Source: an uncultured Gammaproteobacteria bacterium (GTDB lineage: Bacteria > Patescibacteriota > Microgenomatia > Daviesbacterales > UBA10151). Taken from it: DNA of 64,000 nucleotides. Shown one piece after another: positions 1 to 64,000 of this stretch. Each line of letters begins with the position of its first letter. Position 1 is the first letter of the stretch. The position numbers and the translations under genes are program-made. The stretch is taken from positions 28,976 through 92,975 of the forward strand of contig CAZFYQ010000003.1 in the NCBI GenBank assembly GCA_964523905.1, read 5' to 3'. The notes under the pieces are model-generated. The model worked only from the letters and a program-made list of their open reading frames with translations, was not told where the DNA came from and made no database searches.

Positions 1-31
1 AAAGGAAATAATTGACTGAACTCAGCAGTAA

Positions 32-1198
32 TCATAGAGTTGCTTGTGGTAACTCAACCTGGAGACTTGTGCCTTTGTTTATTTTAGATTTTATTTTTAC
101 ATCGCCGTGGTGGTTAGCAATAATATATTTTACTAAAGCTAGTCCTAGGCCCATTCCTTCTACCTGGTGTTCACCCCTGTAATAGGTTTCAAAGATTTGC
201 TCTAGATCCTTTTTAGGAATTCCGTGACCTTCATCTCTAACTTCGATAATTAGATTTTTACCTTTTTTGGTTAAGCTGATGGTAATGGGTTGTTCAGGAG
301 AAGAAAATTTAGCAGCGTTATCCAATAAATTTGTTAATACTTGTAATAACTTATCATAATCCCCAATAATAATATCTTTACCCTCCTCCACCTTATCATG
401 CAAAATGATTTTTCTATCAGGATGAGTAAATTTCGCAATGGATAAAGCTCTGTGAATAATTTGTTTTAGATGACATTCTCTCCATTTATAATCAAATTGC
501 CCACTTTTGATCCGGTTTACTTCTAGTAGTTCACTGACTAACTGTGTTAGACGGCTAGTCTCCCACATTAATTCTTCCACCCATCTTGACTCTGAAGTAT
601 TTCTCCCATAAAGCCGGGTATAAAGCAGCTGAATATAACCGTTTATAGTGGTTAAAGGGGTTCTTAGCTCATGCGCTGCCATAGAAATAAATAAGTCTCT
701 TGTTTCCAATGCCTTTTGGGTCTCGTTATTAAGTTGAGCTTTACGGATAGCCAAGCTGGCCATTGTGCTATATAGTTTAAAAGTATCTAATTCTTTTTCA
801 GTAATATTAGCCTTCTTAAATGAGTGAATAGATAAAACCCCGATGGATTTATTTTTATAAGATAAAGGAAGGCTAATTAGGGACTTTACTCCCACTTTTC
901 TAAATTCTGGCTGGATTCTATTTATTATTGATGGTTTATTGATGATGATTGCTTTTCTTGTTTTAAATGTTGTATAGGTAATTCCTTTTTTTCTGATCTG
1001 TATTTTATATAAATTCTCATAGCTACTATATACTCGCGTTAATAGTCCTGTAGAAGGATCTGGTAAGAAAATGGAACCCCGCTGGGCATCCATTAACTTA
1101 AGGGCTTCGTGAACTATAACAGGATAAGTTTCCTCCAGAGTTAACGGGGTGAGGAATTTAATAGCGGCCTTGTTAATCTTTTCAAGAATATTATTCAT
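32..1198 (-). CDS. Cytoplasmic sensor histidine kinase (GAF-like N-terminus, HisKA, HATPase_c)
   Basis: H-box SMAAHELRTPLTTINGYIQLL, N-box LTNLLDNAAKFS, G2-box GMGLGLALVKYII. No TM segment. No response regulator gene is adjacent. Confidence 0.8.
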   Translation of the reverse strand: MNNILEKINKAAIKFLTPLTLEETYPVIVHEALKLMDAQRGSIFLPDPSTGLLTRVYSSYENLYKIQIRKKGITYTTFKTRKAIIINKPSIINRIQPEFRKVGVKSLISLPLSYKNKSIGVLSIHSFKKANITEKELDTFKLYSTMASLAIRKAQLNNETQKALETRDLFISMAAHELRTPLTTINGYIQLLYTRLYGRNTSESRWVEELMWETSRLTQLVSELLEVNRIKSGQFDYKWRECHLKQIIHRALSIAKFTHPDRKIILHDKVEEGKDIIIGDYDKLLQVLTNLLDNAAKFSSPEQPITISLTKKGKNLIIEVRDEGHGIPKKDLEQIFETYYRGEHQVEGMGLGLALVKYIIANHHGDVKIKSKINKGTSLQVELPQATL

Positions 1199-1583
1199 GA
1201 GCAGACAAGTTGAATTTTACTAGATTATTACAAAAATTCAAGTTTTCCACTACGTGGAGGAGGCTTTTACTACAATTTTCTTACAGAAAAGATTATTTAT
1301 GTGGCTACTTTGAGCTTACCATTTGTAGAGGCGGCGCTCATTTTAACCAGGTTTTGCAAAATACTGGACACCGAAGACATCTCGACATCCAGTTCCTTTA
1401 AGACATCCATTTCTTTTTTGTATTTTAATTTTCTGGTCAGAAGTTCAAGTGTCATAGTCTAAAGACAAGGTGCTTTAAATAACTCGTAAATGAAATTTCC
1501 TTTAAATACTTTTTTCATATGAGCTAATATTACTGCGCAATATTAAGAAAAAAATAAAAATATTGTAAAGATTTGGTTAGAAA

Positions 1584-2531
1584 CTACTGAAGAGAGGCAA
1601 TTAATTTATTAAGCCCCTCTTCCAGCTCTATCTTGGGTTCCCAGCCTAGTTGGGTTTTGGCTTTGGTAATATCAGGACATCTTTGCATTGGATCATCCTG
1701 GGGTAAATCATGATATTCCAGCTGAGAAGATGAGTTAGTTAAAGCCTTAACCTTTTCTGCCAGTTCTAAGACCGTAAATTCATTAGGATTACCAATGTTA
1801 TATACCTCATCCTTTGACCCTTTTTCCATAGCAGCAATAATGCCATCAACCAAATCTGACACATAACAAAATGACCGGGTCTGGGTGCCTTTGCCAAAAA
1901 TAGGCAGCGGCTGATTTTTTAAAGCAGCTTGAACAAAAGTAATTACTACCCGGCCATCATCTAAGGCCATTTTAGGTCCGTAAGTGTTGAAAATACGGAT
2001 AATCCGGCCATCCAGACCTTTTGACCTAACATAGGCAGAAATAATGGTTTCCCCAAACCGCTTAGCTTCATCATAAACTGCTCTGGGACCAGTGGTAGAA
2101 ACATTACCGCGGTAAGATTCTTTTTGAGGATGCTCTTTGGGATCCCCATAAACCTCAGAGGTGGAGGCAAACAGTAATTTAGCTCCTGTTTTAACAGCCA
2201 ATTCTGCTAAATTCCAAGTTCCATCAGTATTAACCCTCATAGTCTCAAAAGCCAAGGCATGGTAACTCTTAGGACTATTTTCATTAGGAGAAGCTGGAGA
2301 TGCCAGATGATAAATCTGATCCACCTTGTCATCCCGGACTTGATCCGGAATCCATTTGGATATATCTTCATTTATAAATTTAAAGTTTGGATTGGATTTA
2401 AATTCTTCAATATTTTCCTCAGAGCCGGTTAACAGATTATCAATACAAATTACTTCATTGCCCTGTTCCAATAATTTTCCGCATAGATGTGATCCCAAAA
2501 ACCCCGCCCCGCCAGTAACAATAATTTTCAT
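1584..2531 (-). CDS. NAD-dependent epimerase/dehydratase (UDP-glucuronate decarboxylase / dTDP-glucose dehydratase-like SDR)
   Basis: N-terminal Rossmann motif MKIIVTGGAGFLGSHL, a YxxxK active-site segment, and UXS-like length of 315 aa. Confidence 0.75.
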   Translation of the reverse strand: MKIIVTGGAGFLGSHLCGKLLEQGNEVICIDNLLTGSEENIEEFKSNPNFKFINEDISKWIPDQVRDDKVDQIYHLASPASPNENSPKSYHALAFETMRVNTDGTWNLAELAVKTGAKLLFASTSEVYGDPKEHPQKESYRGNVSTTGPRAVYDEAKRFGETIISAYVRSKGLDGRIIRIFNTYGPKMALDDGRVVITFVQAALKNQPLPIFGKGTQTRSFCYVSDLVDGIIAAMEKGSKDEVYNIGNPNEFTVLELAEKVKALTNSSSQLEYHDLPQDDPMQRCPDITKAKTQLGWEPKIELEEGLNKLIASLQ

Positions 2532-2647
2532 AAATTTAAGAGGGTCTACCTTTTCTTTCGTAACATGGTAGGCAAAGCCAGTAGCACTAATACTAGAGCA
2601 AAAATGGCCAATATTAAATATACAAGTAAGGTATTATCCAAATAAAG

Positions 2648-2839
2648 TCACCTCCTTAACCAAAGACTGATATACCAAAATACAATTATACTAACAGTTC
2701 CGAGTACTATTTTAATAGAATCAAATCTATCAAATACAGCAGGTAATACTAGGGATGCTACTGATACTAAGGCTAAATCAGATGCTATATCAGATAATTT
2801 TTCCAGCTGTCTCTGATTCAATACTGGTATAGTGGGCAT
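2648..2839 (-). CDS. Small hydrophobic hypothetical protein (63 aa)
   Basis: ORF fits tightly between dinB and the epimerase gene on the same strand and has two predicted TM helices. A further 21-codon hydrophobic ORF lies at ~2546-2611 (-). Confidence 0.3.
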   Translation of the reverse strand: MPTIPVLNQRQLEKLSDIASDLALVSVASLVLPAVFDRFDSIKIVLGTVSIIVFWYISLWLRR

Positions 2840-2844
2840 CAGTT

Positions 2845-4119
2845 TTATTTTACCATAAATCTTCTGTCAGCTAAAAAGGAATTGGCTTTGCGGTAGATTT
2901 TGCCGGAACCTAACAAAATTCCTCTTTGTAGGGTAAATTCGCCGTATCTGTTATTAATTTTATCAATGGCTCTGATGATGGTTTCCTGCCGATTAGTTTC
3001 TGGAAGCAGACTTAAATTTTGCGGAGTTTGTGGTTTTAGATTGGCAATTGAGGCTCCAATCATTCGGATGGGACTACCATTCCAGATTTGATGAAAAATT
3101 TGCCAGGCGGCTTGAAAAATTTCCAGCCCATCACTGGTAACCGGGATACTAATCTGCATTCCATCACCTTCAAAATGCATCTTCAGCTTCCAACCCCCGG
3201 GGTTGATTACGTTCAAACCCCGGGGGTTAAGGGCATAGCGGAACCAGCAAGAAACGGTTTTTCCTACCAATTGTTTGGCCCGCAGTTTCCTGGCAATTAG
3301 CTCTGTTAGCTTAAGCAGAATCTGTTTTATTTCTACTTCATCTTTAGTGTCATGGAAAATAGTATGCCGGTGTCCGACAGATTTAACTTCTTCTTTTTCA
3401 TAAAACGGAGTAATTACTGATTCATCAATTCCTCGGGACATGTTATATAGAATCTGGCCATAAGATTTAAAACCAGCCAACAGGGCTTTTAAAGGTACTG
3501 CTCTTAATTTTTTAAAATCAGTTACACCCAGGTTAAACAGTCTTTGTTTAATGGCTCTGCCAATGCCGCAGATTTCATCCAGTTCTATTTGATCTAAAAT
3601 TTTGATAGCAGCTGACTCATCAGCGATAATTACCAACCCGTCCGGTTTTTTAAGATTGCTGGCCAGTTTAGCCATTAATTTATTGTAAGAAATTCCAATA
3701 GACACCCTCATCCATTCCCCAATTTCTGTCCTGATTCTTTGTTTAATCTCCTGGGCCATTACTACTGCCTGTAGCCTGGTGCCTGTGGCCTGTAAGAAGA
3801 CTTCATCAATCGAAAAAATTTCTATAGCCGGGCTGTAGTCTTTTAAAATATTTAAAAAACGCTTGGTTACTTCTAAATATTTATCCGAATCTCCACGTAC
3901 TAAGATAATATTTGGACAAAGTTTTTGAGCTTCCCAAATAGCCATACCGGTTTTAACTCCATATTGTTTGGCTTCAATAGATGCAGCTCCTATTACAGTC
4001 CGTTTCATCCTATCCCCTCCAGTTACTCCAATTGGTTTACCACGCAGTCTGGGATTAGCCTGCTGTTCAACTGTCGCAAAATAGGAATTGAAGTCAATAT
4101 GCATAATAAATTTATTCAT
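2845..4119 (-). CDS. dinB: DNA polymerase IV, Y-family translesion polymerase
   Basis: N-terminus MHIDFNSYFATVEQ and the SIDEVFLD catalytic motif. Y-family palm/fingers/little-finger architecture, 424 aa. Confidence 0.85.
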   Translation of the reverse strand: MNKFIMHIDFNSYFATVEQQANPRLRGKPIGVTGGDRMKRTVIGAASIEAKQYGVKTGMAIWEAQKLCPNIILVRGDSDKYLEVTKRFLNILKDYSPAIEIFSIDEVFLQATGTRLQAVVMAQEIKQRIRTEIGEWMRVSIGISYNKLMAKLASNLKKPDGLVIIADESAAIKILDQIELDEICGIGRAIKQRLFNLGVTDFKKLRAVPLKALLAGFKSYGQILYNMSRGIDESVITPFYEKEEVKSVGHRHTIFHDTKDEVEIKQILLKLTELIARKLRAKQLVGKTVSCWFRYALNPRGLNVINPGGWKLKMHFEGDGMQISIPVTSDGLEIFQAAWQIFHQIWNGSPIRMIGASIANLKPQTPQNLSLLPETNRQETIIRAIDKINNRYGEFTLQRGILLGSGKIYRKANSFLADRRFMVK

Positions 4120-4256
4120 AGGTATAATTCCTGCGATTTGCTACGCAAATCTAAAGAGTTAAAATCTATATGTAAAATGGTTTTATTCATAGGTATAATT
4201 CCTGCGCCTGGCTACGCCAGTCTTAGTCATTAAAATCAATATGTAAAATAGTTCTT
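4115..4256. repeat. 71-bp tandem direct repeat, two full units at 4115-4185 and 4186-4256
   Basis: Each unit holds the identical 21 nt ttcataggtataattcctgcg (contains TATAAT), then a hairpin with compensatory changes (gatttgc-tac-gcaaatc versus ctggc-tac-gccag), then ttaaaatcNatatgtaaaat. A diverged third copy overlaps the dinB start and first codons. Confidence 0.6.
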
Positions 4257-4307
4257 GACAGCATAATTTATTTAAGTTAACTTTTAACTAATGGCTAGAG
4301 AATATGA

Positions 4308-4535
4308 ATGGCTAGAGAATATGAACCCCCTGCAATTAGAGGTGCAGATATTTTATCTAATCTGACGTTTACTCCAGATCTCTCTCCTATGGATAGGATG
4401 GTTGAAGCTAATAAAGCTTTTGATAGATTAGGCATATCAGTGCCTTCTAATCAACCAGATCTTCCTCAACAGCCTGGAGAAACCACCTTAACCGCTCCAG
4501 GTCCAGAGTCAGTTGGTAATAATTTGCCCCACTAG
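4308..4535 (+). CDS. Hypothetical small protein (75 aa)
   Basis: ORF lies downstream of the repeat-borne TATAAT boxes. A 17-nt tandem duplication (aatggctagagaatatg x2) overlaps its start. No recognisable domain. Confidence 0.3.
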   Translation: MAREYEPPAIRGADILSNLTFTPDLSPMDRMVEANKAFDRLGISVPSNQPDLPQQPGETTLTAPGPESVGNNLPH

Positions 4536-4642
4536 AAACTGAGAAATGGTAAAATAACTTACTTCCTTGTTTAGAGGTGTGCACCAGGTTAATTTTATCT
4601 ATTTTAATTTGTCTGCCTCTCCACAGGAAAAACCGAGGTTGT

Positions 4643-6388
4643 ATGGAATTATTCTGGAAAAAAACACCGACATTAATAGCTTCATTAATTTCTGTCATCC
4701 TACTCTTTATATACCCCAACATAACCCAAAGTCAACAAGTATTTGCTACTTATAATCCTCTATCCGTTCCTAATAATAAATTTGGTATTCATTTAATTTC
4801 CGCCACTCGTGATGAGGCTTCCCCGGCTGCTTCACTGGTAAATTCTACAGGTGGTGACTGGGGCTATGTGACGGTTTTAATAGAGGGTAAAGATAAAAAT
4901 CAGGGTAAATGGCAGGAATTTTTTAATGAACTGCGAAGAAGGCATTTAATCCCCATTGTCAGACTGGCTTCTATTCCGGATGGCAATGTCTGGAAAATTC
5001 CGGACCCGGGAGAGGCTCAAAACTGGGCTGACTTTTTGGATTCTTTAATTTGGCCCACTAAAAACAGATATATCATTATTTATAATGAGCCGAATCAGGC
5101 CCATGAATGGGGCGGAGCTGTTGACGCTGCGGCCTATGCCAAAACTCTGGATGCTACTATTACTGCTTTAAAAACCAAAAATCCGGATTTTTTTGTATTA
5201 AATGCCGGCTTGGATGCATCAGCTCCGCAGCAAATGCCAAGCTATCAAGATGAAGTTGCTTATTTACAGGCTATGAATACTGCGGTTCCGGGAATTTTTG
5301 ATAAATTAGATGGTTGGGTATCCCATTCATATCCTAATCCCGGATTTGTGGGCTCTCCGGATGGCATAGGACGCGGTACAGTTCGTACCTGGCTTTGGGA
5401 GCTGCAACAGTTGCGGATTCTAGGCATTACTAAGAATCTACCGGTTTTCATTACAGAAACCGGCTGGAAACATGCGGAAGGGATGATTTATGATTTCTCT
5501 TTGCCGGATGCAGATACAGTAAGTAAATATTACGAGCAGGCTTTTGCAAGAGCCTGGAGTTCCAGTAATATTGTGACAGTTACTCCGTTTTTATTAAGTT
5601 ATCAGGAAAAGCTGTTTGATCACTTCTCGTTTAAAAGACTGGATGGAGTAAGTTCTGATCCGGGATATTATCCTCAGTTTGATGCGATTGCAAAAATGAG
5701 TAAAGTGGCTGGAAAACCAATACAGGAAAATAAAGCTAAGTTAAATAAGGGAGAAGTTTATTCCTCAATTGTAGCTGGTGAAACCTATGATATTTCTTTA
5801 ACCTTCCAAAATACCGGTCAATCAATTTGGGGTGATGGAAATTCTATCAATTTAATTGCCGGTGACGGAGCAAAGGAGCTGGGTATTGAATCTGTAGATT
5901 TGCCAAAGGATCAGAGGGTTGAACCAGGGCAGGAATATACCTTTCATTTAACTTTAAAGGCTCCGTTAGGAGGCACTTATCATGTTTCTCTAAACCTTTA
6001 TGATGGAGCCCAGCAGTTTGATAACAGTGCAGTGGAATTTACCACTGAGGTTAAGTCTCCGGTGATTGTGCGTATTCAAAACTTGTTAAAATGGAAAAAA
6101 GATTCCAGTGGTATTTATACCTTGACTGTTAAAGGTCCAACAGGAGAAAGTACCAGAAATATTACCTTAGATAAAAATGGTACTTCCCAGGACTTTGAAA
6201 TCCGCTATCTGCTTCCGGATTATAACTTTGAATTTACCCTGGATAAACCATACTATCATCCAAAAATCGTAAATCAAAAACTAACTACCGGAGTTAACAC
6301 CTTAAACTTTGGCATCATGGACCCGGAGCTGCTGATAACCATCGGTGATCCCAAAAAACTTTGGCAACTACTCCCCTTTTCAAACTGA
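4643..6388 (+). CDS. Membrane-anchored clan GH-A (GH5-like) glycoside hydrolase with C-terminal beta-sandwich domains
   Basis: IYNEPN fits an acid/base Glu motif and FITETGW fits a nucleophile Glu motif. The N-terminal hydrophobic anchor starts at the second Met (4643); the six-frame ORF starts at 4577. Confidence 0.55.
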   Translation: MELFWKKTPTLIASLISVILLFIYPNITQSQQVFATYNPLSVPNNKFGIHLISATRDEASPAASLVNSTGGDWGYVTVLIEGKDKNQGKWQEFFNELRRRHLIPIVRLASIPDGNVWKIPDPGEAQNWADFLDSLIWPTKNRYIIIYNEPNQAHEWGGAVDAAAYAKTLDATITALKTKNPDFFVLNAGLDASAPQQMPSYQDEVAYLQAMNTAVPGIFDKLDGWVSHSYPNPGFVGSPDGIGRGTVRTWLWELQQLRILGITKNLPVFITETGWKHAEGMIYDFSLPDADTVSKYYEQAFARAWSSSNIVTVTPFLLSYQEKLFDHFSFKRLDGVSSDPGYYPQFDAIAKMSKVAGKPIQENKAKLNKGEVYSSIVAGETYDISLTFQNTGQSIWGDGNSINLIAGDGAKELGIESVDLPKDQRVEPGQEYTFHLTLKAPLGGTYHVSLNLYDGAQQFDNSAVEFTTEVKSPVIVRIQNLLKWKKDSSGIYTLTVKGPTGESTRNITLDKNGTSQDFEIRYLLPDYNFEFTLDKPYYHPKIVNQKLTTGVNTLNFGIMDPELLITIGDPKKLWQLLPFSN

Positions 6389-6524
6389 CCTATTTTGACT
6401 GCTTTTGTCCCAGTTGACGGAATGTATTATTGGATGTATATTGATTAGACCTGTTAAAAACTTTAATCGTAAGAAAGAAGTTTACATTGGCCTTAAAAAC
6501 CAATACTTGACAGGTTCTCTAAAC

Positions 6525-6546
6525 AAGTCCCGCAAGGGACTTTTTT
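6525..6546 (+). terminator. Intrinsic terminator after the GH5-like gene
   Basis: Hairpin aagtccc-gcaa-gggactt (7 bp stem) followed by tttttt. Confidence 0.55.
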
Positions 6547-6559
6547 AGTGGTTTAAATG

Positions 6560-6568
6560 TGGTAAAAT
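6560..6568 (+). promoter_or_regulatory. Extended -10 promoter (TGgTAAAAT) for tRNA-His
   Basis: TGgTAAAAT lies 20 nt upstream of the tRNA 5' end. The -35 element is weak. Confidence 0.4.
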
Positions 6569-6588
6569 ATCTACTTGGTTAACGAAAC

Positions 6589-6661
6589 GGTGGCTGTAGC
6601 TCAGCGGCAGAGCGTCTGTTTGTGGAACAGAAAGTGGGGGGTTCAACTCCCCTCAGCCACC
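6589..6661 (+). tRNA. tRNA-His (anticodon GTG)
   Basis: Cloverleaf: acceptor gtggctg/cagccac, anticodon loop ttGTGga, and T-loop ttcaact. A His-specific G-1 is present and the discriminator is C. CCA is not fully encoded. Confidence 0.85.
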
Positions 6662-6681
6662 CAGCTTTTCGGTTCTACTTC

Positions 6682-7155
6682 CTATTCAGCCTCTGGATCT
6701 TGTGGAAAATCAATAAGATTACTTTCTATTTCAGTTTCTATTAAAAATAAGACCTTATCTTTATCAGTGGATTTTGACTCCGAAACCTTGCAGGCTAATT
6801 CATATAGGTCTACCGGATCTATATTTACCCACTTTTTATTTAAACCCAAATGAGTTAGTAAGCCCATTACTCCTATTCTTTTATTACCATTTTGGAATGG
6901 GTGATTCTTAATTAGTGAATAAAATAATATTGCTGCCTGTTTTGTTAAAGAAGGATATAATAATTTTCCGCCAAACATTTGTTGAGGGTTTGCTAATGCT
7001 GATTCTAAAAGACCTTGATCTTTTTCAGTATAATCAGGTATTGGTTCCTTATAACTCATTAACTCACGAGCTAAATCAAAACAGAGAAATTCAAAATCGT
7101 CGATCTTGAGAAATTTAAAATTATGTACTTGCAAGCCTTCGGAAAGTTTCGGCAT
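6682..7155 (-). CDS. Fic/Doc family protein (Doc-type toxin)
   Basis: Motif HPFQNGNKRIG matches the Fic/Doc core HxFx(D/N)GNKR. 157 aa. Confidence 0.75.
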   Translation of the reverse strand: MPKLSEGLQVHNFKFLKIDDFEFLCFDLARELMSYKEPIPDYTEKDQGLLESALANPQQMFGGKLLYPSLTKQAAILFYSLIKNHPFQNGNKRIGVMGLLTHLGLNKKWVNIDPVDLYELACKVSESKSTDKDKVLFLIETEIESNLIDFPQDPEAE

Positions 7156-7249
7156 ATTGTTTTACGCCTTTTGTTACGGACTTCTTTATAAGTCTGGCTT
7201 TATCTGGATTATTTCTTATGTATTTCTTCATTAAATCTTTATTTTTCAT
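7121..7249 (-). CDS. 43-codon basic ORF overlapping the Fic/Doc start (putative antitoxin)
   Basis: MKNKDLMKKYIRNNPDKARLIKKSVTKGVKQYAETFRRLAST. The ORF overlaps the Doc start by ~35 nt, the usual Phd/Doc layout. It is below the ORF-track length cutoff. Confidence 0.3.
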   Translation of the reverse strand: MKNKDLMKKYIRNNPDKARLIKKSVTKGVKQYAETFRRLAST

Positions 7250-7350
7250 AAATTTATAATATCACAGAATTGTAAGAAAAGACTGAGAATTTTACTACCT
7301 CAATATAATCTAGAATAGTATATAGCAACTGCGAGTCCAAATGAAATGTA

Positions 7351-7758
7351 TTAACAAGGAGTTTTAACTGCTTTTGATTTAGTAACTGTTCGGTGATCCG
7401 GATAAGGGAAGTATAATTTTAGGTCCAAGGTTTTACATCCGGGCAAATTATAAAAGTCGGTAATTATTTCTGTTGAACCATCGCCACCAACATATGCAGC
7501 ATTGTAAGGCTCCTGGTAAACTGTTCTTCCATTAACAAGTGCAATCCTGGCAGATGGTGTAAAGTTAGCACCGTCCACAATTACTGTGGTAATTCCTCCA
7601 CAACTAGGTGAAGAACAAGGTGGCACATAAACTGAGGTAATAGCTGGTCTTAACCTCTGTGGGGCTACGGCTTTAGCTGTAGATATGGCAATGTTAGAAC
7701 TGGCAACTGTAAGTCCTAAAAGAAACAAAACTAAAAACAAAAATTTCTTTATTCTCAT
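7351..7758 (-). CDS. Secreted Cys-containing hypothetical protein
   Basis: Clear signal peptide MRIKKFLFLVLFLLGLTVASS. No known domain. Confidence 0.5.
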   Translation of the reverse strand: MRIKKFLFLVLFLLGLTVASSNIAISTAKAVAPQRLRPAITSVYVPPCSSPSCGGITTVIVDGANFTPSARIALVNGRTVYQEPYNAAYVGGDGSTEIITDFYNLPGCKTLDLKLYFPYPDHRTVTKSKAVKTPC

Positions 7759-7814
7759 ATTAAGAAAGGAGTTTACTACTAAATTCCGCAGTTGTCAACT
7801 ATAGGTTAGATACT

Positions 7815-8657
7815 TCAATTCTCCCTGGTTAGTCTGAACAAAGTTAACACTGATACAAATATCATGGTATAGATACTGGTTATTACTGCGGTTTCACGGA
7901 CTGCATGAATATTCCACTGATATCCAGTTGCATCCGCGATCATCCCCCCTTTATCTAAAATCAAGTTAATAAAAAAACTTAGCCCAATGGTTAAGTATAA
8001 AATAGTGGACTGATACCAGTAGCTTTTTGATAGGGTAACTTCTCTGACTGGGTGATATTTTTGCAGATAGATGGCAAAAATCTGGAAAAATAAATAAACT
8101 GTAAAAAACCAACCCAAATAATTGCTTAAAGGTACTCCAAAAAATCCTCCACCGCTGTGCCAAATCCAAAGATGATTTATTGTTGAGCTGGTAGGATCCA
8201 TTACCAAATCCCACATCACCATAATAAATGAGGCTATAATGGGCAAAGCTATAACCTTAGGTGAGTTTAAATGCAGGTCAGCTTTTTCCAAAAGCACATT
8301 GCCAATGGTCCAGGACAAATACCCCGTAGAAAAATAAGCCGGCCCAATCAGTAAGGGTACTGCAAATAATTTAGGGCCTAATAGACCTGTGTAATGATAA
8401 AACCCAAAAGGAAAGCCGGTTTGAATACTTAAATTTTCCAATATATTACTAATTACTAAACAAAATCCAATAAAGATCACCATTCCACGAATTCCGTACC
8501 GCATTATTCCATGAGTAATGGCAAATAAAGAGCCTAAAACAACCACTGCCCCTGCATATACTAAAGGTGGAACGGATAAGAAAGGCAATACTAGATTGAC
8601 AGCTATATAACTAATAAAGAAAATCCACAGCAGCCGATTAGTAAAAGTATTGCTCAT
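7815..8657 (-). CDS. Polytopic integral membrane protein (hypothetical)
   Basis: About 8 hydrophobic helices; no soluble domain. Confidence 0.5.
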   Translation of the reverse strand: MSNTFTNRLLWIFFISYIAVNLVLPFLSVPPLVYAGAVVVLGSLFAITHGIMRYGIRGMVIFIGFCLVISNILENLSIQTGFPFGFYHYTGLLGPKLFAVPLLIGPAYFSTGYLSWTIGNVLLEKADLHLNSPKVIALPIIASFIMVMWDLVMDPTSSTINHLWIWHSGGGFFGVPLSNYLGWFFTVYLFFQIFAIYLQKYHPVREVTLSKSYWYQSTILYLTIGLSFFINLILDKGGMIADATGYQWNIHAVRETAVITSIYTMIFVSVLTLFRLTREN

Positions 8658-8663
8658 AAAATT

Positions 8664-9389
8664 TTAAAGGTTTGCTATACCAAAGAGTTTTCCGACACTG
8701 TAAGTTACTACCATTGCCAATGCTCCGCCAACAACAATCCGGATAGTAGCCCGAACAATATTGGCGCCCCCAATTTTGGCACTTAAAAAACCAGTTAATA
8801 TTAAAGCCACCAAAACTGCGACAAAAGCCACTGGGATTCGTATTGATTCAGGGGGAAGAATAATGGCAATTAACGGGATAACTGCTCCCAAAAGAAATGA
8901 AGCAGCTGAAGCCAGTGCTGCATGGTTGGGATTGGTTAAATTATTGGGATCAATGCCAAGCTCAGCATAGACATGAGCATTATAAGCATCATGAACTGTT
9001 AGTTCCTTGGCAACGACCACTGCTGTTTTTCTGGATAACCCCTTTTTCTGATAAATAGTTGTGAGTTCTTCTAATTCTTGCTCTGGGTGGTCTTGTAATT
9101 CTTGTTTCTCTTTTTTTAAGAGAATTTTTTCAGTATCCCGAGAGCTGCTAACTGAAACATATTCCCCTGCTGCCATAGAAATGGCTCCGGCAATAATGCC
9201 GGCAATACCAGCTGTTAGGATAACGCTGGAAGAAGTGGTGGCTCCGGCTACACCTACTACTAGGCCAGCAATGGATACAATGCCGTCATTGGCTCCTAAA
9301 ACTGAAGCCCTTAGCCAATTTAGCCTTGAAACATGACTGTAAACATGTGGTTCAGGAAAAACTTCTTCGTTATTTTTGGACATATCCAT
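8664..9389 (-). CDS. VIT1/CCC1 family iron/manganese transporter-like membrane protein
   Basis: N-terminal SRLNWLRASVLGANDGIVSIAGLVVG signature, a coiled spacer, and C-terminal TM helices. Confidence 0.7.
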   Translation of the reverse strand: MDMSKNNEEVFPEPHVYSHVSRLNWLRASVLGANDGIVSIAGLVVGVAGATTSSSVILTAGIAGIIAGAISMAAGEYVSVSSSRDTEKILLKKEKQELQDHPEQELEELTTIYQKKGLSRKTAVVVAKELTVHDAYNAHVYAELGIDPNNLTNPNHAALASAASFLLGAVIPLIAIILPPESIRIPVAFVAVLVALILTGFLSAKIGGANIVRATIRIVVGGALAMVVTYSVGKLFGIANL

Positions 9390-9533
9390 TAGTGTATCAT
9401 CTAATTAGGATGGGTATAGTAGCTTTAACATTAACTGAAATATTTGTAAATATTTTGCGGCCATTGATTTAAACTTATTATACACAGATCATAATTGCTA
9501 ATGCATCAAATCTCATGACTATAGGATTGTAAT

Positions 9534-10091
9534 TTGGCCTTGTTTTTGATATACTTAAATATAATGAACGTAGAAATGACTCGTAATCCTTTATCTAGGC
9601 CGAGGTTTGTGGCTGCAAATTTAAGTGATCTAGAACAATCTAGACCGGAGCTAGTAGTTTCTTTGAACCCTAAATTGCGTGCCTTTGTAGAAAGTCAAGG
9701 CAAGCTTCCAGATGACCTTAAGCCCTATGATAATTGTATTGTGGTTGTGGTAGCGAATATAAACCATTCCCCCGAACAGGATCTACCAGATCGAGAATAC
9801 GGCATAAAACTTTTTGATTATACAGGATCAGTTGACTGCCGAATTCCGGATCGTCTTGATAGAATTGCCAATAGATTTTTTTCTGGAGTTAATCTGAACT
9901 ATGATGGATATAGGAACATGGCCTGGTCTGCTAGAGAGGTTACACTTAAGTGGTGGATGTATCACGAGCCAGAGGAAGCTATTATACATCGGTCTGATTT
10001 TGAGCTAGTTTTTGTCCGTAATTTTCCGAAATATAGCACCGTAGGCTCTCCTATCGAGACTCGTATGCCTAGAGGTTTTGCATTGGCCTAA
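9534..10091 (+). CDS. Hypothetical protein
   Basis: ORF only; no motif recognised. An internal start at MNVEMTRNP is possible. Confidence 0.4.
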   Translation: MALFLIYLNIMNVEMTRNPLSRPRFVAANLSDLEQSRPELVVSLNPKLRAFVESQGKLPDDLKPYDNCIVVVVANINHSPEQDLPDREYGIKLFDYTGSVDCRIPDRLDRIANRFFSGVNLNYDGYRNMAWSAREVTLKWWMYHEPEEAIIHRSDFELVFVRNFPKYSTVGSPIETRMPRGFALA

Positions 10092-10125
10092 AAGTTTTAA
10101 TTTCTTTCTGTTAAAATTCGGGGAT

Positions 10126-11085
10126 ATGAATTTTTGGGAAAAGTTGAAGAAGCCGATTTTTGTTTTGGCTCCAATGGATGGGGTGACAGATACTGTATTT
10201 AGGCAGATTGTGGCATCTGTGGGAAGGCCGGATGTTTTTTTTACGGAATTTGTTCCGGTTGATGCCATTATGTCTTCAGCCCGGGAAAAGGTACTGGCAA
10301 AATCTTTGTCATATTCTGAGGTTGAAAGGCCTTTGGTGGCTCAAATCTGGGGCACTGATCCGGAAAAGTTTTATGAAGTAGCAAAACTTTTAGTCAAACT
10401 GGGCTTTGATGGGATTGATATTAACATGGGCTGTCCGGTTAGAGATGTAGTGGCTCATGGTTCTTGTTCTGCTTTAATTAAAACTCCGGATCTGGCTGTA
10501 GAAATTATCAATGCCACTATCAAAGGCGCCGGATCCCTACCAGTTTCTGTTAAAACCAGAATCGGCTTTGATAAAATTGAGACAGAATCCTGGGTCAAAA
10601 CTTTACTGCAAACTAACATTGCAGCTTTAACCTTGCACTTAAGAACGGCCGCTGAAATGTCCAAAGTTCCGGCTCATTGGGATGAAATGGAAAAGGCAAC
10701 AGGCATTAGGCAACAGGTTAGATCAAGTGCTCTAATTATCGGCAACGGAGATGTTAAAACACTTAATGAAGCCAAGGATAAATGTAAAAAGTATGGAATT
10801 GATGGAGTTATGATTGGCAGAGGAATCTTTGATAATGTGTGGGTTTTTAATGAAGCCGTTAATATTGATCAGGTTACACCGGCTCAAAAAATAGACATGT
10901 TACTAAAACATCTACAGCTTTATCAAAAGATTAAAGGTGAAGGTAAGCATTTTGAGTTAATGAAAAAATTCGTAAAATGTTATGTAAATAATTTTGATGG
11001 AGCAACCAAAATAAGAGAATCTTTAATGCAAACTAGAAAATTATCCGATCTTATCTCCGCAGTAGAAAAACTTATTTCTGCCTAA
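10126..11085 (+). CDS. dus: tRNA-dihydrouridine synthase (Dus family)
   Basis: FVLAPMDGVTDTVFRQI and GIDINMGCP match a flavin TIM-barrel Dus. Start set at the second Met (MNFWEKL); the track ORF starts at 10078. Confidence 0.8.
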   Translation: MNFWEKLKKPIFVLAPMDGVTDTVFRQIVASVGRPDVFFTEFVPVDAIMSSAREKVLAKSLSYSEVERPLVAQIWGTDPEKFYEVAKLLVKLGFDGIDINMGCPVRDVVAHGSCSALIKTPDLAVEIINATIKGAGSLPVSVKTRIGFDKIETESWVKTLLQTNIAALTLHLRTAAEMSKVPAHWDEMEKATGIRQQVRSSALIIGNGDVKTLNEAKDKCKKYGIDGVMIGRGIFDNVWVFNEAVNIDQVTPAQKIDMLLKHLQLYQKIKGEGKHFELMKKFVKCYVNNFDGATKIRESLMQTRKLSDLISAVEKLISA

Positions 11086-11294
11086 GTGTTATTTATCCAA
11101 AAAGTAACTTCTAAGGGAACTGGCTACTGTCTGTATTCGAGGTTTGTCACTAGGAGTAATTGCTACCTCACTATAGTGTACCCTGTGGATCTCAGTCAAG
11201 TAACCTGTAATTCCGTTAGCTCTCAGGCTGGTTTGATGTGCTTCGCCTAATGCAACAATAGTGTCTATTTCGTTAGGTGCGCCTTCTGGTCTTA

Positions 11295-12215
11295 TCATAT
11301 ATTTGAAGTATACACTACTATAGGTTTTTTGTCAAAGCCACTAATACAATCCCTTGAGCAAAAACCCGCTGATTTTTCTATACACTTATCACAACTAATG
11401 AAATGTCGTTTGCCCTGACAGAAGATATTTTTACAGTCAAAATAATGCTCAGCTGGCTTCTCACAAAACTTGCACTTCCCTACTATGATATGCGCCTTGG
11501 AATCCATATTAAAGCCCATGGTGACCCTGCCATCAAAGACATACAGTGATCCCAGAAAATCTTCATTAGGATATTTTTCCATGTAAGAAACTATCCCGCC
11601 ATAAAGTTGATAAACATCTTCGAAACCATTTTGCACTAAAAATCCGGAGGCTTTTTCACACCTAACTCCTCCAGTGCAAACAGTCACAATTGTCTTGTTT
11701 TTTAAATCCTTCAGGACTGGTAGTACTTTAGGTAAATCACGAAAATTTTCAAAAGGAGCGAGCAGGGAATTAGCAAAATATCCAACAGTTGTTTCATAGT
11801 CATTTCGCATATCAACTATATAGAACGCTTTGTCAGAATGAATCCATTCGTGTAATTGCTCTGGTTCCAGGTATTTCCCAGTAACTTGATTGGGATTTAA
11901 CCCTAGTTCAGAAATAGCTGAGCTGACAATATCATCTCGAATCTTGATGGATAATTTGGGAAAGGCCGATCCAGTACCCACACTTTTTTTAAAATGAATA
12001 TCAGAAAATCCGGAAATTTTTTGCATAGCCTTGATATATTTTTCAGTATCGGTAGTTCTACCTTCAACAGTGCCGTTAATTCCCTCGCTTGCAATGATAA
12101 TTCGGCCTGTTAGACCTAACTTCTCACATAAGGCTTTTTGATCCTGTAATAACTTCTGCGGAACCTCAATTTGAGTGTATTTATAATATAGTAAAACCTG
12201 GAATTTGCTTCCCAT
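11295..12215 (-). CDS. trhO: Rhodanese-domain tRNA uridine(34) hydroxylase (TrhO/YceA family) with C-terminal Cys-rich tail
   Basis: UPF0176 N-terminus KFQVLLYYKYT...IIASEGINGT, a rhodanese Cys in TVCTGGVRCEKA, and a C-terminal CxxC...CxxC cluster. Confidence 0.75.
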   Translation of the reverse strand: MGSKFQVLLYYKYTQIEVPQKLLQDQKALCEKLGLTGRIIIASEGINGTVEGRTTDTEKYIKAMQKISGFSDIHFKKSVGTGSAFPKLSIKIRDDIVSSAISELGLNPNQVTGKYLEPEQLHEWIHSDKAFYIVDMRNDYETTVGYFANSLLAPFENFRDLPKVLPVLKDLKNKTIVTVCTGGVRCEKASGFLVQNGFEDVYQLYGGIVSYMEKYPNEDFLGSLYVFDGRVTMGFNMDSKAHIIVGKCKFCEKPAEHYFDCKNIFCQGKRHFISCDKCIEKSAGFCSRDCISGFDKKPIVVYTSNI

Positions 12216-12243
12216 GATAGGGAAATTATATCATTTTAATCAA

Positions 12244-13362
12244 TTAGATTAGTTTTTTCTGGCGGAGAGTTTGATAATAATCTTTTTTAGTAGTGGCAAT
12301 GGCACCCAGGCCAATTAAAGCCACAATAAATCCAACAATCCCACCAACTATTGGAATTAACCCAATTAGTGAGATTATTGCTAGCCCTGAGGTGTAGATT
12401 AAATAAGCATTCCAGTTTTTCTTAAAATATTTAGTCAGAGCACTACCTAGAGCCACACTAACAAAGATCTTACTTAGCCAAAGCCCAAAGCCTAGAAATA
12501 CTATCCAAAGCAAAGCAAAAGGAATACCGATCACAGTCACTAACAGCAGAATCACTAAAAGCGGGGTCACTGCCAAAGCCAGCAAACCAATTCCCAGGCT
12601 TCTTAGCCAGTGAGCTCTCACTACTTCTGCTACAAAACTTGTATATTCAGGAATTAATTTAAGAATTAGAAAACCAATCAGTAACGCAGAAATAAAGCTA
12701 AACACTTTAACTGTAGTAAAAATACCTGCCAGCGCTGTTTTACTGACTTGTACTGCTTGGGGGCGGGTTGTTTGGGGTGGAATATTATGCGTAACTGCTC
12801 CTGAAATAGAAGCCTCAGAGCTAATATTAGCCGGGTTTCTACTCCAATAAGTGACGTCTCCTTTGATTCTAGCCGTATTACCCAAGTTAATTTGTCCACC
12901 TGCCAGATTTGCTTCTTTTCCAACCGGACCTAAAATAGTTAAATTTCCTCCGGCTGAAGTCAGGCTGCCGCTAATATTGGCATTTGGCCCCAGATTTATC
13001 TGTCCACCGGCTAGTGAAACATTACGTCCAACTTTACCATTAACAATAATGTTTCCGCCTGCGCCTCTGATATTACCGGTAACAAGTCCACTAATAGTGA
13101 CATTCCCCCCGGCAATTAATAAATCGCCGTTGATGACACCGTTTACATTCACATCTCCCCCTGCTAAATAAGCATCTCCGTTTACAGTACCATCCAAAGA
13201 AACATTTCTTCCAGCAGCAAAATAATCTTTGTTAACAACTTGATTTTCCGGTAAAGTTACAACTTGATAATTAGACTGGGCAAAGATCACCTGAGGAACT
13301 GCCAGAATTAGAAAGATAAAAACCAAAACCAGAATACGATTCATTGTAACTGCAATATACAT
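12244..13362 (-). CDS. Bactofilin-like beta-helical repeat protein with signal peptide and C-terminal polytopic membrane domain
   Basis: About 120 aa of G-x-(V/I)-x-(V/I)-x-G repeats (LAGGDVNVNGVINGDLLIAGGNVTISG...). The C-terminal ~150 aa are hydrophobic helices. Confidence 0.5.
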   Translation of the reverse strand: MYIAVTMNRILVLVFIFLILAVPQVIFAQSNYQVVTLPENQVVNKDYFAAGRNVSLDGTVNGDAYLAGGDVNVNGVINGDLLIAGGNVTISGLVTGNIRGAGGNIIVNGKVGRNVSLAGGQINLGPNANISGSLTSAGGNLTILGPVGKEANLAGGQINLGNTARIKGDVTYWSRNPANISSEASISGAVTHNIPPQTTRPQAVQVSKTALAGIFTTVKVFSFISALLIGFLILKLIPEYTSFVAEVVRAHWLRSLGIGLLALAVTPLLVILLLVTVIGIPFALLWIVFLGFGLWLSKIFVSVALGSALTKYFKKNWNAYLIYTSGLAIISLIGLIPIVGGIVGFIVALIGLGAIATTKKDYYQTLRQKKLI

Positions 13363-13372
13363 CTTAAGATTA

Positions 13373-14575
13373 TTATACCGCAGTGATTTGAGTCACAGAT
13401 CGCTTTTTGTGGTTTGACATCACTTTAAGGTATTTACTACCAAACAATATGATAAAAACTGTTACTACACCTGCTACTACAAATGGTACTCTTAAACTCA
13501 AAATCGCCAATGCGCCTCCGACAAAAGGTCCGAAAACCCGGCCTAATGCCCCAAAACTTTGGGTGGCTCCTAAAACTATGCCCTGTTCTTCCGGCTTACT
13601 TTCAATGGAAATCAAAGACTGAGTATTAACCATCAGAAGTCCCACAGCAAAAGGAGTGACCAGGCCGGTGATAATTGTTAACCACTGCCAGGGCGAAATA
13701 CCCATCACGACAATCGAGATACTAAAGATAACGAGTCCTAGTTTGATCATTTGAATCTCGGTAATCTTTTTAAGCATCAGTGAAATTAAAAACCCTTGAG
13801 TCAAAAACGAACCAACTCCAATTAAACCAAAGAAGTAGCCGTTTTGCGCTTCAGTCCAACCAAATTTGGCTGCTCCCAGTAGTGAAAATACACCAATGAT
13901 TAGAGATAAAGCAAAGTTAACAAAGAAAAACAGCAGCATTAAAAAAGCCATATTTTTCGGCCTTAGTACTTCCTTAGTCACTTCTAGATTTAAGAATTCA
14001 ATTTTAATGTGTTTTTGTAATAGCTTATTTGATTCCGGAAGAATTAGAAAGATTAAAACAGTGTTAAGTAAAGATAAAATTCCGGGAATGATAAAGGCAA
14101 CCTGTATGGAAAACATTGAAGAAACAATTCCGCCTAACACTGGGCCCACAATAAAACCTAAGCCAAAAGCAGCTCCCACCAGTCCCATTTTTCTGGTTCT
14201 TTCATGAGCAGATGAGGTATCTGCTATATAAGCCTGAGCAACGGAAATATTGGCACTACCAATTCCGGCTAGAACACGGGCAATGATAATAATCCAAATT
14301 AGCTGTGAGTAGAATAGCAGGAAATATGACATGGAATTTAAAAAGGCACTCAGAATTAGAATCGGCTTTCTGCCATATTTATCAGATAACCTTCCCAGGA
14401 TCGGAGAAAACAGAAACTGTACCAGGGAAAAAATTGAAATAACTGTGCCAACCAGTATTGTGCCTCCACCAATATGTTCAATCATCAAAGGCAGAATGGG
14501 AATAACCAGGCCAAAGCCGATTAAATCAATGAAAACTACCAGTAACAGGGTAAAAGTTTTGCGATCCATAAACAA
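13373..14575 (-). CDS. MFS transporter
   Basis: 12 TM helices and motif A GRLSDKYGRKPIL. Confidence 0.8.
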   Translation of the reverse strand: MFMDRKTFTLLLVVFIDLIGFGLVIPILPLMIEHIGGGTILVGTVISIFSLVQFLFSPILGRLSDKYGRKPILILSAFLNSMSYFLLFYSQLIWIIIIARVLAGIGSANISVAQAYIADTSSAHERTRKMGLVGAAFGLGFIVGPVLGGIVSSMFSIQVAFIIPGILSLLNTVLIFLILPESNKLLQKHIKIEFLNLEVTKEVLRPKNMAFLMLLFFFVNFALSLIIGVFSLLGAAKFGWTEAQNGYFFGLIGVGSFLTQGFLISLMLKKITEIQMIKLGLVIFSISIVVMGISPWQWLTIITGLVTPFAVGLLMVNTQSLISIESKPEEQGIVLGATQSFGALGRVFGPFVGGALAILSLRVPFVVAGVVTVFIILFGSKYLKVMSNHKKRSVTQITAV

Positions 14576-15493
14576 TTATTCTAACATTTTGCTTAAGGCT
14601 TGAATACTATCCAAATCATAAATAGAAACAGGTATTACCTGTTTTCCGGCAATTTTTTTAAGTTTAGGATGGTCAAGATCGGATTTAGTTAACAATATAA
14701 TCTCCTTTTTATCCAACAGTTTAGGATTATATTTTTCCAGCTCATCCCGGATAATTTGGTAATCCCTTTTCGGATCATCTGACTCAGTTGAGATGCAGTG
14801 AAGTAATAGTTTTACTTTTTCAATATGTTTTAAAAACCGATGGCCCAGGCCTTTTCCTTCTGATGCACCTTCTATTAAACCTGGAATATCAGCTAAAACT
14901 TTGCCTTTAACCACTCCCAGATTAGGTTCTAAAGTAGTAAAAGGATAATCACCAATTTTGGCATTGGCATTGGTAAGTTCATTTAATAAAGAACTTTTAC
15001 CGGCATTTGGTAATCCAATGAACCCGAAGTCAGCAATTAGTTTAAGTTTTAAGCTTAACTTTTTTTCTTCACCACTTAAGCCTGGCTGAGAATACCTGGG
15101 AGTAGTATTAGAGGGAGATTTAAAAAAGGCGTTACCTTTGCCGCCAATGCCACCTTTGGCCAACAGTTCCACCTGTCCTTCATGAGTTAGTTCAATTTCT
15201 CGACCGTTTTCATCAGTCAAAAAAGTGCCAATGGGCATTAGTAACACTAAGTCTTTACCATCACTGCCAGTACTTAAATTTCGACCACCGATTTTGCCGT
15301 CTTCGGCTTCCAGAATTTTATGGGAAACATATTGACCTAAACTATAAATATCAGTGGTGGTTTTAACATAAACATCTCCGCCTTTACCACCGTCTCCCCC
15401 ATCAGGTCCACCGGTTTTTTTGCCTTTAAACGACACTTTACCCGGTCCACCATGCCCGGCTTTGATATTAATTTTGGTTTCATCAACTAACAT
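14576..15493 (-). CDS. obg: GTPase Obg (short form)
   Basis: Gly-rich Obg fold at the N-terminus (GGPGKVSF...GGDGGKGGDVYV). G-domain motifs GLPNAGKSSLL and DIPGLIEGAS. 305 aa, lacking a long C-terminal domain. Confidence 0.85.
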   Translation of the reverse strand: MLVDETKINIKAGHGGPGKVSFKGKKTGGPDGGDGGKGGDVYVKTTTDIYSLGQYVSHKILEAEDGKIGGRNLSTGSDGKDLVLLMPIGTFLTDENGREIELTHEGQVELLAKGGIGGKGNAFFKSPSNTTPRYSQPGLSGEEKKLSLKLKLIADFGFIGLPNAGKSSLLNELTNANAKIGDYPFTTLEPNLGVVKGKVLADIPGLIEGASEGKGLGHRFLKHIEKVKLLLHCISTESDDPKRDYQIIRDELEKYNPKLLDKKEIILLTKSDLDHPKLKKIAGKQVIPVSIYDLDSIQALSKMLE

Positions 15494-15502
15494 AGGAATA
15501 TT

Positions 15503-15955
15503 CTATTTGATAGGAGCGATCTCAGGAGTAATGTTGGCATCGGTTCTCCACTGTAAATTAATCACCCGTTCTCCGACAATTACATCTTGCTTGGAGCTGC
15601 CTCTAAAGGATAACTTGGAAATATCACCTAAACCAACCCAGGAAAAGTCAGTATTTTTAAAACTGGAAAATTTTGGAGAATTTTTAACCACTGCATAAAA
15701 AACATAATTTATTTTCTCTAAAACCGGATGATTATAATCATAAATGGCATGAATATCTTTTGGTTTTAAGTTTAAATTAAGTAAACGGTTAACCACGCGT
15801 TGAAATGTCATATGCGCTTGCTCTCCGTCCTGGCCTTCTCCACCCAGAGTGGACCACTGAGATGGGCTGTCAGTGTTTTCTTGTGATTTAATTAAGAGAA
15901 TTTGGTGAGTTTTAAGACTATAAAGGAATCCGCTAGCGTAAAATGAAGTTTGCAC
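15503..15955 (-). CDS. Nudix-like hydrolase (degenerate Nudix box)
   Basis: LGGEGQDGEQAHMTFQRVVNRL loosely resembles Gx5Ex7REuxEExGu; the call is weak. Confidence 0.35.
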   Translation of the reverse strand: MQTSFYASGFLYSLKTHQILLIKSQENTDSPSQWSTLGGEGQDGEQAHMTFQRVVNRLLNLNLKPKDIHAIYDYNHPVLEKINYVFYAVVKNSPKFSSFKNTDFSWVGLGDISKLSFRGSSKQDVIVGERVINLQWRTDANITPEIAPIK

Positions 15956-16115
15956 AAACGTATTATAAACCTTTGCGGACTAGAAGTCCACCAATGGTTG
16001 TTTACAAGAAGCTGTAGAAAATTTTATCTTGAGAGTCGAAGTTTATGTCCGCAAACGACTGTAATCGCAGCTCCAACCTGGTTGAAGCTAATTTTCTGCT
16101 GCGATTATAGCAGGT

Positions 16116-17390
16116 TTAGCTAATAAATGTTAGAGCAAAGCCGGTTTTACCAGCGCGGCCGGTCCGACCAATACGGTGAATGTAATCTTCATAGGTTTCT
16201 GGCAAGTCATAATTGATCACATGAGTAACATTATCAATGTCTAAACCACGGGAAGCCACATCAGTAGCCAAAAGAATCTGAATTTCATTTCTTTTAAAGC
16301 TATCTAAGGTTCTTTTTCTTTGAGATTGTCTTTTGTTGCCATGTAAAGAACCGGTTTTAAAGCCCCGGTGAGTTAATTCATCATGTAATTTTTCAATACC
16401 ATGCTTGGTCCTACCAAAAATTAGCACCTTATCAAAGCCATCTTGGATTAATAAATCATGTAACTGTTCAATCTTTTTGGAAGAATCCCTGACCTTAACC
16501 ACATCTTGATCGACATTTTGAGCTGTATCTTGGGTTTTAACTGAAACTGTCACCGGATTTTGGACAAATGACTGTAAAATCTCACGAATTCTTGGTGAAA
16601 TAGTGGCAGAGAAAAACAAAGACTGACGGATTCTGGGTAAAAAAGACAGGAAATATTTCACTTCGTTAACAAATCCGATATCTACCATTAAATCAACTTC
16701 ATCCAACACAAAGATTTGGAAATCATTTAACCGAAGTAGGCCGCGTTCTATTAAATCCTTTAATCTGCCTGGTGTGCCAATAACTACCTGAGGATTTCTC
16801 CTTAAATCAGAAACTTGTCTGCCCATGTTGGATCCACCAATTAACAAAGCTGAATAAATACTCATATTTTGGGTAAAGGATCGCAGTTCCTCGTTAATCT
16901 GGACTGCTAATTCTCTGGTGGGAGTAATAATAATGGCTTTGTTGTTTTGGCGATCCTGGAAAATTTTGTCAATAATCGGAATTAAAAAAGCGGCTGTTTT
17001 ACCGGTTCCGGTATTAGCTAAACCAATCAGATCTCGGCCTTCCAGAATTGGTGGAATAGCCTGAATTTGAATTGGAGTTGGTGTAATGTAACCTTTATTT
17101 TGGATGTTAACCTTTAAATAATCAGAGATCTGAAAATCAGCAAAGGTCTGTGTGATCGCTTCAGTCGCTAAAGTCGCTTCAGTCGTAGGATTGGCTTTTT
17201 TAATAAACATATTAATATCAGCACCTTCCAGCTTGCTTCGTCTGGCTCCGCGGCTTTGGCCGTGTAATGAGCGATAACCATTAGAAGAACCACCGGGTCT
17301 ACCGAATCTATTGCTTGATGGCTTACCAAATCTGGATGAGCTACCAAAGCGGATTGACGAGCGATTTCTAAAACTATTGTTGTTATACAT
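16116..17390 (-). CDS. DEAD-box ATP-dependent RNA helicase (DEVD variant) with N-terminal RG-rich tail
   Basis: Q-motif TPIQ, motif I GLANTGTGKT, Ia PTRELA, II VLDEVD, III SAT, VI HRIGRTGRAG. Confidence 0.9.
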   Translation of the reverse strand: MYNNNSFRNRSSIRFGSSSRFGKPSSNRFGRPGGSSNGYRSLHGQSRGARRSKLEGADINMFIKKANPTTEATLATEAITQTFADFQISDYLKVNIQNKGYITPTPIQIQAIPPILEGRDLIGLANTGTGKTAAFLIPIIDKIFQDRQNNKAIIITPTRELAVQINEELRSFTQNMSIYSALLIGGSNMGRQVSDLRRNPQVVIGTPGRLKDLIERGLLRLNDFQIFVLDEVDLMVDIGFVNEVKYFLSFLPRIRQSLFFSATISPRIREILQSFVQNPVTVSVKTQDTAQNVDQDVVKVRDSSKKIEQLHDLLIQDGFDKVLIFGRTKHGIEKLHDELTHRGFKTGSLHGNKRQSQRKRTLDSFKRNEIQILLATDVASRGLDIDNVTHVINYDLPETYEDYIHRIGRTGRAGKTGFALTFIS

Positions 17391-17590
17391 AATAAATTAG
17401 TGTCTTCTTCATCGTAAATACATAGAGGATGAAGAAGAACAATATAAAAATTGAAAAAGAAAAAACTGATCCGGCATGCCGGAAGTCGGAGCTACTTGAA
17501 AAGTTAGTCCGTGAGGAAAAAAAGATCTGTAGCTTATGATTCTTAAATCAACTGCTAGCAGTGTAACACACTTACTGATTAATAGCAAAT

Positions 17591-18250
17591 CTATACAAGG
17601 TATCGTTCTAAAAGATCATCAAATGTCATAAAACAGAACCTTGCATTCAAAAAATCCCGGATGGGAAATTCCTTCGGCATATTGTTAAATACTCTTTTGG
17701 TAAACGCATCATATTTGGCTGCGATGTTAACAGGAATAGGTGTTTCGGCAACCGTAAAACCAAATCGTTTTGATACTGCTGCTAATTTATCAAAAGTCAA
17801 ACCTACTAATCTATCTGAAGGTAAACGATCACGGAATTCTTCAACATACATGGCTACATCCTGTAGTGACTCCCTTACTTGGGTATGAAAGGAAACATCG
17901 GGATCCAGCGGAGATAAGTGAATTCTTAAGTAATAGTCCCCACTCTTAATTGTAAGACCTGTGTTGGGATCGGAGTAATCATAAGTATGTTCTGTTTCGA
18001 TTAGATGTAAAGGATAAAATGTTTTGCAAGGATTATATCTAAAAGGACTTGTTAAAACCCGATCAACCCTTCTGTCAGTACGTTCATCTAAATGGTTAAT
18101 TAAGAAACGCATAGTACGCCATTGCAGATCAGTAAGAGGACTAAATTCAAAATTAGCCTGTGTTTTTTGTTCCAATCTATTATGGTAATCAATCAGGGGC
18201 TCCTCTATTGCTTCTGAGATACGTGCGGGCAAGCGAAATTCCATGTTCAC
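17591..18250 (-). CDS. Hypothetical protein
   Basis: ORF only, 219 aa, soluble, no motif recognised. Confidence 0.4.
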   Translation of the reverse strand: MNMEFRLPARISEAIEEPLIDYHNRLEQKTQANFEFSPLTDLQWRTMRFLINHLDERTDRRVDRVLTSPFRYNPCKTFYPLHLIETEHTYDYSDPNTGLTIKSGDYYLRIHLSPLDPDVSFHTQVRESLQDVAMYVEEFRDRLPSDRLVGLTFDKLAAVSKRFGFTVAETPIPVNIAAKYDAFTKRVFNNMPKEFPIRDFLNARFCFMTFDDLLERYLV

Positions 18251-18334
18251 TATTATACTTCAACAAGTACTTAAATTCAACCTATAGTAGTAGCAGGATC
18301 ATTCACTGTCAACTCGCTTCCATATTCTTCTAAA

Positions 18335-19228
18335 TTGGAATATATTAGTGTAATGAAAGCATATTTAGTTGCGTTTGTATCTATCGTCCTTTGGGGATCT
18401 TCGGGAGCAGTTGGTAAACTTTTACTTAATAATCTTTCTAATGTATCTGTAGAATTTTATTCATGTATTTTTGCCTTCATTGGCCTGTTTATTATTTGCC
18501 TATTTACTAACAAGATGGGCATAATTCGAAGCTATAAGCTAAAGGATTTCGGTACCTTTGCATTAATGGGGTTTTTGGGCGTATTCCTTTATCTATACTT
18601 CTTCTATGGCGGCCTAGCTTTGTTACCAGCGCAAGAAGGATTTATTATCAATTACTTATGGCCAATCATGGTTGTTTTATTTGCTGTCCCTGTATTAAAG
18701 GATAAATTAACAATGAAAAAAGTAATTGCCTTACTGATTTCTTTTACCGGGGTGGGAGTAGTAATAACTCAGGGGAATTTCCTGGGATTTAGATTGACAA
18801 ACATGCAAGGAGTTGTACTTGCCTTGGCAGCAGCAGTTGTTTATGGACTTTTTTCAACCTTGATTAAGAAATTACATTATGAGGAATTTACTAGCACAAT
18901 GTTTTATTACCTCTTTGCCAGTATCTATACTTTTATATTAATTCTCTTTACCTCATCTATTCCTAGCATTTCCGGAATTCAAACTGCAGGACTACTCTAT
19001 CTGGGTGTATTTTGCAGTGGCATTGCCTTTGCTACTTGGTTTCTGGCCCTAAAGCTGGGTGATACGGCCAAAATGGCAAATTTGATCTTCCTAACACCAT
19101 TTGCCTCTCTAGTCTTTATTTATTTTCTTGTTGGGGAAAAAATTACATTGGCTTCAATAGTAGGTTTAGTGCTAATTGTCATAGGAATATTAATTCAATC
19201 TACTAATAGTAAAGCTCACCCTCACTAA
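18335..19228 (+). CDS. EamA/DMT family transporter
   Basis: Ten TM helices in a duplicated 5+5 pattern. Confidence 0.7.
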   Translation: MEYISVMKAYLVAFVSIVLWGSSGAVGKLLLNNLSNVSVEFYSCIFAFIGLFIICLFTNKMGIIRSYKLKDFGTFALMGFLGVFLYLYFFYGGLALLPAQEGFIINYLWPIMVVLFAVPVLKDKLTMKKVIALLISFTGVGVVITQGNFLGFRLTNMQGVVLALAAAVVYGLFSTLIKKLHYEEFTSTMFYYLFASIYTFILILFTSSIPSISGIQTAGLLYLGVFCSGIAFATWFLALKLGDTAKMANLIFLTPFASLVFIYFLVGEKITLASIVGLVLIVIGILIQSTNSKAHPH

Positions 19229-19253
19229 ATATAAACTTTGATATACTTATAAA

Positions 19254-20414
19254 ATGGAATTTTGGGAATTAACTATTTTACATTTTTTAAATGATGGAGT
19301 TAGAACTACCTTTCCTACCCTACTGCCATTTATTGCCAAAGATCTGTCTATTAATTTATCTAGTGTAGGGTTTTTAGGTTCCAGTAATTCTTTATTCCAA
19401 ACTATCCTAGCACTTCCTGCTGGCTTTTTTGCAGCTAAATTCGGTCAAATTAAACTCCTAATTGTCTTACTTTTAGTATATTCATTAGGCTCTCTAGCCA
19501 CCGCTTTTTCCCCAAACATTTTCTTTGTGGCAGCAGGATTTTATCTAGGCTCAATGGGATTTGGGATGTTTCATCCCGTCAGTTTTTCCTTTATTGCCAA
19601 AAAATCCCATTCGTCAAATCTTGGTAAAAAAATGGGTGATTTTACGGCGTTAGGTGATGTAGGCAGGATTGTCATTCCCCCTTTGGCTGTGTTGGTAGTT
19701 TCTTTATTTAATTGGAGAATAGCCTTAATTTTAATAGCTGCTTTGGGATTTTTATTATTTATAGCACTAACTATTTATCAGCTTAGTCACAAACAGGAGA
19801 TATTGCCAGAAAAAAGGGAAACACACGCTGATTTTATAAAGCAAAGTCTAATATTACTAAAAGATAAAAAACTATTTTTGACTTTTGCTGCTGCGATGTT
19901 GGATTCCTTTGCCTCAAGTCCTGTTTTTTTATTTCTTCCTTTTTTAATCTTTTCCAAGGGTATTACAGTGCCTCAATATGCTATTGTTACCGGTTTTTTC
20001 TTTGCTGGAAGTCTATTGGGGAAATTTATACTGGGAAGAGGTGTTGACAAGGTTGGTAATATTAAGGTTTTTAGCGTATCCGAGTGCCTAATGGCTGTTT
20101 GTTTAGTTCTTCTAACTATTACAAATCAATTCTTTGCTTTACTAGTTGTATGCTTACTTTTAGGAGTATTTACCAGGGGTACAATTCCCGTAATACAAAC
20201 TATTATTTCACAGATTGCCCATAAAAAACATTACGATAAAATTTATTCTTTATCTGAATTCTTCATAGCCATAGCTTCAACTTTAACTATACTTATTATG
20301 GGCATTGTTGCAGAGAAGGCTGGTATTCCATCTGTTTTCTATCTGTCAGCAATATTTGCAGTTGTTACTTTAGTCCCCGTCTTTTTCCTGAGCAGAATAA
20401 ACACAGCTATTTAA
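19254..20414 (+). CDS. MFS transporter
   Basis: About 12 TM helices; MFS-like spacing of charged loops. Confidence 0.7.
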   Translation: MEFWELTILHFLNDGVRTTFPTLLPFIAKDLSINLSSVGFLGSSNSLFQTILALPAGFFAAKFGQIKLLIVLLLVYSLGSLATAFSPNIFFVAAGFYLGSMGFGMFHPVSFSFIAKKSHSSNLGKKMGDFTALGDVGRIVIPPLAVLVVSLFNWRIALILIAALGFLLFIALTIYQLSHKQEILPEKRETHADFIKQSLILLKDKKLFLTFAAAMLDSFASSPVFLFLPFLIFSKGITVPQYAIVTGFFFAGSLLGKFILGRGVDKVGNIKVFSVSECLMAVCLVLLTITNQFFALLVVCLLLGVFTRGTIPVIQTIISQIAHKKHYDKIYSLSEFFIAIASTLTILIMGIVAEKAGIPSVFYLSAIFAVVTLVPVFFLSRINTAI

Positions 20415-20526
20415 GTATTACAAGATAACCCCATAGTTTGCTATTTAGGTTGGATTCTGTTAGAATAGGGCATCTCTTTAATTTGCATTTTAGGTAACTT
20501 TATGTATATAGTTAAGGATATAAATT

Positions 20527-20889
20527 ATGGAACTTTTGTCACTAGTACCTGCCACAGCCTTGGGTTATCTGACTCTTCGCGCTACCACTCATCCTAATGC
20601 TAGGATTCGTCGAAAGATGCCTAATATCAAAGTAAAAAGAGTGCAAGTCTTCCCTGTTTTAAGAATCAATTTGTTTGGCAGAGTGATCCATTTTCATCAT
20701 TGGGTAAGCTTTTCCATTCTTTTGATCATCTCTTTATTTACTTCCATCGGAATTTTAGATCTGCTTTTTACTAAGGGAATGCTTTTGGGTGGAATTATCC
20801 AAGGTTTAAGTTTGCCTAAAGAACACCGTAAAATTATCTACCGTGATTTTTCCCTTGAAAGATTAACTCAAATTACTCATAATAATTAA
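20527..20889 (+). CDS. Hypothetical membrane protein
   Basis: ORF with two hydrophobic helices. Its stop abuts the GTG start of the gmk-like gene. Confidence 0.35.
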   Translation: MELLSLVPATALGYLTLRATTHPNARIRRKMPNIKVKRVQVFPVLRINLFGRVIHFHHWVSFSILLIISLFTSIGILDLLFTKGMLLGGIIQGLSLPKEHRKIIYRDFSLERLTQITHNN

Positions 20890-21492
20890 GTGACAAAGTC
20901 TCTTCTTATTGTACTGACAGGTAAAACTGCCTCAGGCAAAGACACTATCCAAAGTAAACTTCGTCAAAAATATCCTAATTTACATCGCATTATTACTTCC
21001 ACCTCACGGGTGATCAGACCAGGTGAGAAAAAGGATGTTGACTACCATTTTTATTCCCGCGCTGAATTTAAAGCCAAAGTTGAGACTGGTGATTTTGTAG
21101 AATGGGTTGAATACGGCACTAATTTATATGGCACTGAAAAAAAGGAGCTGGCTGCTGCACTAACTGAAGATTGTATTTGGCGAATAGATCCTTCCCGAGC
21201 CGGTGAAACCAGAGATTTTATTAAACGGGCCTTTGATCCCACTGATGCTGAAAAGTTATTAAGTAATTTAGTAGTTTTATATATCACCACAGATCAGGAA
21301 ACCATACTTAAGCGACTTCAAGGTCGCCGTTTACCTGCTGCGGAAATTGAAGGCAGAATGAAAGATGATGAAATGATTTGGCAAGAATATAAAGATAAGT
21401 ATGACTATGTTATTGAAAATACCCCTGGAAAATTAGATGAAACTGTTGATAAGATTATTAATATAATCAGTACGAACCATGAAACTGCCTAA
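20890..21492 (+). CDS. gmk: Guanylate kinase-like nucleotide kinase (GTG start)
   Basis: P-loop GKTASGKD, then a Gmk-like substrate segment TSTSRVIRPGEKKDVDYHFYSRAEFKAKVETGDFVEWVEYGTNLYGT. Confidence 0.6.
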   Translation: MTKSLLIVLTGKTASGKDTIQSKLRQKYPNLHRIITSTSRVIRPGEKKDVDYHFYSRAEFKAKVETGDFVEWVEYGTNLYGTEKKELAAALTEDCIWRIDPSRAGETRDFIKRAFDPTDAEKLLSNLVVLYITTDQETILKRLQGRRLPAAEIEGRMKDDEMIWQEYKDKYDYVIENTPGKLDETVDKIINIISTNHETA

Positions 21493-22660
21493 GATAAAAA
21501 TCCCCCAGCTTTCTTCTAAGGTACTACTACCAGTAACTATTGCTGTGATCCTGATTGCCGGTTCCAGTGGCGCCTGGATGTATCAGGCCTATCATCAGAT
21601 CCAAGATCAAAAAAATCAACTGATTGTTAATTTAAACCAAAGCAATAAAAAGGTCCAAGATCTTGAGAAGCGAGATGAATTTAAAATTAACGAAGCCCAG
21701 AAAAAGGAAATGGATTCAATTAAGAAAACCTATACAGACTCAATTTCTGCTTATGAAAAACTGACAGATTTAAAAGCCCAAAAACTAGATACTTCCAAAC
21801 TGGATGTTTTATATGCCCAAATTGTTAAATACTTATCAGACAAAAATTATGCTTCTGCCTCTGCTGCTTTGGCAGATCTAAATAATAAGATTGTGGAGCT
21901 AACACCAAAAGCAGCTGTATCTGTAGCCAGTTCACCGACAGCTGCCACCCAAAGCAATACTCCTCCTGGATCAGGTTACTCATACCAATCAGTGGCTGCT
22001 GACGGGCAAAATTATAATGTGGATATTATTGCCGCTGATATGAATTCCACAAAAATAGTGATTGATACTGCCTCGGATTCTGATTGTTCCAATAATTGCC
22101 CTGTTCTGCCTTTAGCTGATTATGTATCCAGAAACGGAGCCTATGCCGGTATTAACGGTTCTTTTTTCTGTCCGGCTGAATATCCTTCTTGTGCTGGTAA
22201 AACTGGTTCATTTGATACGCTTTTAATGAACTTTAAAAAGCACTATTTTAATTCAGATAATAATGTTTATTCTACGATTCCGGCGGCAATCTTTTCCCCT
22301 GGTTCAGCCAGATTTGTGTCCCAGTCTTTGCAATGGGGACGGGATACCGGAGTTGACGGAGTGATCGCCAATTACCCCTTGCTGGTTTCCGGAGGGAATA
22401 TTAATTTTACCGAATCTCCTAATGAACCGAAATTCGGTGCCAAAGGCAATCGCAATTTCATTGCAGCTAAAGGAAACATTGTTTATATTGGAGTAATCCA
22501 CGGAGCCACCATGGGAGAAGCAGCTAAAGTCCTTCATGCACTTGGCATGGGTGAGGCCTTAAACCTTGATGAAGGTGGTTCAAGTGCCCTCTGGTCCGGT
22601 GGTTACAAAGTAGGTCCAGGTCGTAATATCCCTAATGCCGTGTTATTTGTGAGGCGTTAA
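21479..22660 (+). CDS. Phosphodiester glycosidase family protein (DUF2233-like), membrane-anchored
   Basis: N-terminal TM plus coiled coil; C-terminal NGAYAGINGSFF and LNLDEGGSSALW signatures. Confidence 0.6.
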   Translation: MKLPKIKIPQLSSKVLLPVTIAVILIAGSSGAWMYQAYHQIQDQKNQLIVNLNQSNKKVQDLEKRDEFKINEAQKKEMDSIKKTYTDSISAYEKLTDLKAQKLDTSKLDVLYAQIVKYLSDKNYASASAALADLNNKIVELTPKAAVSVASSPTAATQSNTPPGSGYSYQSVAADGQNYNVDIIAADMNSTKIVIDTASDSDCSNNCPVLPLADYVSRNGAYAGINGSFFCPAEYPSCAGKTGSFDTLLMNFKKHYFNSDNNVYSTIPAAIFSPGSARFVSQSLQWGRDTGVDGVIANYPLLVSGGNINFTESPNEPKFGAKGNRNFIAAKGNIVYIGVIHGATMGEAAKVLHALGMGEALNLDEGGSSALWSGGYKVGPGRNIPNAVLFVRR

Positions 22661-22682
22661 TCACACATGTTAAGATAAGTAG

Positions 22683-23714
22683 ATGAGATTTAGGTTTCTA
22701 ATTAACAGGAAAAGAATTATTATCGGGATAATACTGCTTTTAATTCTCGGTACAATCTTCTTTTTCATTAGGCGTTCCAGTAAACCACCCGTGTATCAAT
22801 TCGCGGCTGTTAAAATACAAAACCTGACTGCTAATGTTTCCGGATCAGGTTCTTTAACCGGTAAAGAAACTGCTGATCTTAGATTCAAATCTTCCGGCAA
22901 GCTGGGCTATCTTAATGTCAAAGCCGGAGACGTAGTAACTAAAGGCGAAGTTATTGCCGGTTTAGATACCCAGGATTTAAATATTACGCTGCAGCAAGCC
23001 CAAAATAGTTTACGGGATAAACAGGCTATTGTGGATCAGGTCTTGGATAATGTCAAAGACCATTCCAGTGATGAAACCTTCACCCAAAAACAGGAACGGA
23101 CCACTGCTCAGGTAGCCAGAGATAATGCATTTGATAATGTTAAAGCAGCTCAAAGGGCTTTTCAGGATGCGGTGATTGTGTCCCCGATTGATGGTCTAGT
23201 GACCCAGGCAAAACCAGTGGCCGGTCAAGTAGTGACCTCAGATATAATTGCTGAAATTGTTGATACCTCAGAAATTTATTTCGACACTGATGTTGATGAG
23301 GCTGATATTGGTAAAGTCAAAGTAGGACAGCAAGCAGAGGTCACTTTAGACTCCTATCCTAACCAAGTATTTAAAGGTCTGGTTTCCAAGGTACTGCCAA
23401 CTACCAAAACCACTTCTTCCGGAGCCACTGTGGTCACTGTGCGGATTATTTTAACCCAACATGATTTAACTTTTGTAAATGGACTAAGCGGTCAGGGTTC
23501 AATCATTTATGCCAGTGTTAATCATGTTTTGACTGTGCCTCAAGAAGCCTTGCGTGAGGATAACACTATAGTAATGCAGCAAGGTAAAATACTGGTAGCA
23601 AAGAAGGTGGAAGTAGGAATCTCCTCTGATACAGATATTGAAATCAAATCCGGTTTAAGTGAGGGAGAAAAAGTGGTACTTAATCCTCCGGCTGTAGGCG
23701 CCAAGTTAAATTAA
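22683..23714 (+). CDS. HlyD/MacA-type periplasmic adaptor (membrane fusion protein)
   Basis: N-terminal TM, a biotinyl-lipoyl-like hairpin and a coiled coil, followed by ABC genes. Confidence 0.75.
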   Translation: MRFRFLINRKRIIIGIILLLILGTIFFFIRRSSKPPVYQFAAVKIQNLTANVSGSGSLTGKETADLRFKSSGKLGYLNVKAGDVVTKGEVIAGLDTQDLNITLQQAQNSLRDKQAIVDQVLDNVKDHSSDETFTQKQERTTAQVARDNAFDNVKAAQRAFQDAVIVSPIDGLVTQAKPVAGQVVTSDIIAEIVDTSEIYFDTDVDEADIGKVKVGQQAEVTLDSYPNQVFKGLVSKVLPTTKTTSSGATVVTVRIILTQHDLTFVNGLSGQGSIIYASVNHVLTVPQEALREDNTIVMQQGKILVAKKVEVGISSDTDIEIKSGLSEGEKVVLNPPAVGAKLN

Positions 23715-23716
23715 CC

Positions 23717-24385
23717 ATGGATGTAGTTAAGCTCTCCAAGATCAATAAAATTTACTCCTCAGGAGAAGTCTCTTTTCAAGCATTAAAGGATATTAATTTC
23801 GCTGTTAAAAAAGGAGAATTTGTGGCTATTATTGGTGCTTCCGGTTCTGGAAAATCTACTTTAATGAATATTATCGGACTGCTGGATCACCCGACCACTG
23901 GACATTATGAACTAGACGGCGAGGACGCTTCGCACTTGCGAGAGAATAAATTAGCCGGAATTAGAAATAAAAAGATTGGTTTTGTGTTTCAGTCATTTAA
24001 TCTTTTATCCAGAACCTCGGCTTTAGATAATGTGGCGCTACCTTTAATTTATGCTAAAGTTTCAGCCAGCGAAAGAAGATTAAGGGCCAAGCAAGCTTTA
24101 GAAATAGTCGGTTTAGGTGATAAATTAGGCTCCCATCCCAATCAATTATCCGGCGGTCAACAACAAAGAGTTGCCATTGCTAGAGCCTTAGTAACTGATC
24201 CCGAGCTAATCCTAGCTGATGAGCCAACTGGAAACTTGGATTCTAAGTCGGGTGTAGAGATTATGAAGATTTTTCATAAATTAAATAATGAGGGTAAAAC
24301 TATTATTATGATAACTCATGAAGATGATATTGCCAAAAATGCCAAACGGGTAATTCGAATAAAAGACGGAGAAATTGTTAAATAA
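23717..24385 (+). CDS. ABC transporter ATP-binding protein (MacB/LolD-type)
   Basis: Walker A GASGSGKST, signature LSGGQQQRVAIARAL, Walker B ILADEPTGNLD. Confidence 0.9.
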   Translation: MDVVKLSKINKIYSSGEVSFQALKDINFAVKKGEFVAIIGASGSGKSTLMNIIGLLDHPTTGHYELDGEDASHLRENKLAGIRNKKIGFVFQSFNLLSRTSALDNVALPLIYAKVSASERRLRAKQALEIVGLGDKLGSHPNQLSGGQQQRVAIARALVTDPELILADEPTGNLDSKSGVEIMKIFHKLNNEGKTIIMITHEDDIAKNAKRVIRIKDGEIVK

Positions 24386-25569
24386 TGGAGACTTTAAAAT
24401 TGGCAATGGTGGCAATTTGGGCTAATAAATTACGTTCCAGTTTAACAGTTCTGGGAATTGTCATCGGGGTCATGTCAGTGATTTTATTAATCTCTTTGGT
24501 CACCGGTTTGCAAACCTTTATTACTGGACAAATACAGGGATTGGGATCAAATTTATTATTTGTAATTCCCGGCAGAGTGGGCGGAGCCAGGTCACCAGGC
24601 GGAGTACAGGCTAATAAGCTGGTTTATTCTGATGCCAATACTTTGGCTGCTAGATTAACCGGGCAGGCCGTTGTATCTGCAGCTATTCAACGAACTACTA
24701 CTTTAAAATATAGTAATAAAAATGACAAAAACACCGCGGTTTTTGGAGTTGATGCAACTTATCCTAAAGTTATCAGCTCCTTAAAATTAACAGAAGGCCG
24801 ATTTTTTAAAGAATCGGATGCGGTTTCCGCCAGAAGAGTAGCAGTAATTGGTCAAACAGTTAAAACCAATTTATTTGGCACTTCCTCAACTGTTGGCAAA
24901 GTAATTGATGTGGGAGGAGTTAAATACACTGTCATCGGGGTGTTAGATAAACGGGGCTCTTTATTTGGAATTGATCAGGATAATTCAATTTACTCCCCTT
25001 TTCTGGCAATTCAAAGGCAATTTGGTTTAAATAATCTAAATACTATATATATTTCGGCTAATGATTCCGCTAATGTCAAAACCGTACAGAAAAAAGCCAC
25101 CAACATCTTGTTAAAACGTTTGTCTGAAGATGATTTTACAGTGCAGTCTCAGGAACAAGCCTTATCAACTATTTCTCAAATTACCGGGGTCTTAACAGCT
25201 GCTTTGGGAGGCATAGCAGCTATTTCTCTTCTGGTTGGTGGAATTGGCATCATGAATATCATGCTAGTATCTGTCACAGAAAGAACCAGAGAAATTGGCC
25301 TGCGCAAAGCCATTGGTGCCACCCCGGGCAATATCCGTAATCAATTTTTAATTGAGGCTTTAACCTTGTCTGGCTTTGGAGGGATCTTAGGAATTGCCAT
25401 TGGATTTGGAATATCTCTTATTATTGGGATCTTCTTTACCACCACAGTACCGCTATGGTCAGTGGCTTTATCATTTGGATTCTCAATGTTAGTGGGAGTG
25501 ATCTTTGGCGTAGCGCCGGCTATTCGAGCATCCAGATTGGATCCAATTACAGCTCTTCGTTATGAATAA
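24385..25569 (+). CDS. ABC transporter permease, FtsX/MacB family
   Basis: N-terminal TM, a large periplasmic domain, and a C-terminal 3-TM FtsX bundle. It is translationally coupled to the ATPase gene (ATGA overlap). Confidence 0.85.
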   Translation: METLKLAMVAIWANKLRSSLTVLGIVIGVMSVILLISLVTGLQTFITGQIQGLGSNLLFVIPGRVGGARSPGGVQANKLVYSDANTLAARLTGQAVVSAAIQRTTTLKYSNKNDKNTAVFGVDATYPKVISSLKLTEGRFFKESDAVSARRVAVIGQTVKTNLFGTSSTVGKVIDVGGVKYTVIGVLDKRGSLFGIDQDNSIYSPFLAIQRQFGLNNLNTIYISANDSANVKTVQKKATNILLKRLSEDDFTVQSQEQALSTISQITGVLTAALGGIAAISLLVGGIGIMNIMLVSVTERTREIGLRKAIGATPGNIRNQFLIEALTLSGFGGILGIAIGFGISLIIGIFFTTTVPLWSVALSFGFSMLVGVIFGVAPAIRASRLDPITALRYE

Positions 25570-25578
25570 TTTACGTTT

Positions 25579-25593
25579 ACACCTGAGAGGTGT
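25579..25593. repeat. Solo REP-like hairpin ACACCT-gag-AGGTGT between convergent genes
   Basis: Same arms as the hairpins flanking transposase copy 1. Confidence 0.5.
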
Positions 25594-25597
25594 CAGG

Positions 25598-26233
25598 CTA
25601 AATAAATTGGAATACTCCGCCTAAATTGTTTAATACTTTATCTGCCTGGCTAAAATCCCCGTCCATAGTTTCTTTACCAGGTATAGCAAATACAGTCATA
25701 CCTGCTGCTACAGCTGCTGCCACCCCAATCGGTGAATCTTCCAGCACTAAACAATCATTGGGGTCCACGCTGATTGCTTTAGCAGTTAGTAAATAGACAT
25801 CTGGAGCGGGTTTTCCTCTCTTAACATTTTCTGCAGAATACAACGCATCAAAAAAATCGCCAACCTCTAAGGCCTTGACAATAATATTAATAGTGGCAAT
25901 CTGAGAACTGGAAGCAATGGCCATTTTGATACCTACTCGCCTTAAATCATTTAATAGATCCATTAAACCAGGACGAGGGAGAATTTTATCTAGAAGTTGT
26001 CTGGTAATAACTTGCTTTTGATCAAATAATTCCTCAGCAGTTATGGGTAGCTGGTAACGGGTGACCATGTCTACAGCGCAATCCATGTCTGTTTTACCAA
26101 GATACAACTTTATGTTATCTTCTTCAGTGAATTGTTTGCCGTATTTTTGAAACACCTGATCAAAAGCCTGCTGATGAATTGGCTCGGAATCCACCATTAG
26201 TCCATCCATATCAAAAATCACTGCTTTAAACAT
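25598..26233 (-). CDS. HAD-superfamily hydrolase (beta-phosphoglucomutase-like phosphatase)
   Basis: Motif I VIFDMDGLMVDSEP, motif IV GKPAPD...LEDSPIG. Start set at MFKAVIFD; the track ORF extends to 26311. Confidence 0.75.
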   Translation of the reverse strand: MFKAVIFDMDGLMVDSEPIHQQAFDQVFQKYGKQFTEEDNIKLYLGKTDMDCAVDMVTRYQLPITAEELFDQKQVITRQLLDKILPRPGLMDLLNDLRRVGIKMAIASSSQIATINIIVKALEVGDFFDALYSAENVKRGKPAPDVYLLTAKAISVDPNDCLVLEDSPIGVAAAVAAGMTVFAIPGKETMDGDFSQADKVLNNLGGVFQFI

Positions 26234-26236
26234 TGT

Positions 26237-27280
26237 TTGATTATACCAAAGGTATATAATAAGAGTATGAATTTGTCTCATACTGAACAGGAAATGCTGG
26301 AAGCTAAGCAAGTTTGTCTAAACTTCGACTTCGCTATTACTAAAGATATTGCAGAAAAAATTGGCCAATCTAATATTATCTTCGCCGGAATGGGTAGTAG
26401 CTTAATTTTTCCCGGAAAACAAGCCAAAAATCGGGCCTTAAAACTAGGCATCAGTAATAAGGTTGAAGCGTTCTTTGCCTCAGATTTATTTCAATACGAA
26501 GATTTTTCTAACACCTACGTATTTTTATGTAGTAATTCTGGTAAAACCAAAGAAGTAATTCTTTTATTGGATTATGCACAAAAACATGGAGCTAAATGTA
26601 TTGCTGTCACTGCTGTAGCTGATTCTATCCTGGCTCAAAGAGCAGATGAAAAGATTATTCTAACCTGTGGTTTTGAACAAGGCGTAGCCGCAACTAAATC
26701 CGTGATTGAACAGGGATTGGTATATGATTCACTAATCTTTCACTTGGCGAAAAACCAAGGCAAAGATGTTGACTTTGATTTTCTAAAACAAGAACTGGAT
26801 AAAACTGCTGAGATCTTAGAAAGCAATGTTAATGCTAAATTGGATGCGAAACTACTTGAGCAGTTAGTTAAAGAAAATCTATACTATGTAGCTGGTTTGG
26901 ATAATGGTGTTGCTGAGGAAATTGCTCTAAAGTCTTATGAAATAGCACGTAAAATGGCCATATTCTTTGCCGACACCCACACGGTGCATGGACCGGAGGA
27001 AGGTATTGATAATGGCTGCGTAATACTTATAGAACCCAACTATTTCAAGGAGTATTTGTCAGATTTTCAAAAATTCGTTGATAAAACCAAAACTACTTTA
27101 ATTGGAGTCGACCAGGATTTATTAATTCCCGGCTTGGAAATTCAAATTAATGATACTTTCCGTAATTATTGCCTGTTAGCTGGTGGTTGGGCCTTGCTTA
27201 GAAACATCGGCGTAGAAATGGGCATTGATATTGATCATCCAGTCAAAGCTTCCAAAGTCGGCAATCCTTTTGAGGGATAA
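26237..27280 (+). CDS. SIS-domain sugar-phosphate isomerase/binding protein
   Basis: Two SIS-like halves; GMGSS and SNSGKT motifs. Confidence 0.6.
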   Translation: MIIPKVYNKSMNLSHTEQEMLEAKQVCLNFDFAITKDIAEKIGQSNIIFAGMGSSLIFPGKQAKNRALKLGISNKVEAFFASDLFQYEDFSNTYVFLCSNSGKTKEVILLLDYAQKHGAKCIAVTAVADSILAQRADEKIILTCGFEQGVAATKSVIEQGLVYDSLIFHLAKNQGKDVDFDFLKQELDKTAEILESNVNAKLDAKLLEQLVKENLYYVAGLDNGVAEEIALKSYEIARKMAIFFADTHTVHGPEEGIDNGCVILIEPNYFKEYLSDFQKFVDKTKTTLIGVDQDLLIPGLEIQINDTFRNYCLLAGGWALLRNIGVEMGIDIDHPVKASKVGNPFEG

Positions 27281-27330
27281 TTTTAGGAACTAATCTTGAT
27301 CCTATAGTTAAAATAAGCTATACTATAGAG

Positions 27331-29058
27331 ATGACAGAAACACAGTCTGAAGCAGTCGGTTATCCATATGCATTCAGCTTAAATGGTAGGATGCTTCCAA
27401 TTAAACCTGATTTACAAGCTCACCTTGGTCAAACAAGGGACAAGATAGAATCCGCATTTAGAAAGACTCTTTCCAGCCAAGAACTGGAGGTAATTGAAAA
27501 AATAGAGGCGGGCTTACCTTCTGATGCTCCTCCAGCGATGACTGCCATGGATTATCTTTTTCTTCGCCATAATTTGGGAACATCCTTAAACGTTATCGGG
27601 AGGGATTTAGGTATTGCAGGTAATACTCTGGGTAGAATGTTTGATAGGTTAGGACTACCCAGAATAAGCAAGACCGATGCCACTAAAATATCTAAGAGAC
27701 CGCCACAGATCGACATTGAAGCAATGGTTCAATTAATGAGTGAGCAGATAAGACTACATAGGGAAGATCCAAGCTACGAACTATCCACAAATGCCCAGTT
27801 AGGAGATATTCTTGGCTCCCATAAGTCATTAATTGGTAAATTAGCGGCTGAGTTTTTTACTCCGGAGGATCGGAAATACAGAGAGCAATCAATAAAAAGG
27901 CAGAGATTTGCAATTAGTGCAAAGAGAAATCGCGAAACGGGGAAACGTCGAGTTAGCCACATAAATCCTTTAACAGGGAATACATACGCCCACGATGCCG
28001 GGGTTATAAACGGCAAAAGATCTTATGAATTGGGCACCGGCGTTCACGCATTAACCCGTGAGCAGAGAGAAAAATACGGCAGAATTGGGGGAATCATTAC
28101 AGCTGAAGCGGGAATGGGAGTTCATGCTTTAACTCATGAGCAGCATATGGCAGCAGGACATAAGGGCGGTTCAAAGTCACGAGATAATCAATCAGGCATG
28201 TTCACTTTATCCCCGGAAAGAAAAGCGGCAATTGGATTAGCCCAGGCGATGCGTAGCATGGAAGAAGGAACAGGTATTTTTGGTTTATCTGATGAAGAAA
28301 AGAAAAAATATGCTCAGATGGGCGGCAGGACTGTTAGAGATATGGGCAAGGGGGTCTTTGGGGTCGATCCTGAGACGAATGTTCCCTACAGACTTATTGG
28401 GGGCCGTAACGCCTATCTCCAAGGTGCAGGTATTCATGGTTTGTCAATTGAACGCAGGAGAGCTATAGGAGTTGCTGCATCAGAGGTACCTAATAGTAAT
28501 AAAACCTATACGGAAACAGAGTATTTTGATTCCGTGATGGAAGCAGCTACTGCTGTACTTTTAGAGCGGTACATACCAGGCTTTCATATTGAGCGTGGTG
28601 AAACATACCAAATCAGCACTGGTATTTTAAAGAAAATAGACTTTTTAATAAACCAAGTTTTTGTCGAATTTAACCCAATTCTGTTAACTTATACAGAGGG
28701 CTCATTAGGTGCTTTTGAAACAGAGAATGAGTTTATAGAATATCAAGAGGAATTAGGTAGGCTTTCTCCAATGGAGCGAAAGCGCTACAAAAATGCCACT
28801 AGAGAAATACTTAAAGGTAGGTATTTTCAAAGAAGACGAGAGGCATTGGATGAAAATCCTGATTACAGAAAGTCTGAGCTGGTTGTTGTCACTGACCCAA
28901 TAGAACTTTATGATCAGGTTATCCAAAGGTTTGGTGCAGAAATTCCCACGCTTCAACAATTTTTAAAGGAATTTGAGGTTTTGCGAGTTGTGATTAAAGA
29001 CCAATCAGAAAAAATTAAAAACCAAAAAGATTCATCTACTTCTCCAACTGTTCTTTAA
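27331..29058 (+). CDS. Large hypothetical protein with HTH-like N-terminus and six ~30-aa Gly-bracketed repeats
   Basis: Repeats: GVHALTREQREKYGRIGG, GVHALTHEQHMAAGHKGG, GMFTLSPERKAAIGLAQA, GIFGLSDEEKKKYAQMGG, GVFGVDPETNVPYRLIGG, GIHGLSIERRRAIGVAAS. The TATACT -10 ends 6 nt before the ATG (leaderless-type). Confidence 0.5.
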   Translation: MTETQSEAVGYPYAFSLNGRMLPIKPDLQAHLGQTRDKIESAFRKTLSSQELEVIEKIEAGLPSDAPPAMTAMDYLFLRHNLGTSLNVIGRDLGIAGNTLGRMFDRLGLPRISKTDATKISKRPPQIDIEAMVQLMSEQIRLHREDPSYELSTNAQLGDILGSHKSLIGKLAAEFFTPEDRKYREQSIKRQRFAISAKRNRETGKRRVSHINPLTGNTYAHDAGVINGKRSYELGTGVHALTREQREKYGRIGGIITAEAGMGVHALTHEQHMAAGHKGGSKSRDNQSGMFTLSPERKAAIGLAQAMRSMEEGTGIFGLSDEEKKKYAQMGGRTVRDMGKGVFGVDPETNVPYRLIGGRNAYLQGAGIHGLSIERRRAIGVAASEVPNSNKTYTETEYFDSVMEAATAVLLERYIPGFHIERGETYQISTGILKKIDFLINQVFVEFNPILLTYTEGSLGAFETENEFIEYQEELGRLSPMERKRYKNATREILKGRYFQRRREALDENPDYRKSELVVVTDPIELYDQVIQRFGAEIPTLQQFLKEFEVLRVVIKDQSEKIKNQKDSSTSPTVL

Positions 29059-30049
29059 AATAATCTACCCACGGGATTAAACTGGGGTCTTGGCCATAGA
29101 GCATGGCTAACTCATAAGTTAAGTAACCTCCGAAAGACAAGACATTTAAGACTTGGGATAATTTAGAAGAACCAGATGGCTTATATTCATCAAACTCGAC
29201 ATTATTTTTACCAACCACATCTTTAGTTAGTTCCACCCGTTTTTTTAATTTATCAGAATATAAATCAGAGTTTAAAAATAAAATGAAAAGTTTCTTACCG
29301 GCAGGGTTTTTCAAACCTTCCATTAGATGATGGTTCAGCTCAGACAGCTCAGAGAATGCAGAGAAACTTTTGGCTGTTTCATTAGTTTGGTTTCTGACAA
29401 TGTGAGCATTGCCGTTTAGAAATTCGGCTGCAAAATAAACCGGAATTGACCCATTAATTTTGTCAGCCAGTCTTTTGGCTTGTTGCTTAATTACTTCTGA
29501 AGCCTTTTTTAGTTCTGAAATTGCGGTTGCGACTTCTTCATCACTAACTGATAAATAGCCCAGCCTATTCAGCAAGGCAATAGTTCCCAGGACCATATAA
29601 CCTGTTCCTAGTCTTGGTTGTCCAGAAGGGTTAAACTTTGGTTCAAACTTAAGCCCTGGTAAGTTTTGTCCCCCGCTAATTCCGGTTAACTGCAGATTTT
29701 TTTGCTGGGCCTCTTTAAGACAGGATAAAACTTCCTCAGTGGTGCCGGAATAACTGGATAGAATAGCTAAAGTTTCCTCACTGGCAAATCCTGGCAAGTG
29801 ATAGTCATTATTAGAATATAAAGGCACTTTTAATTCATCTTTATATAAAGCAGAGACAATGTAGCCACCATAAGCAGAACCACCCATGCCGCAAACTACA
29901 ATATCTTTAGCATTCTTTAATTCCTCAGGAAAATCTGTTTCTTTAGCCAGCTGCCAGATTTGTTCACATTGATCAGCAAACATTCCAGTGGAACCTAATA
30001 CATCTTTGGGATCAAGTGGATTCATCCTCCTTATATTAACATGTGACAA
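29036..30049 (-). CDS. Bifunctional phosphoglucose/phosphomannose isomerase (SIS, PGI/PMI family)
   Basis: IVVCGMGGSAYGG and SYSGTTEE motifs typical of the archaeal-type PGI/PMI family. Confidence 0.75.
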   Translation of the reverse strand: MSHVNIRRMNPLDPKDVLGSTGMFADQCEQIWQLAKETDFPEELKNAKDIVVCGMGGSAYGGYIVSALYKDELKVPLYSNNDYHLPGFASEETLAILSSYSGTTEEVLSCLKEAQQKNLQLTGISGGQNLPGLKFEPKFNPSGQPRLGTGYMVLGTIALLNRLGYLSVSDEEVATAISELKKASEVIKQQAKRLADKINGSIPVYFAAEFLNGNAHIVRNQTNETAKSFSAFSELSELNHHLMEGLKNPAGKKLFILFLNSDLYSDKLKKRVELTKDVVGKNNVEFDEYKPSGSSKLSQVLNVLSFGGYLTYELAMLYGQDPSLIPWVDYFKEQLEK

Positions 30050-30077
30050 TCAGTAGGAAAAGTGGTATGTTTTAGGC

Positions 30078-31526
30078 ATGGATTCTTACGCTCTAATAAT
30101 CTTCGGCATTACCGGCAACTTAGCACAAATCAAATTAATCCCTGTTCTATATGACATGGCAGAGAAAGATTTACTGCCAGAGGGAATGATTATCCTTGGC
30201 ATTGCCAGAAAACCAATGACCAAAGAAGAATTTCAGGATTATTTTTATCAGACTCTAAAATCAGGTAACATTCATCACCAACATGAGATCAAAGATGAGG
30301 TATTTAAGAAGTTAAGTTCTAAAATTCATTATTTAGATGGTACGGTTGATGATCCTAATTTCTACCCTAGATTGAAAGATTATTTAGCAGACCTAAATAA
30401 AAAGGGCTATCACTGTGATAATCGAATTTATTATTTGGCAACTTATCCTGATCTCTATTCAAAAGTTTTTGAAGGCTTACAGAAAAGTGGCTTAAATAAA
30501 CAGGATGATGGTTGGGTACGTCTAATGATTGAAAAACCAATCGGACATGACTTGGAATCTGCAAAGGAGTTAAACCAACTATTACTAAAATACTTTACTG
30601 AGGATCAAATTTACAGATTGGATCATTACTTAGGCAAAGAAACCTTACAAAATATCCTCACCTTTAGATTTTCTAACGGCATTTTTGATCCGTTAATTAA
30701 TAAAGACTATATTGATCACATTCAAATCACAGCATCTGAGGACTTTGGTATTGGTAAACGCGGTGGTTATTATGACCAAACCGGTGCATTAAAAGATGTT
30801 GGTCAAAATCACCAGCTGCAAATGTTGGCTTTTGCCACCATGGATGCACCAGCTGAGTTTAGTAATGAAGCAGTAACCCGGGAACGCTTAAAAATTCTAC
30901 AAAGCTTAGTAGCAAAGCCAGAAGATGTGGTGTTTGGGCAATATGAGGATTATGATAAAGAGCCTAATGTTGATCCCAAATCAACCACTGATACTTACTA
31001 TGCTTTGAAAACTTATATTGATAACGAGCGGTTTAAAGGAGTGCCAATTTATATCCGTGCTGGCAAAAAATTAAACCAAACTGTGACTGAAATTAGCATT
31101 GTATTTAAAAACCCAATCAACCGGCTGTTAAAAAATGTTGCCGCAGGAGATAACCCTAATGTTTTAATTTATCGGATACAGCCTAATGAAGGCATTGTTT
31201 TAAAAATTCTGACTAAGGTTCCCGGCCATGAAATTAAATTAGAACCAGAGTATATGCAATTTTGCTACAAACTGGACCCTCATCAGCACTATATTCCTGA
31301 TCCTTATGAACGATTATTAGTTGATACTATGCAAGGAGACCAAACCTTTTTTAACGATGCCGAGGAAGTGGAAGCTCAGTGGGCTTTTATTGATAAACTA
31401 GTCGCTAAAAGAGGCAAACCAACTATATATAAGGCCGGATCATGGGGTCCTAAAGAGGCTGATGAATTACTAGAAAAAGATGGTCGAAGCTGGCTGGAAC
31501 CTTCCATGGATTTCTGTCGTATATGA
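30078..31526 (+). CDS. zwf: Glucose-6-phosphate 1-dehydrogenase
   Basis: NAD(P) motif IIFGITGNLAQIKL, active site RLDHYLGKE, and a C-terminal G6PD domain. Confidence 0.9.
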   Translation: MDSYALIIFGITGNLAQIKLIPVLYDMAEKDLLPEGMIILGIARKPMTKEEFQDYFYQTLKSGNIHHQHEIKDEVFKKLSSKIHYLDGTVDDPNFYPRLKDYLADLNKKGYHCDNRIYYLATYPDLYSKVFEGLQKSGLNKQDDGWVRLMIEKPIGHDLESAKELNQLLLKYFTEDQIYRLDHYLGKETLQNILTFRFSNGIFDPLINKDYIDHIQITASEDFGIGKRGGYYDQTGALKDVGQNHQLQMLAFATMDAPAEFSNEAVTRERLKILQSLVAKPEDVVFGQYEDYDKEPNVDPKSTTDTYYALKTYIDNERFKGVPIYIRAGKKLNQTVTEISIVFKNPINRLLKNVAAGDNPNVLIYRIQPNEGIVLKILTKVPGHEIKLEPEYMQFCYKLDPHQHYIPDPYERLLVDTMQGDQTFFNDAEEVEAQWAFIDKLVAKRGKPTIYKAGSWGPKEADELLEKDGRSWLEPSMDFCRI

Positions 31527-32239
31527 AAATAACTTTTCTGGGCACTAATGGCTGGTATACTACTCCTACAGGTAACACACCGAGTGTTTTAATCGATGCT
31601 AAGGAAGGCTATGTTGTCTTTGATGCCGGTAATGGAATTTATAAACTGGCTGATTATATTAAAGAAGATAAGCCAGTTAGTCTATTTATCTCCCATTTTC
31701 ATCTGGATCATGTTTCAGGATTACATTCCAGTGTAATGAATGTCAATATGAATGTGTATATGGGACCGAATCGAAAAAAAGACTATGACATTTTAATGAA
31801 TCCTCCATTTAGCAACCCCAAACCATGGCAGGTAAAAGAGTTAAACTTAGGGATTAATGATGTGGGTTTTCCTGTTGAGGTGTTTGAAATGCATCATGCC
31901 TATACTGACCACGGTTTTCGAGTGACTTTGGAAGGTAAAACTATTTCCTACTCCGGAGACACCGGAATTTGTGATAATTCTATTCCTTTAGCCAAAGACT
32001 GCGATCTACTTATCCATGAATGCTCCGGCTTAGATAAAGGCGATCCCGAGTGGGGTCATGTAAATGCGACAGAAGCTGCTCAGTTGGCTAAAGATACTAA
32101 TGTTAAAAAGCTAGTACTTAACCATTTTGATGCTTCTGTATATACAGACTTAGAGAAAAGAAAGATTGCTGAAAACATGGCCCAGGAAATTTTCCCTGAA
32201 TCTCAAATAGCCACTGATAACCTAACAATTACTCTGTAA
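31523..32239 (+). CDS. MBL-fold metallo-hydrolase (candidate lactonase)
   Basis: HFHLDH (HxHxDH) metal motif. Start overlaps the zwf stop (ATGA). Confidence 0.75.
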   Translation: MKITFLGTNGWYTTPTGNTPSVLIDAKEGYVVFDAGNGIYKLADYIKEDKPVSLFISHFHLDHVSGLHSSVMNVNMNVYMGPNRKKDYDILMNPPFSNPKPWQVKELNLGINDVGFPVEVFEMHHAYTDHGFRVTLEGKTISYSGDTGICDNSIPLAKDCDLLIHECSGLDKGDPEWGHVNATEAAQLAKDTNVKKLVLNHFDASVYTDLEKRKIAENMAQEIFPESQIATDNLTITL

Positions 32240-33194
32240 TCTTTTTAACCGGGTGCCTACCAAATTGCCACCTCATAGCAGCTACTACCTTATTTCTAAA
32301 ACCAGCTGGAGAATCTTCTTTGTCCTGATCAGAAGCCCGTCTAACTGCCAATGAGGCCTCTATCACTGGTACCGGTACTTTTTTATCATGGGCAATTTCA
32401 ATGGTCCAGTCTGCTTCTGCTTTGGTTTTACCAGCTCCCCCACCGGAACCAATAACAGAAGAAATGGTTTTTAGCTCTGGGTCTTCCTGAAGTTCTTTTA
32501 ATGTCCAATCCACCAAACGTGAATCAACTATTGATTCATTATTATAAACTCTAAACACCTCTTTTAGGTCTAATTTAAAGTCAGAGTACTTCAATATTGC
32601 CGCACCTTCGGCAATTGCTTCCATCATGCCATATTCAATTCCGTTATGTACCATTTTGACAAAATGTCCGGCACCTAAATTACCCATCCATCCATAAGCT
32701 TTCGGCGCAGCAACTGCTTTAAAAAAAGGTTCGGCCATACCATAAGCTTCTTTCGGACCACCAATCATTAAGCAGGCTCCGGTTCTGGCTCCTTCTACCC
32801 CGCCTGAGGTGCCAACATCCATAAAATGGATTCCTTTTTCAGCTAATTGTTGGCCGCGTTTAATACTATCCTGGTAAAAAGAGTTACCTCCATCAATGAT
32901 AATGTCACCTTTAGATAGTTTAGGGATTAAATCAGTAAGTACCGCATCAACTGCCTCTGCTGAAACCATTAGCCAAATAATTCTGGGAGTATCTAGCTTT
33001 TCTATTAATTGATCAGTGGTTTCTGTAATTATTAAGTTCTCTGAACCATTTGATAAAACATCGGCCTCTTCTCTTAATTCTTCCCTGGGTTTTTCTGATC
33101 TGTTCCAGGCAATTACTTCAATATTGTGTTCCAGCAAATTAAGCGCAATATTTTTGCCCATCCGTCCCAAGCCAATAAAACCAATCTGTTGCAT
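32229..33194 (-). CDS. gnd: 6-phosphogluconate dehydrogenase, decarboxylating (short YqeC/Gnd-like form)
   Basis: IGFIGLGRMGKNIALNL Rossmann motif and the GHFVKMVHNGIEYG 6PGDH signature. Confidence 0.85.
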   Translation of the reverse strand: MQQIGFIGLGRMGKNIALNLLEHNIEVIAWNRSEKPREELREEADVLSNGSENLIITETTDQLIEKLDTPRIIWLMVSAEAVDAVLTDLIPKLSKGDIIIDGGNSFYQDSIKRGQQLAEKGIHFMDVGTSGGVEGARTGACLMIGGPKEAYGMAEPFFKAVAAPKAYGWMGNLGAGHFVKMVHNGIEYGMMEAIAEGAAILKYSDFKLDLKEVFRVYNNESIVDSRLVDWTLKELQEDPELKTISSVIGSGGGAGKTKAEADWTIEIAHDKKVPVPVIEASLAVRRASDQDKEDSPAGFRNKVVAAMRWQFGRHPVKKITE

Positions 33195-33238
33195 AGTGCT
33201 TGTAATTGTAAACTGAAAATTGTAAATTGTAAATTGAG

Positions 33239-34072
33239 ATGTATCTTGTATTTGACATTGGTGGTACGAAAATGAGAATTGCTACGGCCAGTGGCAATGA
33301 AGTTGGTGAACCCCGGATTATTCCCACTCCTTCAGGATTTGAAGAAGGATTACAGCAGATTAGAGCAATTGCCGGTGAACTGGCTCCTGGAGAAATTATT
33401 CAGGGTATTGCCGGTGGAATTGCCGGGCCACTGAACCCTGAAAAAACCATGCTGGTGAAAAGCCCTCACGTTGGTAATTGGGTGAATCAGCCTCTAAAGC
33501 AGAAGTTACAGGAAATGTTTAACTGCCCGGTTTTTCTGGAAAATGATGCTGATTTAGGAGGCTTGGGGGAAGCAACCCATGGAGCTGGCCAGCATCATAA
33601 TATTGTGGCATTTTTTACAATCAGCACCGGTGTTGGTGGAGCCAGAATCGTTGATCAAAAAATTGACCGGAATTCTTTAGGATTTGAGCCAGGACATCAA
33701 ATTATTGTGCCTAATGGAAACCAATGTGAATGCGGCGGTCAAGGCCACTTGGAGTCATACGTTGGCGGATTATACCTACAGAGAATTTATGGTTTAAAAG
33801 GCATCGAGATTACTGATCCAAAAACTTGGGACCAGATTGCTCATTTCCTGGCCCTGGGACTGACTAATAGCGTAGTTCATTGGTCACCGGATATCATCGT
33901 ACTTGGAGGCAGTGTTTCTAACAGTCTGCCGATTGAAACAGTGCAAAATTATTTACAAGAATATTTAACTATTTTTCCGAAAGGCCCGCAGGTTGTTAAA
34001 GGGACATTGGGAGATAAGGCCGGTTTATACGGGGGGTTAGCTTTGTTAAATACTGCCAATGAAAAAGGGTAA
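33239..34072 (+). CDS. ROK family glucokinase / sugar kinase
   Basis: ATP motif FDIGGTKMRIA and the ROK zinc motif CECGGQGHLESY. Confidence 0.8.
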   Translation: MYLVFDIGGTKMRIATASGNEVGEPRIIPTPSGFEEGLQQIRAIAGELAPGEIIQGIAGGIAGPLNPEKTMLVKSPHVGNWVNQPLKQKLQEMFNCPVFLENDADLGGLGEATHGAGQHHNIVAFFTISTGVGGARIVDQKIDRNSLGFEPGHQIIVPNGNQCECGGQGHLESYVGGLYLQRIYGLKGIEITDPKTWDQIAHFLALGLTNSVVHWSPDIIVLGGSVSNSLPIETVQNYLQEYLTIFPKGPQVVKGTLGDKAGLYGGLALLNTANEKG

Positions 34073-34535
34073 GCTTTCTTTGCCTACCCTTATCATTCCG
34101 TCACTAATTCTCTGTCAAGTATCAAATAGCTACTCCGATCACAATATCTGCCCATATATCTCTGCCTGATGTTCCTCTCCAACCACCCCTGGCAATATCC
34201 TGATGTAACACCTCATCTCTAGTAAACTCAAACATTTCAGTGTCCTGATCCTTTTTAATACTTGGATTTCTTTTCTTACCTTTTCTTAACTTCGGCATAT
34301 TTATTTTTACCTCCTTTCTTTAAAGATAAACCTCCTTACCGACCACTAACTTTAGTGGCCGGACTCATCCTGTTCAGGCTGTTCCTGATTAGTTTGATCT
34401 TCTTTGGTTTGGTCTTGATCTTGATTCATTTTTTACCTCCTTTCTTTATGGATTTTCAGTATGCTGGTATCATAAAGCACATAGGTGAGAGAAAAAGAAA
34501 AATTAGGTAAGTAATCTGTTAGAATAAGGGTGTCC

Positions 34536-34608
34536 GCCCCTGTAGCTCAGTAGATAGAGCGCTTCGCTTCGGACGAATAGGCCGAGGGTGCAATTCCTTC
34601 CAGGGGCA
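34536..34608 (+). tRNA. tRNA-Arg (anticodon TCG), atypical
   Basis: Acceptor gcccctg/caggggc, D arm gctc...gagc, anticodon loop ctTCGga. A C:U mismatch closes the anticodon stem. The T-loop tgcaatt has G at position 55 instead of T/Psi. No CCA is encoded. Confidence 0.55.
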
Positions 34609-34702
34609 CACAGTGCAAGCAAGGGTTCGTTCATCCCGATTATGATCGGAATGCTTTGCAAAGCAAAGTTCCTGCCGGGGGCACATATGCTAGAATAATT
34701 TA

Positions 34703-36229
34703 GTGCAGATTTTATATTCCAAAAAATTTCTTACAGTTGCTGCTTTAATACTGACAATTTTAGTTTTAATCATTGGACATCAAAAAAGATCAATTGCTTA
34801 TTCAACCACCCCTGATAGCGGTATTTTAGATGAGTTAAGTTATACCTGGGAAGGCATGAGTATCCGTCAAACAGGTGTGCCTGTTGGCTGGTCAGATAGC
34901 GGGGTTTATCATGGTGGTGATATTAACAAACGTGGTGAGGTGGGAGGAATTAAAGACTTTTATATTCAGTTAGATGGCAAACAAGTAAATTTTGCCAATA
35001 TTCATCAATTTAAAACACCTTTTTATGCTATTTTAGATTTTGATATTTCCAAGCAGACCCAAAGCCGGGACCGGATGGGCTTAAGCCAAATTGATCTGGT
35101 GGCACCTTTTTTTGATCATCCACCGCTGGGAGGCTTAATTTATAGCTTGGCAGTAACTCCGCAGACTAAAACTTTTAGTGATGTTACAACTTTCCAAACC
35201 CGCAAAGTCAGTTTGTATTTGGCAATTATTACTGGCGCATTACTTTTTATTCTGGCTTTTCTAATTACAGGTAATCCTTGGGTGGGTTTGTTGGCAACTT
35301 CGATCTATAATTTTGCTCCGGCATATTTTTTTGCCAGCAGGCCAGCATTTTTGGAAAATGTAATTGCTCCTTTTGCGCTGTTACAGCTGGTCTTGTTGTT
35401 TCTTAGTTTCCGCTATCCTGCTAAAAAAATGTGGTTAATGGGACTGGCAGGTTTGGTTGCTGGTTTAACAGTGTTAGTTAAGGAATCCGGATTAGGATTC
35501 ATGCTCGGCTCTTTGATAATTATGAGACTTCAGAAGCTGGAAAGAAAAGATTTCTATGCTTACCTGAAATTTTTTGCAGTGCCGGTGGTTCTATATATTG
35601 TTTGGGGCATGTATTTATCAGCTGACACCTTTTTTAAGATCATTATTTTTAATGGCAGTAGACAATTTTGGGGAGCTTTGAATTTCCTAACCATGTTTAC
35701 ATCCCTCAGGCTGAAGGATTTTCCATTTGATGGCTGGTGGGTGTTTGGTTTTATATCCTGGATGATTTTAGCCTTAAATAAAGGTAAAATTTCTAATACT
35801 TGGATGATTGCACCGCTGGCTCACCTGATATTGATCCTTTTTCTGGGCGGATTTAACTATTCCTGGTATTACTTGGCTTTAGTCCCATTCTTGGCTTTAG
35901 GTTCAGCGATAGTGCTATGGCAACTATTAATTGCCCCTGGGCTGGTGGAACTAATTACTTTTTTTGTTTTTCCAGCATCCAGTAGTTTGTACTGGGGACA
36001 TGAGCTGACTCAGTTTACTCCTTCTATTTTGGAGTACCGTTTGTTTATGTTAGCTACTTTTGGCCTGGGCTCTTTAGCAATCCTTAAGAATAATAAAAAA
36101 TTGCTGCTAGCTTGGAGAATATTTCTGATAATAACCCTGATAATCCTAATGGCCTTTAATTACAAATCCCTTTCCTACATCATGTCCCACTGGGGCAAAT
36201 CATCCTACCCCAGCCTACCCCCAACGTAA
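34703..36229 (+). CDS. GT-C fold glycosyltransferase (GT39/GT83, PMT/ArnT-like) polytopic membrane protein
   Basis: N-terminal TM, then a DE motif (ILDELSY) in the first extracytoplasmic loop, then ~10 more TM helices. Confidence 0.55.
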   Translation: MQILYSKKFLTVAALILTILVLIIGHQKRSIAYSTTPDSGILDELSYTWEGMSIRQTGVPVGWSDSGVYHGGDINKRGEVGGIKDFYIQLDGKQVNFANIHQFKTPFYAILDFDISKQTQSRDRMGLSQIDLVAPFFDHPPLGGLIYSLAVTPQTKTFSDVTTFQTRKVSLYLAIITGALLFILAFLITGNPWVGLLATSIYNFAPAYFFASRPAFLENVIAPFALLQLVLLFLSFRYPAKKMWLMGLAGLVAGLTVLVKESGLGFMLGSLIIMRLQKLERKDFYAYLKFFAVPVVLYIVWGMYLSADTFFKIIIFNGSRQFWGALNFLTMFTSLRLKDFPFDGWWVFGFISWMILALNKGKISNTWMIAPLAHLILILFLGGFNYSWYYLALVPFLALGSAIVLWQLLIAPGLVELITFFVFPASSSLYWGHELTQFTPSILEYRLFMLATFGLGSLAILKNNKKLLLAWRIFLIITLIILMAFNYKSLSYIMSHWGKSSYPSLPPT

Positions 36230-36236
36230 ATCTTTC

Positions 36237-36773
36237 TTGTATAATGACCCTATGAAAGAAGGAACACCGCAAGATATTGTAGAGCAGTACAAGACAGTAA
36301 CCGGAAATTTAGATCAAATGTTTGTAATAGCTAGTTCTAGAACAAAACAAGAGTTTTGGCGGCAAGACGGTGTGGGAAGTTGTGCAGTAGTAACAAATAA
36401 GGCAATTGCTGAGCTTGGTATTTTAGATAATGAGGCTGGTAGACTGTTAATTGTTGCGCGCGAAGATAAAGATAGAGAAATCAGGGGGAGATCCGGAGCT
36501 ACTGGCTGTCCATACCATAGAATTAACCATGGTTGTATTTTAGGGGAATTAAAATCACCAATTTGTGTGGGCTATTTTGATAATCCTGATGAATGGGAAA
36601 ACAAATTCGGTATTGATGCAGACCAGCTTAGAGAGGAAATAAGTAATACCTTATACAGCGTTCTAACTGGGCAAGGCTTAGAAGAACCACAACCTATAAA
36701 TGAATTTGTTATGAAAATTAAGGATCTTACGGCTCATATTGAACAGAAACCCATGTTATTTGATAAATCTTAA
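36237..36773 (+). CDS. Hypothetical Cys/His-containing protein
   Basis: ORF only. The CPYHRINHGC...PICVGYF cluster may bind metal. Confidence 0.4.
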   Translation: MYNDPMKEGTPQDIVEQYKTVTGNLDQMFVIASSRTKQEFWRQDGVGSCAVVTNKAIAELGILDNEAGRLLIVAREDKDREIRGRSGATGCPYHRINHGCILGELKSPICVGYFDNPDEWENKFGIDADQLREEISNTLYSVLTGQGLEEPQPINEFVMKIKDLTAHIEQKPMLFDKS

Positions 36774-36842
36774 ATTTGTGATCCGGGTGAGAAAATATGC
36801 CCTTTTTCTTCGAAAAAGAGCGAACTCACAACCAATTAGATG

Positions 36843-36914
36843 TGGGTCGGCCGGGATTCGAACCCGGAACCAATAACTTAAGAGGCTACTGCTCTACCGT
36901 TGAGCTACCGACCC
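36843..36914 (-). tRNA. tRNA-Lys (anticodon CTT)
   Basis: Reverse complement folds as acceptor gggtcgg/ccgaccc, anticodon loop ctCTTaa, and T-loop ttcgaat. Confidence 0.85.
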
Positions 36915-36947
36915 AATTTGTATATTCTAGCAATTTATGAGTAAAAA

Positions 36948-36956
36948 TGGTATTAT
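36948..36956 (+). promoter_or_regulatory. Extended -10 promoter (TGgTATTAT) for typA
   Basis: Sequence match about 43 nt upstream of the typA ATG. Confidence 0.4.
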
Positions 36957-36972
36957 ACGTTACCTGCCAGCG

Positions 36973-36995
36973 ATCCCGCTTAGGCGGGATTTTTT
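36973..36995 (+). terminator. Terminator-like hairpin in the typA leader
   Basis: Hairpin atcccgc-ttag-gcgggat followed by TTTTT, ending 3 nt before the typA start codon. It lies downstream of the TGgTATTAT -10 element. Confidence 0.45.
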
Positions 36996-36998
36996 AAT

Positions 36999-38777
36999 AT
37001 GGATATAAGGAACGTCGCCATCATTGCTCACGTTGATCACGGTAAAACTACTTTGGTAGATGCCTTGCTTCGTCAATCTTCAACTGATTTAGGTAAAGGT
37101 TTTACTGATGAAAGCCATTTAATTATGGATAGTAATGACTTGGAAAAAGAACGCGGCATTACGATTTTCTCCAAGAATGCCTCTGTTCACTGGAAAGACA
37201 CTAAAATTAATATCATTGATACACCGGGGCATGCTGATTTTGGTGGTGAAGTGGAGAGAGTCTTAAAAATGGCAGATGGTGCCTTACTTTTAATTGATGC
37301 TAAAGAAGGTCCAATGCCACAAACCCGATTTGTTTTGAAAAAAGCTTTGGAAATGAAGCTAAAAATTATTGTGGTGGTTAATAAAATTGATAAACCGGAT
37401 GCCAGAATCAGCCATGTCCTCAATAAAGTGTTTGACCTATTTATCGAGCTGGGTGCAGATGAGGAAACAGCCTACTTCCCCACTCTTTATGCTTCTGGAA
37501 AACAAGGCAAAGCTGGTTTAGAACCAGATTTGTCAAAGATGACTAATATTTCTCCAGTATTTGATGCCATTGTTAAAGAAATCCCAGCTCCGGCTTCTGA
37601 TGAAACAGCACCTTTGCAAATCCTGATTACCAATACTTTGTATGATAATTTTAAAGGCCGAATTGCCACTGGTCGAGTTTACAATGGCACTGTTAAAACC
37701 GGACAAGACGTGGCACACATCAACCGTGATGGCCTGGTCAAAAAGTTTAAGTTAACTTCTTTAATGGGTTTTGAAGGGTTAAATAGGGTGGATATTACTG
37801 AGGCCAAAGCCGGAGACATTATTGCTTTGTCAGGAATTCCGGATATTACTATTGGTGAAACTATTGCTGATCCAATTACCCCGATTGCTTTACCTGTTTT
37901 AGATATTGAAGAATCAACTGTTAGGATGAGTTTTGGAGTCAATACTTCCCCATTTGCCGGACGGGAGGGTGAGTTTAAAACAGCCAGACAAATTAGGGAC
38001 CGCTTACTTAAAGCCGCAGAAGCTGATGTGGCTTTAACAGTAGAAGATGGTGCATCCGGTGAAATGAAAGTGTCCGGCCGTGGAGAGCTACATTTGGCAA
38101 TTTTGATTGAAAGACTGCGTCGTGAAGGTTATGAATTCCAAGTTGGTAAGCCACAAGTGATTGAAAAAACTGAAAACGGCAAACTAATGACTCCTTATGA
38201 AAAAGTGGCGATTGAGGTTCCGGAAAACTTGTCTGGTACAGTAATGCAAAATATGGGTCTTAGACACGGTACCTTGGTAGAAATGAGCACAGAAAGTAAT
38301 GTTACTTACATGGAATTTATTATTGCTACTAAAGAATTCTTTGGTTACCGTAGCCAATTTGTGACTGACACCAAAGGCTTAGGGGTATTAAATTCCTCCT
38401 TCTTTGAATATCGGGTTGATCCTGGTGGTAAATATGAAAGACAACAAGGGTCTTTGGTGGTTCATGAAACCGGATCTACTAAACTGTATGCTTTAACAGG
38501 AGCTCAAGACAGAGGAAACTTGTTTATTGGTCCGGCTACAGAGGTTTACAAGGGTCAGGTAATTGGTTCCAGCTCCCGAGGAGATGATATTAGTATTAAT
38601 GTTTGTAAAGAAAAACAGCAAACCAACCATCGTTCATCCGGTGAAGGAATTTCTGATCACTTTAATACACCAAAACTAATGAGCTTGGAAAACGCTATTG
38701 AATATATTAATGACACCGAACTAGTTGAAGTAACCCCCAAAAACATCCGCATCCGCAAAATAGATTTAGGAAGGTAA
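36999..38777 (+). CDS. typA: Translational GTPase TypA/BipA
   Basis: AIIAHVDHGKTTLVDALL G1, DTPGHADF, NKIDK; 592 aa with EF-G-like domains. Confidence 0.9.
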   Translation: MDIRNVAIIAHVDHGKTTLVDALLRQSSTDLGKGFTDESHLIMDSNDLEKERGITIFSKNASVHWKDTKINIIDTPGHADFGGEVERVLKMADGALLLIDAKEGPMPQTRFVLKKALEMKLKIIVVVNKIDKPDARISHVLNKVFDLFIELGADEETAYFPTLYASGKQGKAGLEPDLSKMTNISPVFDAIVKEIPAPASDETAPLQILITNTLYDNFKGRIATGRVYNGTVKTGQDVAHINRDGLVKKFKLTSLMGFEGLNRVDITEAKAGDIIALSGIPDITIGETIADPITPIALPVLDIEESTVRMSFGVNTSPFAGREGEFKTARQIRDRLLKAAEADVALTVEDGASGEMKVSGRGELHLAILIERLRREGYEFQVGKPQVIEKTENGKLMTPYEKVAIEVPENLSGTVMQNMGLRHGTLVEMSTESNVTYMEFIIATKEFFGYRSQFVTDTKGLGVLNSSFFEYRVDPGGKYERQQGSLVVHETGSTKLYALTGAQDRGNLFIGPATEVYKGQVIGSSSRGDDISINVCKEKQQTNHRSSGEGISDHFNTPKLMSLENAIEYINDTELVEVTPKNIRIRKIDLGR

Positions 38778-38818
38778 AATTTTTAATTATATCCTTCACT
38801 TCGTTCAGGATGACAAGA

Positions 38819-39718
38819 TTATTTTTTAAAGGCTGTGACTTTGTACATGGAAAATAACAGTACTACTACTCCCAAAATTTGAGTCAGGGTTAATCCCTGG
38901 TGGAAATAAAAGTAGCCAATGAAAATGGCTGAAGCCGGCCAAATTAATTCATAAATAGTACTGGTACGGGCCGGAATTTTCTTTAAGCCATAATAATAAA
39001 TCGCCAAAGCCACCATACCAGTAGAAAAGGTAATTGTTAGCAGAGCCAGCCACTGATTTGTGTTCAAAGTAGTTAGAGCCGCGGTTTGGTGTAACCCCAC
39101 AATCAAGGCAAATGCCATAATTGGAGCCAGCAGAAAACGTAAGCCAGTAACAGTTAATGAGGAAGTTTTGTTCAGCACGTATTTACTAATTGCAGTTGAA
39201 GATCCCCACATCATCCCGGCAAGGAGTGCCAAGCCACCAGCAATGGCAGTACCTCCACCAGTTTGCAAATTAACGCTTAAATCTTTAAAAGTAATAAAGT
39301 AGGTAGAGACTAAAGCCACGACAGCCCAAAGTAAGAAGTTTTTGGTCAGTTTTTCTCTTAATAACAAAGCAGCAGTTGAGATAGTCCAAATAGGCTGCAA
39401 TTGTTGCAGTAAAACCACAACCGAAAATTGGATATAGTTAATCTGACCCAAAGCTGCAGTATAAAAAAGAGTACCTAAAACCGATGCAAATAAAGCTACC
39501 AGCGCAATGGCAATCCACTCCTTTTTGGTCATCTTACCAATGTCTTTAACCCATTTTGGAGCTAAGAATAGTAGTACAATAATTCCCAGAAGATGTTCGT
39601 AGAAAACTACCACTGCCGGAGGTAAGGCGTATAAGCTGACCCGAAGCAGGCCATCAAGACTCCACAAAAGAGCTGCAATAATAACAAACAGCGGACCAAA
39701 GTCCTTTAATTTTTTCAT
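38819..39718 (-). CDS. EamA/DMT family transporter
   Basis: Ten TM helices, duplicated EamA pattern. Confidence 0.7.
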   Translation of the reverse strand: MKKLKDFGPLFVIIAALLWSLDGLLRVSLYALPPAVVVFYEHLLGIIVLLFLAPKWVKDIGKMTKKEWIAIALVALFASVLGTLFYTAALGQINYIQFSVVVLLQQLQPIWTISTAALLLREKLTKNFLLWAVVALVSTYFITFKDLSVNLQTGGGTAIAGGLALLAGMMWGSSTAISKYVLNKTSSLTVTGLRFLLAPIMAFALIVGLHQTAALTTLNTNQWLALLTITFSTGMVALAIYYYGLKKIPARTSTIYELIWPASAIFIGYFYFHQGLTLTQILGVVVLLFSMYKVTAFKK

Positions 39719-39868
39719 CGTTCAATCTTTCATTCTGACTTTACAGCCGCTACCGGAGTTTCGCCGGTTCGTGTCCGGCAATGCCGGACTCGTGGAGTGT
39801 ACCACCGATTAGGATTTTCACCTGACCCCGAAAGAACATTTTTATCTTATGCAGATAGTTCTGGTTTG

Positions 39869-40888
39869 TCAATTACTAGAATGAGAAGTTACATGAACAT
39901 AGGGACTTGTTAACTCTTCAAGCAAACAAGCTACTACTCCGCTAGCTATCATGAAAGCTCTAGTAGAATTTTTCCTAATAACCTTTTTAAAAGAAGGTTG
40001 CTCCATTGCTAGAGCTACCACCTCTGGTACTAAACGAGCCCTTGCATTGATAAAATCACCAGTACTATCTTTTAATAACTTTAGTTTGCCAAAACCGTTT
40101 AAGTAATCTAATAATGGTTCAATTTCAGTCATTCCTTCTTGATATTCTCTAGTTGCTACTGAAACTAAATCCTGTCCGGGATTTGATCCCTCCTCTAGAT
40201 CTGTCCATAAATTCTCTTTAAGATGATGTTCATTTTCTGCATAATCCTCAGCCATTTTATCTTCAGCTCCCCCAAAAGCGTCAATAGCCCTTTGCCAATC
40301 CTTAAAACCCATATCACCCAAGTAAGTTGTTGGACCAATAAACTTTATTAAAAGTTCATTTCTTGGAGTGTTACGCGGGTCACTTGATACAGTTAAAATA
40401 TCATTTGCATTTAACCATTTTGCTTGAGTATTAAATGCTCGTGTATAAAAATCACGATATCTTCCTTGGAATCCTTTGTTAGGAAATTGCGCTAGTAAGG
40501 AAGTCGTTCTTACTAAATCGGCCTCTATTTGAACTGGATCATCTACCGTACCCAAAGTCAGTGTGGCATAGAAAGAATTTGGTGCCCCTCTTGGTTTATC
40601 CAAATCTATACCATATAAATCTTGCCAATGTAGGTATTGGAAGTGAGAGAAAACAGTTGGATCACTAAATCCCCCCTGTCTTATTTGAAAAATGCCTCCC
40701 CTTAATAAAGTAATAGCACGCTTTGCGTTTTCTGCAACTGGCTGAATATCTGATGTTGCTAAATTTTGAATTGCCCTATTAAACTTAGTAGTAGCTTTAA
40801 AGACATCTGGATTAACTTCCCGTCCAAAAAAACCTGCCTGGTCTGGGTTTTCAGGAAGCGGACCTATTTCTATTTGTTGCGCATTCAT
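39869..40888 (-). CDS. Hypothetical soluble protein (339 aa) downstream of the Y1 transposase gene
   Basis: ORF only; no motif recognised. Confidence 0.4.
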   Translation of the reverse strand: MNAQQIEIGPLPENPDQAGFFGREVNPDVFKATTKFNRAIQNLATSDIQPVAENAKRAITLLRGGIFQIRQGGFSDPTVFSHFQYLHWQDLYGIDLDKPRGAPNSFYATLTLGTVDDPVQIEADLVRTTSLLAQFPNKGFQGRYRDFYTRAFNTQAKWLNANDILTVSSDPRNTPRNELLIKFIGPTTYLGDMGFKDWQRAIDAFGGAEDKMAEDYAENEHHLKENLWTDLEEGSNPGQDLVSVATREYQEGMTEIEPLLDYLNGFGKLKLLKDSTGDFINARARLVPEVVALAMEQPSFKKVIRKNSTRAFMIASGVVACLLEELTSPYVHVTSHSSN

Positions 40889-40942
40889 TTATTTAATAGT
40901 TTGAATTTAACATACACTCTCCCACTTTTCAACATTAGGCAG

Positions 40943-41655
40943 ACACCTTAAAGGTGAGTGCGTAAAAATTAGTCGTTTATATCTATTAATTGGTGTTTAA
41001 TAATTTCTAATTCACTACCATAAGCTATTTGGTCCTCTGTGAATTCTTTATATCTCTCAGGCGAGGAGAAGAAAGCCAGAACCTCACCTAAGGCGCAATA
41101 CCTTGAGTTACCTGATAAATATTCCTCATAAGATGACCAAGGATAAGCTTCCAGCTCTTTTACCATTCCCGACACTATTGGATTTAAATGAATATAGCGG
41201 GACACATGGACGAATTGCTCATCTGACTCAATTAAAACAGATTTAAATGTGCCTTGAAAAAGTGATCCTACCCGTCGGTATTTAGTATTGAAGTATTTGG
41301 TATAACTGTTAGCCAGCTGACTTGAAAAAAGTGAAATACCGCCATCCTTTAGTTGTTTTACCAGAAAATGGAAATGATTTGGCATTAAGCAATAAGCCAG
41401 AATTTCAACCAGTTTCTTATCCTGTTGAGGTATAAAGGAACTAAATGTATTTCTTGATAGCTTAGACAATCGGGATTTTGGTCCTTGGTATTGATAGTAA
41501 TAGAAGGTATTTTGAAACCTGCGATAATCTCTAGGTTGGGTAAAGATATCACGTTTCTCACTACCTCTATTGTAGATATGATAAATCTCACCGCTTACTA
41601 GTGGAACTAGTCTTCCTGGCATTATCTTTAGTTTACGAGTACACCTTAAAGGTGT
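40943..41655 (-). mobile_element. RAYT/IS200-like unit bounded by identical palindromes ACACCTTAAAGGTG
   Basis: Hairpin copies at 40943-40956 and 41641-41655 tightly bracket only the transposase gene. Confidence 0.55.
40969..41622 (-). CDS. HUH Y1 tyrosine transposase, RAYT/IS200-like (copy 1)
   Basis: N-terminal YHIYNRG, HuH motif LMPNHFHFLV, catalytic-Tyr region RYIHLNP, and a C-terminal YPWSSY motif as in RAYTs. Start set at MPGRLVPL; the track ORF runs to 41658 and would include the upstream hairpin. Confidence 0.75.
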   Translation of the reverse strand: MPGRLVPLVSGEIYHIYNRGSEKRDIFTQPRDYRRFQNTFYYYQYQGPKSRLSKLSRNTFSSFIPQQDKKLVEILAYCLMPNHFHFLVKQLKDGGISLFSSQLANSYTKYFNTKYRRVGSLFQGTFKSVLIESDEQFVHVSRYIHLNPIVSGMVKELEAYPWSSYEEYLSGNSRYCALGEVLAFFSSPERYKEFTEDQIAYGSELEIIKHQLIDIND

Positions 41656-41707
41656 CAAGCTAATGCAAAGAAGTTATATTTAAGCTTGCTTATGATAAAC
41701 TAAGAAT

Positions 41708-43312
41708 ATGCTGGTTTTACTGTTGTTTGCTTTTATTTCCGGATTGGTAACTATTTTAGCTCCTTGTATTTGGCCGCTTTTGCCTATTATTTTATCTTCC
41801 ACTGCCAGCGGAGGCCACAAAAAACCTTTAGGAATTACCGTGGGAATTATGGCCAGTTTTGCAGTATTTACCCTAGCTATTTCTTATATAGTTAAAATAA
41901 TCCCTTTTGACCCCAATGTTTTGCGGCTATTTGCAGTAATAGTGATTGGATTTCTCGGACTTACTCTAATTATCCCGGCTCTATCACAGCTGCTGGAAGG
42001 CTGGGTCAGTAGATTAAGCGGACGGTTTGCTCCTACCTCCACAAATCCTAGCAGCGGATTTGTATCTGGCTTAGTGACCGGATTTTCATTAGGACTAGTT
42101 TGGTCTCCTTGTGCCGGGCCAATCTTAGCTTCTATTGCCACTTTAGCAGCCACCAGGGCTGTTAATTTGGAGATAATTTTAGTTACTTTTGCCTATGTGT
42201 TAGGAACTGGAATCCCTTTATTTATTTTTGCTACAGTGGGCCGAAAATTATTAACTGGTACTTCCCGGCTCTCACCCTATACCGGTTTAATTCAGCGGAT
42301 TTTTGGGGTGTTAATGATTCTAACAGCCATTGCTATTTATACCGGCTATGACAAAGTGATTCAGACCAATCTACTGAATTTATTTCCGGCTTATACTCAG
42401 GGTTTGACTAATTTGGAAAATCAGCCAGGGGTGCAAAAAGAAATTAAAAGTTTAACCGGTAATTCCAGCCAGCCCAATTATGGTCCGGCACCGGATTTTG
42501 TTGGCGGCACTAAATGGCTGAACACTCCTTCCCCGCTAACCATTCAGAGCTTGCGCGGTAAAGTAGTGTTAGTAGATTTCTGGACTTATACTTGTATTAA
42601 CTGTATCCGTACTTTACCGTTTGTGACCAGTTGGTATGACAAATATCATACTCAGGGTTTTGTGGTAATTGGTGTACATACACCAGAATTTGAATTTGAA
42701 AAGAATACTGACAATGTTTTAGCTGCTATTAAACAATATAATATTCATTACCCGGTGGTACAGGATAATAATTATGCCATTTGGCAATCTTATTCTAACC
42801 AGTACTGGCCAGCGGAATATTTAATTGATGCTAAGGGTAATATCAGGCATACTCATTTTGGTGAAGGTGAATATGATCAAACTGAAAAAGCGATTCAGGA
42901 TTTGTTAAAGGAAGCTGGAGCAGCCAGTGTCAGCGCCGGTTTGGTTAATATGCCGGATCAAACCCCGACCCAGCAATTAACTCCAGAAACCTATTTAGGA
43001 TCCAGTAAGACTGAGGATAATGGAGAGACTTTAAATAATAATTGGGATATTCAACCAGAGTATGCCCAGGCCAAAGCAGGTGCTAGCTTAGATTTTGATT
43101 TTACTGCAGCCAAAGTTTTTCTGGTGATGACACCAGCTACTACTGCTGATGCCGTGGCAGTAACTTTAGATGGAAATCCGATTAATGAAATTATGATTAA
43201 TGAATCCAAGCTTTATACACTGGTTGATTTACAAACTGTTGGCAAACATAAACTGCATTTAGACTTCAAGACACCTGGAACTAAAGTTTACGCCTTCACG
43301 TTCGGAAGTTAA
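41708..43312 (+). CDS. CcdA/DsbD-type thiol:disulfide transmembrane domain fused to a TlpA-like thioredoxin domain
   Basis: TM-embedded Cys motifs LAPCIWPLLP and WSPCAGPIL; periplasmic CxxC WTYTCINCIRTLP; an extra ~150-aa C-terminal domain. Confidence 0.75.
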   Translation: MLVLLLFAFISGLVTILAPCIWPLLPIILSSTASGGHKKPLGITVGIMASFAVFTLAISYIVKIIPFDPNVLRLFAVIVIGFLGLTLIIPALSQLLEGWVSRLSGRFAPTSTNPSSGFVSGLVTGFSLGLVWSPCAGPILASIATLAATRAVNLEIILVTFAYVLGTGIPLFIFATVGRKLLTGTSRLSPYTGLIQRIFGVLMILTAIAIYTGYDKVIQTNLLNLFPAYTQGLTNLENQPGVQKEIKSLTGNSSQPNYGPAPDFVGGTKWLNTPSPLTIQSLRGKVVLVDFWTYTCINCIRTLPFVTSWYDKYHTQGFVVIGVHTPEFEFEKNTDNVLAAIKQYNIHYPVVQDNNYAIWQSYSNQYWPAEYLIDAKGNIRHTHFGEGEYDQTEKAIQDLLKEAGAASVSAGLVNMPDQTPTQQLTPETYLGSSKTEDNGETLNNNWDIQPEYAQAKAGASLDFDFTAAKVFLVMTPATTADAVAVTLDGNPINEIMINESKLYTLVDLQTVGKHKLHLDFKTPGTKVYAFTFGS

Positions 43313-44694
43313 TTCTCTAAGGCTAACACTTGTTTGAGTAAGGCTTCTTTTTTGCTTAAGTAAGCAATGTTATACTTGGGAAAGTACAAAAATACTGCCG
43401 GAGAATCCTCCAGTAACACTTTTTGTAAATCAAAATAGTTGGCCTTGCGGTCTTTTTCAGCAATGACCTTTCGACCATCTTCCAAATCCTTATCTGCTCT
43501 TTTAGAGTCATATTTAGTTAAATTAGTAGCTGTTTGAGTGGCATGCCACAGTACATATTGATCAGGGTCAACCGGAATGCTTTGAGTAATTAGCATGGCC
43601 TGGAAATTTTGCGGAATTCCGGATTCAATCCTCATCTTGGCATTAATTCCCAGATTATCCCAGTCTTTAACAATCTGGTTTCCAACATCCTCCAAATTAG
43701 AGGTAGTCGTTAAAATAATTTGTTCCTTAAGCTGATCATCAGTTAAATTACCTTTGGCACGACCTAAGGCAGACTTGGCTTCATCTATATTATCCAAATA
43801 TTTTTTAGAATCCGGATCATAAGCCCACAAAGTGGGTGGATAAGGATTATTAGCCTCTTTTTCCCCGGCAATCTTGGGGGCAGAATAAGCCAGGGCCTGA
43901 CGCAAGGAACGGCTAGACAGCGCAGCATCCTTGGTATTGAACAAAATACTAACTAGTTTGGTATAGTCAGTTTGAGAAATTAAGGAGACATGAGAGCCAG
44001 AGGGAAAATCTTTGGAATTATTAAAACCTAATAAAGCTTGGGCCTCTCCTAAATCAAATCCAGTGACAGCTACTTTTTCACTAGGGTAAAAACGCACTGA
44101 CAAAGCTGGTAATTGCCCTTGCGGAGCTTGCAAATCAATTTTGGTAATAAAAATTCGGGATTTCTCAATTCTGGTAATTTTGTAAGGCCCGGTGCCAATT
44201 AAGGTACCTTTTTTAACAATTGGTTTTATTAATAAGGAGGGAAACGGTGAATAAGCTTCTTTTAAATTAAACTGAATAGTTTGGTCATTAGGATAGGAAA
44301 CTGTCACATTAGGGATTTCAAAATCCAAATCTGTGGATTTAATAGTTGAACCGTCAGTCCATTTCAAATTGGACTTTAATTTAAATTTAAAGATAGTGGC
44401 ATCATTGTTAACTTCCCAACCAGAGGCTAAATTAGGCTTTAAACGACCATTTTCATCCGGCTTCACCAAACTGTCAGAAATTAAATTGGTTACTTGCACT
44501 GGTAAATCATGCTCTTGATAAGTACCAATTAAGGCAATGGTCAGGGTGTTAGGATTATAAAACAGACTAAATTCCACTTGGGCAAAAATCACCAAGGCCA
44601 CGGTTAAAAACCCCAGGAAAAACCACAGCTTGGCGCGCTTAACGTAGCCAAAAGCAATTAATACCCACAGTTTTAAAGCACGGAAACTCTTCAT
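43309..44694 (-). CDS. Family-5 solute-binding protein-like (peptide/nickel SBP fold), membrane-anchored
   Basis: N-terminal TM, then LVKPDENGRLKPNLASGWEVNNDATIFKFKLKSNLKWTDGS typical of SBP_bac_5. Confidence 0.5.
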   Translation of the reverse strand: MKSFRALKLWVLIAFGYVKRAKLWFFLGFLTVALVIFAQVEFSLFYNPNTLTIALIGTYQEHDLPVQVTNLISDSLVKPDENGRLKPNLASGWEVNNDATIFKFKLKSNLKWTDGSTIKSTDLDFEIPNVTVSYPNDQTIQFNLKEAYSPFPSLLIKPIVKKGTLIGTGPYKITRIEKSRIFITKIDLQAPQGQLPALSVRFYPSEKVAVTGFDLGEAQALLGFNNSKDFPSGSHVSLISQTDYTKLVSILFNTKDAALSSRSLRQALAYSAPKIAGEKEANNPYPPTLWAYDPDSKKYLDNIDEAKSALGRAKGNLTDDQLKEQIILTTTSNLEDVGNQIVKDWDNLGINAKMRIESGIPQNFQAMLITQSIPVDPDQYVLWHATQTATNLTKYDSKRADKDLEDGRKVIAEKDRKANYFDLQKVLLEDSPAVFLYFPKYNIAYLSKKEALLKQVLALEN

Positions 44695-44698
44695 AAAC

Positions 44699-44917
44699 TT
44701 AGAAAGCTAAGCCAATTAACGAGGATAAGATTAACACGGTAGAGATGACAATAGTGGCATAAAATAAAAACTTTTCCGCTCCTCTTTTGGTACGATAAAA
44801 ACTGGCCTCAGTGCCACCAAAAGAATTGCCTAAACCAGACCCTTTTTGCTGTACCAGGATTACTACCACCAGTAAGACCGCCAGGATTATTTGAAATAAA
44901 GAAATTACAGCACGCAT
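44699..44917 (-). CDS. secG: Preprotein translocase subunit SecG
   Basis: 72 aa, two TM helices, Gly-rich loop LVQQKGSGLGNSFGG. Confidence 0.7.
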   Translation of the reverse strand: MRAVISLFQIILAVLLVVVILVQQKGSGLGNSFGGTEASFYRTKRGAEKFLFYATIVISTVLILSSLIGLAF

Positions 44918-44938
44918 TTGAGTTATTATACACTACAA

Positions 44939-45340
44939 TCAGTGGGCTAGCCACTGCAGGAAATGGGTGATTACTCCAATTGATAAACTGGCTAATACGG
45001 CTACCCAAAAAACAGTTAAATCCATTGAAGGAATTGACACTACATTAAGATTAATTCCCGGGAAACGATATGATACCAAAGCAAAATCCGTAACCAGTGT
45101 GGTCAGAGCATATAAAGCCAATACATTAATTAACCAGGCAAACAGGCCTACGGTCAACAAATTCAAAGGTAAAAACAATACTTTCAAAAGCGGTACTAGC
45201 AGCCAATTAATTAACATAAAAGCCGCCGCCCCAATCGCCAAACTCTTAAATCCGCCATTAATAGTAAACCCGGGTACTAACCTGGCAGTAACAGTTAACG
45301 AAACCGCATTAATTAAAAATGCCCTAAGCAGTGTTTTCAT
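44939..45340 (-). CDS. DUF360/phage-holin-family-4-like small membrane protein
   Basis: Four hydrophobic helices. Start set at MKTLLRAF; the track ORF runs to 45376. Confidence 0.45.
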   Translation of the reverse strand: MKTLLRAFLINAVSLTVTARLVPGFTINGGFKSLAIGAAAFMLINWLLVPLLKVLFLPLNLLTVGLFAWLINVLALYALTTLVTDFALVSYRFPGINLNVVSIPSMDLTVFWVAVLASLSIGVITHFLQWLAH

Positions 45341-45374
45341 TGAATATTTTAATATTACTATATATAATCCAGAC

Positions 45375-46799
45375 ATGGCTATACCAGAAAATACTATTGA
45401 GATAATTGGGTCTGGGTTTATTGGTGATAAAGCAGACCAGTTGCTTCAAAAAAGAGAGGCAATTGTTGCTGCCGGTTTTTCTATCCCACCTACTATTGTC
45501 CTCGCACAGGATGTTTTTGAACCAATGATAGATATTGCTAGGGGTGGTAAGTTTAATAATAACCAACGTAGACTTTTTCAAGAGGTGGTCGAACAGTTTG
45601 GTAATCGCCCGCTTGTTGTTAGATCCTCTGCTGCGGGAGACGCTAGAGGAAGCGGAATTTATTTCTCTGAATTTGTTCCAGCCTCAGCACTAAGAGTGCG
45701 TTATGCTATCGGGAATGTATTAAGCAGTTATTATAGCGAAAGCGCTAAAGCTTTTAGAAAAGATGCTGCTACAGGTGAGGGTATGGCAGTAATGATTCAA
45801 CCCGTGGTTGGACAGGTACTTATCGACGTGGGAGGTGGCAAATCCATATTTGCTCCACATTATTCTGGATTTGGTTACAGTTCAACCGCAAGAGAGGATA
45901 CAACTATCTCTATCGTCCCGGGTTTAGGAGGAGGAGTAAATAATAGAGATGGCATCGATTTAAGTCTAGGTCAAGCTAGAATGTATGGCCATCCTTTACC
46001 AAATAGGTATCAAGCCTATTTTCATAATTCTAAAAAATCATTTGACTATATTGGACATGATAGTCATGAATTGGTAAATGGAGGACGGTGGTATAGTGAT
46101 CACTATTATGAAGAGGATTTCGATTTCTTACCTTTGTTAGAGAAGTTGGAATTGCTAGAGGGGAAATTGGGTAATCCACAATATCTTGAATGGGCAGCCA
46201 CACTCGAGGATAATGATCCACGATTTTGGATGCTACAAATTGCAGACGCGGATATAAAATTGGATGCATTTCATTTTGAGGATTATGGAGACATTATATA
46301 CGAAGGAGGTATTGACGTAGTGGGATCCGGGGTTAAACGTTGCAATCAGATTGTTGATCTTAAAGGCTCCAGTGGTTTGAATGCGCTTTATAATTTTAAT
46401 CAACAAAATTCAGGTTATATAGCCTTTTTGCCTGCTTTCTTATCTTCTCCGCGGCAAGAATACAGAACAGATAGTAGGCGGCTGGTTTATGCTGATTTTT
46501 CAAATGCATCGGTGGTCTTTGGGAATTCTGGGGAGCGTGGAACTTTGAAAGATCACCTAGGAACTACAATGGATTTAACAAATAAGTTATACGGAACTAT
46601 TTTAGGTTACAGAGAACTAGGCTTAGAAGAAGAGGGGGATGTTCGGAGTAAAAGATTAAGTAATCTCGAACGAGAAATAGTTGGAGATGGATTAACTATC
46701 ATAAAAGGTAATTTTACTGTGGTTGCCAGCGAGAGACAAAATCGAATGATTATTACTTACCAAGGACCGATTTCTGATGAAGTTTGCGATGATAAGTAA
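45375..46799 (+). CDS. Stand-alone PEP-utilising-enzyme N-terminal (PPDK_N ATP-grasp-like) domain protein
   Basis: LVVRSSAAGDARGSGIYFSEF and AVMIQPVVGQ resemble the nucleotide-binding domain of PEP synthase, pyruvate phosphate dikinase and rifampin phosphotransferase. No phosphohistidine swivel motif is seen. Start moved to an internal ATG because the 5' part of the track ORF (from 44967) is antisense to the DUF360 gene. Confidence 0.5.
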   Translation: MAIPENTIEIIGSGFIGDKADQLLQKREAIVAAGFSIPPTIVLAQDVFEPMIDIARGGKFNNNQRRLFQEVVEQFGNRPLVVRSSAAGDARGSGIYFSEFVPASALRVRYAIGNVLSSYYSESAKAFRKDAATGEGMAVMIQPVVGQVLIDVGGGKSIFAPHYSGFGYSSTAREDTTISIVPGLGGGVNNRDGIDLSLGQARMYGHPLPNRYQAYFHNSKKSFDYIGHDSHELVNGGRWYSDHYYEEDFDFLPLLEKLELLEGKLGNPQYLEWAATLEDNDPRFWMLQIADADIKLDAFHFEDYGDIIYEGGIDVVGSGVKRCNQIVDLKGSSGLNALYNFNQQNSGYIAFLPAFLSSPRQEYRTDSRRLVYADFSNASVVFGNSGERGTLKDHLGTTMDLTNKLYGTILGYRELGLEEEGDVRSKRLSNLEREIVGDGLTIIKGNFTVVASERQNRMIITYQGPISDEVCDDK

Positions 46800-48033
46800 T
46801 GGCAAATCTGTGGGCTTCGTCGCGGATTTTGGTGACCATTTTTAAGGCTTCAGAGTGTTTGGGAAGTTTTACAACACTACCATCCGGTGCATACAACCAT
46901 TCAAAACGTTTGGCTAATCCAAACATAGGAACGCTAACATTTCTCTCCTGAAAAACTTGATGAATGGCACTTACTTGGCCAGCTCCCCCATCAATGATAA
47001 ATAAATCAGGCATTGGCCATTCGGGGTGATTTAGCCTTCTTCGCATCATTTCCTGATGCATAGCGTAATCATTAGGCTTGCCAGTAATATGAATCTTAAA
47101 TTTACGATATTGTGATTTATCAATGTCGCCATGGGTTAAAACTACCATTGAACCCGTTGATTCATGACCTTGGATATTAGAGATGTCGTAACATTCAATC
47201 CGCTCCGGAAGTGTTGGCAAATTTAAAACTTTTTGCAGCTCTTCCAGGCCAATTTGATATTGATCCTGCAGGAAATTGGGATTCTCTAAATAGCTGCCGG
47301 TTCTATTAGTCTGCGTTAAATATTCAACTCCTGATAAAGTCTGTTTAATCCTGCCGGCTTGTTCAAAATCTTGATCTTTGGATGCCGCAACCATTTCCTT
47401 GGTTAATTCCTTAACCAGACTGTCTTTATCTCCATTTAGAAACTTAACTAGTCTGTTAATGATTTTTTTATAATCTTTTTGATTAATTACTCCTGCACAA
47501 GGACCCGGGCATTGACCTAAGTGATAGTAAAAACAAGGCTTTAGCTTCGCAAGGCGTTGCCTTGGAGGCTGAGAGCACCAAGGGAAAACACGGCGCAAGG
47601 ATTTTAAAGTTGACCGGACTGTTTGAGCAGAAGGAAAAGGCCCAAAATATTTCAAAGCTGTTTTTAAATCAGCTTTTCTGGCTGTTAACACCCTTGGAAA
47701 ATCTTCTTTAGTGATTAATATATATAAGTAGGATTTATCATCTTTTAAACTGACATTAAAAATTGGCCAATACTTTTTAATTAGATTAGCTTCCAGAATT
47801 AAAGCTTCCAACTCTGATTCCACAATAATGGTTTCTATACCAGCAATCTGCTCCACTAATGTCAATAACTTTACGTTCCCATTTGACAAGTGGGAAGCTG
47901 AAAAATATGACGCAACACGGTGATATAAATCAATAGCTTTACCAACATAAATTACTTTGTTAGCATGATCCTTATAAATATAAACTCCGGGTTTGTGCGG
48001 AACTTGTGACTTATCTATAAATTTTGGAAGCAT
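46753..48033 (-). CDS. uvrC: Excinuclease ABC subunit C (short form lacking C-terminal HhH)
   Basis: GIY-YIG N-terminus (KPGVYIYKD...IYVGKA), Cys-rich UvrC segment CFYYHLGQCPGPCAG, and an RNase H-like domain with YDISN. Confidence 0.8.
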   Translation of the reverse strand: MLPKFIDKSQVPHKPGVYIYKDHANKVIYVGKAIDLYHRVASYFSASHLSNGNVKLLTLVEQIAGIETIIVESELEALILEANLIKKYWPIFNVSLKDDKSYLYILITKEDFPRVLTARKADLKTALKYFGPFPSAQTVRSTLKSLRRVFPWCSQPPRQRLAKLKPCFYYHLGQCPGPCAGVINQKDYKKIINRLVKFLNGDKDSLVKELTKEMVAASKDQDFEQAGRIKQTLSGVEYLTQTNRTGSYLENPNFLQDQYQIGLEELQKVLNLPTLPERIECYDISNIQGHESTGSMVVLTHGDIDKSQYRKFKIHITGKPNDYAMHQEMMRRRLNHPEWPMPDLFIIDGGAGQVSAIHQVFQERNVSVPMFGLAKRFEWLYAPDGSVVKLPKHSEALKMVTKIRDEAHRFAITYHRKLHQKSVLGK

Positions 48034-48081
48034 AAGGAGAATTATACTTAAATTAAACTTAAGTCACAATCCAGTTAGCAA

Positions 48082-48756
48082 TTACTTTGCGGTAGGTTGA
48101 TCCCTGTGGAAGAACTTTTCGTGTGTTAATAATGCCATTGGCTGTTCTTTATACCGCAGTATTTCGTGACCGGAAGCAGGTTTTCCTTCAACAAGCCATT
48201 TTCTGGCCGGAGAAGAATCCCCAGGTTGCACATAAGTCATTGCTAGAACCAGTTGTTCATCTTGTATAGAAAAGGCACGATCAATTCCTCGCTTAATTTT
48301 TCCTTGTATAAGAATTTCTCCCCGTACATTAAGCTCAGCAGCGATAAAGTTATCACTACCATTTGTACCTGTTTTATAATCAGGTTCCCAAAGCAACAGC
48401 CAACGATAGGTTGGAGAAATACCAGTTTTAGGATCTCCCACCAATCCTTCGGCTGAAGTTGGATAGATTGGAATACGGTGGTTCACGGGCTCTTGATCAG
48501 AATGCTCTGCTAATCTTTGAGAGTGAGCTACTTCACGATCCATTAAAGCAACTTTTAACTCTCTAAGCACCTTAGCCGTTATTGTAAAACCAGCTAATTG
48601 CTCTAGCATACTGGCTTGAGCTTGCCAGACTTTCGGTGTAGTCTTATCTTGTGACTGAACTGTCCTGTTATACTCAAATGTTTCAGCAAATGCTCTAGAC
48701 TTATGGTCAATTTCCTGGTTTCTTGCTATTTCAGATGCTGCTTCAAGTATTGACAT
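48082..48756 (-). CDS. Hypothetical protein (cassette gene 3)
   Basis: ORF in a tight co-directional cluster; no motif recognised. Confidence 0.4.
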   Translation of the reverse strand: MSILEAASEIARNQEIDHKSRAFAETFEYNRTVQSQDKTTPKVWQAQASMLEQLAGFTITAKVLRELKVALMDREVAHSQRLAEHSDQEPVNHRIPIYPTSAEGLVGDPKTGISPTYRWLLLWEPDYKTGTNGSDNFIAAELNVRGEILIQGKIKRGIDRAFSIQDEQLVLAMTYVQPGDSSPARKWLVEGKPASGHEILRYKEQPMALLTHEKFFHRDQPTAK

Positions 48757-48817
48757 TTAAGTGGAATTTATATCTTTAAAGTATATTTGTCAAGAACAAT
48801 GAAACTTGGCAGCATAT

Positions 48818-49417
48818 TTAGCTTGTAAATGATTCCTGATAATGTTCCTGTTGTTCCTTAGGAGTTGGAAGCTGATAAAGAGACGCACCGTCAATTTCAT
48901 TATACAACTGTGTAAGCTGGTCAGGTTTTAATAGGTAATTACCAGGATAACTGGTTTTATATTTGGCGGCATTAAAAAAGTGAGGGACTTGGTAGGGATC
49001 CTTGATTTTTCCAGTCTTCCAATCCACTCTCTCATTTGGAACTAACTCTATTGGACCCCTGATTTGAGCTCCAGTAATATTTGCCACAGCCCACATTTCC
49101 ACCTCAGTCTTTGATCCTAAACCAATTCTTACTTTGTCAGAGTCGAATTTCTGACCTTGAGTTGATAGCTTCTCTGCAAGTCGTTCCCAGATTTTCTTAG
49201 TGGATGCTTCTATTTGCTGGGCTTCATTTTCATTGGGAATATATCTTCCAATACGAGGGTGATAAATTGGAACATTAATTTTCCAAAACCGCATATATGT
49301 CCAACGACTATCAAAATTAAAATGATGAGCAACCTCACTAGCCTGTTTTCCTGCTTCTGCATTCATAACCTGAAGAGTATACAGCGATTTTATTTTTTTA
49401 CAAGCCTGTAGGCTCAT
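48818..49417 (-). CDS. Hypothetical protein (cassette gene 2)
   Basis: ORF whose start overlaps the upstream gene by 20 nt; no motif recognised. Confidence 0.4.
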   Translation of the reverse strand: MSLQACKKIKSLYTLQVMNAEAGKQASEVAHHFNFDSRWTYMRFWKINVPIYHPRIGRYIPNENEAQQIEASTKKIWERLAEKLSTQGQKFDSDKVRIGLGSKTEVEMWAVANITGAQIRGPIELVPNERVDWKTGKIKDPYQVPHFFNAAKYKTSYPGNYLLKPDQLTQLYNEIDGASLYQLPTPKEQQEHYQESFTS

Positions 49418-50075
49418 TCCAATATGCTTCGTAATGAGGACTCACCGGAAGCTGCTTGTCGTAAGTATCTATCATTGCTTCGATCAGGTGATCATATATT
49501 CCATTTTTGACTTCTATGTATTTTTGACCAGGAGGAGTTCTTTTGCCTAGGGCTTCTGTAACCTCATCTTCAGTTGGTTGATAAAACAATGTTGCTTTCT
49601 TAATTCTGCTAAATGGAAAAATACCCTCGGGTAACCTAGAACTACTATCCCTATAAGGCCAATCTTTTCTACCTACACCAATTTCTGGATCAAATTCCAT
49701 TCTAAGGTGATCAAATATAGTACGACTAACCACGCCCGAAACATAACAAGGCAATTTACGCTCATCATTCCTACCCACTGTTGCTGTATAGAGTTTAGGA
49801 AAAGGGATTAAAATAGAATCAGCAAAAGATTCACCCTGCACATCACTCATTATTAAATTTCTTTTACCATCGACCTCCATACCAGCAACTATAGTCTCGC
49901 CCATTCTTAGGCCTACATAGTTCAATTGAGCGCTTAGAAAATCATATGTGGATACAGGTTTGGACTTTGGAGATATTGGTGTAGTTTCTGCTGGAGAATC
50001 TTTTAGAGAAAGGGCATTTCTTACTCTTCCCCAAAGTGCTTGAGTTGTTCTTTCTACTTGTGCACCGACTGCCAT
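49398..50075 (-). CDS. Hypothetical protein (cassette gene 1)
   Basis: ORF 24 nt downstream of the transglutaminase-like gene; no motif recognised. Confidence 0.4.
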   Translation of the reverse strand: MAVGAQVERTTQALWGRVRNALSLKDSPAETTPISPKSKPVSTYDFLSAQLNYVGLRMGETIVAGMEVDGKRNLIMSDVQGESFADSILIPFPKLYTATVGRNDERKLPCYVSGVVSRTIFDHLRMEFDPEIGVGRKDWPYRDSSSRLPEGIFPFSRIKKATLFYQPTEDEVTEALGKRTPPGQKYIEVKNGIYDHLIEAMIDTYDKQLPVSPHYEAYWNEPTGL

Positions 50076-50099
50076 ATTATTTACGAGTATATCACTGGA

Positions 50100-52028
50100 T
50101 TATTTTTTTACAATAGTCTTTTTGAAGCGGCGGCGGTAAATTAGGCCGCCTAAAATTACCAAATATGTGACTCCCATTAAAGAAATAATGCCAATAGCGA
50201 TTAAAGGCACGGTTTGGAAAATAAAGAAAGGCTGGATCGAGACATCTTTAGTAAACTTTTGTGAGCCTACTGATACCACAATTTGATCATTAAAGCGATC
50301 AAACAAAGAAGTAGTTCTGGTATTAAAATCAAAGCTGGCCGTGCCAAAAGGAGCTACTGGTCCTAGATTTTGAGTCCCACCCCCCAGAATCAGAAGTTTA
50401 GAGGAAGCGACGCTCAGTGAATCCGGCGGATAAACTGAATTACCAAGATTGGAAATTTTAACTGTTACTTTTCCCGGGAAACCAGCCCATATTGGGTTGG
50501 AATTTTCAATCTGCACATTAAGTTGTGGCTTACCTAAGAAATCATTATCAGACAAAGTAACTTTAACATCATGAGTATCCTGACCCGGATATTTATAGGA
50601 ACCAGCCGGAATCGGAGACACTGAAGATGTACCCTTAATGGCAAAGGTAAAGTGATTTAAGTCCAGTTTATTAAAATAATCCACACCTCCTGTGGTATTT
50701 TCCCAAGTTGGATCAACCATCACCCAACCTTTGGACTCATCCCAATATTCCGGCCAAGCATGTAAAACATCTTTAGAAAAAGACAACGGACGAAGCGTCG
50801 GATTAGAAGTATAGGCAAAACCATCCAGCTCCCGGGTGGGAATTCCAGCAGCACGGGCCAAAGCAATAAATAAATCCGTAAACTCCATACAAACTGCTTG
50901 AGTGGGATTGTTTAAGATAGCCACAGCTCCCAGACGTTCAATATTGTCATTAATCCGACCAGGATCATAAGTTAAGGTATTAACCACGTAATGATAAATT
51001 AAACGGGCTTTTTCAGTGGGATTTTGGGGCGGATTTGTTCCTAGGATTTCCGCTAATTTAGACTGAATTTGCGGATTATCCTTTTCCCAGTATTTATCGG
51101 TTTTGGTGTAGGCTTGCCTTAAATTATCAGGTAGCTCCGGATTTTTAACTTTACTATTGGTATAAAGCTTGGCTGAACCATTGACCTTAACATCTAATTT
51201 TTCTCCCCTGGTCAGCCGATACCAAGCCAAGTAGTTACCGTCATCATCTACTGTGACATTTTCCGGCTTAGGTTCGATTCTTGATGTAATCACATCCTGA
51301 TAAGCAGTGTCCGGAGGAAGTGCCACGCTGGTTAAAATTGGCACCAGGTTGGTGTTTTCTAAATGGTAAGTGAGGTCAAAGTCAAATAGTTGAAAAGTAC
51401 CAAAAGAAGCAGAGACACCGGATTGCTGCAGTTGGTCTTTAGAAAATGTCAAAAACATCCGGTCCCCGGAGACAGTTTGGGTTTTAGGAGTTGGGGCAAT
51501 CAAGCTGGGATCACCAAAAGATGTAGGCACGGAAATAGTCAGGTTATAACTTTCTAAATTACCGGAAGAAACCTTGGGAGCACGCACTTCCCAAACTTTA
51601 CCAGTACGTTCTGCAAAATCTTTGGATTTAAATTGCAAAGTCCAGGGTAAGATTTTATCTTTTCCCACCACCTGAGAATTAAACTTAACTGAAAGAGTGG
51701 TAGAAGTCCCGGTCTGCTGCTGTGAAACCGGCATTGGGCCAGTTGCATCTGAGGCTTTTAAATCATAAATCTGAGTGGCACCAATAATTAATTTAAATTC
51801 AGAAGCATAGTATTCGGAGGTTAAATTACGCAGATTAACTTTTTCAGTAACTGTAGTTACTCCATCAGTACCTACATCATAGGCCACATCATAGGCTGTG
51901 GAAAATTGCGAGGTAGTGGGGGCTGAAGTATCAGCAGCATATACATATGTAGGCAGCAGGCTGTAGGCAACAGGCATCAGTAGAACTAAGGCTAGGAATA
52001 CTGAGAGAAGTTTATGCAAAATCCGCAT
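50100..52028 (-). CDS. Transglutaminase-like cysteine protease superfamily protein, secreted with C-terminal TM anchor
   Basis: Signal peptide. Cys-His-Asp core: AVCMEFTDLFIALARAAGIPTR ... LHAWPEYW ... VMVDPTW. C-terminal hydrophobic helix followed by RRRFKKT. Confidence 0.75.
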   Translation of the reverse strand: MRILHKLLSVFLALVLLMPVAYSLLPTYVYAADTSAPTTSQFSTAYDVAYDVGTDGVTTVTEKVNLRNLTSEYYASEFKLIIGATQIYDLKASDATGPMPVSQQQTGTSTTLSVKFNSQVVGKDKILPWTLQFKSKDFAERTGKVWEVRAPKVSSGNLESYNLTISVPTSFGDPSLIAPTPKTQTVSGDRMFLTFSKDQLQQSGVSASFGTFQLFDFDLTYHLENTNLVPILTSVALPPDTAYQDVITSRIEPKPENVTVDDDGNYLAWYRLTRGEKLDVKVNGSAKLYTNSKVKNPELPDNLRQAYTKTDKYWEKDNPQIQSKLAEILGTNPPQNPTEKARLIYHYVVNTLTYDPGRINDNIERLGAVAILNNPTQAVCMEFTDLFIALARAAGIPTRELDGFAYTSNPTLRPLSFSKDVLHAWPEYWDESKGWVMVDPTWENTTGGVDYFNKLDLNHFTFAIKGTSSVSPIPAGSYKYPGQDTHDVKVTLSDNDFLGKPQLNVQIENSNPIWAGFPGKVTVKISNLGNSVYPPDSLSVASSKLLILGGGTQNLGPVAPFGTASFDFNTRTTSLFDRFNDQIVVSVGSQKFTKDVSIQPFFIFQTVPLIAIGIISLMGVTYLVILGGLIYRRRFKKTIVKK

Positions 52029-52122
52029 GAAGATATTGTAACAAACTCAAAATTTTATTGCATTTAGTTTGATATAGATAATGTGTCTTGTTATTTAAAA
52101 CTTTGAATATTATTATCAAACT

Positions 52123-52503
52123 ATGGCTGATGATACTATCAAGCAAATTTCTCAACTTTTAGATTCAAAAATCAAACCATTACATGGAGAAATAGCCAAA
52201 ATTCACCATGATTTATCTGATCTTAGGTCTTCTTATCTACAAAATAGTGTTGGAATAAAAAATATTAGAAATGATACCGCTAGAATTGATAGTGAGTTAG
52301 AAAATATCAGAGGATCACTTGAAAATCCCGATATTGGATTGAAAACGATAAATGAAAAGCTAGATCTTCAGGCTGAAATGTTAGATAATCACACTGAAAC
52401 TCTCAATGATATGGCTGTAAAAGTAGAAAAAAGACTAGGTTCGTTAGAAGACGGTGCAGATATTAAAGTTTCTCCTAAACTCCAATTAGTTGATATTGCC
52501 TAA
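52123..52503 (+). CDS. Hypothetical coiled-coil protein
   Basis: Heptad-rich ORF convergent with uvrA. Confidence 0.35.
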   Translation: MADDTIKQISQLLDSKIKPLHGEIAKIHHDLSDLRSSYLQNSVGIKNIRNDTARIDSELENIRGSLENPDIGLKTINEKLDLQAEMLDNHTETLNDMAVKVEKRLGSLEDGADIKVSPKLQLVDIA

Positions 52504-55439
52504 ATAATTTTGGCTAAGTAGTGGCCGGTGTGGGAGGTTTTGACTTTGGCAACTTGGGCAGGAGTGCCTTCGGCAATGACTTGACCGCCACCAGTACCAC
52601 CTTCCGGACCCAGATCAATAATCCAGTCAGTATTTTTAATTACATCCAAGTTATGTTCAATAATAATGACGGTGTTACCAAAATTAACTAGTTTTCTAAG
52701 GATCGCCAGTAGTCTTTCAATGTCTGCAAAGTGCAAACCAGTGGTTGGTTCATCTAAGATATAAATGGTTTGCCCGGTTTGTCTTTTGGACAGTTCACTG
52801 GATAATTTAATCCTCTGGGCTTCCCCACCTGACAAAGTCGGAGCCGGCTGACCCAAGCGGATATAACTCAAACCAACATCATTTAATACCTGGATTTTGT
52901 TTTTAATATTAGGGATATTTTCAAAGAATTTTAAGGCTTCTTCTACAGTCATTTCCAACACTTCTGAGATATTTTTATCCTTAAAATGAATGTCTAAAGC
53001 TTCACGGTTATAGCGTTTACCACCACAAGCCTCACAAGTGACATAAACATCCGGCAAAAACTGCATTTCTATTTTAATTTGACCCTCTCCTTCACAAACT
53101 TCACAGCGGCCTCCTTTAACATTAAAACTAAATCTACCCGGACCATATCCGCGGATTTTAGCCTCGGGTGATGCAGCAAATAATTCCCTAATAAAAGTGA
53201 AGGCGCCGGTATAAGTGGCTGGGTTAGACCTGGGGGTACGTCCGATGGGTGACTGATCAACCAAGATCACTTTGTCTATTTTGTCAGCGCCTTCCATTGA
53301 CTTAAACTGGCCGGGTTTTTGCCTAGAACCGTACACTTTTTGAGCCAAAGCCCGGTATAAAATATCATGTACTAAAGTGGATTTACCGGATCCAGATACT
53401 CCGGTTACTGCTACAAACTGTCCAAATGGAAAAGTGACTGTGACATTTTGTAAATTGTGCTCAGAAGCTCCGGTTAAAGTTAGTTTGCCCATATCTACGT
53501 ATGGCCGCTGCAGTTCTTCAGAGATTTTGACAGTTCTTTTGCCAGATAGATATTGGCCGGTTAAAGAATCAGGATTTTTTTTGATCTCATCAGGAGTACC
53601 AATGGCCACAATTCTACCGCCATGTTCCCCTGCTCCTGGTCCAATTTCTACCATTAAATCAGCTGCTTCCATGGTTTCTGAATCATGCTCATTAACCACT
53701 ACGGTATTACCTAAATCTCGCAGGCGTTTTAGAGTCTCAATCAAACGAGTGTTATCCCTTTGATGTAAGCCAATTGATGGTTCATCCAAAACATAGAGCA
53801 CTCCGGATAAACCTGAGCCGATTTGAGAGGCTAAACGGATTCTTTGAGCTTCACCACCAGCTAGAGTCATGGAAGCCCGGTCAATGGTTAGATAATCCAA
53901 ACCAACATCAACCAAAAACTTTAGACGCGAGATTATCTCTTTCAAAATAGATTTAGCAATTTGTTTTTCTCTTTCAGATAGTAATGGATCCAGTTTACTA
54001 AACCAATTCAAAGCCTCGTTAATAGCCTGAGTAGTAACCTCGGAGATATTTAAGCCATCTATTGTTATTCCTAACGCTTCCGGTTTCAGTCTGGCTCCAT
54101 GACACTCGGGACAAATCTCGGTTAACATGTATTTTTCGATCTCGGCTTTAACAAAATCCGATTCAGTTTCTTTATATCTTCGCTCCAAATACGTAATAAT
54201 ACCTTCAAAATTACTGTCAAAATGAGTCCAACGACCAAAACGATTTTGCCCTTGTACTTTAAATACTTCACCGCCAGTCCCATTTAATAGAATCTGTCGG
54301 GCTTTTTCTGACAACTGACCCAGGCGGGTACTTAAATCAAAGTCATATTCTTTACCAACAGCTTCAATTAAACGGGTAAACCAGGTTTCACTGCTACCCA
54401 GTTTGCTCCAAGGTAAGATTCCGCCTTCGGCAATCGACAGGATTGGATTTAGCACTAAACTGGAATCTATTTTTAACAAGGTACCCAAGCCAGTACACTT
54501 GGTACAGGCCCCGTGAGGTGAATTAAAAGAAAAGGTCCGCGGTTCGATTTCCGGCAAGGAAATATTGTCTACCGGACAAGCAAAACGCTCGGAATAAAGA
54601 TGATCCTCCATTTTTTTAGGATTGGTGGGAAATTCCAGGGATTTGTCCATTACATCTGCCACAACTACTGATCCCTCCCCTAATTTTAAGGCTGTTTCAA
54701 TACTTTGAGTTAAACGGGAAATAATATTAGGATCTTTGGTACTCTTTTTATCCAAAACCAGCCGGTCAATCACAGCATCAATAGTATGTTTGTTGGTTTT
54801 AATTAATACTAAGTCATCACTTAAATCACTAACCTGCCCATCAACGCGCACCTTAGAGAAACCTTTTTTTCGAAGGTCCTCAAATACTGATGAATACTCA
54901 CCTTTACGGTCTTTGACAACCGGAGCTAAGATCATTATCCTTCTCCCTGCGTTGCCTGTTGCCTGTTGCCTGTTGCCTGTAATCTGTTCCACTATCTGCT
55001 GCACTGACATTTGAGTGATTTCCCGGCCACAAATTGGACAATGTGGGTGACCAACACGGGCGAATAACAACCTCATATAGTCATAAATTTCCGTGGTAGT
55101 TCCCACAGTGGAACGCGGATTATGGGAAGCGGATTTTTGATCAATAGAAATAGCCGGTGATAAACCTTCAATATTATCTACATCAGGCTTGTCCATTACT
55201 CCCAAAAACTGCCGGGCATAGGCTGAAAGGGATTCTACATAACGGCGTTGGCCCTCTGCATAAAGAGTATCAAAAGATAAGGAGGATTTGCCTGATCCGG
55301 AAATTCCAGTAATCACCACTAATTTGTCCTTTGGAATTTCCAAATCAATGTTTTTGAGGTTATGTTGTCTGGCCCCTCGTATGATAATTTTATCTGCTGC
55401 CATAGTTTTCCCGAAGAATGAAGAGTCTATTATAACCAA
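52500..55439 (-). CDS. uvrA: Excinuclease ABC subunit A
   Basis: Two ABC modules ([10 protein letters not shown] / [10 protein letters not shown] Walker A, LSGGE signatures), Zn-finger Cys pairs, and [13 protein letters not shown]. Confidence 0.95.
54952..54979. repeat. Perfect heptanucleotide tandem repeat (ttgcctg x4) inside the uvrA ORF
   Basis: Four exact units followed by a degenerate fifth (taatctg). They encode the loop insert [10 protein letters not shown] of UvrA. Confidence 0.8.
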
Positions 55440-55474
55440 CTTAGCAAGATTATGGAAGACCCTATTAGACTAAT

Positions 55475-55503
55475 TTGACATCTAAATATAACTATGAGAT
55501 TAT
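55475..55503 (+). promoter_or_regulatory. Sigma70-like promoter TTGACA-17-GATTAT abutting the ATG at 55511 (leaderless-type)
   Basis: Sequence match. The predicted transcription start coincides with the start codon. Confidence 0.4.
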
Positions 55504-55510
55504 TTGGCCA

Positions 55511-55828
55511 ATGAGACGATATGATGGGGAACCAAATCTAGGCAATGAATTAATAAAATATGCCGCAAGAAAATTTGAAGGATCTCCGCTGAGTGAGTCC
55601 CTAAGAAGGGTATGGGAACAAATACCGGCTTATCCGATAAAAGAATCTGAACCTATTACTGCCGCTGCGGCACTGGCAACTAGCATGTTAGTTTCTATCC
55701 CCGGAATGATTGCAATAAATGAAGGCATAAAGCATGAAAACTACGCAGAAACTGCATTAGGACTAGCTTGGGTGGCATTACAATATGCAATTATTCGGGT
55801 AAGCGTCGGCCGTGGTATCGGAAGATAA
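55511..55828 (+). CDS. Hypothetical small protein (105 aa)
   Basis: ORF. The track begins it at a TTG (55475) that is the -35 box. Confidence 0.35.
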   Translation: MRRYDGEPNLGNELIKYAARKFEGSPLSESLRRVWEQIPAYPIKESEPITAAAALATSMLVSIPGMIAINEGIKHENYAETALGLAWVALQYAIIRVSVGRGIGR

Positions 55829-55837
55829 ATTAATTAG

Positions 55838-55882
55838 TTAATTCTTTAATTTGATCTCTGATTCTGGCTGCTTCTTCAAAGA
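55838..55882. repeat. Direct repeat copy A of the uvrB 3' end (~45 nt)
   Basis: About 87% identical to 57931-57975. On the minus strand it encodes FEEAARIRDQIKELTN-stop, i.e. the UvrB C-terminal UVR motif, preceded in frame by a stop. Confidence 0.8.
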
Positions 55883-55906
55883 ATTATACCGTGGTATAAT
55901 TGGATT

Positions 55907-56107
55907 ATGAATAATGCTTCATATATAGCCATTCAAAAGAAATATCCAGGTAAATTAGTAGCCATTTCTAAGCAAGAAGGAAAAGTAGTAGCTTCTGGTA
56001 AATCCTCCGAGGTTCTGGAAAAAGAACTTAAAAGGAAAAAACTCAATCCCAGTGAATATCTTTTCCTTGGACCAATTGAGCGATATAATCAGATTAGTGT
56101 CTACTAA
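55907..56107 (+). CDS. Small hypothetical protein (66 aa), possibly DUF5678-like
   Basis: Motif YPGKLVAISKQEGKVVASGKSSEVLEKELKRK. A TGgTATAAT extended -10 sits immediately upstream, partly inside repeat A. Confidence 0.4.
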   Translation: MNNASYIAIQKKYPGKLVAISKQEGKVVASGKSSEVLEKELKRKKLNPSEYLFLGPIERYNQISVY

Positions 56108-56266
56108 AATCGTTTTTCCCTATGGGTCAAGAGAAATTCACCGTTCGCTGTTACTTTGTTAAAAGTAATACCCTTCCTCTTCTAGGAAGAATTGATATTT
56201 GGAATAAGTTTAATTTGTTTTTTGATAATAAAAAAGAGCAGGTGGTTTTCGAAAAGTTTTAAAGAC

Positions 56267-56310
56267 TTAATTCTTTAATTTGGTCACGGATTCTTCGGCT
56301 TCTCCAAAGT
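56267..56310. repeat. Direct repeat copy B of the uvrB 3' end (more diverged)
   Basis: ttaattctttaatttggtcacggattcttcggcttctccaaagt is about 80% identical to the uvrB terminus. Confidence 0.7.
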
Positions 56311-56338
56311 TGATTTTCTAGGCTAAATGTCCTATAAT
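56310..56338 (+). promoter_or_regulatory. Near-consensus sigma70 promoter TTGATT-17-TATAAT
   Basis: The -10 ends 6 nt before the ATG at 56345, so a leaderless transcript is predicted. Confidence 0.5.
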
Positions 56339-56344
56339 ATACAG

Positions 56345-57403
56345 ATGCAGTCACCTGACCGACAACCAACATATACAAGACGCGAAGCCATGGGCTTAAT
56401 TGGAGGGCTATTTATAGTAGCTAGTGGAATCGAAAGTGCATGTGGTCCTACTCCTTCATCTGAACCCATTCGAAGTAAATTCCCTACTGCTATTACAGCA
56501 CCGAAGGATATTGTAAGTACTATTACTGAACTTGAAAATAAACAGTCTAAAACTCAACTCCCTAGTATAGCAACCCTTACTGAACATAGCCGACTAGTGG
56601 CAGAATATTATACTCAGGCAACAGGCTCAGAAATTAATGCTTCAAGTCTTGCATCGAGAATCCATTTAGTAACGCAGGCGGAATTTAGAAGTTTGGTAGT
56701 AAAGGCAAATTCGCCCCATGTTGATGCAAGTGATGTTGATTCCGTACCGATGATGACCGATATAGCCCAGCCTGATCGACCAATTTATTCCAATATCCAA
56801 CATAAAGGTTACCTTTCCTCTAGCTTAGTTGATATACGATGGGTTAGCCCACAGGCAGATGCTGTAACTAAAATTAAAAGGACACCCATGGAATTATTTA
56901 GAGTAGCCTTACTTCATGAATTTATTCATTCAGATTTAATCACTAAATCTATCTCCCAGATGCTTAATTTAGAGAATGGCCGATTCGAGACAAAACAAGC
57001 TAATGGTTTTCAAGTAGAAGGCACATTAACTGACAGCAAGGAGCCTAAAACAATTTTTCTAGAAATTGAGGAATCTAGTGCTGTAACTCTAAGCGGCTTT
57101 TTAAACCGACCATTCACTGATGGTAAATTTATAGTACCTGACTTTGGAATTCCAGAAATCATGGGAGGTACTGTAATGCTATACAAGCTAATCACCGAAA
57201 ATGGATTGGATTATTTAGATATTGCCAGGCTGCATCGATCATCTGAAGTATTAGAAACTATGGACTTTTTAAGATCCTCACTACCAGCATTAAAAAACCC
57301 AGTACCCTCTACAAACTGGGAAATGTTAGGTGAACTAAGTAAGGGTAGCCCAAAAGGATTTAATAATTTATTTGTAGAACCTGTATTAACTAACGGTCTA
57401 TAA
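56345..57403 (+). CDS. Secreted/lipoprotein-like putative zinc metallopeptidase (HExxH)
   Basis: RR-containing hydrophobic N-terminus TRREAMGLIGGLFIVASGIESACG and HExxH in ALLHEFIHSDL. The track start at 56327 falls inside the promoter. Confidence 0.5.
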   Translation: MQSPDRQPTYTRREAMGLIGGLFIVASGIESACGPTPSSEPIRSKFPTAITAPKDIVSTITELENKQSKTQLPSIATLTEHSRLVAEYYTQATGSEINASSLASRIHLVTQAEFRSLVVKANSPHVDASDVDSVPMMTDIAQPDRPIYSNIQHKGYLSSSLVDIRWVSPQADAVTKIKRTPMELFRVALLHEFIHSDLITKSISQMLNLENGRFETKQANGFQVEGTLTDSKEPKTIFLEIEESSAVTLSGFLNRPFTDGKFIVPDFGIPEIMGGTVMLYKLITENGLDYLDIARLHRSSEVLETMDFLRSSLPALKNPVPSTNWEMLGELSKGSPKGFNNLFVEPVLTNGL

Positions 57404-57451
57404 TATAGCGATCAACGAATTACTCTAAAACCAGCTAGAAAACTTTAAGGA

Positions 57452-57562
57452 TTATTTACGTGTCTTGCTGCCGTAGCGCATAGTAGCATAGGCCACAATC
57501 GCAATTGCTAAGGCTAAAATTGCAAGTATTAAATAAAAAATGTAGAGTCCATCAATAATCAT
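57452..57562 (-). CDS. Small hydrophobic peptide (36 aa)
   Basis: MIIDGLYIFYLILAILALAIAIVAYATMRYGSKTRK: a single TM helix with a basic tail. Below the ORF-track cutoff. Confidence 0.35.
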   Translation of the reverse strand: MIIDGLYIFYLILAILALAIAIVAYATMRYGSKTRK

Positions 57563-57587
57563 ATGAACCGTATTTATAAAGTGCTAA

Positions 57588-57695
57588 TTAGGATTTCTTT
57601 TGGGAAACTAGGTAAGCTAATACGATCAAAATCATTACCACACCACCTGCAATATAAAAGAGTAAAATTCCATTAGTTGCGTTATCGATATTCAT
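57588..57695 (-). CDS. Small hydrophobic peptide (35 aa), paralog of the 36-aa peptide
   Basis: MNIDNATNGILLFYIAGGVVMILIVLAYLVSQKKS. Same architecture: MxID, TM helix, basic tail. Confidence 0.35.
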   Translation of the reverse strand: MNIDNATNGILLFYIAGGVVMILIVLAYLVSQKKS

Positions 57696-57698
57696 AAT

Positions 57699-57902
57699 TT
57701 ATAGTTTTCCTTTCTCAGCAAATAAAGCTGAAAAATATACTGCCATAATAGTTAGTAACAAACCTAATGATATCACAAACCAACTATTGTTAACAATGGA
57801 ACCTGTAAAAAAAGGTAGAATCAAGGAAGCTAGAAAAACTGCTGAAAATCCAGAAAAAATCGAAGAAAAAGCCTTATAAGAGGACTTAGTAAATTTGAAC
57901 AT
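57699..57902 (-). CDS. Small membrane protein (67 aa, two TM helices)
   Basis: ORF immediately downstream of uvrB on the same strand. Confidence 0.4.
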   Translation of the reverse strand: MFKFTKSSYKAFSSIFSGFSAVFLASLILPFFTGSIVNNSWFVISLGLLLTIMAVYFSALFAEKGKL

Positions 57903-57922
57903 AATTTTATTATAGCAAATGA

Positions 57923-59893
57923 CTAAATACTTAATTCTTTAATCTGATCTCGGATTCTGGCGGCTTCTTCAAAGTCTAAAACTGCTGCGGCTTCTTTCAT
58001 TTCGGTTTCTAATAGTTTTATCATTTTCTGACGTTCGTCTGCCGGGATATCCTCCGGTTTTAAAATGTCTTTGCCTAATTTTTCCTGGACCTCTTCCAAT
58101 TGTTCTATTAAGCGATCACGCAAAGGCTTAATGATTGATTTAGGAGTAATGTGATGTTCCTTATTATATTGTTCCTGATACTCGCGTCGTCTGGTAACCT
58201 CATCAATAGCTGCTTTCATGGATTTGGTAACTGTATCTGCATACATAATCACATGACCATGTACATGCCGGGCTGCCCGGCCCATGGTCTGTACTAAGGA
58301 AGTTCTGGATCTTAGAAAGCCTTCTTTATCCGCATCAATAATAGCCACTAAAGATACTTCCGGCAAATCCAAACCCTCCCGAAGCAGATTAATTCCCACC
58401 AACACATCAAATTCTCCCAGTCTTAATGAATTTAAAATATCCGATCTTTCCAGGGTAGCCACATCAGAATGTAGATATTGCACTTTCAAGCCTTTTTCTT
58501 TTAGATAATCCGTTAAATCCTCGGCCATTCTTTTGGTTAGGGTCGTTACCAGCACCCGTTCACCTTGTTTAACTCGTTTCTCAATCTCTAGCTGTAAATC
58601 AGCAATCTGACCTTGAGTTGGACGAACATCAACTTTCGGATCCAATAGCCCGGTTGGTCTAATTAACTGCTCTGCAATATTGCTTCCAGCTAAGCTCAAT
58701 TCATATTCATCCGGAGTTGCAGAAGTATAAATTGCCTGATGAACCCGTCTTTGAAATTCATCAAACTTTAACGGCCGGTTATCCAAAGCAGAAGGCAGCC
58801 TAAACCCAAATTCTATTAAGGTTTCCTTGCGGGCCCGGTCCCCGTTATACATCCCCCTAATTTGTGGCAAAGTAATGTGAGACTCATCAATAATTACTAA
58901 ATAATCTTTCGGAAAGTAATTTAATAAAGAATATGGCGCAGAACCAGGCTCACGGCCATCAAAATAGCGGGAATAATTTTCAATGCCATTACAATAACCA
59001 TACTGACGAATCATTTCTAAGTCAAAATTAGTTCTTTGTTCCAACCTTTGAGCTTCTACCAGCTTACCCTGGCTTTTCAGTTCCTTTAACCTAGCTGCTA
59101 AGTCTTCTTCAATTTGTTTTATTCCCGGCACAATTCTTTGTTCCGGTGTAATGTAGTGCTTGGCTGGATAAATTACCTGAGTACCTTGTAAATCCTCAGT
59201 ATTACCGGTTAAAGGGTCTAGCTTAGCAACTTTTTCAATCTTGTCACCTAGAAACTGTAATCTGTAGCCCGTGTCTAAATATGAAGCAAAAATATCAATT
59301 GTTTCACCGCGGACCCGATATGCACCTCGTTTGAAATCAATATCGTTCCTTTCATAATACATTTTCTGGAGAATTTTCATGATTTGTTGAAACGTGGCTT
59401 TCATACCCTGGCCTACTTCTAAAATAGCCTGGCCATATTCAATTGGAGAACCCAAGTTATAAATTGCGGAAACTGACGCTACTACGACTGTATCCTTGCG
59501 GGTTAATAAGGAAGCTGTGGTGGAAAGCCGCAGCTTTTCGATCTCTTCATTAATAGAGGCATCCTTTTCTATATAGGTGTCAGATGAAGGAAGATATGCT
59601 TCTGGCTGGTAATAATCATAATAAGAAACAAAATATTCCACGGCATTATCCGGAAAGAACATTTTAAATTCCTGAGTAAGTTGTGCAGCCAGAGTCTTAT
59701 TGTGGGAAATAATCAGAGTCGGCCGCTGCACAGCTTGGATCACATTAGCCATGGTAAAAGTCTTACCAGAACCAGTTACTCCCAGCAAAACCTGGTGTTC
59801 ATCACCTTTATTTAACCCTTTAACCAGCTTTTCAATAGCCTGTGGCTGATCACCAGTTGGCTTAAATCCGGAAATAATCTTAAAATTTGGCAT
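57923..59893 (-). CDS. uvrB: Excinuclease ABC subunit B
   Basis: Helicase motifs GVTGSGKT and DESH, the beta-hairpin region, and the C-terminal UVR motif FEEAARIRDQIKEL. Confidence 0.95.
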   Translation of the reverse strand: MPNFKIISGFKPTGDQPQAIEKLVKGLNKGDEHQVLLGVTGSGKTFTMANVIQAVQRPTLIISHNKTLAAQLTQEFKMFFPDNAVEYFVSYYDYYQPEAYLPSSDTYIEKDASINEEIEKLRLSTTASLLTRKDTVVVASVSAIYNLGSPIEYGQAILEVGQGMKATFQQIMKILQKMYYERNDIDFKRGAYRVRGETIDIFASYLDTGYRLQFLGDKIEKVAKLDPLTGNTEDLQGTQVIYPAKHYITPEQRIVPGIKQIEEDLAARLKELKSQGKLVEAQRLEQRTNFDLEMIRQYGYCNGIENYSRYFDGREPGSAPYSLLNYFPKDYLVIIDESHITLPQIRGMYNGDRARKETLIEFGFRLPSALDNRPLKFDEFQRRVHQAIYTSATPDEYELSLAGSNIAEQLIRPTGLLDPKVDVRPTQGQIADLQLEIEKRVKQGERVLVTTLTKRMAEDLTDYLKEKGLKVQYLHSDVATLERSDILNSLRLGEFDVLVGINLLREGLDLPEVSLVAIIDADKEGFLRSRTSLVQTMGRAARHVHGHVIMYADTVTKSMKAAIDEVTRRREYQEQYNKEHHITPKSIIKPLRDRLIEQLEEVQEKLGKDILKPEDIPADERQKMIKLLETEMKEAAAVLDFEEAARIRDQIKELSI

Positions 59894-59936
59894 CTAGTTA
59901 TTATACAGCGAAATTTACCCGAAAAGAAGAGCTTAG

Positions 59937-60158
59937 TTAATGAGTTGGGTGGAGTTCTAATGGAAATAAAGGGACTATATTAGACTGTTCAGATAAAGGA
60001 GTAGTAGCTGTTTTAGAGACATTTAACCTTGGCTTTTTTGTGAATTCGGGTAAATCCACCCTTAAATCCACAGCTGTATGTAATGCCTGTCTTTGAAGTT
60101 CATGGATATCATTTTCCATAGTTCTTAACCGAAATTCATATTCTGAAGAAGTTGGCAT
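59937..60158 (-). CDS. Small hypothetical protein (73 aa), paralog of the 61760-61990 product
   Basis: The N-terminal ~35 aa MENDIHELQRQALHTAVDLRVDLPEF align with MQEDLDQIRVSAIELASVVVLLDPKP. Confidence 0.35.
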   Translation of the reverse strand: MPTSSEYEFRLRTMENDIHELQRQALHTAVDLRVDLPEFTKKPRLNVSKTATTPLSEQSNIVPLFPLELHPTH

Positions 60159-60207
60159 CAGGCTATTTTAGCATAGCAAAGATTATTTGTTGTTAATAGC
60201 AACTATC

Positions 60208-60967
60208 AACCTGGGAGGTGGACTACGTTGACACCTAGGGAAAATTTGAATATTGTTATATTATGCCCGGAAGAAAGATTCCTCTAATTACTGGTGAGAC
60301 ATACCATGTATTTAACAGAGGTATTGATAGAAGACCCACCTTTACCAATAAAAGGGAATTAGACAGGGCTCAAAAGACCATCAGTTTTTACAATTTTTTT
60401 GAACCACCGGTTAGTTTATCAAAATTCCTAAGACTTGAGACAAAGAAGCAAAATGAAATTCTTGATGCTTTAGCCCAAAACAAGAAATTAGTTGAGATTT
60501 TTTGTTATTGCTTAATGCCTAATCATTTTCATCTATTAGTAAGACAAGAGCGAGACAAAGGAATTGCTAAATTTCTAAGCAATTTACAAAATAGTTACAC
60601 GCGATACTTTAATGTAAAACACTCCAGAGATGGTTCACTTTTTCTGGACCAATTTAAAGCCGTGCGGATAGAAACTGACGAGCAGCTCTTGCACGTATCC
60701 CGCTATATTCACTTAAATCCCCATACCGGTTTTGTGGTGAAAACTCTGGATGAACTTGAAAATTACCCTTGGTCCTCATTTCCAGATTACCTACAAAATA
60801 ATGACCAGGTTGTGGATACTGAATTCATACTAGGTTTATTTAAGAATGCTAAACAATATAAGGAGTATGTATTCGATCAAGCTGATTATCAGCGAGAATT
60901 AAGCTTAATAAAACATTTAGTTTTGGAATAATCCCTAGGTTGCCTATCTGGATAACCTCCCAGGTGG
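60208..60967 (+). mobile_element. RAYT/IS200-like unit bounded by ~35-bp imperfect terminal inverted repeats built from ACCT/AGGT hairpins
   Basis: Left end aACCTgggAGGTgg...ACACCTAGGG (60208-60240). Right end CCCTAGGT...aACCTcccAGGTgg (60933-60967), beginning 2 nt after the stop codon. Confidence 0.55.
60263..60931 (+). CDS. HUH Y1 tyrosine transposase, RAYT/IS200-like (copy 2)
   Basis: YHVFNRG, HuH CLMPNHFHLLV, SRYIHLNP, and C-terminal YPWSSF. About 45% identical to copy 1. Confidence 0.75.
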   Translation: MPGRKIPLITGETYHVFNRGIDRRPTFTNKRELDRAQKTISFYNFFEPPVSLSKFLRLETKKQNEILDALAQNKKLVEIFCYCLMPNHFHLLVRQERDKGIAKFLSNLQNSYTRYFNVKHSRDGSLFLDQFKAVRIETDEQLLHVSRYIHLNPHTGFVVKTLDELENYPWSSFPDYLQNNDQVVDTEFILGLFKNAKQYKEYVFDQADYQRELSLIKHLVLE

Positions 60968-60983
60968 GATTTTTAGAAAATAA

Positions 60984-61373
60984 TTAGGGCTTAATGCGGC
61001 GTTCCGTGTATTGTATTGCATCTCTAGCGCTGGAAAAACGATTGGCCACTTGATATCTAACTTCTACTGACCCAATTACTCTGGTGGACCAAACAGAAAT
61101 AGCACCATGCACATCACTTAGTTCATCACTGGCTACAGCTAATGAATGGAATACATCTCTGGCATGACCCAGTCTTTCCCTGCCCCTTTCATCCATAGGT
61201 TTGCCTTGTTCATCTATAGCGGCAGTTTCCAAGGCATAAGTAAAAGCTTGTCTAAAGTTTAAACCTTCATGGCGCATTTGGTAAGTTACACCATTTTGAT
61301 GGGCCCACCTTATTGCTTGCTCTATCTGGCGAGGTTTAAAAGAAGTAAGTTCTCTTTCTCTAAAATCTGCCAT
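60984..61373 (-). CDS. Hypothetical protein (129 aa)
   Basis: Third gene of a three-gene minus-strand operon; no motif recognised. Confidence 0.35.
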   Translation of the reverse strand: MADFRERELTSFKPRQIEQAIRWAHQNGVTYQMRHEGLNFRQAFTYALETAAIDEQGKPMDERGRERLGHARDVFHSLAVASDELSDVHGAISVWSTRVIGSVEVRYQVANRFSSARDAIQYTERRIKP

Positions 61374-61385
61374 GGGTGGATTTTA

Positions 61386-61754
61386 TCACACTCCAAAAGG
61401 AATAAAACCAGGAGGGAATAAAAAGGTCAGGTTATCAGTAGAATCTTCTGCTGGCTCAAACTCCACGGTATTTGCTTCAAGATATTTTCTAAATTCTTCT
61501 AGTCTGGGAGAAAATAACCTGGGGAAAGCTACAATATTTGAAGGCAGTTCCTGTTGTGGTAATAAAGCACTAAAATTTAAAGGTGGAGGTAGCACGGGCA
61601 AAGGCACATCATTAGAATCTGGATCTATTCCTCGTAAGGCATGCAGAACTGAAAGCAAGTTAGCTTCTTCTACTGTGAAGATAATTTCTGGTAAGTTTTC
61701 TAATCCGCCTTCTATTATTGTTAACTGTGGCTGCCCTTTATCAAACTCTGTCAT
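61386..61754 (-). CDS. Hypothetical acidic Pro-rich protein (122 aa)
   Basis: Middle gene of the operon, with 12-nt and 5-nt intergenic gaps. Confidence 0.35.
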   Translation of the reverse strand: MTEFDKGQPQLTIIEGGLENLPEIIFTVEEANLLSVLHALRGIDPDSNDVPLPVLPPPLNFSALLPQQELPSNIVAFPRLFSPRLEEFRKYLEANTVEFEPAEDSTDNLTFLFPPGFIPFGV

Positions 61755-61759
61755 ATGGG

Positions 61760-61990
61760 TTATTGAAACATGATCTCACAATAATACAGACGTGAATGCG
61801 GGTCAGCAGTGGTGTTAGCAACCGGGGGATTAAGAATTTGGTCAATTTTCTTACCACGTAGGCTTGCTCTTCGGGGTTTAGGGTCTAAAAGGACCACAAC
61901 ACTAGCTAATTCTATTGCGCTGACCCTAATCTGATCAAGGTCTTCCTGCATTGCATCCAAGCGCGCTTCATTTTCTAAAGGAATTGCCAT
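61760..61990 (-). CDS. Small hypothetical protein (76 aa), paralog of the 59937-60158 product
   Basis: Leading gene of the operon; its N-terminal region is similar to the 73-aa protein. Confidence 0.35.
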   Translation of the reverse strand: MAIPLENEARLDAMQEDLDQIRVSAIELASVVVLLDPKPRRASLRGKKIDQILNPPVANTTADPHSRLYYCEIMFQ

Positions 61991-62048
61991 GCCTGTATTT
62001 TACCATAAAGAAGGATTGCAAACTTGTTGAAGGTATGTTACGTTAAAA

Positions 62049-63224
62049 ATGATGTATAAATTTCTGGGGCTGCTTTTTGCTTTATCCCTAATTTTTTTGG
62101 TTTCTCCGGCTTATGCTAAAAACTTAGATAAACCCCACCAGGCTGTTTGTGGTAAACAACATGATGAATTTAACTGTCATGCCAGAGTGATTACAGATGA
62201 CCAGGGCAAACCAGCAGTGACCAACTCACCGTTTGGATACGGGCCGGTACAGTTTAGAAATGCTTATGGTGTTTCCGGTAGTGTTACTGCTCCACAGACT
62301 ATTGCCATTGTTGATGCTTATGATGACCCAAATATTTTAGCTGACTTAAATAGCTATAGTTCGGCCCTGGGAATTCCCGGGTTAAGTTCTTGTCCGGCTT
62401 CTTCTGGAACCCCCACCCATCCTTGTTTTCAAAAAGTTAACCAAAATGGCCTTAGTAATTATCCGCAAAAAAATGCCGGCTGGTCTTTAGAAATGTCTCT
62501 TGACGTAGAAACCGCCCATGCCATGTGCCAAAACTGTAATATTTTGTTGGTGGAGGCCAATTCTGCCAGCTATAGTAATTTAATGTCGGCAGTAGACCAA
62601 GCAGTGACAATGGGAGCCAAGGTGGTTTCTAATTCATACGGTTCTAATGAGTTTAGTAGTGAAACCACTTTTGATTCTCATTTTAATAAACCTGGAATTG
62701 CGTTTACTTTTAGTTCCGGTGACTCCGGGTATGGTGCCTCTTATCCAGCTGCTTCCCAATATGTCACTGCTGTTGGAGGAACAACCCTAAATTTAAACAA
62801 CAATAATTATGTCAGTGAGTCGGTGTGGAATGGAGCTGGTAGCGGTTGTAGTGTTTATGAAAGCAAACCGGGTTTCCAACATGACACAGGATGTGCTAAA
62901 AGAATGATTTCTGATGTATCAGCAGATGCAAATCCTAATACCGGAGCAGCTGTTTATGACACCACCCCTTATCAGGGGCAAAGAGGTTGGTTCCAGGTGG
63001 GCGGTACCAGTTTAGCTTCACCGATCATTGCAGCTACCTATATATATGGTGGAATTGCTGGCAGCTCAATGGCTAATAGCTTACCTTATGCTAACTCAGG
63101 AGCTCTACATGATGTTACATCAGGATCTAACGGAACCTGTAGTATTCCTTATTTATGTAATGGAGTGAGCGGATATGATGGCCCATCTGGCCTTGGTAGT
63201 CCAAACGGATCCGCAGCCTTTTAA
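62049..63224 (+). CDS. Secreted subtilase-fold serine peptidase (S53 sedolisin-like / S8)
   Basis: Signal peptide, AIVDAYDDPN, SGDSGYG, and the nucleophile motif GGTSLASP. Confidence 0.6.
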   Translation: MMYKFLGLLFALSLIFLVSPAYAKNLDKPHQAVCGKQHDEFNCHARVITDDQGKPAVTNSPFGYGPVQFRNAYGVSGSVTAPQTIAIVDAYDDPNILADLNSYSSALGIPGLSSCPASSGTPTHPCFQKVNQNGLSNYPQKNAGWSLEMSLDVETAHAMCQNCNILLVEANSASYSNLMSAVDQAVTMGAKVVSNSYGSNEFSSETTFDSHFNKPGIAFTFSSGDSGYGASYPAASQYVTAVGGTTLNLNNNNYVSESVWNGAGSGCSVYESKPGFQHDTGCAKRMISDVSADANPNTGAAVYDTTPYQGQRGWFQVGGTSLASPIIAATYIYGGIAGSSMANSLPYANSGALHDVTSGSNGTCSIPYLCNGVSGYDGPSGLGSPNGSAAF

Positions 63225-63272
63225 GAAAAGCTATGATTTAGGCTATTGCTTTTTTAATTTTCTTATAGTATT

Positions 63273-64000
63273 GTGAAAAACGTGAAGCTTCTAAATAAAT
63301 TAATTTCCTCTGTTGCCATTCTCTCTTTGTTGTTTTTCCAAATGGTTACACCTTTGGAGGTGTTGGCTCAGGAAGCTACTGTTACTCCTACCCCTACTGA
63401 CACCGTACAAACTGATGCTACTCCAACACCTACTCCAACTGACTCTGTAAGTCCAACGGAAACCCCCGCCCCAACTGACCAGCCAACCGTCACTCCCGCT
63501 GACACGTCTACACCAACTCCTGCACTAACTGAAACTCCTGCTCCAACAAACACACCTACCCCAACTGAAACACAATCAGCTCCTGTTCAATTAGTAGCTT
63601 ATGTCTACACTGACCAGTCAGATTACTCACCAACTCAAAAAGTATTAATCTATGGAAAAGACTTTTCTGTAAACGAAGGCTACACTGTCAAAGTCAGCTC
63701 AACTGATGAACCAGCAGTTGAAGCTCCGCTGTCTGTAACTACAGATGCAGCTGGATCATTTTCTACAGCATACCAACTAGACGGCAACTACCGACCAAAC
63801 TATGCCGTAGCTGTGGTAGACGGTTCAGGAAATACAGTTGCTACTACAACATTTACAGACAGCACTAACAAAGTTGGAACAGTAACTGTAGGGGCACAAA
63901 GCGGATCATTAACGGCAGGTACTGCTGGTAGCGCAACGTATTTAATAACTGTCAATAGTAATGGTGGCGCTTTTACAGCGAATTTGACATTACCATCTCT
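63273..64000 (+). CDS. Secreted protein with Thr/Pro-rich linker and beta-sandwich-like domain (partial; 3' end outside window)
   Basis: GTG start, signal peptide VKNVKLLNKLISSVAILSLLFFQMVTPLEVLA, about 70 aa of TP-rich linker, then a Gly/Thr-rich domain. It is not in the ORF track because it has no stop within the window. Confidence 0.5.
   Translation, partial: MKNVKLLNKLISSVAILSLLFFQMVTPLEVLAQEATVTPTPTDTVQTDATPTPTPTDSVSPTETPAPTDQPTVTPADTSTPTPALTETPAPTNTPTPTETQSAPVQLVAYVYTDQSDYSPTQKVLIYGKDFSVNEGYTVKVSSTDEPAVEAPLSVTTDAAGSFSTAYQLDGNYRPNYAVAVVDGSGNTVATTTFTDSTNKVGTVTVGAQSGSLTAGTAGSATYLITVNSNGGAFTANLTLPS
63348..63363. repeat. Solo REP-like hairpin ACACCT-ttgg-AGGTGT
   Basis: Same arm sequence. 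It lies within the 5' signal-peptide coding part of the last gene. Confidence 0.4.

What the first reader, a model, noticed from the sequence alone, without database searches (positions are those of the whole stretch)
4081..4324. 71-bp tandem repeat with covarying hairpins that includes the dinB 5' end, plus an adjacent 17-nt duplication
There are two full units at 4115-4256, and a diverged third copy covers the dinB start and first ~12 codons. The reverse complement of the unit-1 tail reads MNKTILHIDFNSL, against DinB's MNKFIMHIDFNSY. Each full unit carries a conserved TATAAT box. Each also has a hairpin whose two arms changed in a compensatory way between copies (gatttgc/gcaaatc versus ctggc/gccag, same tac loop), which argues for selection on structure. 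Candidate functions are an operator for damage-inducible control of dinB, a cis-RNA element, or a promoter array for the small plus-strand ORF at 4308. Directly downstream, aatggctagagaatatg is duplicated in tandem across that ORF's start.
Basis: seen in the sequence. Interest (0 to 1): 0.55.

Follow-up and report, generated by a model that had tools for sequence, protein, structure and literature searches.

The report
Stacked duplicate start regions of dinB
The 71-base repeat is real: the start of a DNA-repair polymerase gene (a small hairpin, ribosome-binding site, start codon and first 12 codons) is stacked two to three times head to tail, and the same module with a co-varying hairpin occurs in several related uncultured bacteria, so it is an inherited or spreading element and not a one-off accident.

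Summary
On the minus strand, 4085-4264 holds 2.4 copies of a 71-nt unit. Each unit is a stem-loop with a G-N-A triloop, a Shine-Dalgarno AGGA, an ATG and 12 dinB codons. Only the lowest copy runs into the 424-aa Y-family polymerase. The middle copy is a 24-codon uORF whose TGA overlaps the dinB ATG. The top copy is decayed.

The organism is a Candidatus Daviesbacteria (CPR). The module occurs at the same codon-12/13 junction in 6 of about 48 related dinB loci, and one of them (L055) also has a double stack. Across 8 instances the central stem covaries: 6 of 7 pairs change on both sides, 89% are paired, and 0 of 500 shuffles reach this.

The displaced starts keep HxDFN through synonymous changes only (pS 0.92, pN 0.13 against their own dinB). 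Units are more alike between lineages than the saturated dinB body. Their leader resembles the left end of inverted-repeat-flanked GIY-YIG nuclease cassettes that occupy the same site elsewhere.

Best reading: a stack of displaced start cassettes acting in cis on dinB translation, as a uORF relay plus a leader hairpin. A DNA-level mobile-element scar is the main rival. The operator and promoter-array readings are not supported. The plus-strand TATAAT is the reverse complement of the SD-ATG spacer. The 17-nt duplication is real, recent, and lies in unconserved spacer.

The parts
2845..4119 (-). dinB, a Y-family DNA polymerase IV of 424 aa. Its start codon is at 4119..4117.
   Evidence: Pfam IMS, IMS_C and IMS_HHH_1. 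NCBIfam DNA polymerase IV models match below their equivalog cut-offs. Relatives at 55-73% identity are in Daviesbacteria MAGs.
4085..4155 (-). Unit A, the working start cassette. It has a 36-nt leader (type I, TTTAGA...), the ATG, and dinB codons 1-12 (MNKFIMHIDFNS).
   Evidence: Covariance model R1 scores 59.4 bits at 4116-4157.
4135..4151 (-). Stem-loop of unit A: GATTTGC-GTA-GCAAATC (7 bp, G-N-A triloop closed by C:G).
   Evidence: Covariation.
4129..4132 (-). Shine-Dalgarno AGGA of dinB. It lies 2 nt 3' of the stem-loop and 9 nt before the ATG.
   Evidence: Read from the sequence. The same layout is seen in all 8 instances.
4116..4190 (-). uORF B, 24 codons: MNKTILHIDFNSLDLRSKSQELYL*. It starts at the ATG of unit B, and its TGA overlaps the dinB ATG (ATGA).
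   Evidence: (frame 2). Equivalent uORFs occur in L002, L009, L024 and L055.
4156..4226 (-). Unit B, a displaced start cassette. It has a type II leader (CTAAGAC...), an SD AGGA at 4203..4200, an ATG at 4190, and 12 dinB-like codons.
   Evidence: R1 scores 57.6 bits at 4187-4228. Its codons 4-12 match the working dinB starts of L054 and L056 at 25 of 27 nt.
4208..4220 (-). Stem-loop of unit B: CTGGC-GTA-GCCAG (5 bp, same GTA loop).
4223..4264 (-). Copy C, a decayed oldest start: ATG CTG TCA AGA ACT ATT TTA CAT ATT GAT TTT AAT GAC TAA (MLSRTILHIDFND*). No SD is seen upstream.
   Evidence: (frame 0). A TAA at the same place occurs in L056.
4290..4323 (.). Perfect 17-nt tandem duplication (AATGGCTAGAGAATATG x2; in dinB sense CATATTCTCTAGCCATT x2). 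It lies in the unconserved roughly 180-nt spacer between the small gene and copy C.
   Evidence: The spacer aligns poorly with L055.
4447..4698 (-). Conserved small gene of about 83 aa (MTEINEAINV...LQAVEEDLVD). It is the first gene of the operon. In most relatives its stop overlaps or abuts the dinB ATG.
   Evidence: Weak sub-threshold DUF6504 hits.
4705..4735 (-). Conserved sigma-70-like promoter of the small-gene/dinB operon: TTGACTTTGGGTTATGTTGGGGTATATAAAG.
   Evidence: The motif is conserved upstream of the small gene in about 20 related loci.

Best explanation
The repeat is a head-to-tail stack of dinB 'start cassettes' on the minus strand.

A cassette is 71 nt. It consists of a 36-nt leader, an ATG, and the first 35 nt (codons 1-12) of dinB. 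The leader holds a stem-loop with a G-N-A triloop, then 2 nt, then the Shine-Dalgarno AGGA, then a 9-nt spacer.

Each time a new cassette was added at the codon-12/13 boundary, it took over as the real start. The addition could have come from duplication, unequal exchange, or import from another lineage. The previous start was left upstream as a short ORF.

The window holds two cassettes plus an older decayed start:
- Unit A starts the polymerase.
- Unit B has its own SD and ATG. It is now a 24-codon uORF that reads through the unit-A hairpin and SD and stops at a UGA overlapping the dinB AUG.
- Copy C is dead.

Proposed action, in cis on the mRNA:
- The cassette gives dinB its own ribosome entry site. 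In most relatives dinB instead depends on direct stop/start overlap with the upstream small gene.
- Ribosomes finishing the uORF are handed to the dinB AUG by termination-reinitiation.
- The selected stem-loop just 5' of the SD sets how much independent initiation or mRNA survival there is. It could do this as a barrier, as a stabiliser, or through a weak extension that pairs UCUU with the SD.

Shown: the anatomy, homologous modules in 6 other lineages, selection on stem pairing, coding-type conservation of displaced starts, and SD/ATG/ATGA geometry.

Inferred: that the uORF is translated, that coupling occurs, that the hairpin acts as RNA, and how cassettes are added.
For: Homologous modules:
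- They sit at the identical junction in L002, L009 and L024 and in L054, L055 and L056.
- L055 has a double stack collinear with the window.
- R1 recovers all 8 instances at E 1e-6 to 4e-10 and nothing else in 358 kb.

Central stem:
- 89% of cells are paired, against 20-36% in slid controls.
- 6 of 7 pairs change on both sides.
- 0 of 500 shuffles reach the observed covariation score (whole structure).
- The extra inner stem in L009 and L055 also has one compensatory pair.
- The one wobble pair in the stem (L056) is G:U on the dinB-sense strand.

Translation signals:
- The SD sits 2-3 nt after the stem in all instances.
- uORFs have SDs. These are encoded by the small gene's C-terminal EEE codons or by the preceding cassette.
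- The uORF stop overlaps the dinB ATG in 5 of 8 instances.
- MFE folds extend the stem so that the last relic codons pair with the SD region in WIN_s2, L009 and L024 (L009 z = -5.8).

Displaced starts against their own dinB give pS 0.92 and pN 0.13, with H, D, F and N never changed in 8 relics. In L056 and L009 the relic still overlaps the small gene's stop (ATGA). This is what a former working start would look like.

Stacking order is type II then type I in the window and type I then type II in L055. This fits repeated independent additions.
Against: - No expression data exist.
- The anti-SD extension has no covariation support. It is 80% paired, which equals the shuffle mean.
- The uORF is cut short by TAA before the hairpin in window copy C and in L056. 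It is frameshifted in L055 copy C'. The hairpin is deleted in L054. So neither the full uORF nor the hairpin is indispensable.
- Most Daviesbacteria dinB loci (about 42 of 49) lack the module, and sister lineages differ. The module is therefore dispensable and frequently gained or lost.
- 7 of 8 loops are C-GNA-G. This is the signature of extra-stable DNA mini-hairpins, whose RNA versions are much weaker (PMC13037366). That leans towards a DNA-level role.
- Single-sequence fold z-scores of the short hairpins are unremarkable, -0.2 to -1.6.
- There are only 8 instances and they are not independent.
Confidence: 0.5

Rival explanations
1. DNA-level scar or derivative of a mobile element. In this reading the 71-nt cassette is a non-autonomous, 'self-healing' insertion derived from the left end of an inverted-repeat-flanked GIY-YIG nuclease cassette. 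It is copied into the conserved codon-12/13 region of dinB by break repair or gene conversion, and it carries its own SD, ATG and 12 codons so that dinB survives. The hairpin is a DNA mini-hairpin needed for that process, not an RNA regulator. Any effect on dinB expression is incidental.
For: - GIY-YIG ORFs (Pfam PF01541, E 1e-16) sit between the small gene and dinB in L012, L019 and L059. They lie 300-400 nt upstream of dinB in L024 and L025, and downstream of it in L026.
- These cassettes are flanked by roughly 25-35-nt inverted repeats.
- Their left end (GACTAAGCGAAGCGCATGGAGAAGTACCTATGA) aligns with the cassette leaders at z = 5-9 over shuffles.
- The loops are C-GNA-G, the extra-stable DNA mini-hairpin motif.
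- Units are far more alike between lineages than neutral sites of the adjoining gene. L009 and L055 leaders match at 49 of 53 nt. WIN_B matches L054 and L056 at 25 of 27 nt, a level reached by only 0.6% of all pairs. dinB-body pS is 0.72-0.82.
- Distribution on the DinB tree is patchy.
- Relics look like freshly displaced working starts.
- An insertion that regenerates its own target would predict stacking.
Against: - No GIY-YIG gene exists in the 64-kb window.
- R1 does not pick up the GIY-YIG cassette ends at E <= 10.
- No target-site duplication or defined element ends were found for the 71-nt unit.
- There is no second genomic copy away from dinB.
- No nuclease has been shown to cut dinB.
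- Stacking and spread can be explained by ordinary homologous exchange between direct repeats.
- The constant hairpin-SD geometry also fits an RNA role.
Confidence: 0.3
2. Neutral tandem duplication by replication slippage, with no function. On this reading the conservation is an illusion of recent common descent, or the repeat is an assembly artefact.
For: - The neighbouring perfect 17-nt duplication shows that slippage does happen in this spacer.
- The module is dispensable in most lineages.
Against: - The units are 77% identical, so they are old and not an assembler collapse or expansion.
- The same module is present in six other MAGs and contigs from different studies.
- Stem covariation and a pN/pS of 0.14 in relics are not expected of neutral decay.
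- Logan assembly L001 confirms unit A.
Confidence: 0.07
3. Operator array. The palindromes would be binding sites for a LexA-like repressor that makes dinB damage-inducible.
For: - The sites are palindromic and lie upstream of a classic SOS gene.
Against: - Arm sequences differ completely between units (GATTTGC against CTGGC) and between lineages, while pairing is kept. A protein operator would keep sequence, not pairing.
- The site lies inside the transcribed, translated leader, 15-30 nt from the ATG.
- No further copy exists in the window or in related loci.
- A far better operator candidate is the conserved TTTGGGT repeat inside the operon promoter at 4705-4735.
Confidence: 0.03
4. Promoter array (two TATAAT boxes) driving the plus-strand ORF at 4308.
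For: - Two exact TATAAT hexamers lie on the plus strand (4123-4128 and 4194-4199), upstream of a 75-codon ORF.
Against: - No -35 element lies at 16-18 nt. Promoter-like sites in the region are not above shuffle expectation, 2 against 4.0.
- The hexamer is the complement of the dinB SD-ATG spacer.
- The ORF has no family hit, overlaps the conserved minus-strand small gene, and is not conserved in L055.
- The 17-nt duplication would put the first ATG out of frame.
Confidence: 0.03
5. Recoding. DinB would be made from the upstream ATG by translational bypass (hopping from the relic Asn/Ser codon to the matching codon 71 nt downstream, as in T4 gene 60) or by frameshifting.
For: - Matched Asn codons lie at the end of each copy.
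- A hairpin lies right after the would-be take-off site.
- An SD-like sequence lies inside the gap.
- TAA follows the relic in two instances.
- The relic codons show coding-type conservation.
Against: - The downstream copy has its own SD and ATG, so bypass is unnecessary.
- The Ser codons do not match in L002 and L056 (AGT/AGC against TCT/TCC).
- No stop follows the take-off codon in 5 of 8 instances.
- The dinB frame is closed by TAG in the hairpin loop, so a frameshift product is not possible upstream of the loop.
Confidence: 0.03

Closest known systems
Short upstream ORFs translationally coupled to the downstream gene (for example the iraD leader uORF, PMC5574718; the mgtA/intergenic small-ORF cases, PMC8092293; ermC-type leader peptides, from own knowledge)
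   Same: - A short ORF with its own SD.
- A stop codon overlapping or adjacent to the main start (ATGA).
- An RNA stem next to the main SD.
- An operon-internal position.
   Different: - Here the uORF is a copy of the gene's own first 12 codons and keeps them at the protein level.
- The module is stacked in tandem.
- It is patchily distributed and appears exchangeable between lineages.
- SD sequestration by the stem is not supported by covariation.
- Nothing has been tested experimentally.
Extra-stable DNA mini-hairpins GCGNAGC / C-GNA-G (Hirao and colleagues; review PMC13037366)
   Same: - 7 of 8 loops are C-GNA-G.
- Three instances contain exactly GCGAAGC, the two window units contain GCGTAGC, and L024 has CCGAAGG as in the ssiA origin hairpin.
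   Different: - Known natural examples lie at single-strand replication initiation sites and phage N4 promoters, not in a gene leader.
- The stems here are longer (5-7 bp) and covary.
- Whether the DNA or the RNA form matters is unknown.
Free-standing GIY-YIG homing-endonuclease cassettes next to conserved genes (phage seg/mob-type genes, from own knowledge; GIY-YIG superfamily survey PMC1564403)
   Same: - A small GIY-YIG ORF is inserted polymorphically beside a highly conserved coding sequence.
- Neighbouring sequence looks exchanged between lineages.
- The cassette supplies translation signals.
   Different: - The window itself has no nuclease gene.
- The GIY-YIG proteins here are single-domain (88 aa), with no recognisable DNA-binding domain.
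- They are flanked by inverted repeats.
- No cleavage site is known.
- The 71-nt unit has no ORF.
Integrative elements that insert in the 5' end of a gene and restore it with their own copy (for example dusA-specific genomic islands, from own knowledge)
   Same: - The insertion displaces the original 5' end.
- It supplies a replacement, leaving a direct repeat of the gene's start.
   Different: - Those elements are kilobases long, encode an integrase, and sit between the repeats.
- Here nothing lies between the repeats except a 36-nt leader.

Membership tests
Translationally coupled uORF / leader peptide | A short ORF with a start codon and SD upstream of the regulated gene, on the same strand. 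| tested here: met
   uORF B is at 4190..4116, with an SD AGGA at 4203..4200. Equivalent ORFs with SDs are present in L002, L009, L024, L055 and L056.
Translationally coupled uORF / leader peptide | The uORF stop overlaps or lies within a few nt of the main start codon. | tested here: met
   An ATGA overlap is seen in window B, L002, L009, L024 and L055 B'. In window C and L056 the uORF instead ends at a TAA 32 nt before the next ATG.
Translationally coupled uORF / leader peptide | A structure that hides the main SD or start and is opened by uORF translation. | tested here: inconclusive
   MFE folds pair the relic's last codons with the SD region in WIN_s2, L009 and L024. This outer helix shows no covariation and is no better than shuffles.
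Translationally coupled uORF / leader peptide | Main-gene expression depends on uORF translation. | not testable with these tools
   This needs reporter fusions or ribosome profiling.
Structured cis-regulatory RNA (Rfam family) | A match to a curated covariance model. | tested here: not met
   cmscan of 3800-4700 at E <= 10 gave only four chance-level hits, none in the repeat.
Structured cis-regulatory RNA (generic) | A helix maintained by compensatory changes across homologues. | tested here: met
   In the central stem, 6 of 7 pairs change on both sides. 89% of cells are paired against 20-36% in slid controls, and 0 of 500 shuffles match.
LexA/SOS-type operator | A conserved palindromic sequence motif shared by several damage-inducible genes. 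| tested here: not met
   The arms are not conserved in sequence. R1 finds no other copy in the window or in 39 related loci.
Sigma-70 promoter (plus strand) | A -35 hexamer 16-18 nt upstream of the -10, and a real downstream gene. | tested here: not met
   Neither TATAAT is reported with a -35. The downstream ORF is not conserved.
DNA mini-hairpin (GCGNAGC class) | A G-N-A triloop closed by C:G on a short G+C stem. | tested here: met
   The loops are GTA, GTA, GCA, GAA, GAA, GAA and GAA, closed by C:G in 7 of 8 instances. L056 has ACA. The motif is defined in PMC13037366. Formation in vivo was not tested.
GIY-YIG homing/mobile cassette | A GIY-YIG nuclease ORF within the element. | tested here: not met
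   tblastn finds no GIY-YIG gene in the window. The 71-nt unit has no room for one.
GIY-YIG homing/mobile cassette | Sequence relationship to cassette ends, and insertion polymorphism at the same site. | tested here: met
   The left end aligns with the leaders at z = 5-9. Cassettes lie between the small gene and dinB in L012, L019 and L059.
MITE / insertion sequence | Terminal inverted repeats, a target-site duplication, and multiple dispersed genomic copies. | tested here: not met
   Copies occur only at dinB. The palindrome is internal, not terminal. The flanking direct repeat is 35 nt of coding sequence with saturated synonymous divergence, so it is not a fresh target-site duplication.
T4 gene 60-type translational bypass | Matched take-off and landing codons, a stop right after take-off, and no independent start for the downstream part. 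| tested here: not met
   The Ser codons are mismatched in L002 and L056. No stop follows the take-off codon in 5 of 8 instances. The downstream copy has its own SD and ATG.

The most novel reading that the evidence does not exclude
The 71-nt unit is a new kind of miniature, ORF-less, 'self-healing' insertion cassette. It would descend from the end of inverted-repeat-flanked GIY-YIG nuclease cassettes of Patescibacteria. It is repeatedly copied into the most conserved stretch of dinB (the codon-12/13 boundary). It keeps the gene alive by bringing its own DNA mini-hairpin, ribosome-binding site, start codon and 12 codons. Because it regenerates its own target, it stacks, leaving a fossil series of displaced starts that are still translated as uORFs.
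Probability: 0.25. Interest if true: 0.75.

Novelty: new variant of a known kind. Interest (0 to 1): 0.55.

Why it matters
Almost nothing is known about gene regulation or mobile DNA in CPR/Patescibacteria.

Regulation. A mutagenic translesion polymerase has acquired, in several lineages, a modular leader: a selected hairpin, its own ribosome-binding site, and a relay uORF made from the gene's own start. This leader uncouples the polymerase from the partner gene it is normally translationally fused to. If it is regulatory, it would be a previously undescribed post-transcriptional control of DinB dosage in organisms that cannot be cultured.

Mobile DNA. If the cassette is mobile, it would be an unusually small element that repairs the gene it interrupts. 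It would also tie single-domain GIY-YIG nucleases with inverted-repeat ends to gene-start remodelling.

Testability. Either reading can be tested with simple reporter constructs and with read-level analysis of existing metagenomes.

Tried and rejected
- A metagenome-wide pattern scan for the relic/leader junction (RTNHTNCAYNNNGAYTTYAAYWSNTTRGAY) gave 12 matches. All were chance hits in unrelated contexts.
- A related-loci run with the uORF peptide alignment on viral contigs picked a pattern that also fits real DinB starts, and it found nothing.
- Rfam gave no family.
- I tested whether the 36-nt leader derives from dinB codons 13-24, which would make the unit an internal duplication of the first 71 coding nt. 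Alignment scores were mostly z < 3, so I rejected this.
- I considered that the leader derives from the last 12 codons of the small gene. It is in the same frame, both end in ATGA, and by eye KWxLEAVEEE resembles DWRSQAQELYL. This was only looked at by eye and not pursued.
- I looked for a sense-strand promoter inside the unit. TTTACA-17-TAGATT occurs in window unit B/A and TATAAT in L055_s2. It is not conserved in other instances, so I dropped it.
- I checked whether C-GNA-G hairpins are a genome-wide family. There are 4 in the window against 1.4 expected, and 2 of them are the repeat. The GCGNAGC heptamers number 19 against 8.6 expected, but without extended stems.
- Diversity-generating retroelement: the differences between units are not adenine-specific (by eye), and I did not look for a reverse transcriptase nearby.
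- Extra contig look-ups for DinBs with MNK-like N-termini (P0111, P0100, P0071, P0047, P0011, P0110) gave loci without the module. P0087 had no DNA available, and P0089 was not on record.
Full report
**What is there**

The window is 38.8% G+C. The gene at 2845-4119 on the minus strand is a Y-family polymerase: Pfam IMS, IMS_C and IMS_HHH_1, with NCBIfam DNA polymerase IV models matching below their equivalog cut-offs. Its relatives, at 55-73% identity, are almost all Candidatus Daviesbacteria / Microgenomates MAGs. The window therefore comes from a CPR bacterium.

TRF and the repeat finder confirm a period-71 array at 4085-4253 (2.4 copies, 78% matches, score 212) and a perfect 17-nt tandem duplication at 4290-4323. 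Nothing comparable exists elsewhere in the 64 kb.

**Anatomy in dinB sense**

- Unit A (4155..4085) reads TTTAGATTTGCGTAGCAAATCGCAGGAATTATACCT-ATG AAT AAA TTT ATT ATG CAT ATT GAC TTC AAT TC. It holds a 7-bp stem with a GTA loop (4151..4135), then 2 nt, then the SD AGGA (4132..4129), then 9 nt, then the dinB ATG (4119) and codons 1-12.
- Unit B (4226..4156) has the same layout with a different stem (CTGGC-GTA-GCCAG, 4220..4208). Its ATG (4190) opens a 24-codon ORF, MNKTILHIDFNSLDLRSKSQELYL. This ORF reads through the unit-A hairpin and SD and ends at a TGA overlapping the dinB ATG (ATGA).
- Copy C (4264..4223) is a decayed start, MLSRTILHIDFND*, with no visible SD.

**The surroundings change the picture**

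The minus-strand ORF at 4447-4722 (the real start is probably at 4698) is a small gene conserved upstream of dinB in nearly every relative (...FYHFSVSSGGNFYRLKFD..KWxLEAVEEE). It gives only sub-threshold DUF6504 hits.

In most relatives the small gene's stop overlaps or abuts the dinB ATG, and its C-terminal Glu codons encode the SD. A strongly conserved promoter, TTGACTTTGGGTTnnnTTTGGGTATAnA, lies upstream of the small gene in about 20 loci. In the window it sits at minus-strand 4735..4705.

The plus-strand ORF at 4308-4535 overlaps this small gene, has no family hit, and is not conserved with the antisense ORF at the same place in L055. I regard it as spurious. The 17-nt duplication lies in a roughly 180-nt spacer that aligns poorly even with the closest collinear locus. 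It is best read as a recent slippage event.

**The module is not unique to the window**

Scanning upstream regions of related loci for a second HxDFN coding stretch found the same arrangement in L002, L009 and L024. After contig look-ups for DinB homologues with tell-tale N-termini, it also appeared in L054, L055 and L056.

- L055 has a double stack collinear with the window.
- L056 has the small gene overlapping (ATGA) a 9-codon relic, MILHIDFNS*, followed by the hairpin GACTGAC-ACA-GTTAGTC, GCAGGAATTATACAT and the dinB ATG.
- L009 has small gene-ATGA-uORF-ATGA-dinB, with a longer hairpin.
- L054 keeps the relic but has lost the hairpin.

In total 7 of about 49 Daviesbacteria dinB loci (including the window) carry the module. 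They are scattered on a DinB tree, and their nearest neighbours lack it.

A junction-specific pattern scan of the metagenome collection returned only chance matches. A covariance model of the leader (R1) recovers the eight known instances at E 4e-10 to 2e-6 and the L054 remnant at E 0.1. It finds nothing else above noise in the window plus 39 loci, 358 kb in all. There is thus no family of such hairpins upstream of other genes.

**The hairpin is under selection for pairing**

In the alignment of eight leaders, the seven central pairs are 89% paired, against 20-36% when partners are slid by 1-3 columns. Six of the seven pairs show changes on both sides. None of 500 shuffles reaches the observed pairing or covariation score (whole structure). 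L009 and L055_s1 carry an extra inner stem (CGCGC-GAA-GCGCG against CACGC-GAA-GCGTG) that has its own compensatory pair.

An outer helix would pair the last relic codons (UCUU, UAA) with the SD and its spacer. It appears in minimum-energy folds of WIN_s2, L009 (z = -5.8) and L024. It has no covariation and is no better than shuffles, so SD occlusion is only compatible with the data, not shown.

Seven of the eight loops are G-N-A closed by C:G. Three instances contain exactly GCGAAGC, and the two window units contain GCGTAGC. This is the extraordinarily stable DNA mini-hairpin motif (Tm 70-76 C for GCGNAGC), whose RNA versions are much weaker (PMC13037366). The single wobble pair in the stem is G:U on the dinB-sense strand. 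The data do not decide between an RNA hairpin and a sense-strand DNA hairpin.

**The displaced starts look like former working starts**

Eight relics were compared with the dinB start of their own locus over codons ILHIDFNS. This gave 29.5 synonymous differences on 32 synonymous sites (pS 0.92), but only 20.5 non-synonymous differences on 160 sites (pN 0.13). H, D, F and N are never changed. Neutral decay for as long as it takes to saturate synonymous sites would have destroyed the peptide.

Two explanations are possible. The relics may be young relative to the divergence of the alleles they sit next to, or they may be kept by selection.

- Window copy B is only 2 nt (of 24-27) from the working dinB starts of L054 and L056. 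Only 0.6% of all locus pairs are that similar there.
- The non-coding leaders of L009 and L055_s1 match at 49 of 53 positions.
- Synonymous sites of the dinB body are saturated between all module-bearing lineages (pS 0.72-0.82).
- Leaders fall into two types (TCT TTA GAT... and GAC TAA/TAT GAC...). They occur in opposite order in the window (II then I) and in L055 (I then II).

Together these points indicate that the 71-nt unit behaves as a block. It is added repeatedly at the codon-12/13 boundary, by unequal exchange or by import from other lineages. The newest unit lies nearest the gene, and each addition demotes the previous start to a uORF.

**Link to GIY-YIG cassettes**

In L012, L019 and L059 an 88-aa GIY-YIG ORF (PF01541, E 1e-16) lies exactly between the small gene and dinB. 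In L024 and L025 one lies 300-400 nt upstream, and in L026 one lies downstream. These ORFs are bracketed by roughly 25-35-nt inverted repeats.

The left end plus ribosome-binding site (GACTAAGCGAAGCGCATGGAGAAGTACCTATGA in L019) aligns with the cassette leaders at z = 5-9 over shuffles. R1 does not reach these ends at E <= 10. The window has no GIY-YIG gene.

This makes the region between the small gene and dinB a hot spot for insertion. It also suggests that the leader descends from such a cassette end. How that happened, and whether a nuclease drives copying, is inference only.

**Mechanism I commit to (confidence about 0.5)**

The array is a stack of displaced dinB start cassettes that acts in cis on the mRNA.

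- The cassette gives dinB its own SD instead of the direct stop/start overlap with the small gene.
- The upstream cassette is translated into a short peptide, and the terminating ribosome is delivered to the dinB AUG.
- The selected stem-loop just 5' of the SD tunes initiation or transcript stability.

The main rival (about 0.3) is that the unit is a DNA-level derivative of a mobile GIY-YIG cassette, with a hairpin that serves copying rather than expression. The two readings are not exclusive. A cassette that must keep dinB alive needs working translation signals in either case.

The other readings each fail a direct test:
- operator;
- plus-strand promoter array;
- bypass or frameshift recoding;
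- pure slippage or assembly artefact.

**Comparison with known systems**

The array works most like a translationally coupled leader uORF with an adjacent RNA stem. It is not a member of any Rfam family. What is unusual:

- The uORF is a copy of the gene's own start and is kept at the protein level.
- The module is stacked.
- It is shared patchily between deeply diverged lineages.
- Its loop is a DNA mini-hairpin motif.
- Its leader resembles the end of a nuclease cassette.

I found no description of such an arrangement in the literature searches. I rate it a new variant of a known kind, with a minority chance that it is a new type of miniature gene-restoring insertion.

Noticed in passing
window 4705-4735 (minus strand); also L004-L061 upstream of the small gene: A strongly conserved promoter-like block, cTTGAC(T/C)TTGGGTTnnnTTT(G/C)GGTATAnA, lies upstream of the small gene/dinB operon in about 20 lineages. 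It has a direct repeat of TTTGGGT between the -35 and -10. L009 position 334 has a palindromic variant, ACTTTGGGctaCCCAAAGT, upstream of another gene. This is a better candidate than the hairpins for a repressor (SOS-like) operator.
   Followed up: partly
window 4447-4698 (minus strand): A small gene of about 83 aa is conserved upstream of dinB in nearly all Daviesbacteria relatives, usually with its stop overlapping the dinB ATG. It gives only sub-threshold DUF6504 hits (17-23 bits against a 24.2 cut-off) and faint I-TevI DNA-binding-domain hits. It may be a DinB partner or regulator of unknown function.
   Followed up: partly
L012 3650-3995; L019 3660-3990; L059 610-955; L026 1165-1470 (minus strand): 88-aa single-domain GIY-YIG ORFs are bracketed by roughly 25-35-nt imperfect inverted repeats (TTCGAC...GCGAAG...GAGAA). 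They are inserted at different places: between the small gene and dinB, or downstream of dinB. The right repeat supplies the dinB start codon in L012 and L059. They look like a mobile cassette family.
   Followed up: partly
L024 3320-3350 and 3720-3750; L025 3455-3485 and 3815-3845: A more distant GIY-YIG gene upstream of dinB is flanked by hairpins with GAAA loops (ATCCCGGC-GAAA-GCCGGGAT in L024 against ATCCCGAC-GAAA-GTCGGGAT in L025, a compensatory change). These contain the other canonical DNA mini-hairpin motif, GCGAAAGC/ACGAAAGT.
   Followed up: no
L024 3854-3910; L025 3906-3962: A conserved 18-codon ORF with a strong SD lies just upstream of the dinB leader in both loci (MLNELPGVVSFFEFFGLC and MMNELAGVSSFFSFLGLC). 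It could be another leader peptide or a small protein.
   Followed up: no
window 4290-4323: A perfect 17-nt tandem duplication (2.1 copies) lies in the unconserved spacer between the small gene and the repeat array. On the plus strand it duplicates the ATG of a non-conserved ORF and shifts the first ATG out of frame. It is most simply a recent slippage event.
   Followed up: yes
L004, L028, L029, L021: 60-130 nt upstream of dinB: In relatives without the module, the spacer between the small gene and dinB often consists of short low-complexity tandem repeats. Examples are ATTTCTA x4 in L029, CAGTCATCAG/CTGATAG repeats in L004 and L028, and TTTAGAAT-like repeats in L021. This intergenic position is generally unstable.
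   Followed up: no
window 4327-4347: A terminator-like hairpin is predicted on both strands (CTGCAATTAGAGGTGCAG / CCTCTAATTGCAGGGG) between the small gene and the repeat array. If it works on the minus strand, the dinB array in this organism would need its own promoter.
   Followed up: no
window, whole: The heptamer GCGNAGC occurs 19 times against 8.6 expected from shuffles. Outside the repeat these occurrences are not embedded in longer stems.
   Followed up: partly

Follow-up and report, generated by a model that had tools for sequence, protein, structure and literature searches.

Within the window, that is, the whole 64,000-nucleotide stretch of DNA analysed, the target gene is an intact open reading frame at positions 27331-29058 of the forward strand. 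It encodes 575 aa plus stop, as the initial annotation had it, and is nearly equal in length to its homologues P0004 (573 aa) and P0005 (574 aa); an identical protein is recorded in NCBI and Logan assemblies. The gene is free-standing and occupies the intergenic interval between SIS and PGI, with the SIS gene located 50 nt upstream on the same strand. The previously noted 23-nt 3' overlap with PGI, which is convergent, was confirmed, as were the neighbours HAD, SIS, PGI (bact-PGI_C), zwf (G6PD), gnd (6PGD) and ROK. The C-terminal tail of the target, in which the overlap falls, is not conserved in the family. The features of the locus are as follows:

25570..29035, no strand assigned: segment present here and missing in relatives, from the FtsX stop with its hairpin to the PGI stop, holding HAD (reverse strand), SIS (forward strand) and the target (forward strand)
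27296..27324, forward strand: promoter-like site TTGATC-17-TATACT, a mere consensus match that ends 7 nt before the ATG
27331..29058, forward strand: whole target ORF, 575 aa plus stop
29036..29058, forward strand: 3' end of the target, made up of codons of the unconserved C-terminal tail and the stop, which overlaps the final codons and the stop of PGI

Sites of the same promoter-like type were observed 12 times in the region against 14 expected by chance, and the match upstream of the ATG is thus no evidence of function. Neither a second copy of the target nor an adjoining methyltransferase, immunity or partner gene was found in the window.

Comparison of syntenic loci demonstrated that the target, present in one Candidatus Daviesbacteria genome, is not conserved in position, being missing from this locus in 17 of 17 Daviesbacteria relatives. 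No relative has HAD or SIS at this site either; FtsX and PGI are directly adjacent in three of them (18-49 nt apart in L016, L022 and L025), and in L013 an AbiEii toxin gene occupies the FtsX|PGI junction. The block running from HAD and SIS to PGI, earlier taken to be otherwise coherent, is therefore not conserved, and the insertion may not have been that of an endonuclease gene alone. Sporadic presence at a conserved site, which is a mark of homing endonucleases, is indeed found for the target, but it is shared here by HAD and SIS. Two further contigs, one belonging to a Daviesbacteria genome, carry SIS elsewhere, and as these SIS homologues (74-78% identity) have no target homologue beside them, SIS and target do not travel together. 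In GC3 and codon usage, the target does not stand out from the rest of the window (z 0.45); no compositional anomaly was found in the gene, and hence no compositional sign of recent transfer. The suggestion that the gene was acquired agrees with its absence from the 17 relatives; its codon usage bears no foreign sign. The target lies in no intron or intein, and neither repeats at its flanks nor a target site could be identified. Repeats found within 25300-29400 are short, imperfect and limited to two copies, as would arise by chance, and none of them brackets the inserted segment.

The encoded protein is made up of the following parts:

27331..27543, forward strand: N-terminal part, aa 1-71, modelled with low confidence (pLDDT below 50 for aa 1-23) and common to the closest homologues only
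27544..27651, forward strand: HTH 1, aa 72-107, AMDYLFLRHNLGTSLNVIGRDLGIAGNTLGRMFDRL, with three predicted helices (72-81, 86-93 and 97-107)
27706..27939, forward strand: family-wide conserved module, aa 126-203, recognized by alignment and comprising a helix, HTH 2 (LSTNAQLGDILGSHKSLIGKL) and a long basic helix with a YR motif
27949..28026, forward strand: possible degenerate seventh repeat, aa 207-232, RVSHINPLTGNTYAHDAGVINGKRSY, in register at -26 aa before copy 1
28027..28494, forward strand: six tandem 26-aa repeats, aa 233-388, with units starting at 28027, 28105, 28183, 28261, 28339 and 28417
28513..29010, forward strand: PD-(D/E)xK-fold (restriction-endonuclease-like) domain, aa 395-560, recognized by predicted fold and conserved residues
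28540..28542, forward strand: E404 in helix alpha-1, forming an S-x-x-E motif with S401; invariant in 151 of 151 ungapped domains
28639..28641, forward strand: D437 at the start of strand beta-2 (DF motif); invariant in 157 of 157
28666..28674, forward strand: E446-F-N448 in strand beta-3, the counterpart of (D/E)xK, with the family consensus E-[YWF]-H-P; E446 invariant in 157 of 157
28822..28836, forward strand: Y498-x-x-x-R502 in the long helix that follows the beta-sheet; Y is found in all 156 domains and R in 155 of them

Several Pfam HTH families match homologues of the target. HTH 1, whose motif is conserved in P0149 and P0012, aligns with weak HTH_31/HTH_38 matches of P0004 at aa 76-108. 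The HTH-like segment proposed in the initial annotation (aa 73-104) is therefore plausible, as it sits on the three predicted helices and the aligned regions of homologues match Pfam HTH models. For the HTH 2 region, P0004 gives weak HTH_23/HTH_24 matches at aligned aa 150-172. The four helices of the conserved module (126-145, 154-161, 165-175 and 178-203) are predicted with block-mean pLDDT values of 86-98.

The six repeats that had been described as ~30 aa long are all present, but their G[VIM][HF] anchors at aa 237, 263, 289, 315, 341 and 367 set the period at exactly 26 aa. Indeed, BLOSUM autocorrelation at lag 26 is 0.70 versus -0.83 +/- 0.17 in 2000 shuffles, none of which rose above 0.07 at any lag. 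The full repeat pattern proposed earlier fits copy 1 only, whereas its short core, G[VIM][HF]x[LV][ST/D]xE, fits six of six. In each unit, a Gly-rich loop (E-x-G-x-G-[VIM]-[HF]-x-L) leads into a single helix of ~17 residues that starts from [ST]-x-E; the predicted helices are 243-259, 269-285, 295-312, 321-338, 353-363 and 373-384 (block-mean pLDDT 86-95). Pairwise identity among the copies is 4-13 of 26 residues and no tandem repeat was found in the array at the DNA level, indicating that the copies are old. The repeat HMM did not detect the possible degenerate seventh copy.

The model of aa 390-575 has a pLDDT of 93.8 and shows the core alpha-beta-beta-beta-alpha-beta fold of the PD-(D/E)xK superfamily, to which an extra helical hairpin with the invariant Y...R and a C-terminal helix are added. 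The idea of a DNA-binding or nuclease protein is made concrete by this domain. Enzymes of this superfamily cleave phosphodiesters with the help of metal and have an acidic residue where beta-2 begins and a (D/E)-x-K motif in beta-3, frequently together with a Glu in alpha-1; D437, E446 and E404 are the candidate equivalents here. At the K position of the motif, however, most of the family has H (144 of 157 domains); the target has N, as found in 11 domains, and two have Q, with all N and Q residues occurring within the target's own subclade. Because H448N is common to the whole closest subclade, it represents a clade trait rather than decay. The C-terminal 170 aa with their intact acidic triad had been overlooked in the initial annotation.

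Pfam, PHROGs and NCBIfam gave no match to the target at E<=10, and PADLOC models gave none to the target and three homologues at E<=0.1, in line with the earlier expectation that the protein belongs to no known full-length family. Exhaustive phmmer was required to reach its family, which is a rare one of 549 cluster representatives; a word-indexed search found two partial homologues only, and a profile re-search via the word index found only 16 proteins. A metagenome scan gave a single locus, and no description of the family was found in the literature. Of 164 family proteins, 45 carry the 26-aa repeat, in 1-9 copies that are mostly 26 aa apart. The repeat is also re-used in other architectures: P0148 and P0149 combine it with a C-terminal domain that is different or divergent, and proteins of phage-like contigs and cyanophage B23 gp294 combine it with another N-terminal domain. 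This last N-terminal domain, shared with P0003 (IY[IV]YKITF...YYYYG), resembles GIY-YIG by eye, a likeness that was not confirmed by Pfam, which gave no match, or by phmmer against the PDB, which gave nothing relevant. The clusters of the repeat-bearing proteins P0001, P0164, P0004, P0005, P0012, P0014 and P0148 are all singletons. The genomic contexts of the family are sporadic and rich in mobile elements: the closest homologue (43% identity) lies in an unrelated context; one homologue adjoins HicAB (L036) and a large serine recombinase; another adjoins an integrase, a TrwB-like gene and a small GIY-YIG gene; P0148 lies inside a pur operon beside PIN-MazE, with a 3' overlap of the same kind as that of the target; and one homologue is in an archaeal contig carrying archaeal marker genes. 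Short family members of 216 aa are followed by the same genes in two 'Deltaproteobacteria' contigs.

Among characterized systems, the target mirrors the layout of the EDxHD/Vsr-like homing endonuclease I-Bth0305I (PDB 3r3p), in which a pair of NUMOD2/HTH motifs at the N-terminus is combined with a Vsr-like nuclease at the C-terminus (PMC3239194). However, no sequence-level relation between the two is detectable. In place of the composite E-D-x-H-D catalytic motif of these enzymes, which are homologous to Vsr, the target family carries D-F...E-[YWF]-[H/N/Q]-P together with S-x-x-E and Y-x-x-x-R; the six-unit array and the helical hairpin insertion have no counterpart in I-Bth0305I, and, unlike EDxHD homing endonucleases, the target is outside any intron or intein. 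NUMOD3 is a minor-groove-binding helix, found in I-TevI, I-HmuI and I-BmoI (PMC3664794). The repeats resemble NUMOD3 (PF07460) in being short helical modules that occur in series, link an HTH to a nuclease domain and recur with more than one kind of such domain, but the unit differs in its 26-aa length, single ~17-residue helix, G-x-G-[IV]-[HF] loop, GG motif, fixed period and copy number of up to nine. PF07460 gave no match to the target at E<=10, nor any to 40 + 10 homologues or to a consensus array; PF10685 (KGG) did not match the target either, which agrees with the earlier statement that the repeats fit neither model cleanly. Similarly, no Pfam match to DUF559/NGO0050-like, RAP or R2 RLE domains, which share the restriction-endonuclease-like fold, was obtained from the target or its homologues, and the target domain differs from these in its third-position residue, extra helical hairpin (invariant Y...R) and C-terminal helix. 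In its stand-alone state, wedged between conserved genes, with a patchy distribution and a nuclease joined to modular DNA-binding parts, the target resembles the seg/mob genes of T4-like phages. Moreover, the conserved genes gp46 and gp45 of cyanophage B23 flank the repeat-bearing gp294 along with two other hypothetical genes, which parallels the placement of seg/mob genes. The target differs from these genes in its cellular CPR host, its nuclease type and the lineage-specific HAD and SIS beside it, and homing is here a proposal.

Taken together, we give an even chance to the computational reading that the target encodes a modular, sequence-specific DNA endonuclease, a selfish and free-standing gene product similar to homing endonucleases and belonging to an undescribed family. 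In such an enzyme, the two N-terminal HTH motifs and the six helical repeats would bind an extended DNA site and would position the C-terminal PD-(D/E)xK-fold domain on the DNA, where the putative cluster of E404, D437 and E446-x-N448 would coordinate a divalent metal and cut. Genomes free of the gene would be cleaved, and the gene would be copied into them by recombinational repair, which would account for the patchy distribution. The N at the third catalytic position, instead of K or H, counts against an endonuclease, and native-like GC3 and codon usage count against a homing-type mobile gene, as do the single copy in the window and the lack of an intron or intein, of repeats at the flanks and of a target site that could be identified. 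The constant downstream neighbours of the 216-aa members could point to a cellular role.

Such a role, in which a domesticated DNA-binding protein composed of the same parts, but not selfish, acts as a transcription or nucleoid regulator or as a repair or recombination nuclease, is unlikely although it deserves serious consideration. It would fit the native-like codon usage and the position of the target 50 nt downstream of SIS on the same strand, but the target is missing at the locus in all 17 relatives and is unlinked to SIS in the two other contigs examined. Although the neighbours of the short members are conserved in the two 'Deltaproteobacteria' contigs, every looked-up cluster of repeat-bearing members is a singleton and homologues occur in unrelated, mobile-element-rich contexts. 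PD-(D/E)xK/Vsr/RAP-type folds are also used in repair and RNA binding, and H448N/Q in the target's subclade might alter or reduce catalysis; the strict conservation of the acidic triad nevertheless argues for catalysis.

It is rather improbable that the target is a stand-alone, restriction-like defence nuclease or an addiction-module toxin, which would cut invading DNA from a variable 'island' slot. The restriction-endonuclease fold, the sporadic distribution and the TA/Abi genes in the contexts of the family (AbiEii at the L013 junction, PIN-MazE beside P0148 and HicAB in L036) are in accordance with this role. However, PADLOC models found no match, the window holds no adjacent methyltransferase, immunity or partner gene, the repeat is also present in phage genomes themselves, and long modular DNA-binding arrays are typical of long-site homing enzymes rather than of defence nucleases. 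Finally, it is barely credible that the repeats are KGG-type stress-protein (hydrophilin) repeats (PF10685; YciG/GsiB-type) of a stress or desiccation protein that is no DNA enzyme: the family consensus is similar to KGG profile positions 8-21 in its C-terminal half (EQRSEIGKKGGK), P0002 (the best natural homologue, 17.0 bits against the gathering threshold of 20.4), P0151 and P0015 give sub-threshold matches, and an artificial array of four family-consensus units passes the threshold with a total of 36 bits, but this match covers the C-terminal half of the unit only, the likeness spans ~14 residues rich in G and K, the N-terminal half ELGTGIHGLT has no KGG counterpart, the target's own repeats have no Pfam match at E<=10, and the units are predicted to be ordered helices rather than disordered and invariably lie between HTH and nuclease-like domains.

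If the endonuclease reading holds, the target would represent a new lineage of modular site-specific nucleases, which combines a PD-(D/E)xK domain bearing an unusual E-x-H/N/Q with a new tandem helical DNA-binding repeat. As judged from profile comparisons, no catalogued family accounts for the repeats or for the nuclease domain, and as no Pfam, NCBIfam or PHROG model covers them, members are annotated as 'hypothetical protein'. The weak resemblance to KGG could also cause such phage proteins to be misread as stress-response proteins. The family spans small-genome lineages (CPR bacteria and a contig with archaeal markers) and cyanophages, for which, to our knowledge, there are few accounts of selfish endonucleases outside rRNA introns. 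Zinc fingers and TALEs are modules of proven engineering use, and a repeat of fixed period and variable copy number that is re-used with different catalytic domains is a module of the same kind. As a long shot, the 26-aa units might form a new programmable DNA-recognition array with a fixed DNA increment per loop-plus-helix unit, making these proteins natural TALEN-like modular nucleases; specificity may then reside in the variable helix positions 4, 11, 15-17 and 23-26 of the unit, and across CPR bacteria, DPANN-like archaea and cyanophages the array may be fused to no fewer than two, and perhaps three, different nuclease-type domains. The fixed 26-aa period, the 1-9 copies and the high-confidence repeat model are compatible with such an array, and the family repeat consensus carries a weak TAL-effector-like 'HG-LTPEQ...GGK' signature, at 21.9 bits against a cut-off of 28.

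An intact plus-strand ORF convergent with the PGI gene encodes a 575-aa protein, and an identical protein is recorded in an NCBI assembly (114-kb contig) and in the Logan assembly of SRR9179560. The genes of the window discussed here are:
25598-26311, minus strand, HAD gene
26237-27280, plus strand, SIS gene, listed with a TTG start
27331-29058, plus strand, the 575-aa ORF
30078-31526, zwf
31523-32239, plus strand, metallo-beta-lactamase-fold gene
32229-33194, minus strand, gnd

As the initial annotation had stated, the stop codon of the ORF lies 23 nt inside PGI; the part of the protein encoded in the overlap shows no conservation across the family. GC3 and codon usage are ordinary relative to the window (z 0.45). 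The protein had no match in Pfam, PHROGs, NCBIfam or PADLOC. From N- to C-terminus it combines HTH motifs with tandem helical modules and a PD-(D/E)xK-type domain.

The model of aa 1-400 (pLDDT 83.8, first 23 residues unreliable) contains two units of three helices each: one at aa 72-107, which coincides with the segment previously flagged as HTH-like, and another at aa 154-175, which lies between a helix (126-145) and a long basic helix (178-203). Many family members in the alignment conserve this second module (ED..AL..LV.EEI..H..G....LSTN.ELA...G.S..TI.RYL......YR). Homologues match Pfam HTH_24, HTH_11, HTH_28, HTH_23, GntR and others (best E-values 5e-7 to 2e-3), and the closest homologue, P0004, has weak Pfam HTH matches at positions aligned to the 575-aa protein. 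Six repeats follow, whose G[VIM][HF] anchors at aa 237, 263, 289, 315, 341 and 367 give an exact period of 26 aa; the repeats reported initially are thus real, but not their period of ~30 aa, and the long regular expression proposed for them fits copy 1 only. BLOSUM autocorrelation at lag 26 was 0.70, against -0.83 +/- 0.17 in shuffles, with further peaks at lags 52 and 78. Since any two copies have only 4-13 of 26 residues in common and no DNA-level repeat was found in the array, the array is old. In the model (block-mean pLDDT 86-95), each unit is a loop of ~9 residues (E-x-G-x-G-[VIM]-[HF]-x-L) and one helix of 11-18 residues starting with a [ST]-x-E capping box. An iterated HMM detected 1-9 copies in each of 45 of the 164 collected proteins, with a modal spacing of 26 aa and the consensus ELGTGIHGLTPEQRSEIGKKGGK.

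The C-terminal domain (aa 390-575) was modeled by AlphaFold on a 60-sequence alignment with a mean pLDDT of 93.8 and a pTM of 0.87, and its elements run helix, three strands, helical hairpin, strand, two helices. Structural-comparison scores were modest: the best Foldseek match, I-Bth0305I, was not significant, and sequence profiles found no relative in the PDB. Little or no variation was seen across 158 domains at S401 and E404 of helix 1, at D437-F438 where strand 2 begins, at E446 of strand 3, and at Y498 and R502, a conservation pattern compatible with a catalytic site. Where (D/E)xK has its K, the family has H (144 domains), N (11) or Q (2), and because every N/Q case, including the 575-aa protein, falls in the closest subclade, N/Q is a clade trait rather than decay. 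DUF559/Vsr-like proteins carry D-F and, 8-9 residues on, E-x-D. The D-F to E spacing of the family is the same, and we therefore infer from this sequence pattern that the domain belongs to the DUF559/Vsr-like branch of the superfamily.

An exhaustive phmmer search of 1.84 billion cluster representatives returned 549 proteins at E<=1e-3 (22 at E<=1e-30), of which only two align along their whole length: P0004 (573 aa, 43% identity) and P0005 (574 aa). Most of the others, ranging from 160 to 800 aa, share only the C-terminal ~160 aa, and no source gave a functional name or precomputed Pfam domain for family proteins. The homologue P0149 has the first HTH of the 575-aa protein (ISAIDYLFIRH...) and its repeats, but its C-terminal domain is different or very divergent (hhalign probability 31% over 37 columns). 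The repeats are joined to another N-terminal domain in P0003, P0147 and cyanophage B23 gp294, the last located in the interval between the conserved genes gp46 and gp45; this domain resembles GIY-YIG by eye, a likeness that Pfam and PDB sequence searches did not confirm. 'Hypothetical proteins' with ~9 copies of the 26-aa repeat occur in Synechococcus phage B23 (L035 2524-3609, in the gp46-gp45 interval) and phages B3 and S-SRM01. At the N-terminus they carry a conserved domain (IYVYKITF...YYYYG...IENRLI...CLNE), at the C-terminus the motif KWxC..TG[FY]I, and none matched Pfam.

The neighborhoods of homologues are diverse. HicAB and a large serine recombinase flank a homologue of 46% identity (locus L036), while the genes near P0164 include an integrase, a TrwB-like gene and a small GIY-YIG gene. 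The repeat-bearing P0148 (L034 4640-5932), whose C-terminal domain is different or divergent, lies within a purine-biosynthesis (pur) operon, next to a PIN-MazE pair, and runs at its own 3' end into that of convergent purQ, the same end-on-end geometry as for the ORF and PGI. P0004 adjoins a ComF-like gene, and the P0014 contig carries the archaeal markers ribosomal protein L15e and TrmB. In two contigs, 216-aa short forms have the same downstream neighbors, which may stem from close relatedness or point to a cellular role.

These analyses show the fold, motif conservation, modularity and sporadic presence of the protein. Its architecture parallels that of I-Bth0305I, in which two NUMOD2/HTH motifs accompany a Vsr-like nuclease (PMC3239194), and that of the NUMOD3-bearing enzymes I-TevI, I-HmuI and I-BmoI (PMC3664794). 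Because of these parallels, the patchy distribution and the mobile-element neighborhoods, the best reading, to which we give about an even chance, is a free-standing, homing-endonuclease-like, site-specific nuclease of an undescribed family. The repeats would bind DNA, the C-terminal domain would be catalytic and the gene would undergo homing. A modular nuclease with a restriction-enzyme fold is a kind already known; neither this nuclease subfamily (S-x-x-E / D-F / E-x-[HNQ]-P / Y-x-x-x-R) nor the repeat of 26 aa is represented in Pfam, PHROGs, NCBIfam or PADLOC or described in the literature found. That the protein is a domesticated DNA-binding or repair protein is possible, at roughly half that chance.

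Relatives of the window's zwf (63-78% identical) were found in 17 genomes, most titled Candidatus Daviesbacteria, Microgenomates or Patescibacteria, with the backbone HlyD-ABC-FtsX-[PGI]-zwf-[variable]-gnd-ROK. Within 10 kb, a homologue of the ORF is missing from all 17, and so are HAD and SIS at this site. The gene is thus sporadic, and the initial picture of one gene interrupting a conserved HAD-SIS-PGI block is too simple. In L016, L022 and L025, FtsX and PGI stops are only 18-49 nt apart (with a short hairpin after the FtsX stop in the latter two), and the window therefore carries an extra 3.47 kb (25570-29035). The FtsX/PGI junction is a variable slot, occupied in the window by HAD, SIS and the ORF, in L020 by a sigma factor gene and in L013 by an AbiEii-type toxin gene (PF08843; 8106-8690, minus strand); insertions there appear to recur. 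That the protein is a defence or toxin nuclease carried in a variable slot is unlikely.

The initial annotation had found that the repeats match neither KGG (PF10685) nor NUMOD3 (PF07460) cleanly, and this held. The protein's own repeats had no Pfam match at E<=10; KGG scored under its cut-off of 20.4 bits in three homologues (17.0 bits at best) and reached 36 bits in total on an artificial 4x consensus array, in the C-terminal half of the unit only, and NUMOD3 was absent from every Pfam scan of repeats, homologues and artificial array. A KGG-type stress protein is a very improbable identity. The TAL-effector model PF03377 scored 21.9 bits on the artificial array, under its 28-bit cut-off. This score reflects an 'HG|LTPEQ...GGK' signature that the family consensus (...GIHG-LTPEQRSEIGKKGGK...) has in common with TAL-effector repeats, probably a helix-capping coincidence; reading the repeats as a natural TALE-like array for modular recognition, fused to nucleases, is a long shot.

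The SIS gene is native to the lineage and has many homologues of 66-78% identity. These lie elsewhere, e.g. in thyA-SIS-folA of Daviesbacteria RIFCSPLOWO2_01_FULL_38_10, and no homologue of the ORF was downstream of them in the contexts examined. Read from the listed TTG start, SIS has 347 aa and overlaps HAD by 75 nt; 337 aa is the length of most homologues, and the true start is probably an ATG ~10 codons downstream (MNLSHTEQ...). Upstream of zwf, the window and four relatives have SIS-type bact-PGI, whereas at least L011 (9380-9991, minus strand) and L020 (7629-8249, minus strand) have a cupin-type glucose-6-phosphate isomerase (PF06560), apparently a non-orthologous displacement at one fixed position. 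ORFs of ~200 aa in L012, L015, L021, L026 and L027 resemble the cupin-type genes in size and orientation. The metallo-beta-lactamase-fold gene, between zwf and gnd and overlapping the zwf stop by 4 nt, occupies the slot expected for 6-phosphogluconolactonase; present only in the window and L025 among 18 loci, it may encode a non-orthologous lactonase of the oxidative pentose-phosphate branch.

What the first reader, a model, noticed from the sequence alone, without database searches (positions are those of the whole stretch)
40943..41655. RAYT-like HUH transposase bracketed by identical ACACCTTAAAGGTG hairpins (REPtron-like unit)
The 217-aa protein has an HuH motif (HFHF), a catalytic Tyr region, and a C-terminal YPWSSY motif like REP-associated tyrosine transposases. 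Perfect 14-15 nt palindromes with arms ACACCT/AGGTG(T) sit 13 nt past the stop and about 20 nt before the start. Solo copies of the same arm family occur at 25579-25593 and 63348-63363, and the second transposase (60263-60931) is flanked by ACCT-ggg-AGGT and ACCT-ccc-AGGT hairpins. Together this points to a genome-wide REP family serviced by these enzymes. The chance of ACACCT-N3-4-AGGTGT occurring four times in 64 kb is negligible.
Basis: partly seen in the sequence, partly recalled or inferred. Interest (0 to 1): 0.6.

Follow-up and report, generated by a model that had tools for sequence, protein, structure and literature searches.

The report
Hairpin-flanked tyrosine transposase-like gene unit
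A small gene for a single-strand-DNA cutting enzyme of the REP-associated (RAYT/TIRYT) kind sits between two matching 43-base inverted repeats with a hairpin core. The same gene-plus-matched-hairpins layout recurs across the ultra-small CPR bacteria, so it is a real but essentially known type of element in a group where it had not been described.

Summary
ACACCT-N3-4-AGGTG occurs at four sites in the window, against 0.07 expected. A perfect 14-nt copy lies 12 nt after the stop and 18 nt before the ATG of a 217-aa ORF (40969-41622, minus strand).

The protein is a Y1 HUH enzyme with invariant H83/H85 and Y143 in YIHLNP. It is closer to E. coli TnpAREP than to IS200/IS608 TnpA by both sequence and predicted fold.

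The hairpins are the cores of 43-nt imperfect terminal inverted repeats. The upstream repeat also carries the gene's promoter (TTGACA-17-TAAACT, ATG 7 nt later).

One solo (25570-25602) is a true homologous copy. The other (63348-63363) lies inside a coding sequence and is doubtful.

In 43 of 64 relatives, mostly from CPR genomes, a lineage-specific hairpin flanks the gene on both sides, against 17 of 673 control ORFs. Solo copies exist at low density.

Identical proteins always sit in one genomic context, paralogues are about 50% identical, and no TnpB is adjacent. This is a REPtron/TIRtron-like, low-copy, apparently domesticated unit, not an active IS200.

I rate it a new member of a known kind, of moderate interest.

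The parts
40969..41622 (-). Gene 1: 217-aa Y1 HUH enzyme (RAYT/TIRYT-like). HUH = H83-F-H85; catalytic Tyr = Y143 in RYIHLNP; WSS at 162-164.
   Evidence: ORF and translation. Pfam Y1_Tnp 33.8 bits. NCBIfam REP_Tyr_transpos 61.9 bits, below the cut-off of 80. PDB 4ER8 alignment places Y143 on Y115 of TnpAREP. Invariant residues. AlphaFold model pLDDT 85.6. Foldseek best hit 4ER8, E=5.5e-8.
41623..41674 (-). Upstream repeat arm, which is also the promoter. On the gene strand it reads TTAGCTTG-ACACCT-TTA-AGGTGT-ACTCGTAAACT. Hairpin 41641-41655; -35 TTGACA 41658-41653; -10 TAAACT 41635-41630; the ATG follows 7 nt later, a leaderless-type layout.
   Evidence: Sequence. Promoter scan scores 10 of 12. 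TTGACACC occurs only twice in the window, both times here and before gene 2. Inverted repeat I1. Single-strand DNA fold -5.2 kcal/mol.
40924..40968 (+). Downstream repeat arm. On the + strand it reads ATTAGGCAG-ACACCT-TAA-AGGTG-AGTGCGTAAAAA. Hairpin core 40943-40956. It is inverted relative to the upstream arm, so the TTAG tags face outward.
   Evidence: the repeat finder I1: 43 nt, 72% complementary, 665 nt between the arms. D1: 14-nt perfect core. Flank identity is 17/32 in inverted register and 12/32 in direct register.
25570..25602 (-). Solo copy of the gene-1 repeat: TTTAGCCTG-ACACCT-CTC-AGGTGT-AAACGTAAA. It fills the 28-nt gap between two convergent genes. The TAG in its tag is the stop codon of the HAD-hydrolase gene (25598-26311).
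   Evidence: Sequence. Shared flanks. Neighbouring genes.
63348..63363 (.). ACACCT-TTGG-AGGTGT hairpin inside a coding sequence, at the signal-peptide end of a Thr/Pro-rich protein. Family membership is doubtful.
   Evidence: The loop is 4 nt, no tag abuts the stem, and the site lies within an ORF that runs off the window.
60263..60931 (+). Gene 2: 222-aa paralogue, 50% identical to gene 1, with the same catalytic motifs.
   Evidence: Closest relatives are 73-78% identical.
60205..60262 (+). Gene 2 upstream unit: hairpin AACCT-GGG-AGGTG (60208-60221), a 9-nt spacer, then TTGACACCTAGGG (a third arm-like copy that includes the -35, 60228-60240), then the -10 TATTGT (60251-60256). The ATG follows 6 nt later.
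   Evidence: Homology with L130 (protein 73% identical, different genomic context) starts at about 60205.
60932..60967 (-). Gene 2 downstream unit, inverted relative to the upstream one: CCCTAGGTT (60933-60941), a spacer, then hairpin AACCT-CCC-AGGTGG (60954-60967).
   Evidence: Homology with L130 ends at 60967, the outer foot of the hairpin.

Best explanation
Each of the two genes encodes a single-domain Y1 HUH single-strand-DNA endonuclease/transferase of the TnpAREP (RAYT/TIRYT) class. Each gene sits inside its own pair of imperfect inverted repeats (about 35-43 nt) whose core is a short GC-rich hairpin.

Shown:
- The catalytic residues are intact and invariant.
- The fold and sequence are nearest to TnpAREP.
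- The repeat pair is specific to each gene and changes with the lineage across relatives.
- Homology between relatives in different genomic contexts starts and stops at the outer feet of the hairpins, so the repeat-gene-repeat block is the inherited unit.
- Solo repeat copies occur in other intergenic sites at low density.
- The upstream repeat contains a near-consensus sigma-70 promoter that ends 6-7 nt before the ATG.

Inferred by analogy with E. coli TnpAREP and IS608 TnpA:
- The enzyme binds the hairpin extruded on single-stranded DNA together with the adjacent tag (TTAGC in this clade).
- It cuts and rejoins next to the hairpin, which occasionally copies or moves solo repeats and, rarely, the whole unit.
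- Because the hairpin overlaps the -35 box and spacer, binding would also repress the enzyme's own promoter.

The unit behaves as a low-activity, vertically inherited (domesticated) element, not as a multiplying insertion sequence.
For: Protein:
- Pfam Y1_Tnp.
- The Y-x3-NP, NHFH, FQ and WSS motifs match class 2 / subclass 2.1 of Quentin et al. 2018.
- 4ER8 is the best PDB match by profile and by Foldseek on a pLDDT 85.6 model.

Repeats:
- 43-nt inverted repeat.
- 43 of 64 relatives carry the same perfect hairpin arm within 100 nt on both sides, against 17 of 673 other ORFs (Fisher 1e-39).
- The arms differ between lineages: ACACCT, CAACCT, TCCACCC, CAAGGT, TCGAAG and others.

Unit boundaries.

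Solos:
- Window 25570-25602.
- L002 at 1500 and 17250.
- Metagenome scan: 15 intergenic solos against 11-12 gene-linked copies among 37 distinct contexts.

Promoter:
-.
- 36 of 68 relatives have TTGnnn-16/18-TAnnnT ending 4-10 nt before the ATG, against 15% of control ORFs.

Domestication:
- Paralogues are 50% identical.
- Identical proteins always sit in one context: P0203 in 19 contigs, P0210 in 11, P0002 in 9, P0130 in 6.
- The gene-1 type lies next to uvrA in L002, L004, L005 and L133, at 60-67% identity. That is within the 56-80% range of neighbouring housekeeping genes.
- No TnpB is adjacent.
Against: - No biochemical activity is known for this branch.
- Scores are below the NCBIfam RAYT cut-off.
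- The canonical GT[AG]G tag is absent.
- The stems are only 5-6 bp, with modest stability (-5 kcal/mol, z about -1.6 to -2.4).
- Repeat copy number is low, and the whole source genome could not be searched.
- Both inverted and direct flank arrangements occur among relatives (17 inverted, 20 direct by loop), which one mechanism does not obviously explain.
- The position of the unit differs between the window and its nearest relatives. The whole unit has therefore moved at least once, which blurs the line with an insertion sequence.
Confidence: 0.72

Rival explanations
1. It is an autonomous IS200-group insertion sequence. The two hairpins are the left and right subterminal ends, the whole 0.73-kb unit transposes through a single-stranded circle, and solos are decayed ends.
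For: - The hairpins lie at the ends of the conserved block.
- The core is a perfect direct repeat on one strand, as in IS608.
- Some relatives have 27-45-nt direct repeats: L004, L006, L009, L010, L012.
- The unit occupies different slots in related genomes.
Against: - The Y motif is Y-x3-NP, not the Y-x3-Q of subclass 1.1.
- The fold is closer to TnpAREP than to IS608/ISDra2.
- No near-identical second copy is present; the paralogues are 50% identical.
- Identical proteins always lie in one context across up to 19 contigs.
- The position next to uvrA is conserved across genomes at 60-67% identity.
- The flanks of the window pair align better inverted than direct.
- Solos fit tightly between genes with no remnant of a decayed gene.
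Confidence: 0.13
2. The hairpins are only cis-regulatory. The upstream one is an operator within the promoter, the downstream one is a terminator or mRNA-stabilising stem, and no DNA mobility is involved.
For: - The upstream hairpin overlaps the -35 box and spacer.
- The downstream hairpin lies 12 nt after the stop.
- Solos tend to lie just after stop codons of convergent genes.
Against: - The downstream hairpin of gene 1 has no T-tract and is not called as a terminator.
- Both copies share 43 nt of inverted-repeat homology beyond the stem.
- Upstream and downstream stems change together across lineages.
- Tagged solos occur at unrelated loci.
- The enzyme keeps an intact nuclease active site in all 55 aligned homologues.
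Confidence: 0.08
3. It is a chance co-occurrence of short palindromes around an ordinary gene.
For: The stems are short (5-6 bp), and the genome is AT-rich with many small palindromes (132 six-bp hairpins in the window).
Against: - 0.07 matches are expected and 7 are found.
- The control ORF rate is 2.5%, against 67% for relatives.
Confidence: 0.01

Closest known systems
TIRtron / TIRYT (Di Nocera et al. 2013, PMC3733652); corresponds to TnpAY1 subclass 2.1 of Quentin et al. 2018 (PMC6006769) and Group 1 RAYTs of Bertels et al. 2017 (PMC5581495)
   Same: - A Y1 enzyme of about 220-240 aa with NH[YF]H, FQ, Y[IV]HLNP and an SS tail.
- About two divergent copies per genome, roughly 49% identical.
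- The gene is flanked by long terminal inverted repeats, some of them self-complementary.
- The repeat families have only low to moderate copy number.
   Different: - No GGGGWSAS motif in the repeats.
- No Pfam-detectable helix-turn-helix tail of the Bac_DnaA_C, HTH_23 or HTH_28 kind; the tail is predicted as one long helix.
- The host group is CPR/Patescibacteria, which those surveys did not sample.
- Quentin et al. found no REP-like hairpins next to subclass 2.1 genes, whereas here a hairpin is the repeat core.
REPtron: E. coli TnpAREP (RAYT, subclass 2.2) with REP/BIME sequences; PDB 4ER8
   Same: - It is the best structural and sequence match.
- The gene lies between inverted cognate hairpin repeats.
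- A short unpaired tag lies 5' of the stem.
- Each paralogue has its own repeat type.
- The gene is single-copy and vertically inherited.
   Different: - Only 20% identical, with about 50 extra C-terminal residues.
- The tag is TTAG(C), not GT[AG]G.
- The stems are 5-6 bp, not 10 or more.
- Repeat density is about one per 20-60 kb, not hundreds per genome.
- The repeat carries the gene's promoter.
IS200/IS605 family TnpA (IS608, ISDra2, IS200; subclass 1.1)
   Same: - The HUH/Y1 fold.
- Subterminal hairpins at both ends of the unit.
- Recognition of single-stranded DNA hairpins is expected.
   Different: - The Y-x3-NP motif replaces Y-x3-Q.
- The protein is longer.
- No TnpB is adjacent.
- No identical multi-copy set is seen.
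- The flanks are inverted in the window pair.
- The fold match is weaker (E about 5e-4 against 5.5e-8).
Subclass 2.4 TnpAREP with REPs inserted in-frame inside the gene (Quentin et al. 2018)
   Same: Nine distant relatives (L037, L038, L048, L053, L057, L060, L063, L072, L078) carry a third, cognate hairpin inside the ORF without breaking the frame.
   Different: - In eight of the nine the internal copy lies before the HUH motif, 154-184 nt after the start. In L037 it lies at nt 499. [quoted passage not shown]
- The linker is not lengthened.
- It is absent from both window genes.

Membership tests
Y1 HUH transposase superfamily (Pfam PF01797 Y1_Tnp) | Match to the family profile above the gathering score | tested here: met
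   33.8 bits (gene 1) and 39.7 bits (gene 2) against a cut-off of 23.
Y1 HUH transposase superfamily | HUH metal-binding motif and a single catalytic tyrosine, both conserved | tested here: met
   H83, H85 and Y143 are invariant in 55 sequences. Y143 aligns with the catalytic Y115 of 4ER8.
TnpAY1 class 2 (TnpAREP/RAYT sensu lato; Quentin et al. 2018) | Y motif Y-x3-NP, as opposed to the Y-x3-Q of IS200 | tested here: met
   YIHLNP in both genes and in all aligned homologues.
RAYT (NCBIfam NF047646 REP_Tyr_transpos, equivalog) | Score at or above the curated cut-off of 80 bits | tested here: not met
   61.9 and 49.3 bits. It is the only NCBIfam hit, but it falls below the cut-off.
TnpAY1 subclass 2.1 / TIRYT / Bertels Group 1 | Motif set NH[YF]H, FQ, Y[IV]HLNP and an SS tail; about two divergent copies per genome | tested here: met
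   NHFH, LFQG, YIHLNP and WSS are present. Two paralogues at 50% identity lie in one 64-kb window. This is a motif-level test only; the authors' HMMs were not available.
TnpAY1 subclass 2.1 / TIRYT | C-terminal helix-turn-helix domain (Bac_DnaA_C, HTH_23 or HTH_28) | tested here: not met
   No Pfam hit other than Y1_Tnp at E<=0.01. The model shows short helices and one long C-terminal helix, 188-215.
TIRtron | Gene flanked by long terminal inverted repeats | tested here: met
   43-nt arms, 72% complementary. Gene 2 has hairpin-spacer-CACCTAGGG units in inverted orientation.
TIRtron | GGGGWSAS motif shared by most described TIRs | tested here: not met
   Absent from both window repeat pairs by direct reading.
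REPtron | Cognate REP hairpins flank the gene in inverted orientation | tested here: met
   Relatives: 43 of 64 against 2.5% of controls.
REPtron | REP carries a 5' GT[AG]G tag at the foot of the stem | tested here: not met
   The tag is (T)TTAGC(T/C)TG in the window clade. GTAGC occurs in L005, L133 and one L002 solo.
REPtron | The same REP is dispersed at high copy number (over 100 per genome) in extragenic space | tested here: inconclusive
   The window holds one clear solo in 64 kb. L002 has two in 20 kb. Metagenomes give 15 solos against 11-12 gene-linked copies. The whole source genome was not available.
IS200/IS605 insertion sequence | Several near-identical copies per genome; the same protein in different contexts | tested here: not met
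   The paralogues are 50% identical. Identical proteins are confined to one context in 6-19 contigs. No genome-wide count could be made.
IS200/IS605 insertion sequence | Frequent association with tnpB | tested here: not met
   The neighbours are a DsbD-thioredoxin fusion, hypothetical proteins, uvrB and an EamA transporter. No OrfB/TnpB domain was found.

The most novel reading that the evidence does not exclude
The repeat may be more than a passive transposase target. It is a double-footed palindrome that carries a complete sigma-70 promoter: the -35 box lies at the tag/stem junction and the -10 box in the opposite foot.

On this reading the enzyme and its hairpins form a self-regulating module. 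Solo copies would then act as portable promoter, antisense-promoter or 3'-end elements in streamlined CPR genomes. The gene cassette might also hop between solo repeats by HUH-mediated site-specific exchange.

Three observations point to a conserved host-level role:
- a third, co-varying hairpin inside the coding sequence in nine distant lineages;
- repeats that supply stop codons;
- synteny that breaks exactly at a repeat edge.
Probability: 0.12. Interest if true: 0.7.

Novelty: new member of a known kind. Interest (0 to 1): 0.4.

Why it matters
RAYT/REP and TIRYT/TIR systems have been studied almost only in Proteobacteria, Cyanobacteria and a few other phyla. The open question there is why a transposase that no longer copies itself is kept.

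This family has at least 532 clusters (at 50% identity) with E<=1e-30. It is found mostly across CPR/Patescibacteria, whose genomes are about 1 Mb and highly streamlined, and it often occurs as two or more divergent paralogues, each with its own hairpin.

Retention under such strong genome reduction argues for a host-level function. The small genomes and short repeats would make a tractable system for testing how hairpin specificity co-evolves with the enzyme.

The finding also qualifies the published statement that the subclass 2.1-like branch has no associated hairpin repeats. No paper in the searchable library links REP/RAYT terms with CPR lineages.

Tried and rejected
- **First structure prediction.** A 20-sequence alignment gave pLDDT 58. 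It was not used. A 55-sequence alignment gave 85.6.
- **Covariation test.** I did not run a formal test on the collected hairpins. They had been selected for perfect pairing, so the test would be circular. The control on up/down matching replaces it.
- **Link with uvr genes.** The idea came from the window, L002/4/5, L133 and L146. Only 3 of the 80 genome loci have uvrA within 10 kb, so no general association exists.
- **Remnant repeat at the slot next to uvrA.** I looked at window 52029-52122, where the relatives carry the gene. None is there.
- **Solo copies of the gene-2 repeat in the window.** None is convincing.
- **Occupied versus empty site (L083 against L084).** Homology stops at the repeat edge, but the right flanks are unrelated. 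No clean empty site was obtained.
- **Rfam.** No RNA family was found at the hairpins.
- **Whole-genome repeat count.** This was not possible.

Full report
**1. The observation**

The ORF at 40969-41622 (minus strand) starts with ATG at 41622 and encodes 217 aa beginning MPGR. ACACCTTAAAGGTG lies at 40943-40956, 12 nt after the TAA stop. ACACCTTAAAGGTGT lies at 41641-41655, 18 nt before the ATG.

ACACCT-N3-5-AGGTG marks four sites in the 64-kb window (25579, 40943, 41641, 63348). The tool lists 7 matches because three palindromic sites match on both strands. Dinucleotide-preserving shuffles give 0.07 matches on average, and none of 100 reaches 7.

The second gene (60263-60931, plus strand, 222 aa) is flanked by AACCT-GGG-AGGTG at 60208-60221 and AACCT-CCC-AGGTG at 60954-60967.

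**2. The protein**

- Both proteins match Pfam Y1_Tnp above the gathering score.
- Their only NCBIfam hit is the RAYT model REP_Tyr_transpos, but below its cut-off: 61.9 and 49.3 bits against 80.
- A profile of 20 homologues finds E. coli TnpAREP (4ER8) as the best solved relative (E=0.003), ahead of ISDra2 TnpA (E about 0.4). That alignment puts Y143, in RYIHLNP, on the catalytic Y115.
- H83, H85, Y143 and S164 are invariant in 55 homologues spanning 42-69% identity; S163 and W162 are nearly invariant.
- An AlphaFold model built on that alignment has pLDDT 85.6. Its best Foldseek match in the PDB is again 4ER8 (E=5.5e-8, target-normalised TM 0.66). IS608, ISDra2 and IS200 transposases follow at about 5e-4 to 1e-3.
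- The motif set NHFH, LFQ, YIHLNP and WSS matches class 2 (Y-x3-NP), and within it subclass 2.1, of Quentin et al. 2018. That subclass corresponds to Bertels Group 1 and to most TIRYTs.
- The helix-turn-helix tail described for subclass 2.1 is not detectable. The model ends in one long helix.

**3. The repeats**

The hairpins are only the cores of longer repeats. The repeat finder reports a 43-nt inverted repeat, 40924-40966 against 41632-41674, 72% complementary. Read with the tag at the 5' end, the three copies in the window are:

- ATTAGCTTG-ACACCT-TTA-AGGTGT-ACTCGTAAAC (upstream of the gene)
- ATTAGGCAG-ACACCT-TAA-AGGTG-AGTGCGTAAAA (downstream, on the other strand)
- TTTAGCCTG-ACACCT-CTC-AGGTGT-AAACGTAAAT (solo at 25570-25602)

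. The gene is thus bracketed by inverted copies with the TTAG tags outward, the REPtron/TIRtron layout. The 25579 site is a true third copy.

The 63348 site lies inside a coding sequence, has a 4-nt loop and no adjacent tag. I treat it as doubtful.

Gene 2 has a different unit: hairpin, 9-10-nt spacer, then (C/A)ACCTAGGG. It is also inverted on the two sides. The window holds no solo of this type.

**4. The promoter**

TTGACACC occurs only twice in the window, and both sites are the -35 boxes in front of the two genes.

- Gene 1: TTGACA-17-TAAACT, with the ATG 7 nt later.
- Gene 2: TTGACA-17-TATTGT, with the ATG 6 nt later.

In gene 1 the left hairpin arm overlaps the -35 box, and the spacer holds the rest of the hairpin. 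Among relatives, 36 of 68 have such a promoter-like site ending 4-10 nt before the ATG, against 15% of control ORFs. A leaderless transcript and autoregulation through hairpin binding are inferences.

**5. Generality**

The organism is a Candidatus Daviesbacteria (CPR). The nearest proteins are 61-69% identical for gene 1 and 73-78% for gene 2. An exhaustive search finds 532 clusters at 50% identity with E<=1e-30, and 11,880 with E<=1e-10.

In 80 loci from GTDB species representatives, mostly CPR genomes, 43 of 64 genes with usable flanks have a perfect hairpin with the same arm within 100 nt upstream and within 100 nt downstream. The rate for other ORFs of the same loci is 17 of 673 (Fisher 1e-39).

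The arm differs between lineages (ACACCT, CAACCT, TCCACCC, ACGATC, CAAGGT, TCGAAG, AGGGGT and others). The pair therefore co-varies with the gene. Both inverted and direct arrangements occur. The L006, L009, L010 and L012 clade has 45-nt direct repeats that include TTGACACCTGCGGAT.

**6. The unit and its mobility**

Window gene 2 and its 73%-identical relative in L130 lie in unrelated genomic contexts. DNA homology begins at about 60205 and ends at 60967, the outer feet of the two hairpins. The repeat-gene-repeat block is therefore what is inherited or moved.

Gene-1-type orthologues lie next to the 3' end of uvrA in L002, L004, L005 and L133. The window copy lies about 9 kb away in the same syntenic neighbourhood (SBP-holin-uvrC-transglutaminase-uvrA-uvrB). 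The unit has therefore relocated at least once.

Four lines argue against ongoing transposition:
- Identical proteins are always found in a single context: 19, 11, 9 and 6 contigs for P0203, P0210, P0002 and P0130.
- The paralogues in one genome are about 50% identical.
- Identity to orthologues (60-67%) lies within the range of the neighbouring housekeeping genes (56-80%).
- No TnpB is present.

**7. Solo copies**

The clade tag TAGC(T/C)T followed by a hairpin finds two further solos of the cognate CAACCT hairpin in L002, at 1500 and 17250.

A scan of JGI/ENA metagenome contigs for TAGCYTG-ACACCT-N3-4-AGGTGT gave 48 loci and 37 distinct contexts:
- 11-12 lie 18-21 nt upstream of a RAYT-like ATG.
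- 15 are intergenic solos.
- 11 fall inside mechanical ORFs. Some of these, such as L105 and L118, are clearly conserved coding sequence rather than repeats.

Many solos are double-footed palindromes (TTTAGCTTG-stem-loop-stem-AAAGCTAAA). Several abut the stop codon of a convergent gene. In the window the TAG of the tag is the stop codon of the HAD-hydrolase gene.

Solos are therefore real but few, about one per 20-60 kb. Bertels et al. report a similarly low flanking 16-mer frequency for Group 1, about 12 per replicon.

**8. Interpretation**

The best-supported reading is a RAYT/TIRYT-class Y1 enzyme with its cognate hairpin repeats. It is low-copy, vertically inherited, and rarely relocated as a whole (confidence 0.72). 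The mechanism is inferred from E. coli TnpAREP and IS608, not shown here. That mechanism is hairpin plus tag recognition on single-stranded DNA, with cleavage and rejoining beside it.

Rivals:
- An autonomous IS200-type element (0.13).
- Purely regulatory hairpins (0.08).
- Chance (0.01).

**9. Comparison with what is known**

The closest described entities are the TIRtron/TIRYT and the REPtron.

Differences from these:
- The tag is TTAG(C), not GT[AG]G, and GGGGWSAS is absent.
- The stems are very short.
- The repeat embeds the gene's promoter.
- No helix-turn-helix tail is detectable.
- The host group is new.

Quentin et al. found no REP-like structures beside subclass 2.1 genes, whereas this 2.1-like branch has them. 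No paper in the searchable library links REP/RAYT terms with CPR lineages. I classify it as a new member of a known kind.

**10. A side observation**

In nine distant relatives a third copy of the lineage-specific hairpin lies in-frame inside the ORF. In eight of them (L038, L048, L053, L057, L060, L063, L072, L078) it lies 154-184 nt after the start. In L037 it lies at nt 499, and L063 has a second one at nt 453.

The internal copy co-varies with the flanking pair: TACAAGGT in L057 and L078 against TCCAAGGT in L060 and L072. It does not lengthen the linker. In-frame REPs inside tnpAREP are known for subclass 2.4, but at a different position. Neither window gene has an internal copy.

Noticed in passing
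L037, L038, L048, L053, L057, L060, L063, L072, L078 (e.g. L060:7098-7116, L072:1122-1140, L063:10174-10196): A third copy of the lineage-specific hairpin lies in-frame inside the RAYT-like ORF. In eight of the nine loci it is 154-184 nt after the start, before the HUH motif; in L037 it is at nt 499. It co-varies with the flanking pair and does not lengthen the linker. It is absent from both window genes.
   Followed up: partly
window 39718-39839 (-): An FMN riboswitch (Rfam RF00050, 77.9 bits) lies directly upstream of an EamA-family transporter gene (38819-39718). The gene is probably a riboflavin transporter.
   Followed up: no
window 25567-25602: The solo repeat fills the 28-nt gap between a convergent MacB/FtsX permease gene and a HAD hydrolase gene. 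The TAG of its tag serves as the HAD gene's stop codon. L016 has different tagged hairpins (TTTAGCTT-CCCACAT-CCG-ATGTGGG) right after the orthologous permease gene (L016:7153-7230).
   Followed up: partly
L002:10668-10715: The downstream repeat of the L002 orthologue is split within its right arm by a 30-nt GC-rich hairpin (GCCTTCGGCCGTGAGCCTCAGGCCGAATCG) in an AT-rich genome. It may be another miniature insertion.
   Followed up: no
L083 (reverse strand 5090-5160 and 5830-5900) and L084: A direct repeat of about 19 nt, CACTTGAYTTATTGTAACA, lies outside both repeats of the L083 unit. L084 shares 1.5 kb of left flank plus the repeat with L083 (73.5% identity), and homology stops exactly at the repeat's 3' edge.
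   Followed up: partly
window 46753-59893; L002, L004, L005, L133, L146: uvrC, uvrA and uvrB lie in one 13-kb neighbourhood. RAYT-like genes of both paralogue types sit next to uvrA or uvrB in several Daviesbacteria and one Levybacteria genome. Only 3 of the 80 genome loci have uvrA nearby, so no general link exists.
   Followed up: yes
window 63273-64000 (+): An ORF running off the window encodes a secreted Thr/Pro-rich repetitive protein. The doubtful ACACCT-TTGG-AGGTGT hairpin lies at the end of its signal peptide.
   Followed up: no
window 47550-47564 (+): TTTAGCTT followed by the hairpin CAAGGC-GTT-GCCTTG lies inside the uvrC coding region, on the antisense strand. It resembles the clade tag plus a stem but is probably chance.
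   Followed up: no
L002-L081 and window, upstream regions of ORFs: About 15% of control ORFs have a sigma-70-like site ending 4-10 nt before the first ATG, and only about 10% have a Shine-Dalgarno-like motif. This hints at frequent leaderless or SD-less starts in these CPR genomes. Start codons were assigned mechanically.
   Followed up: no
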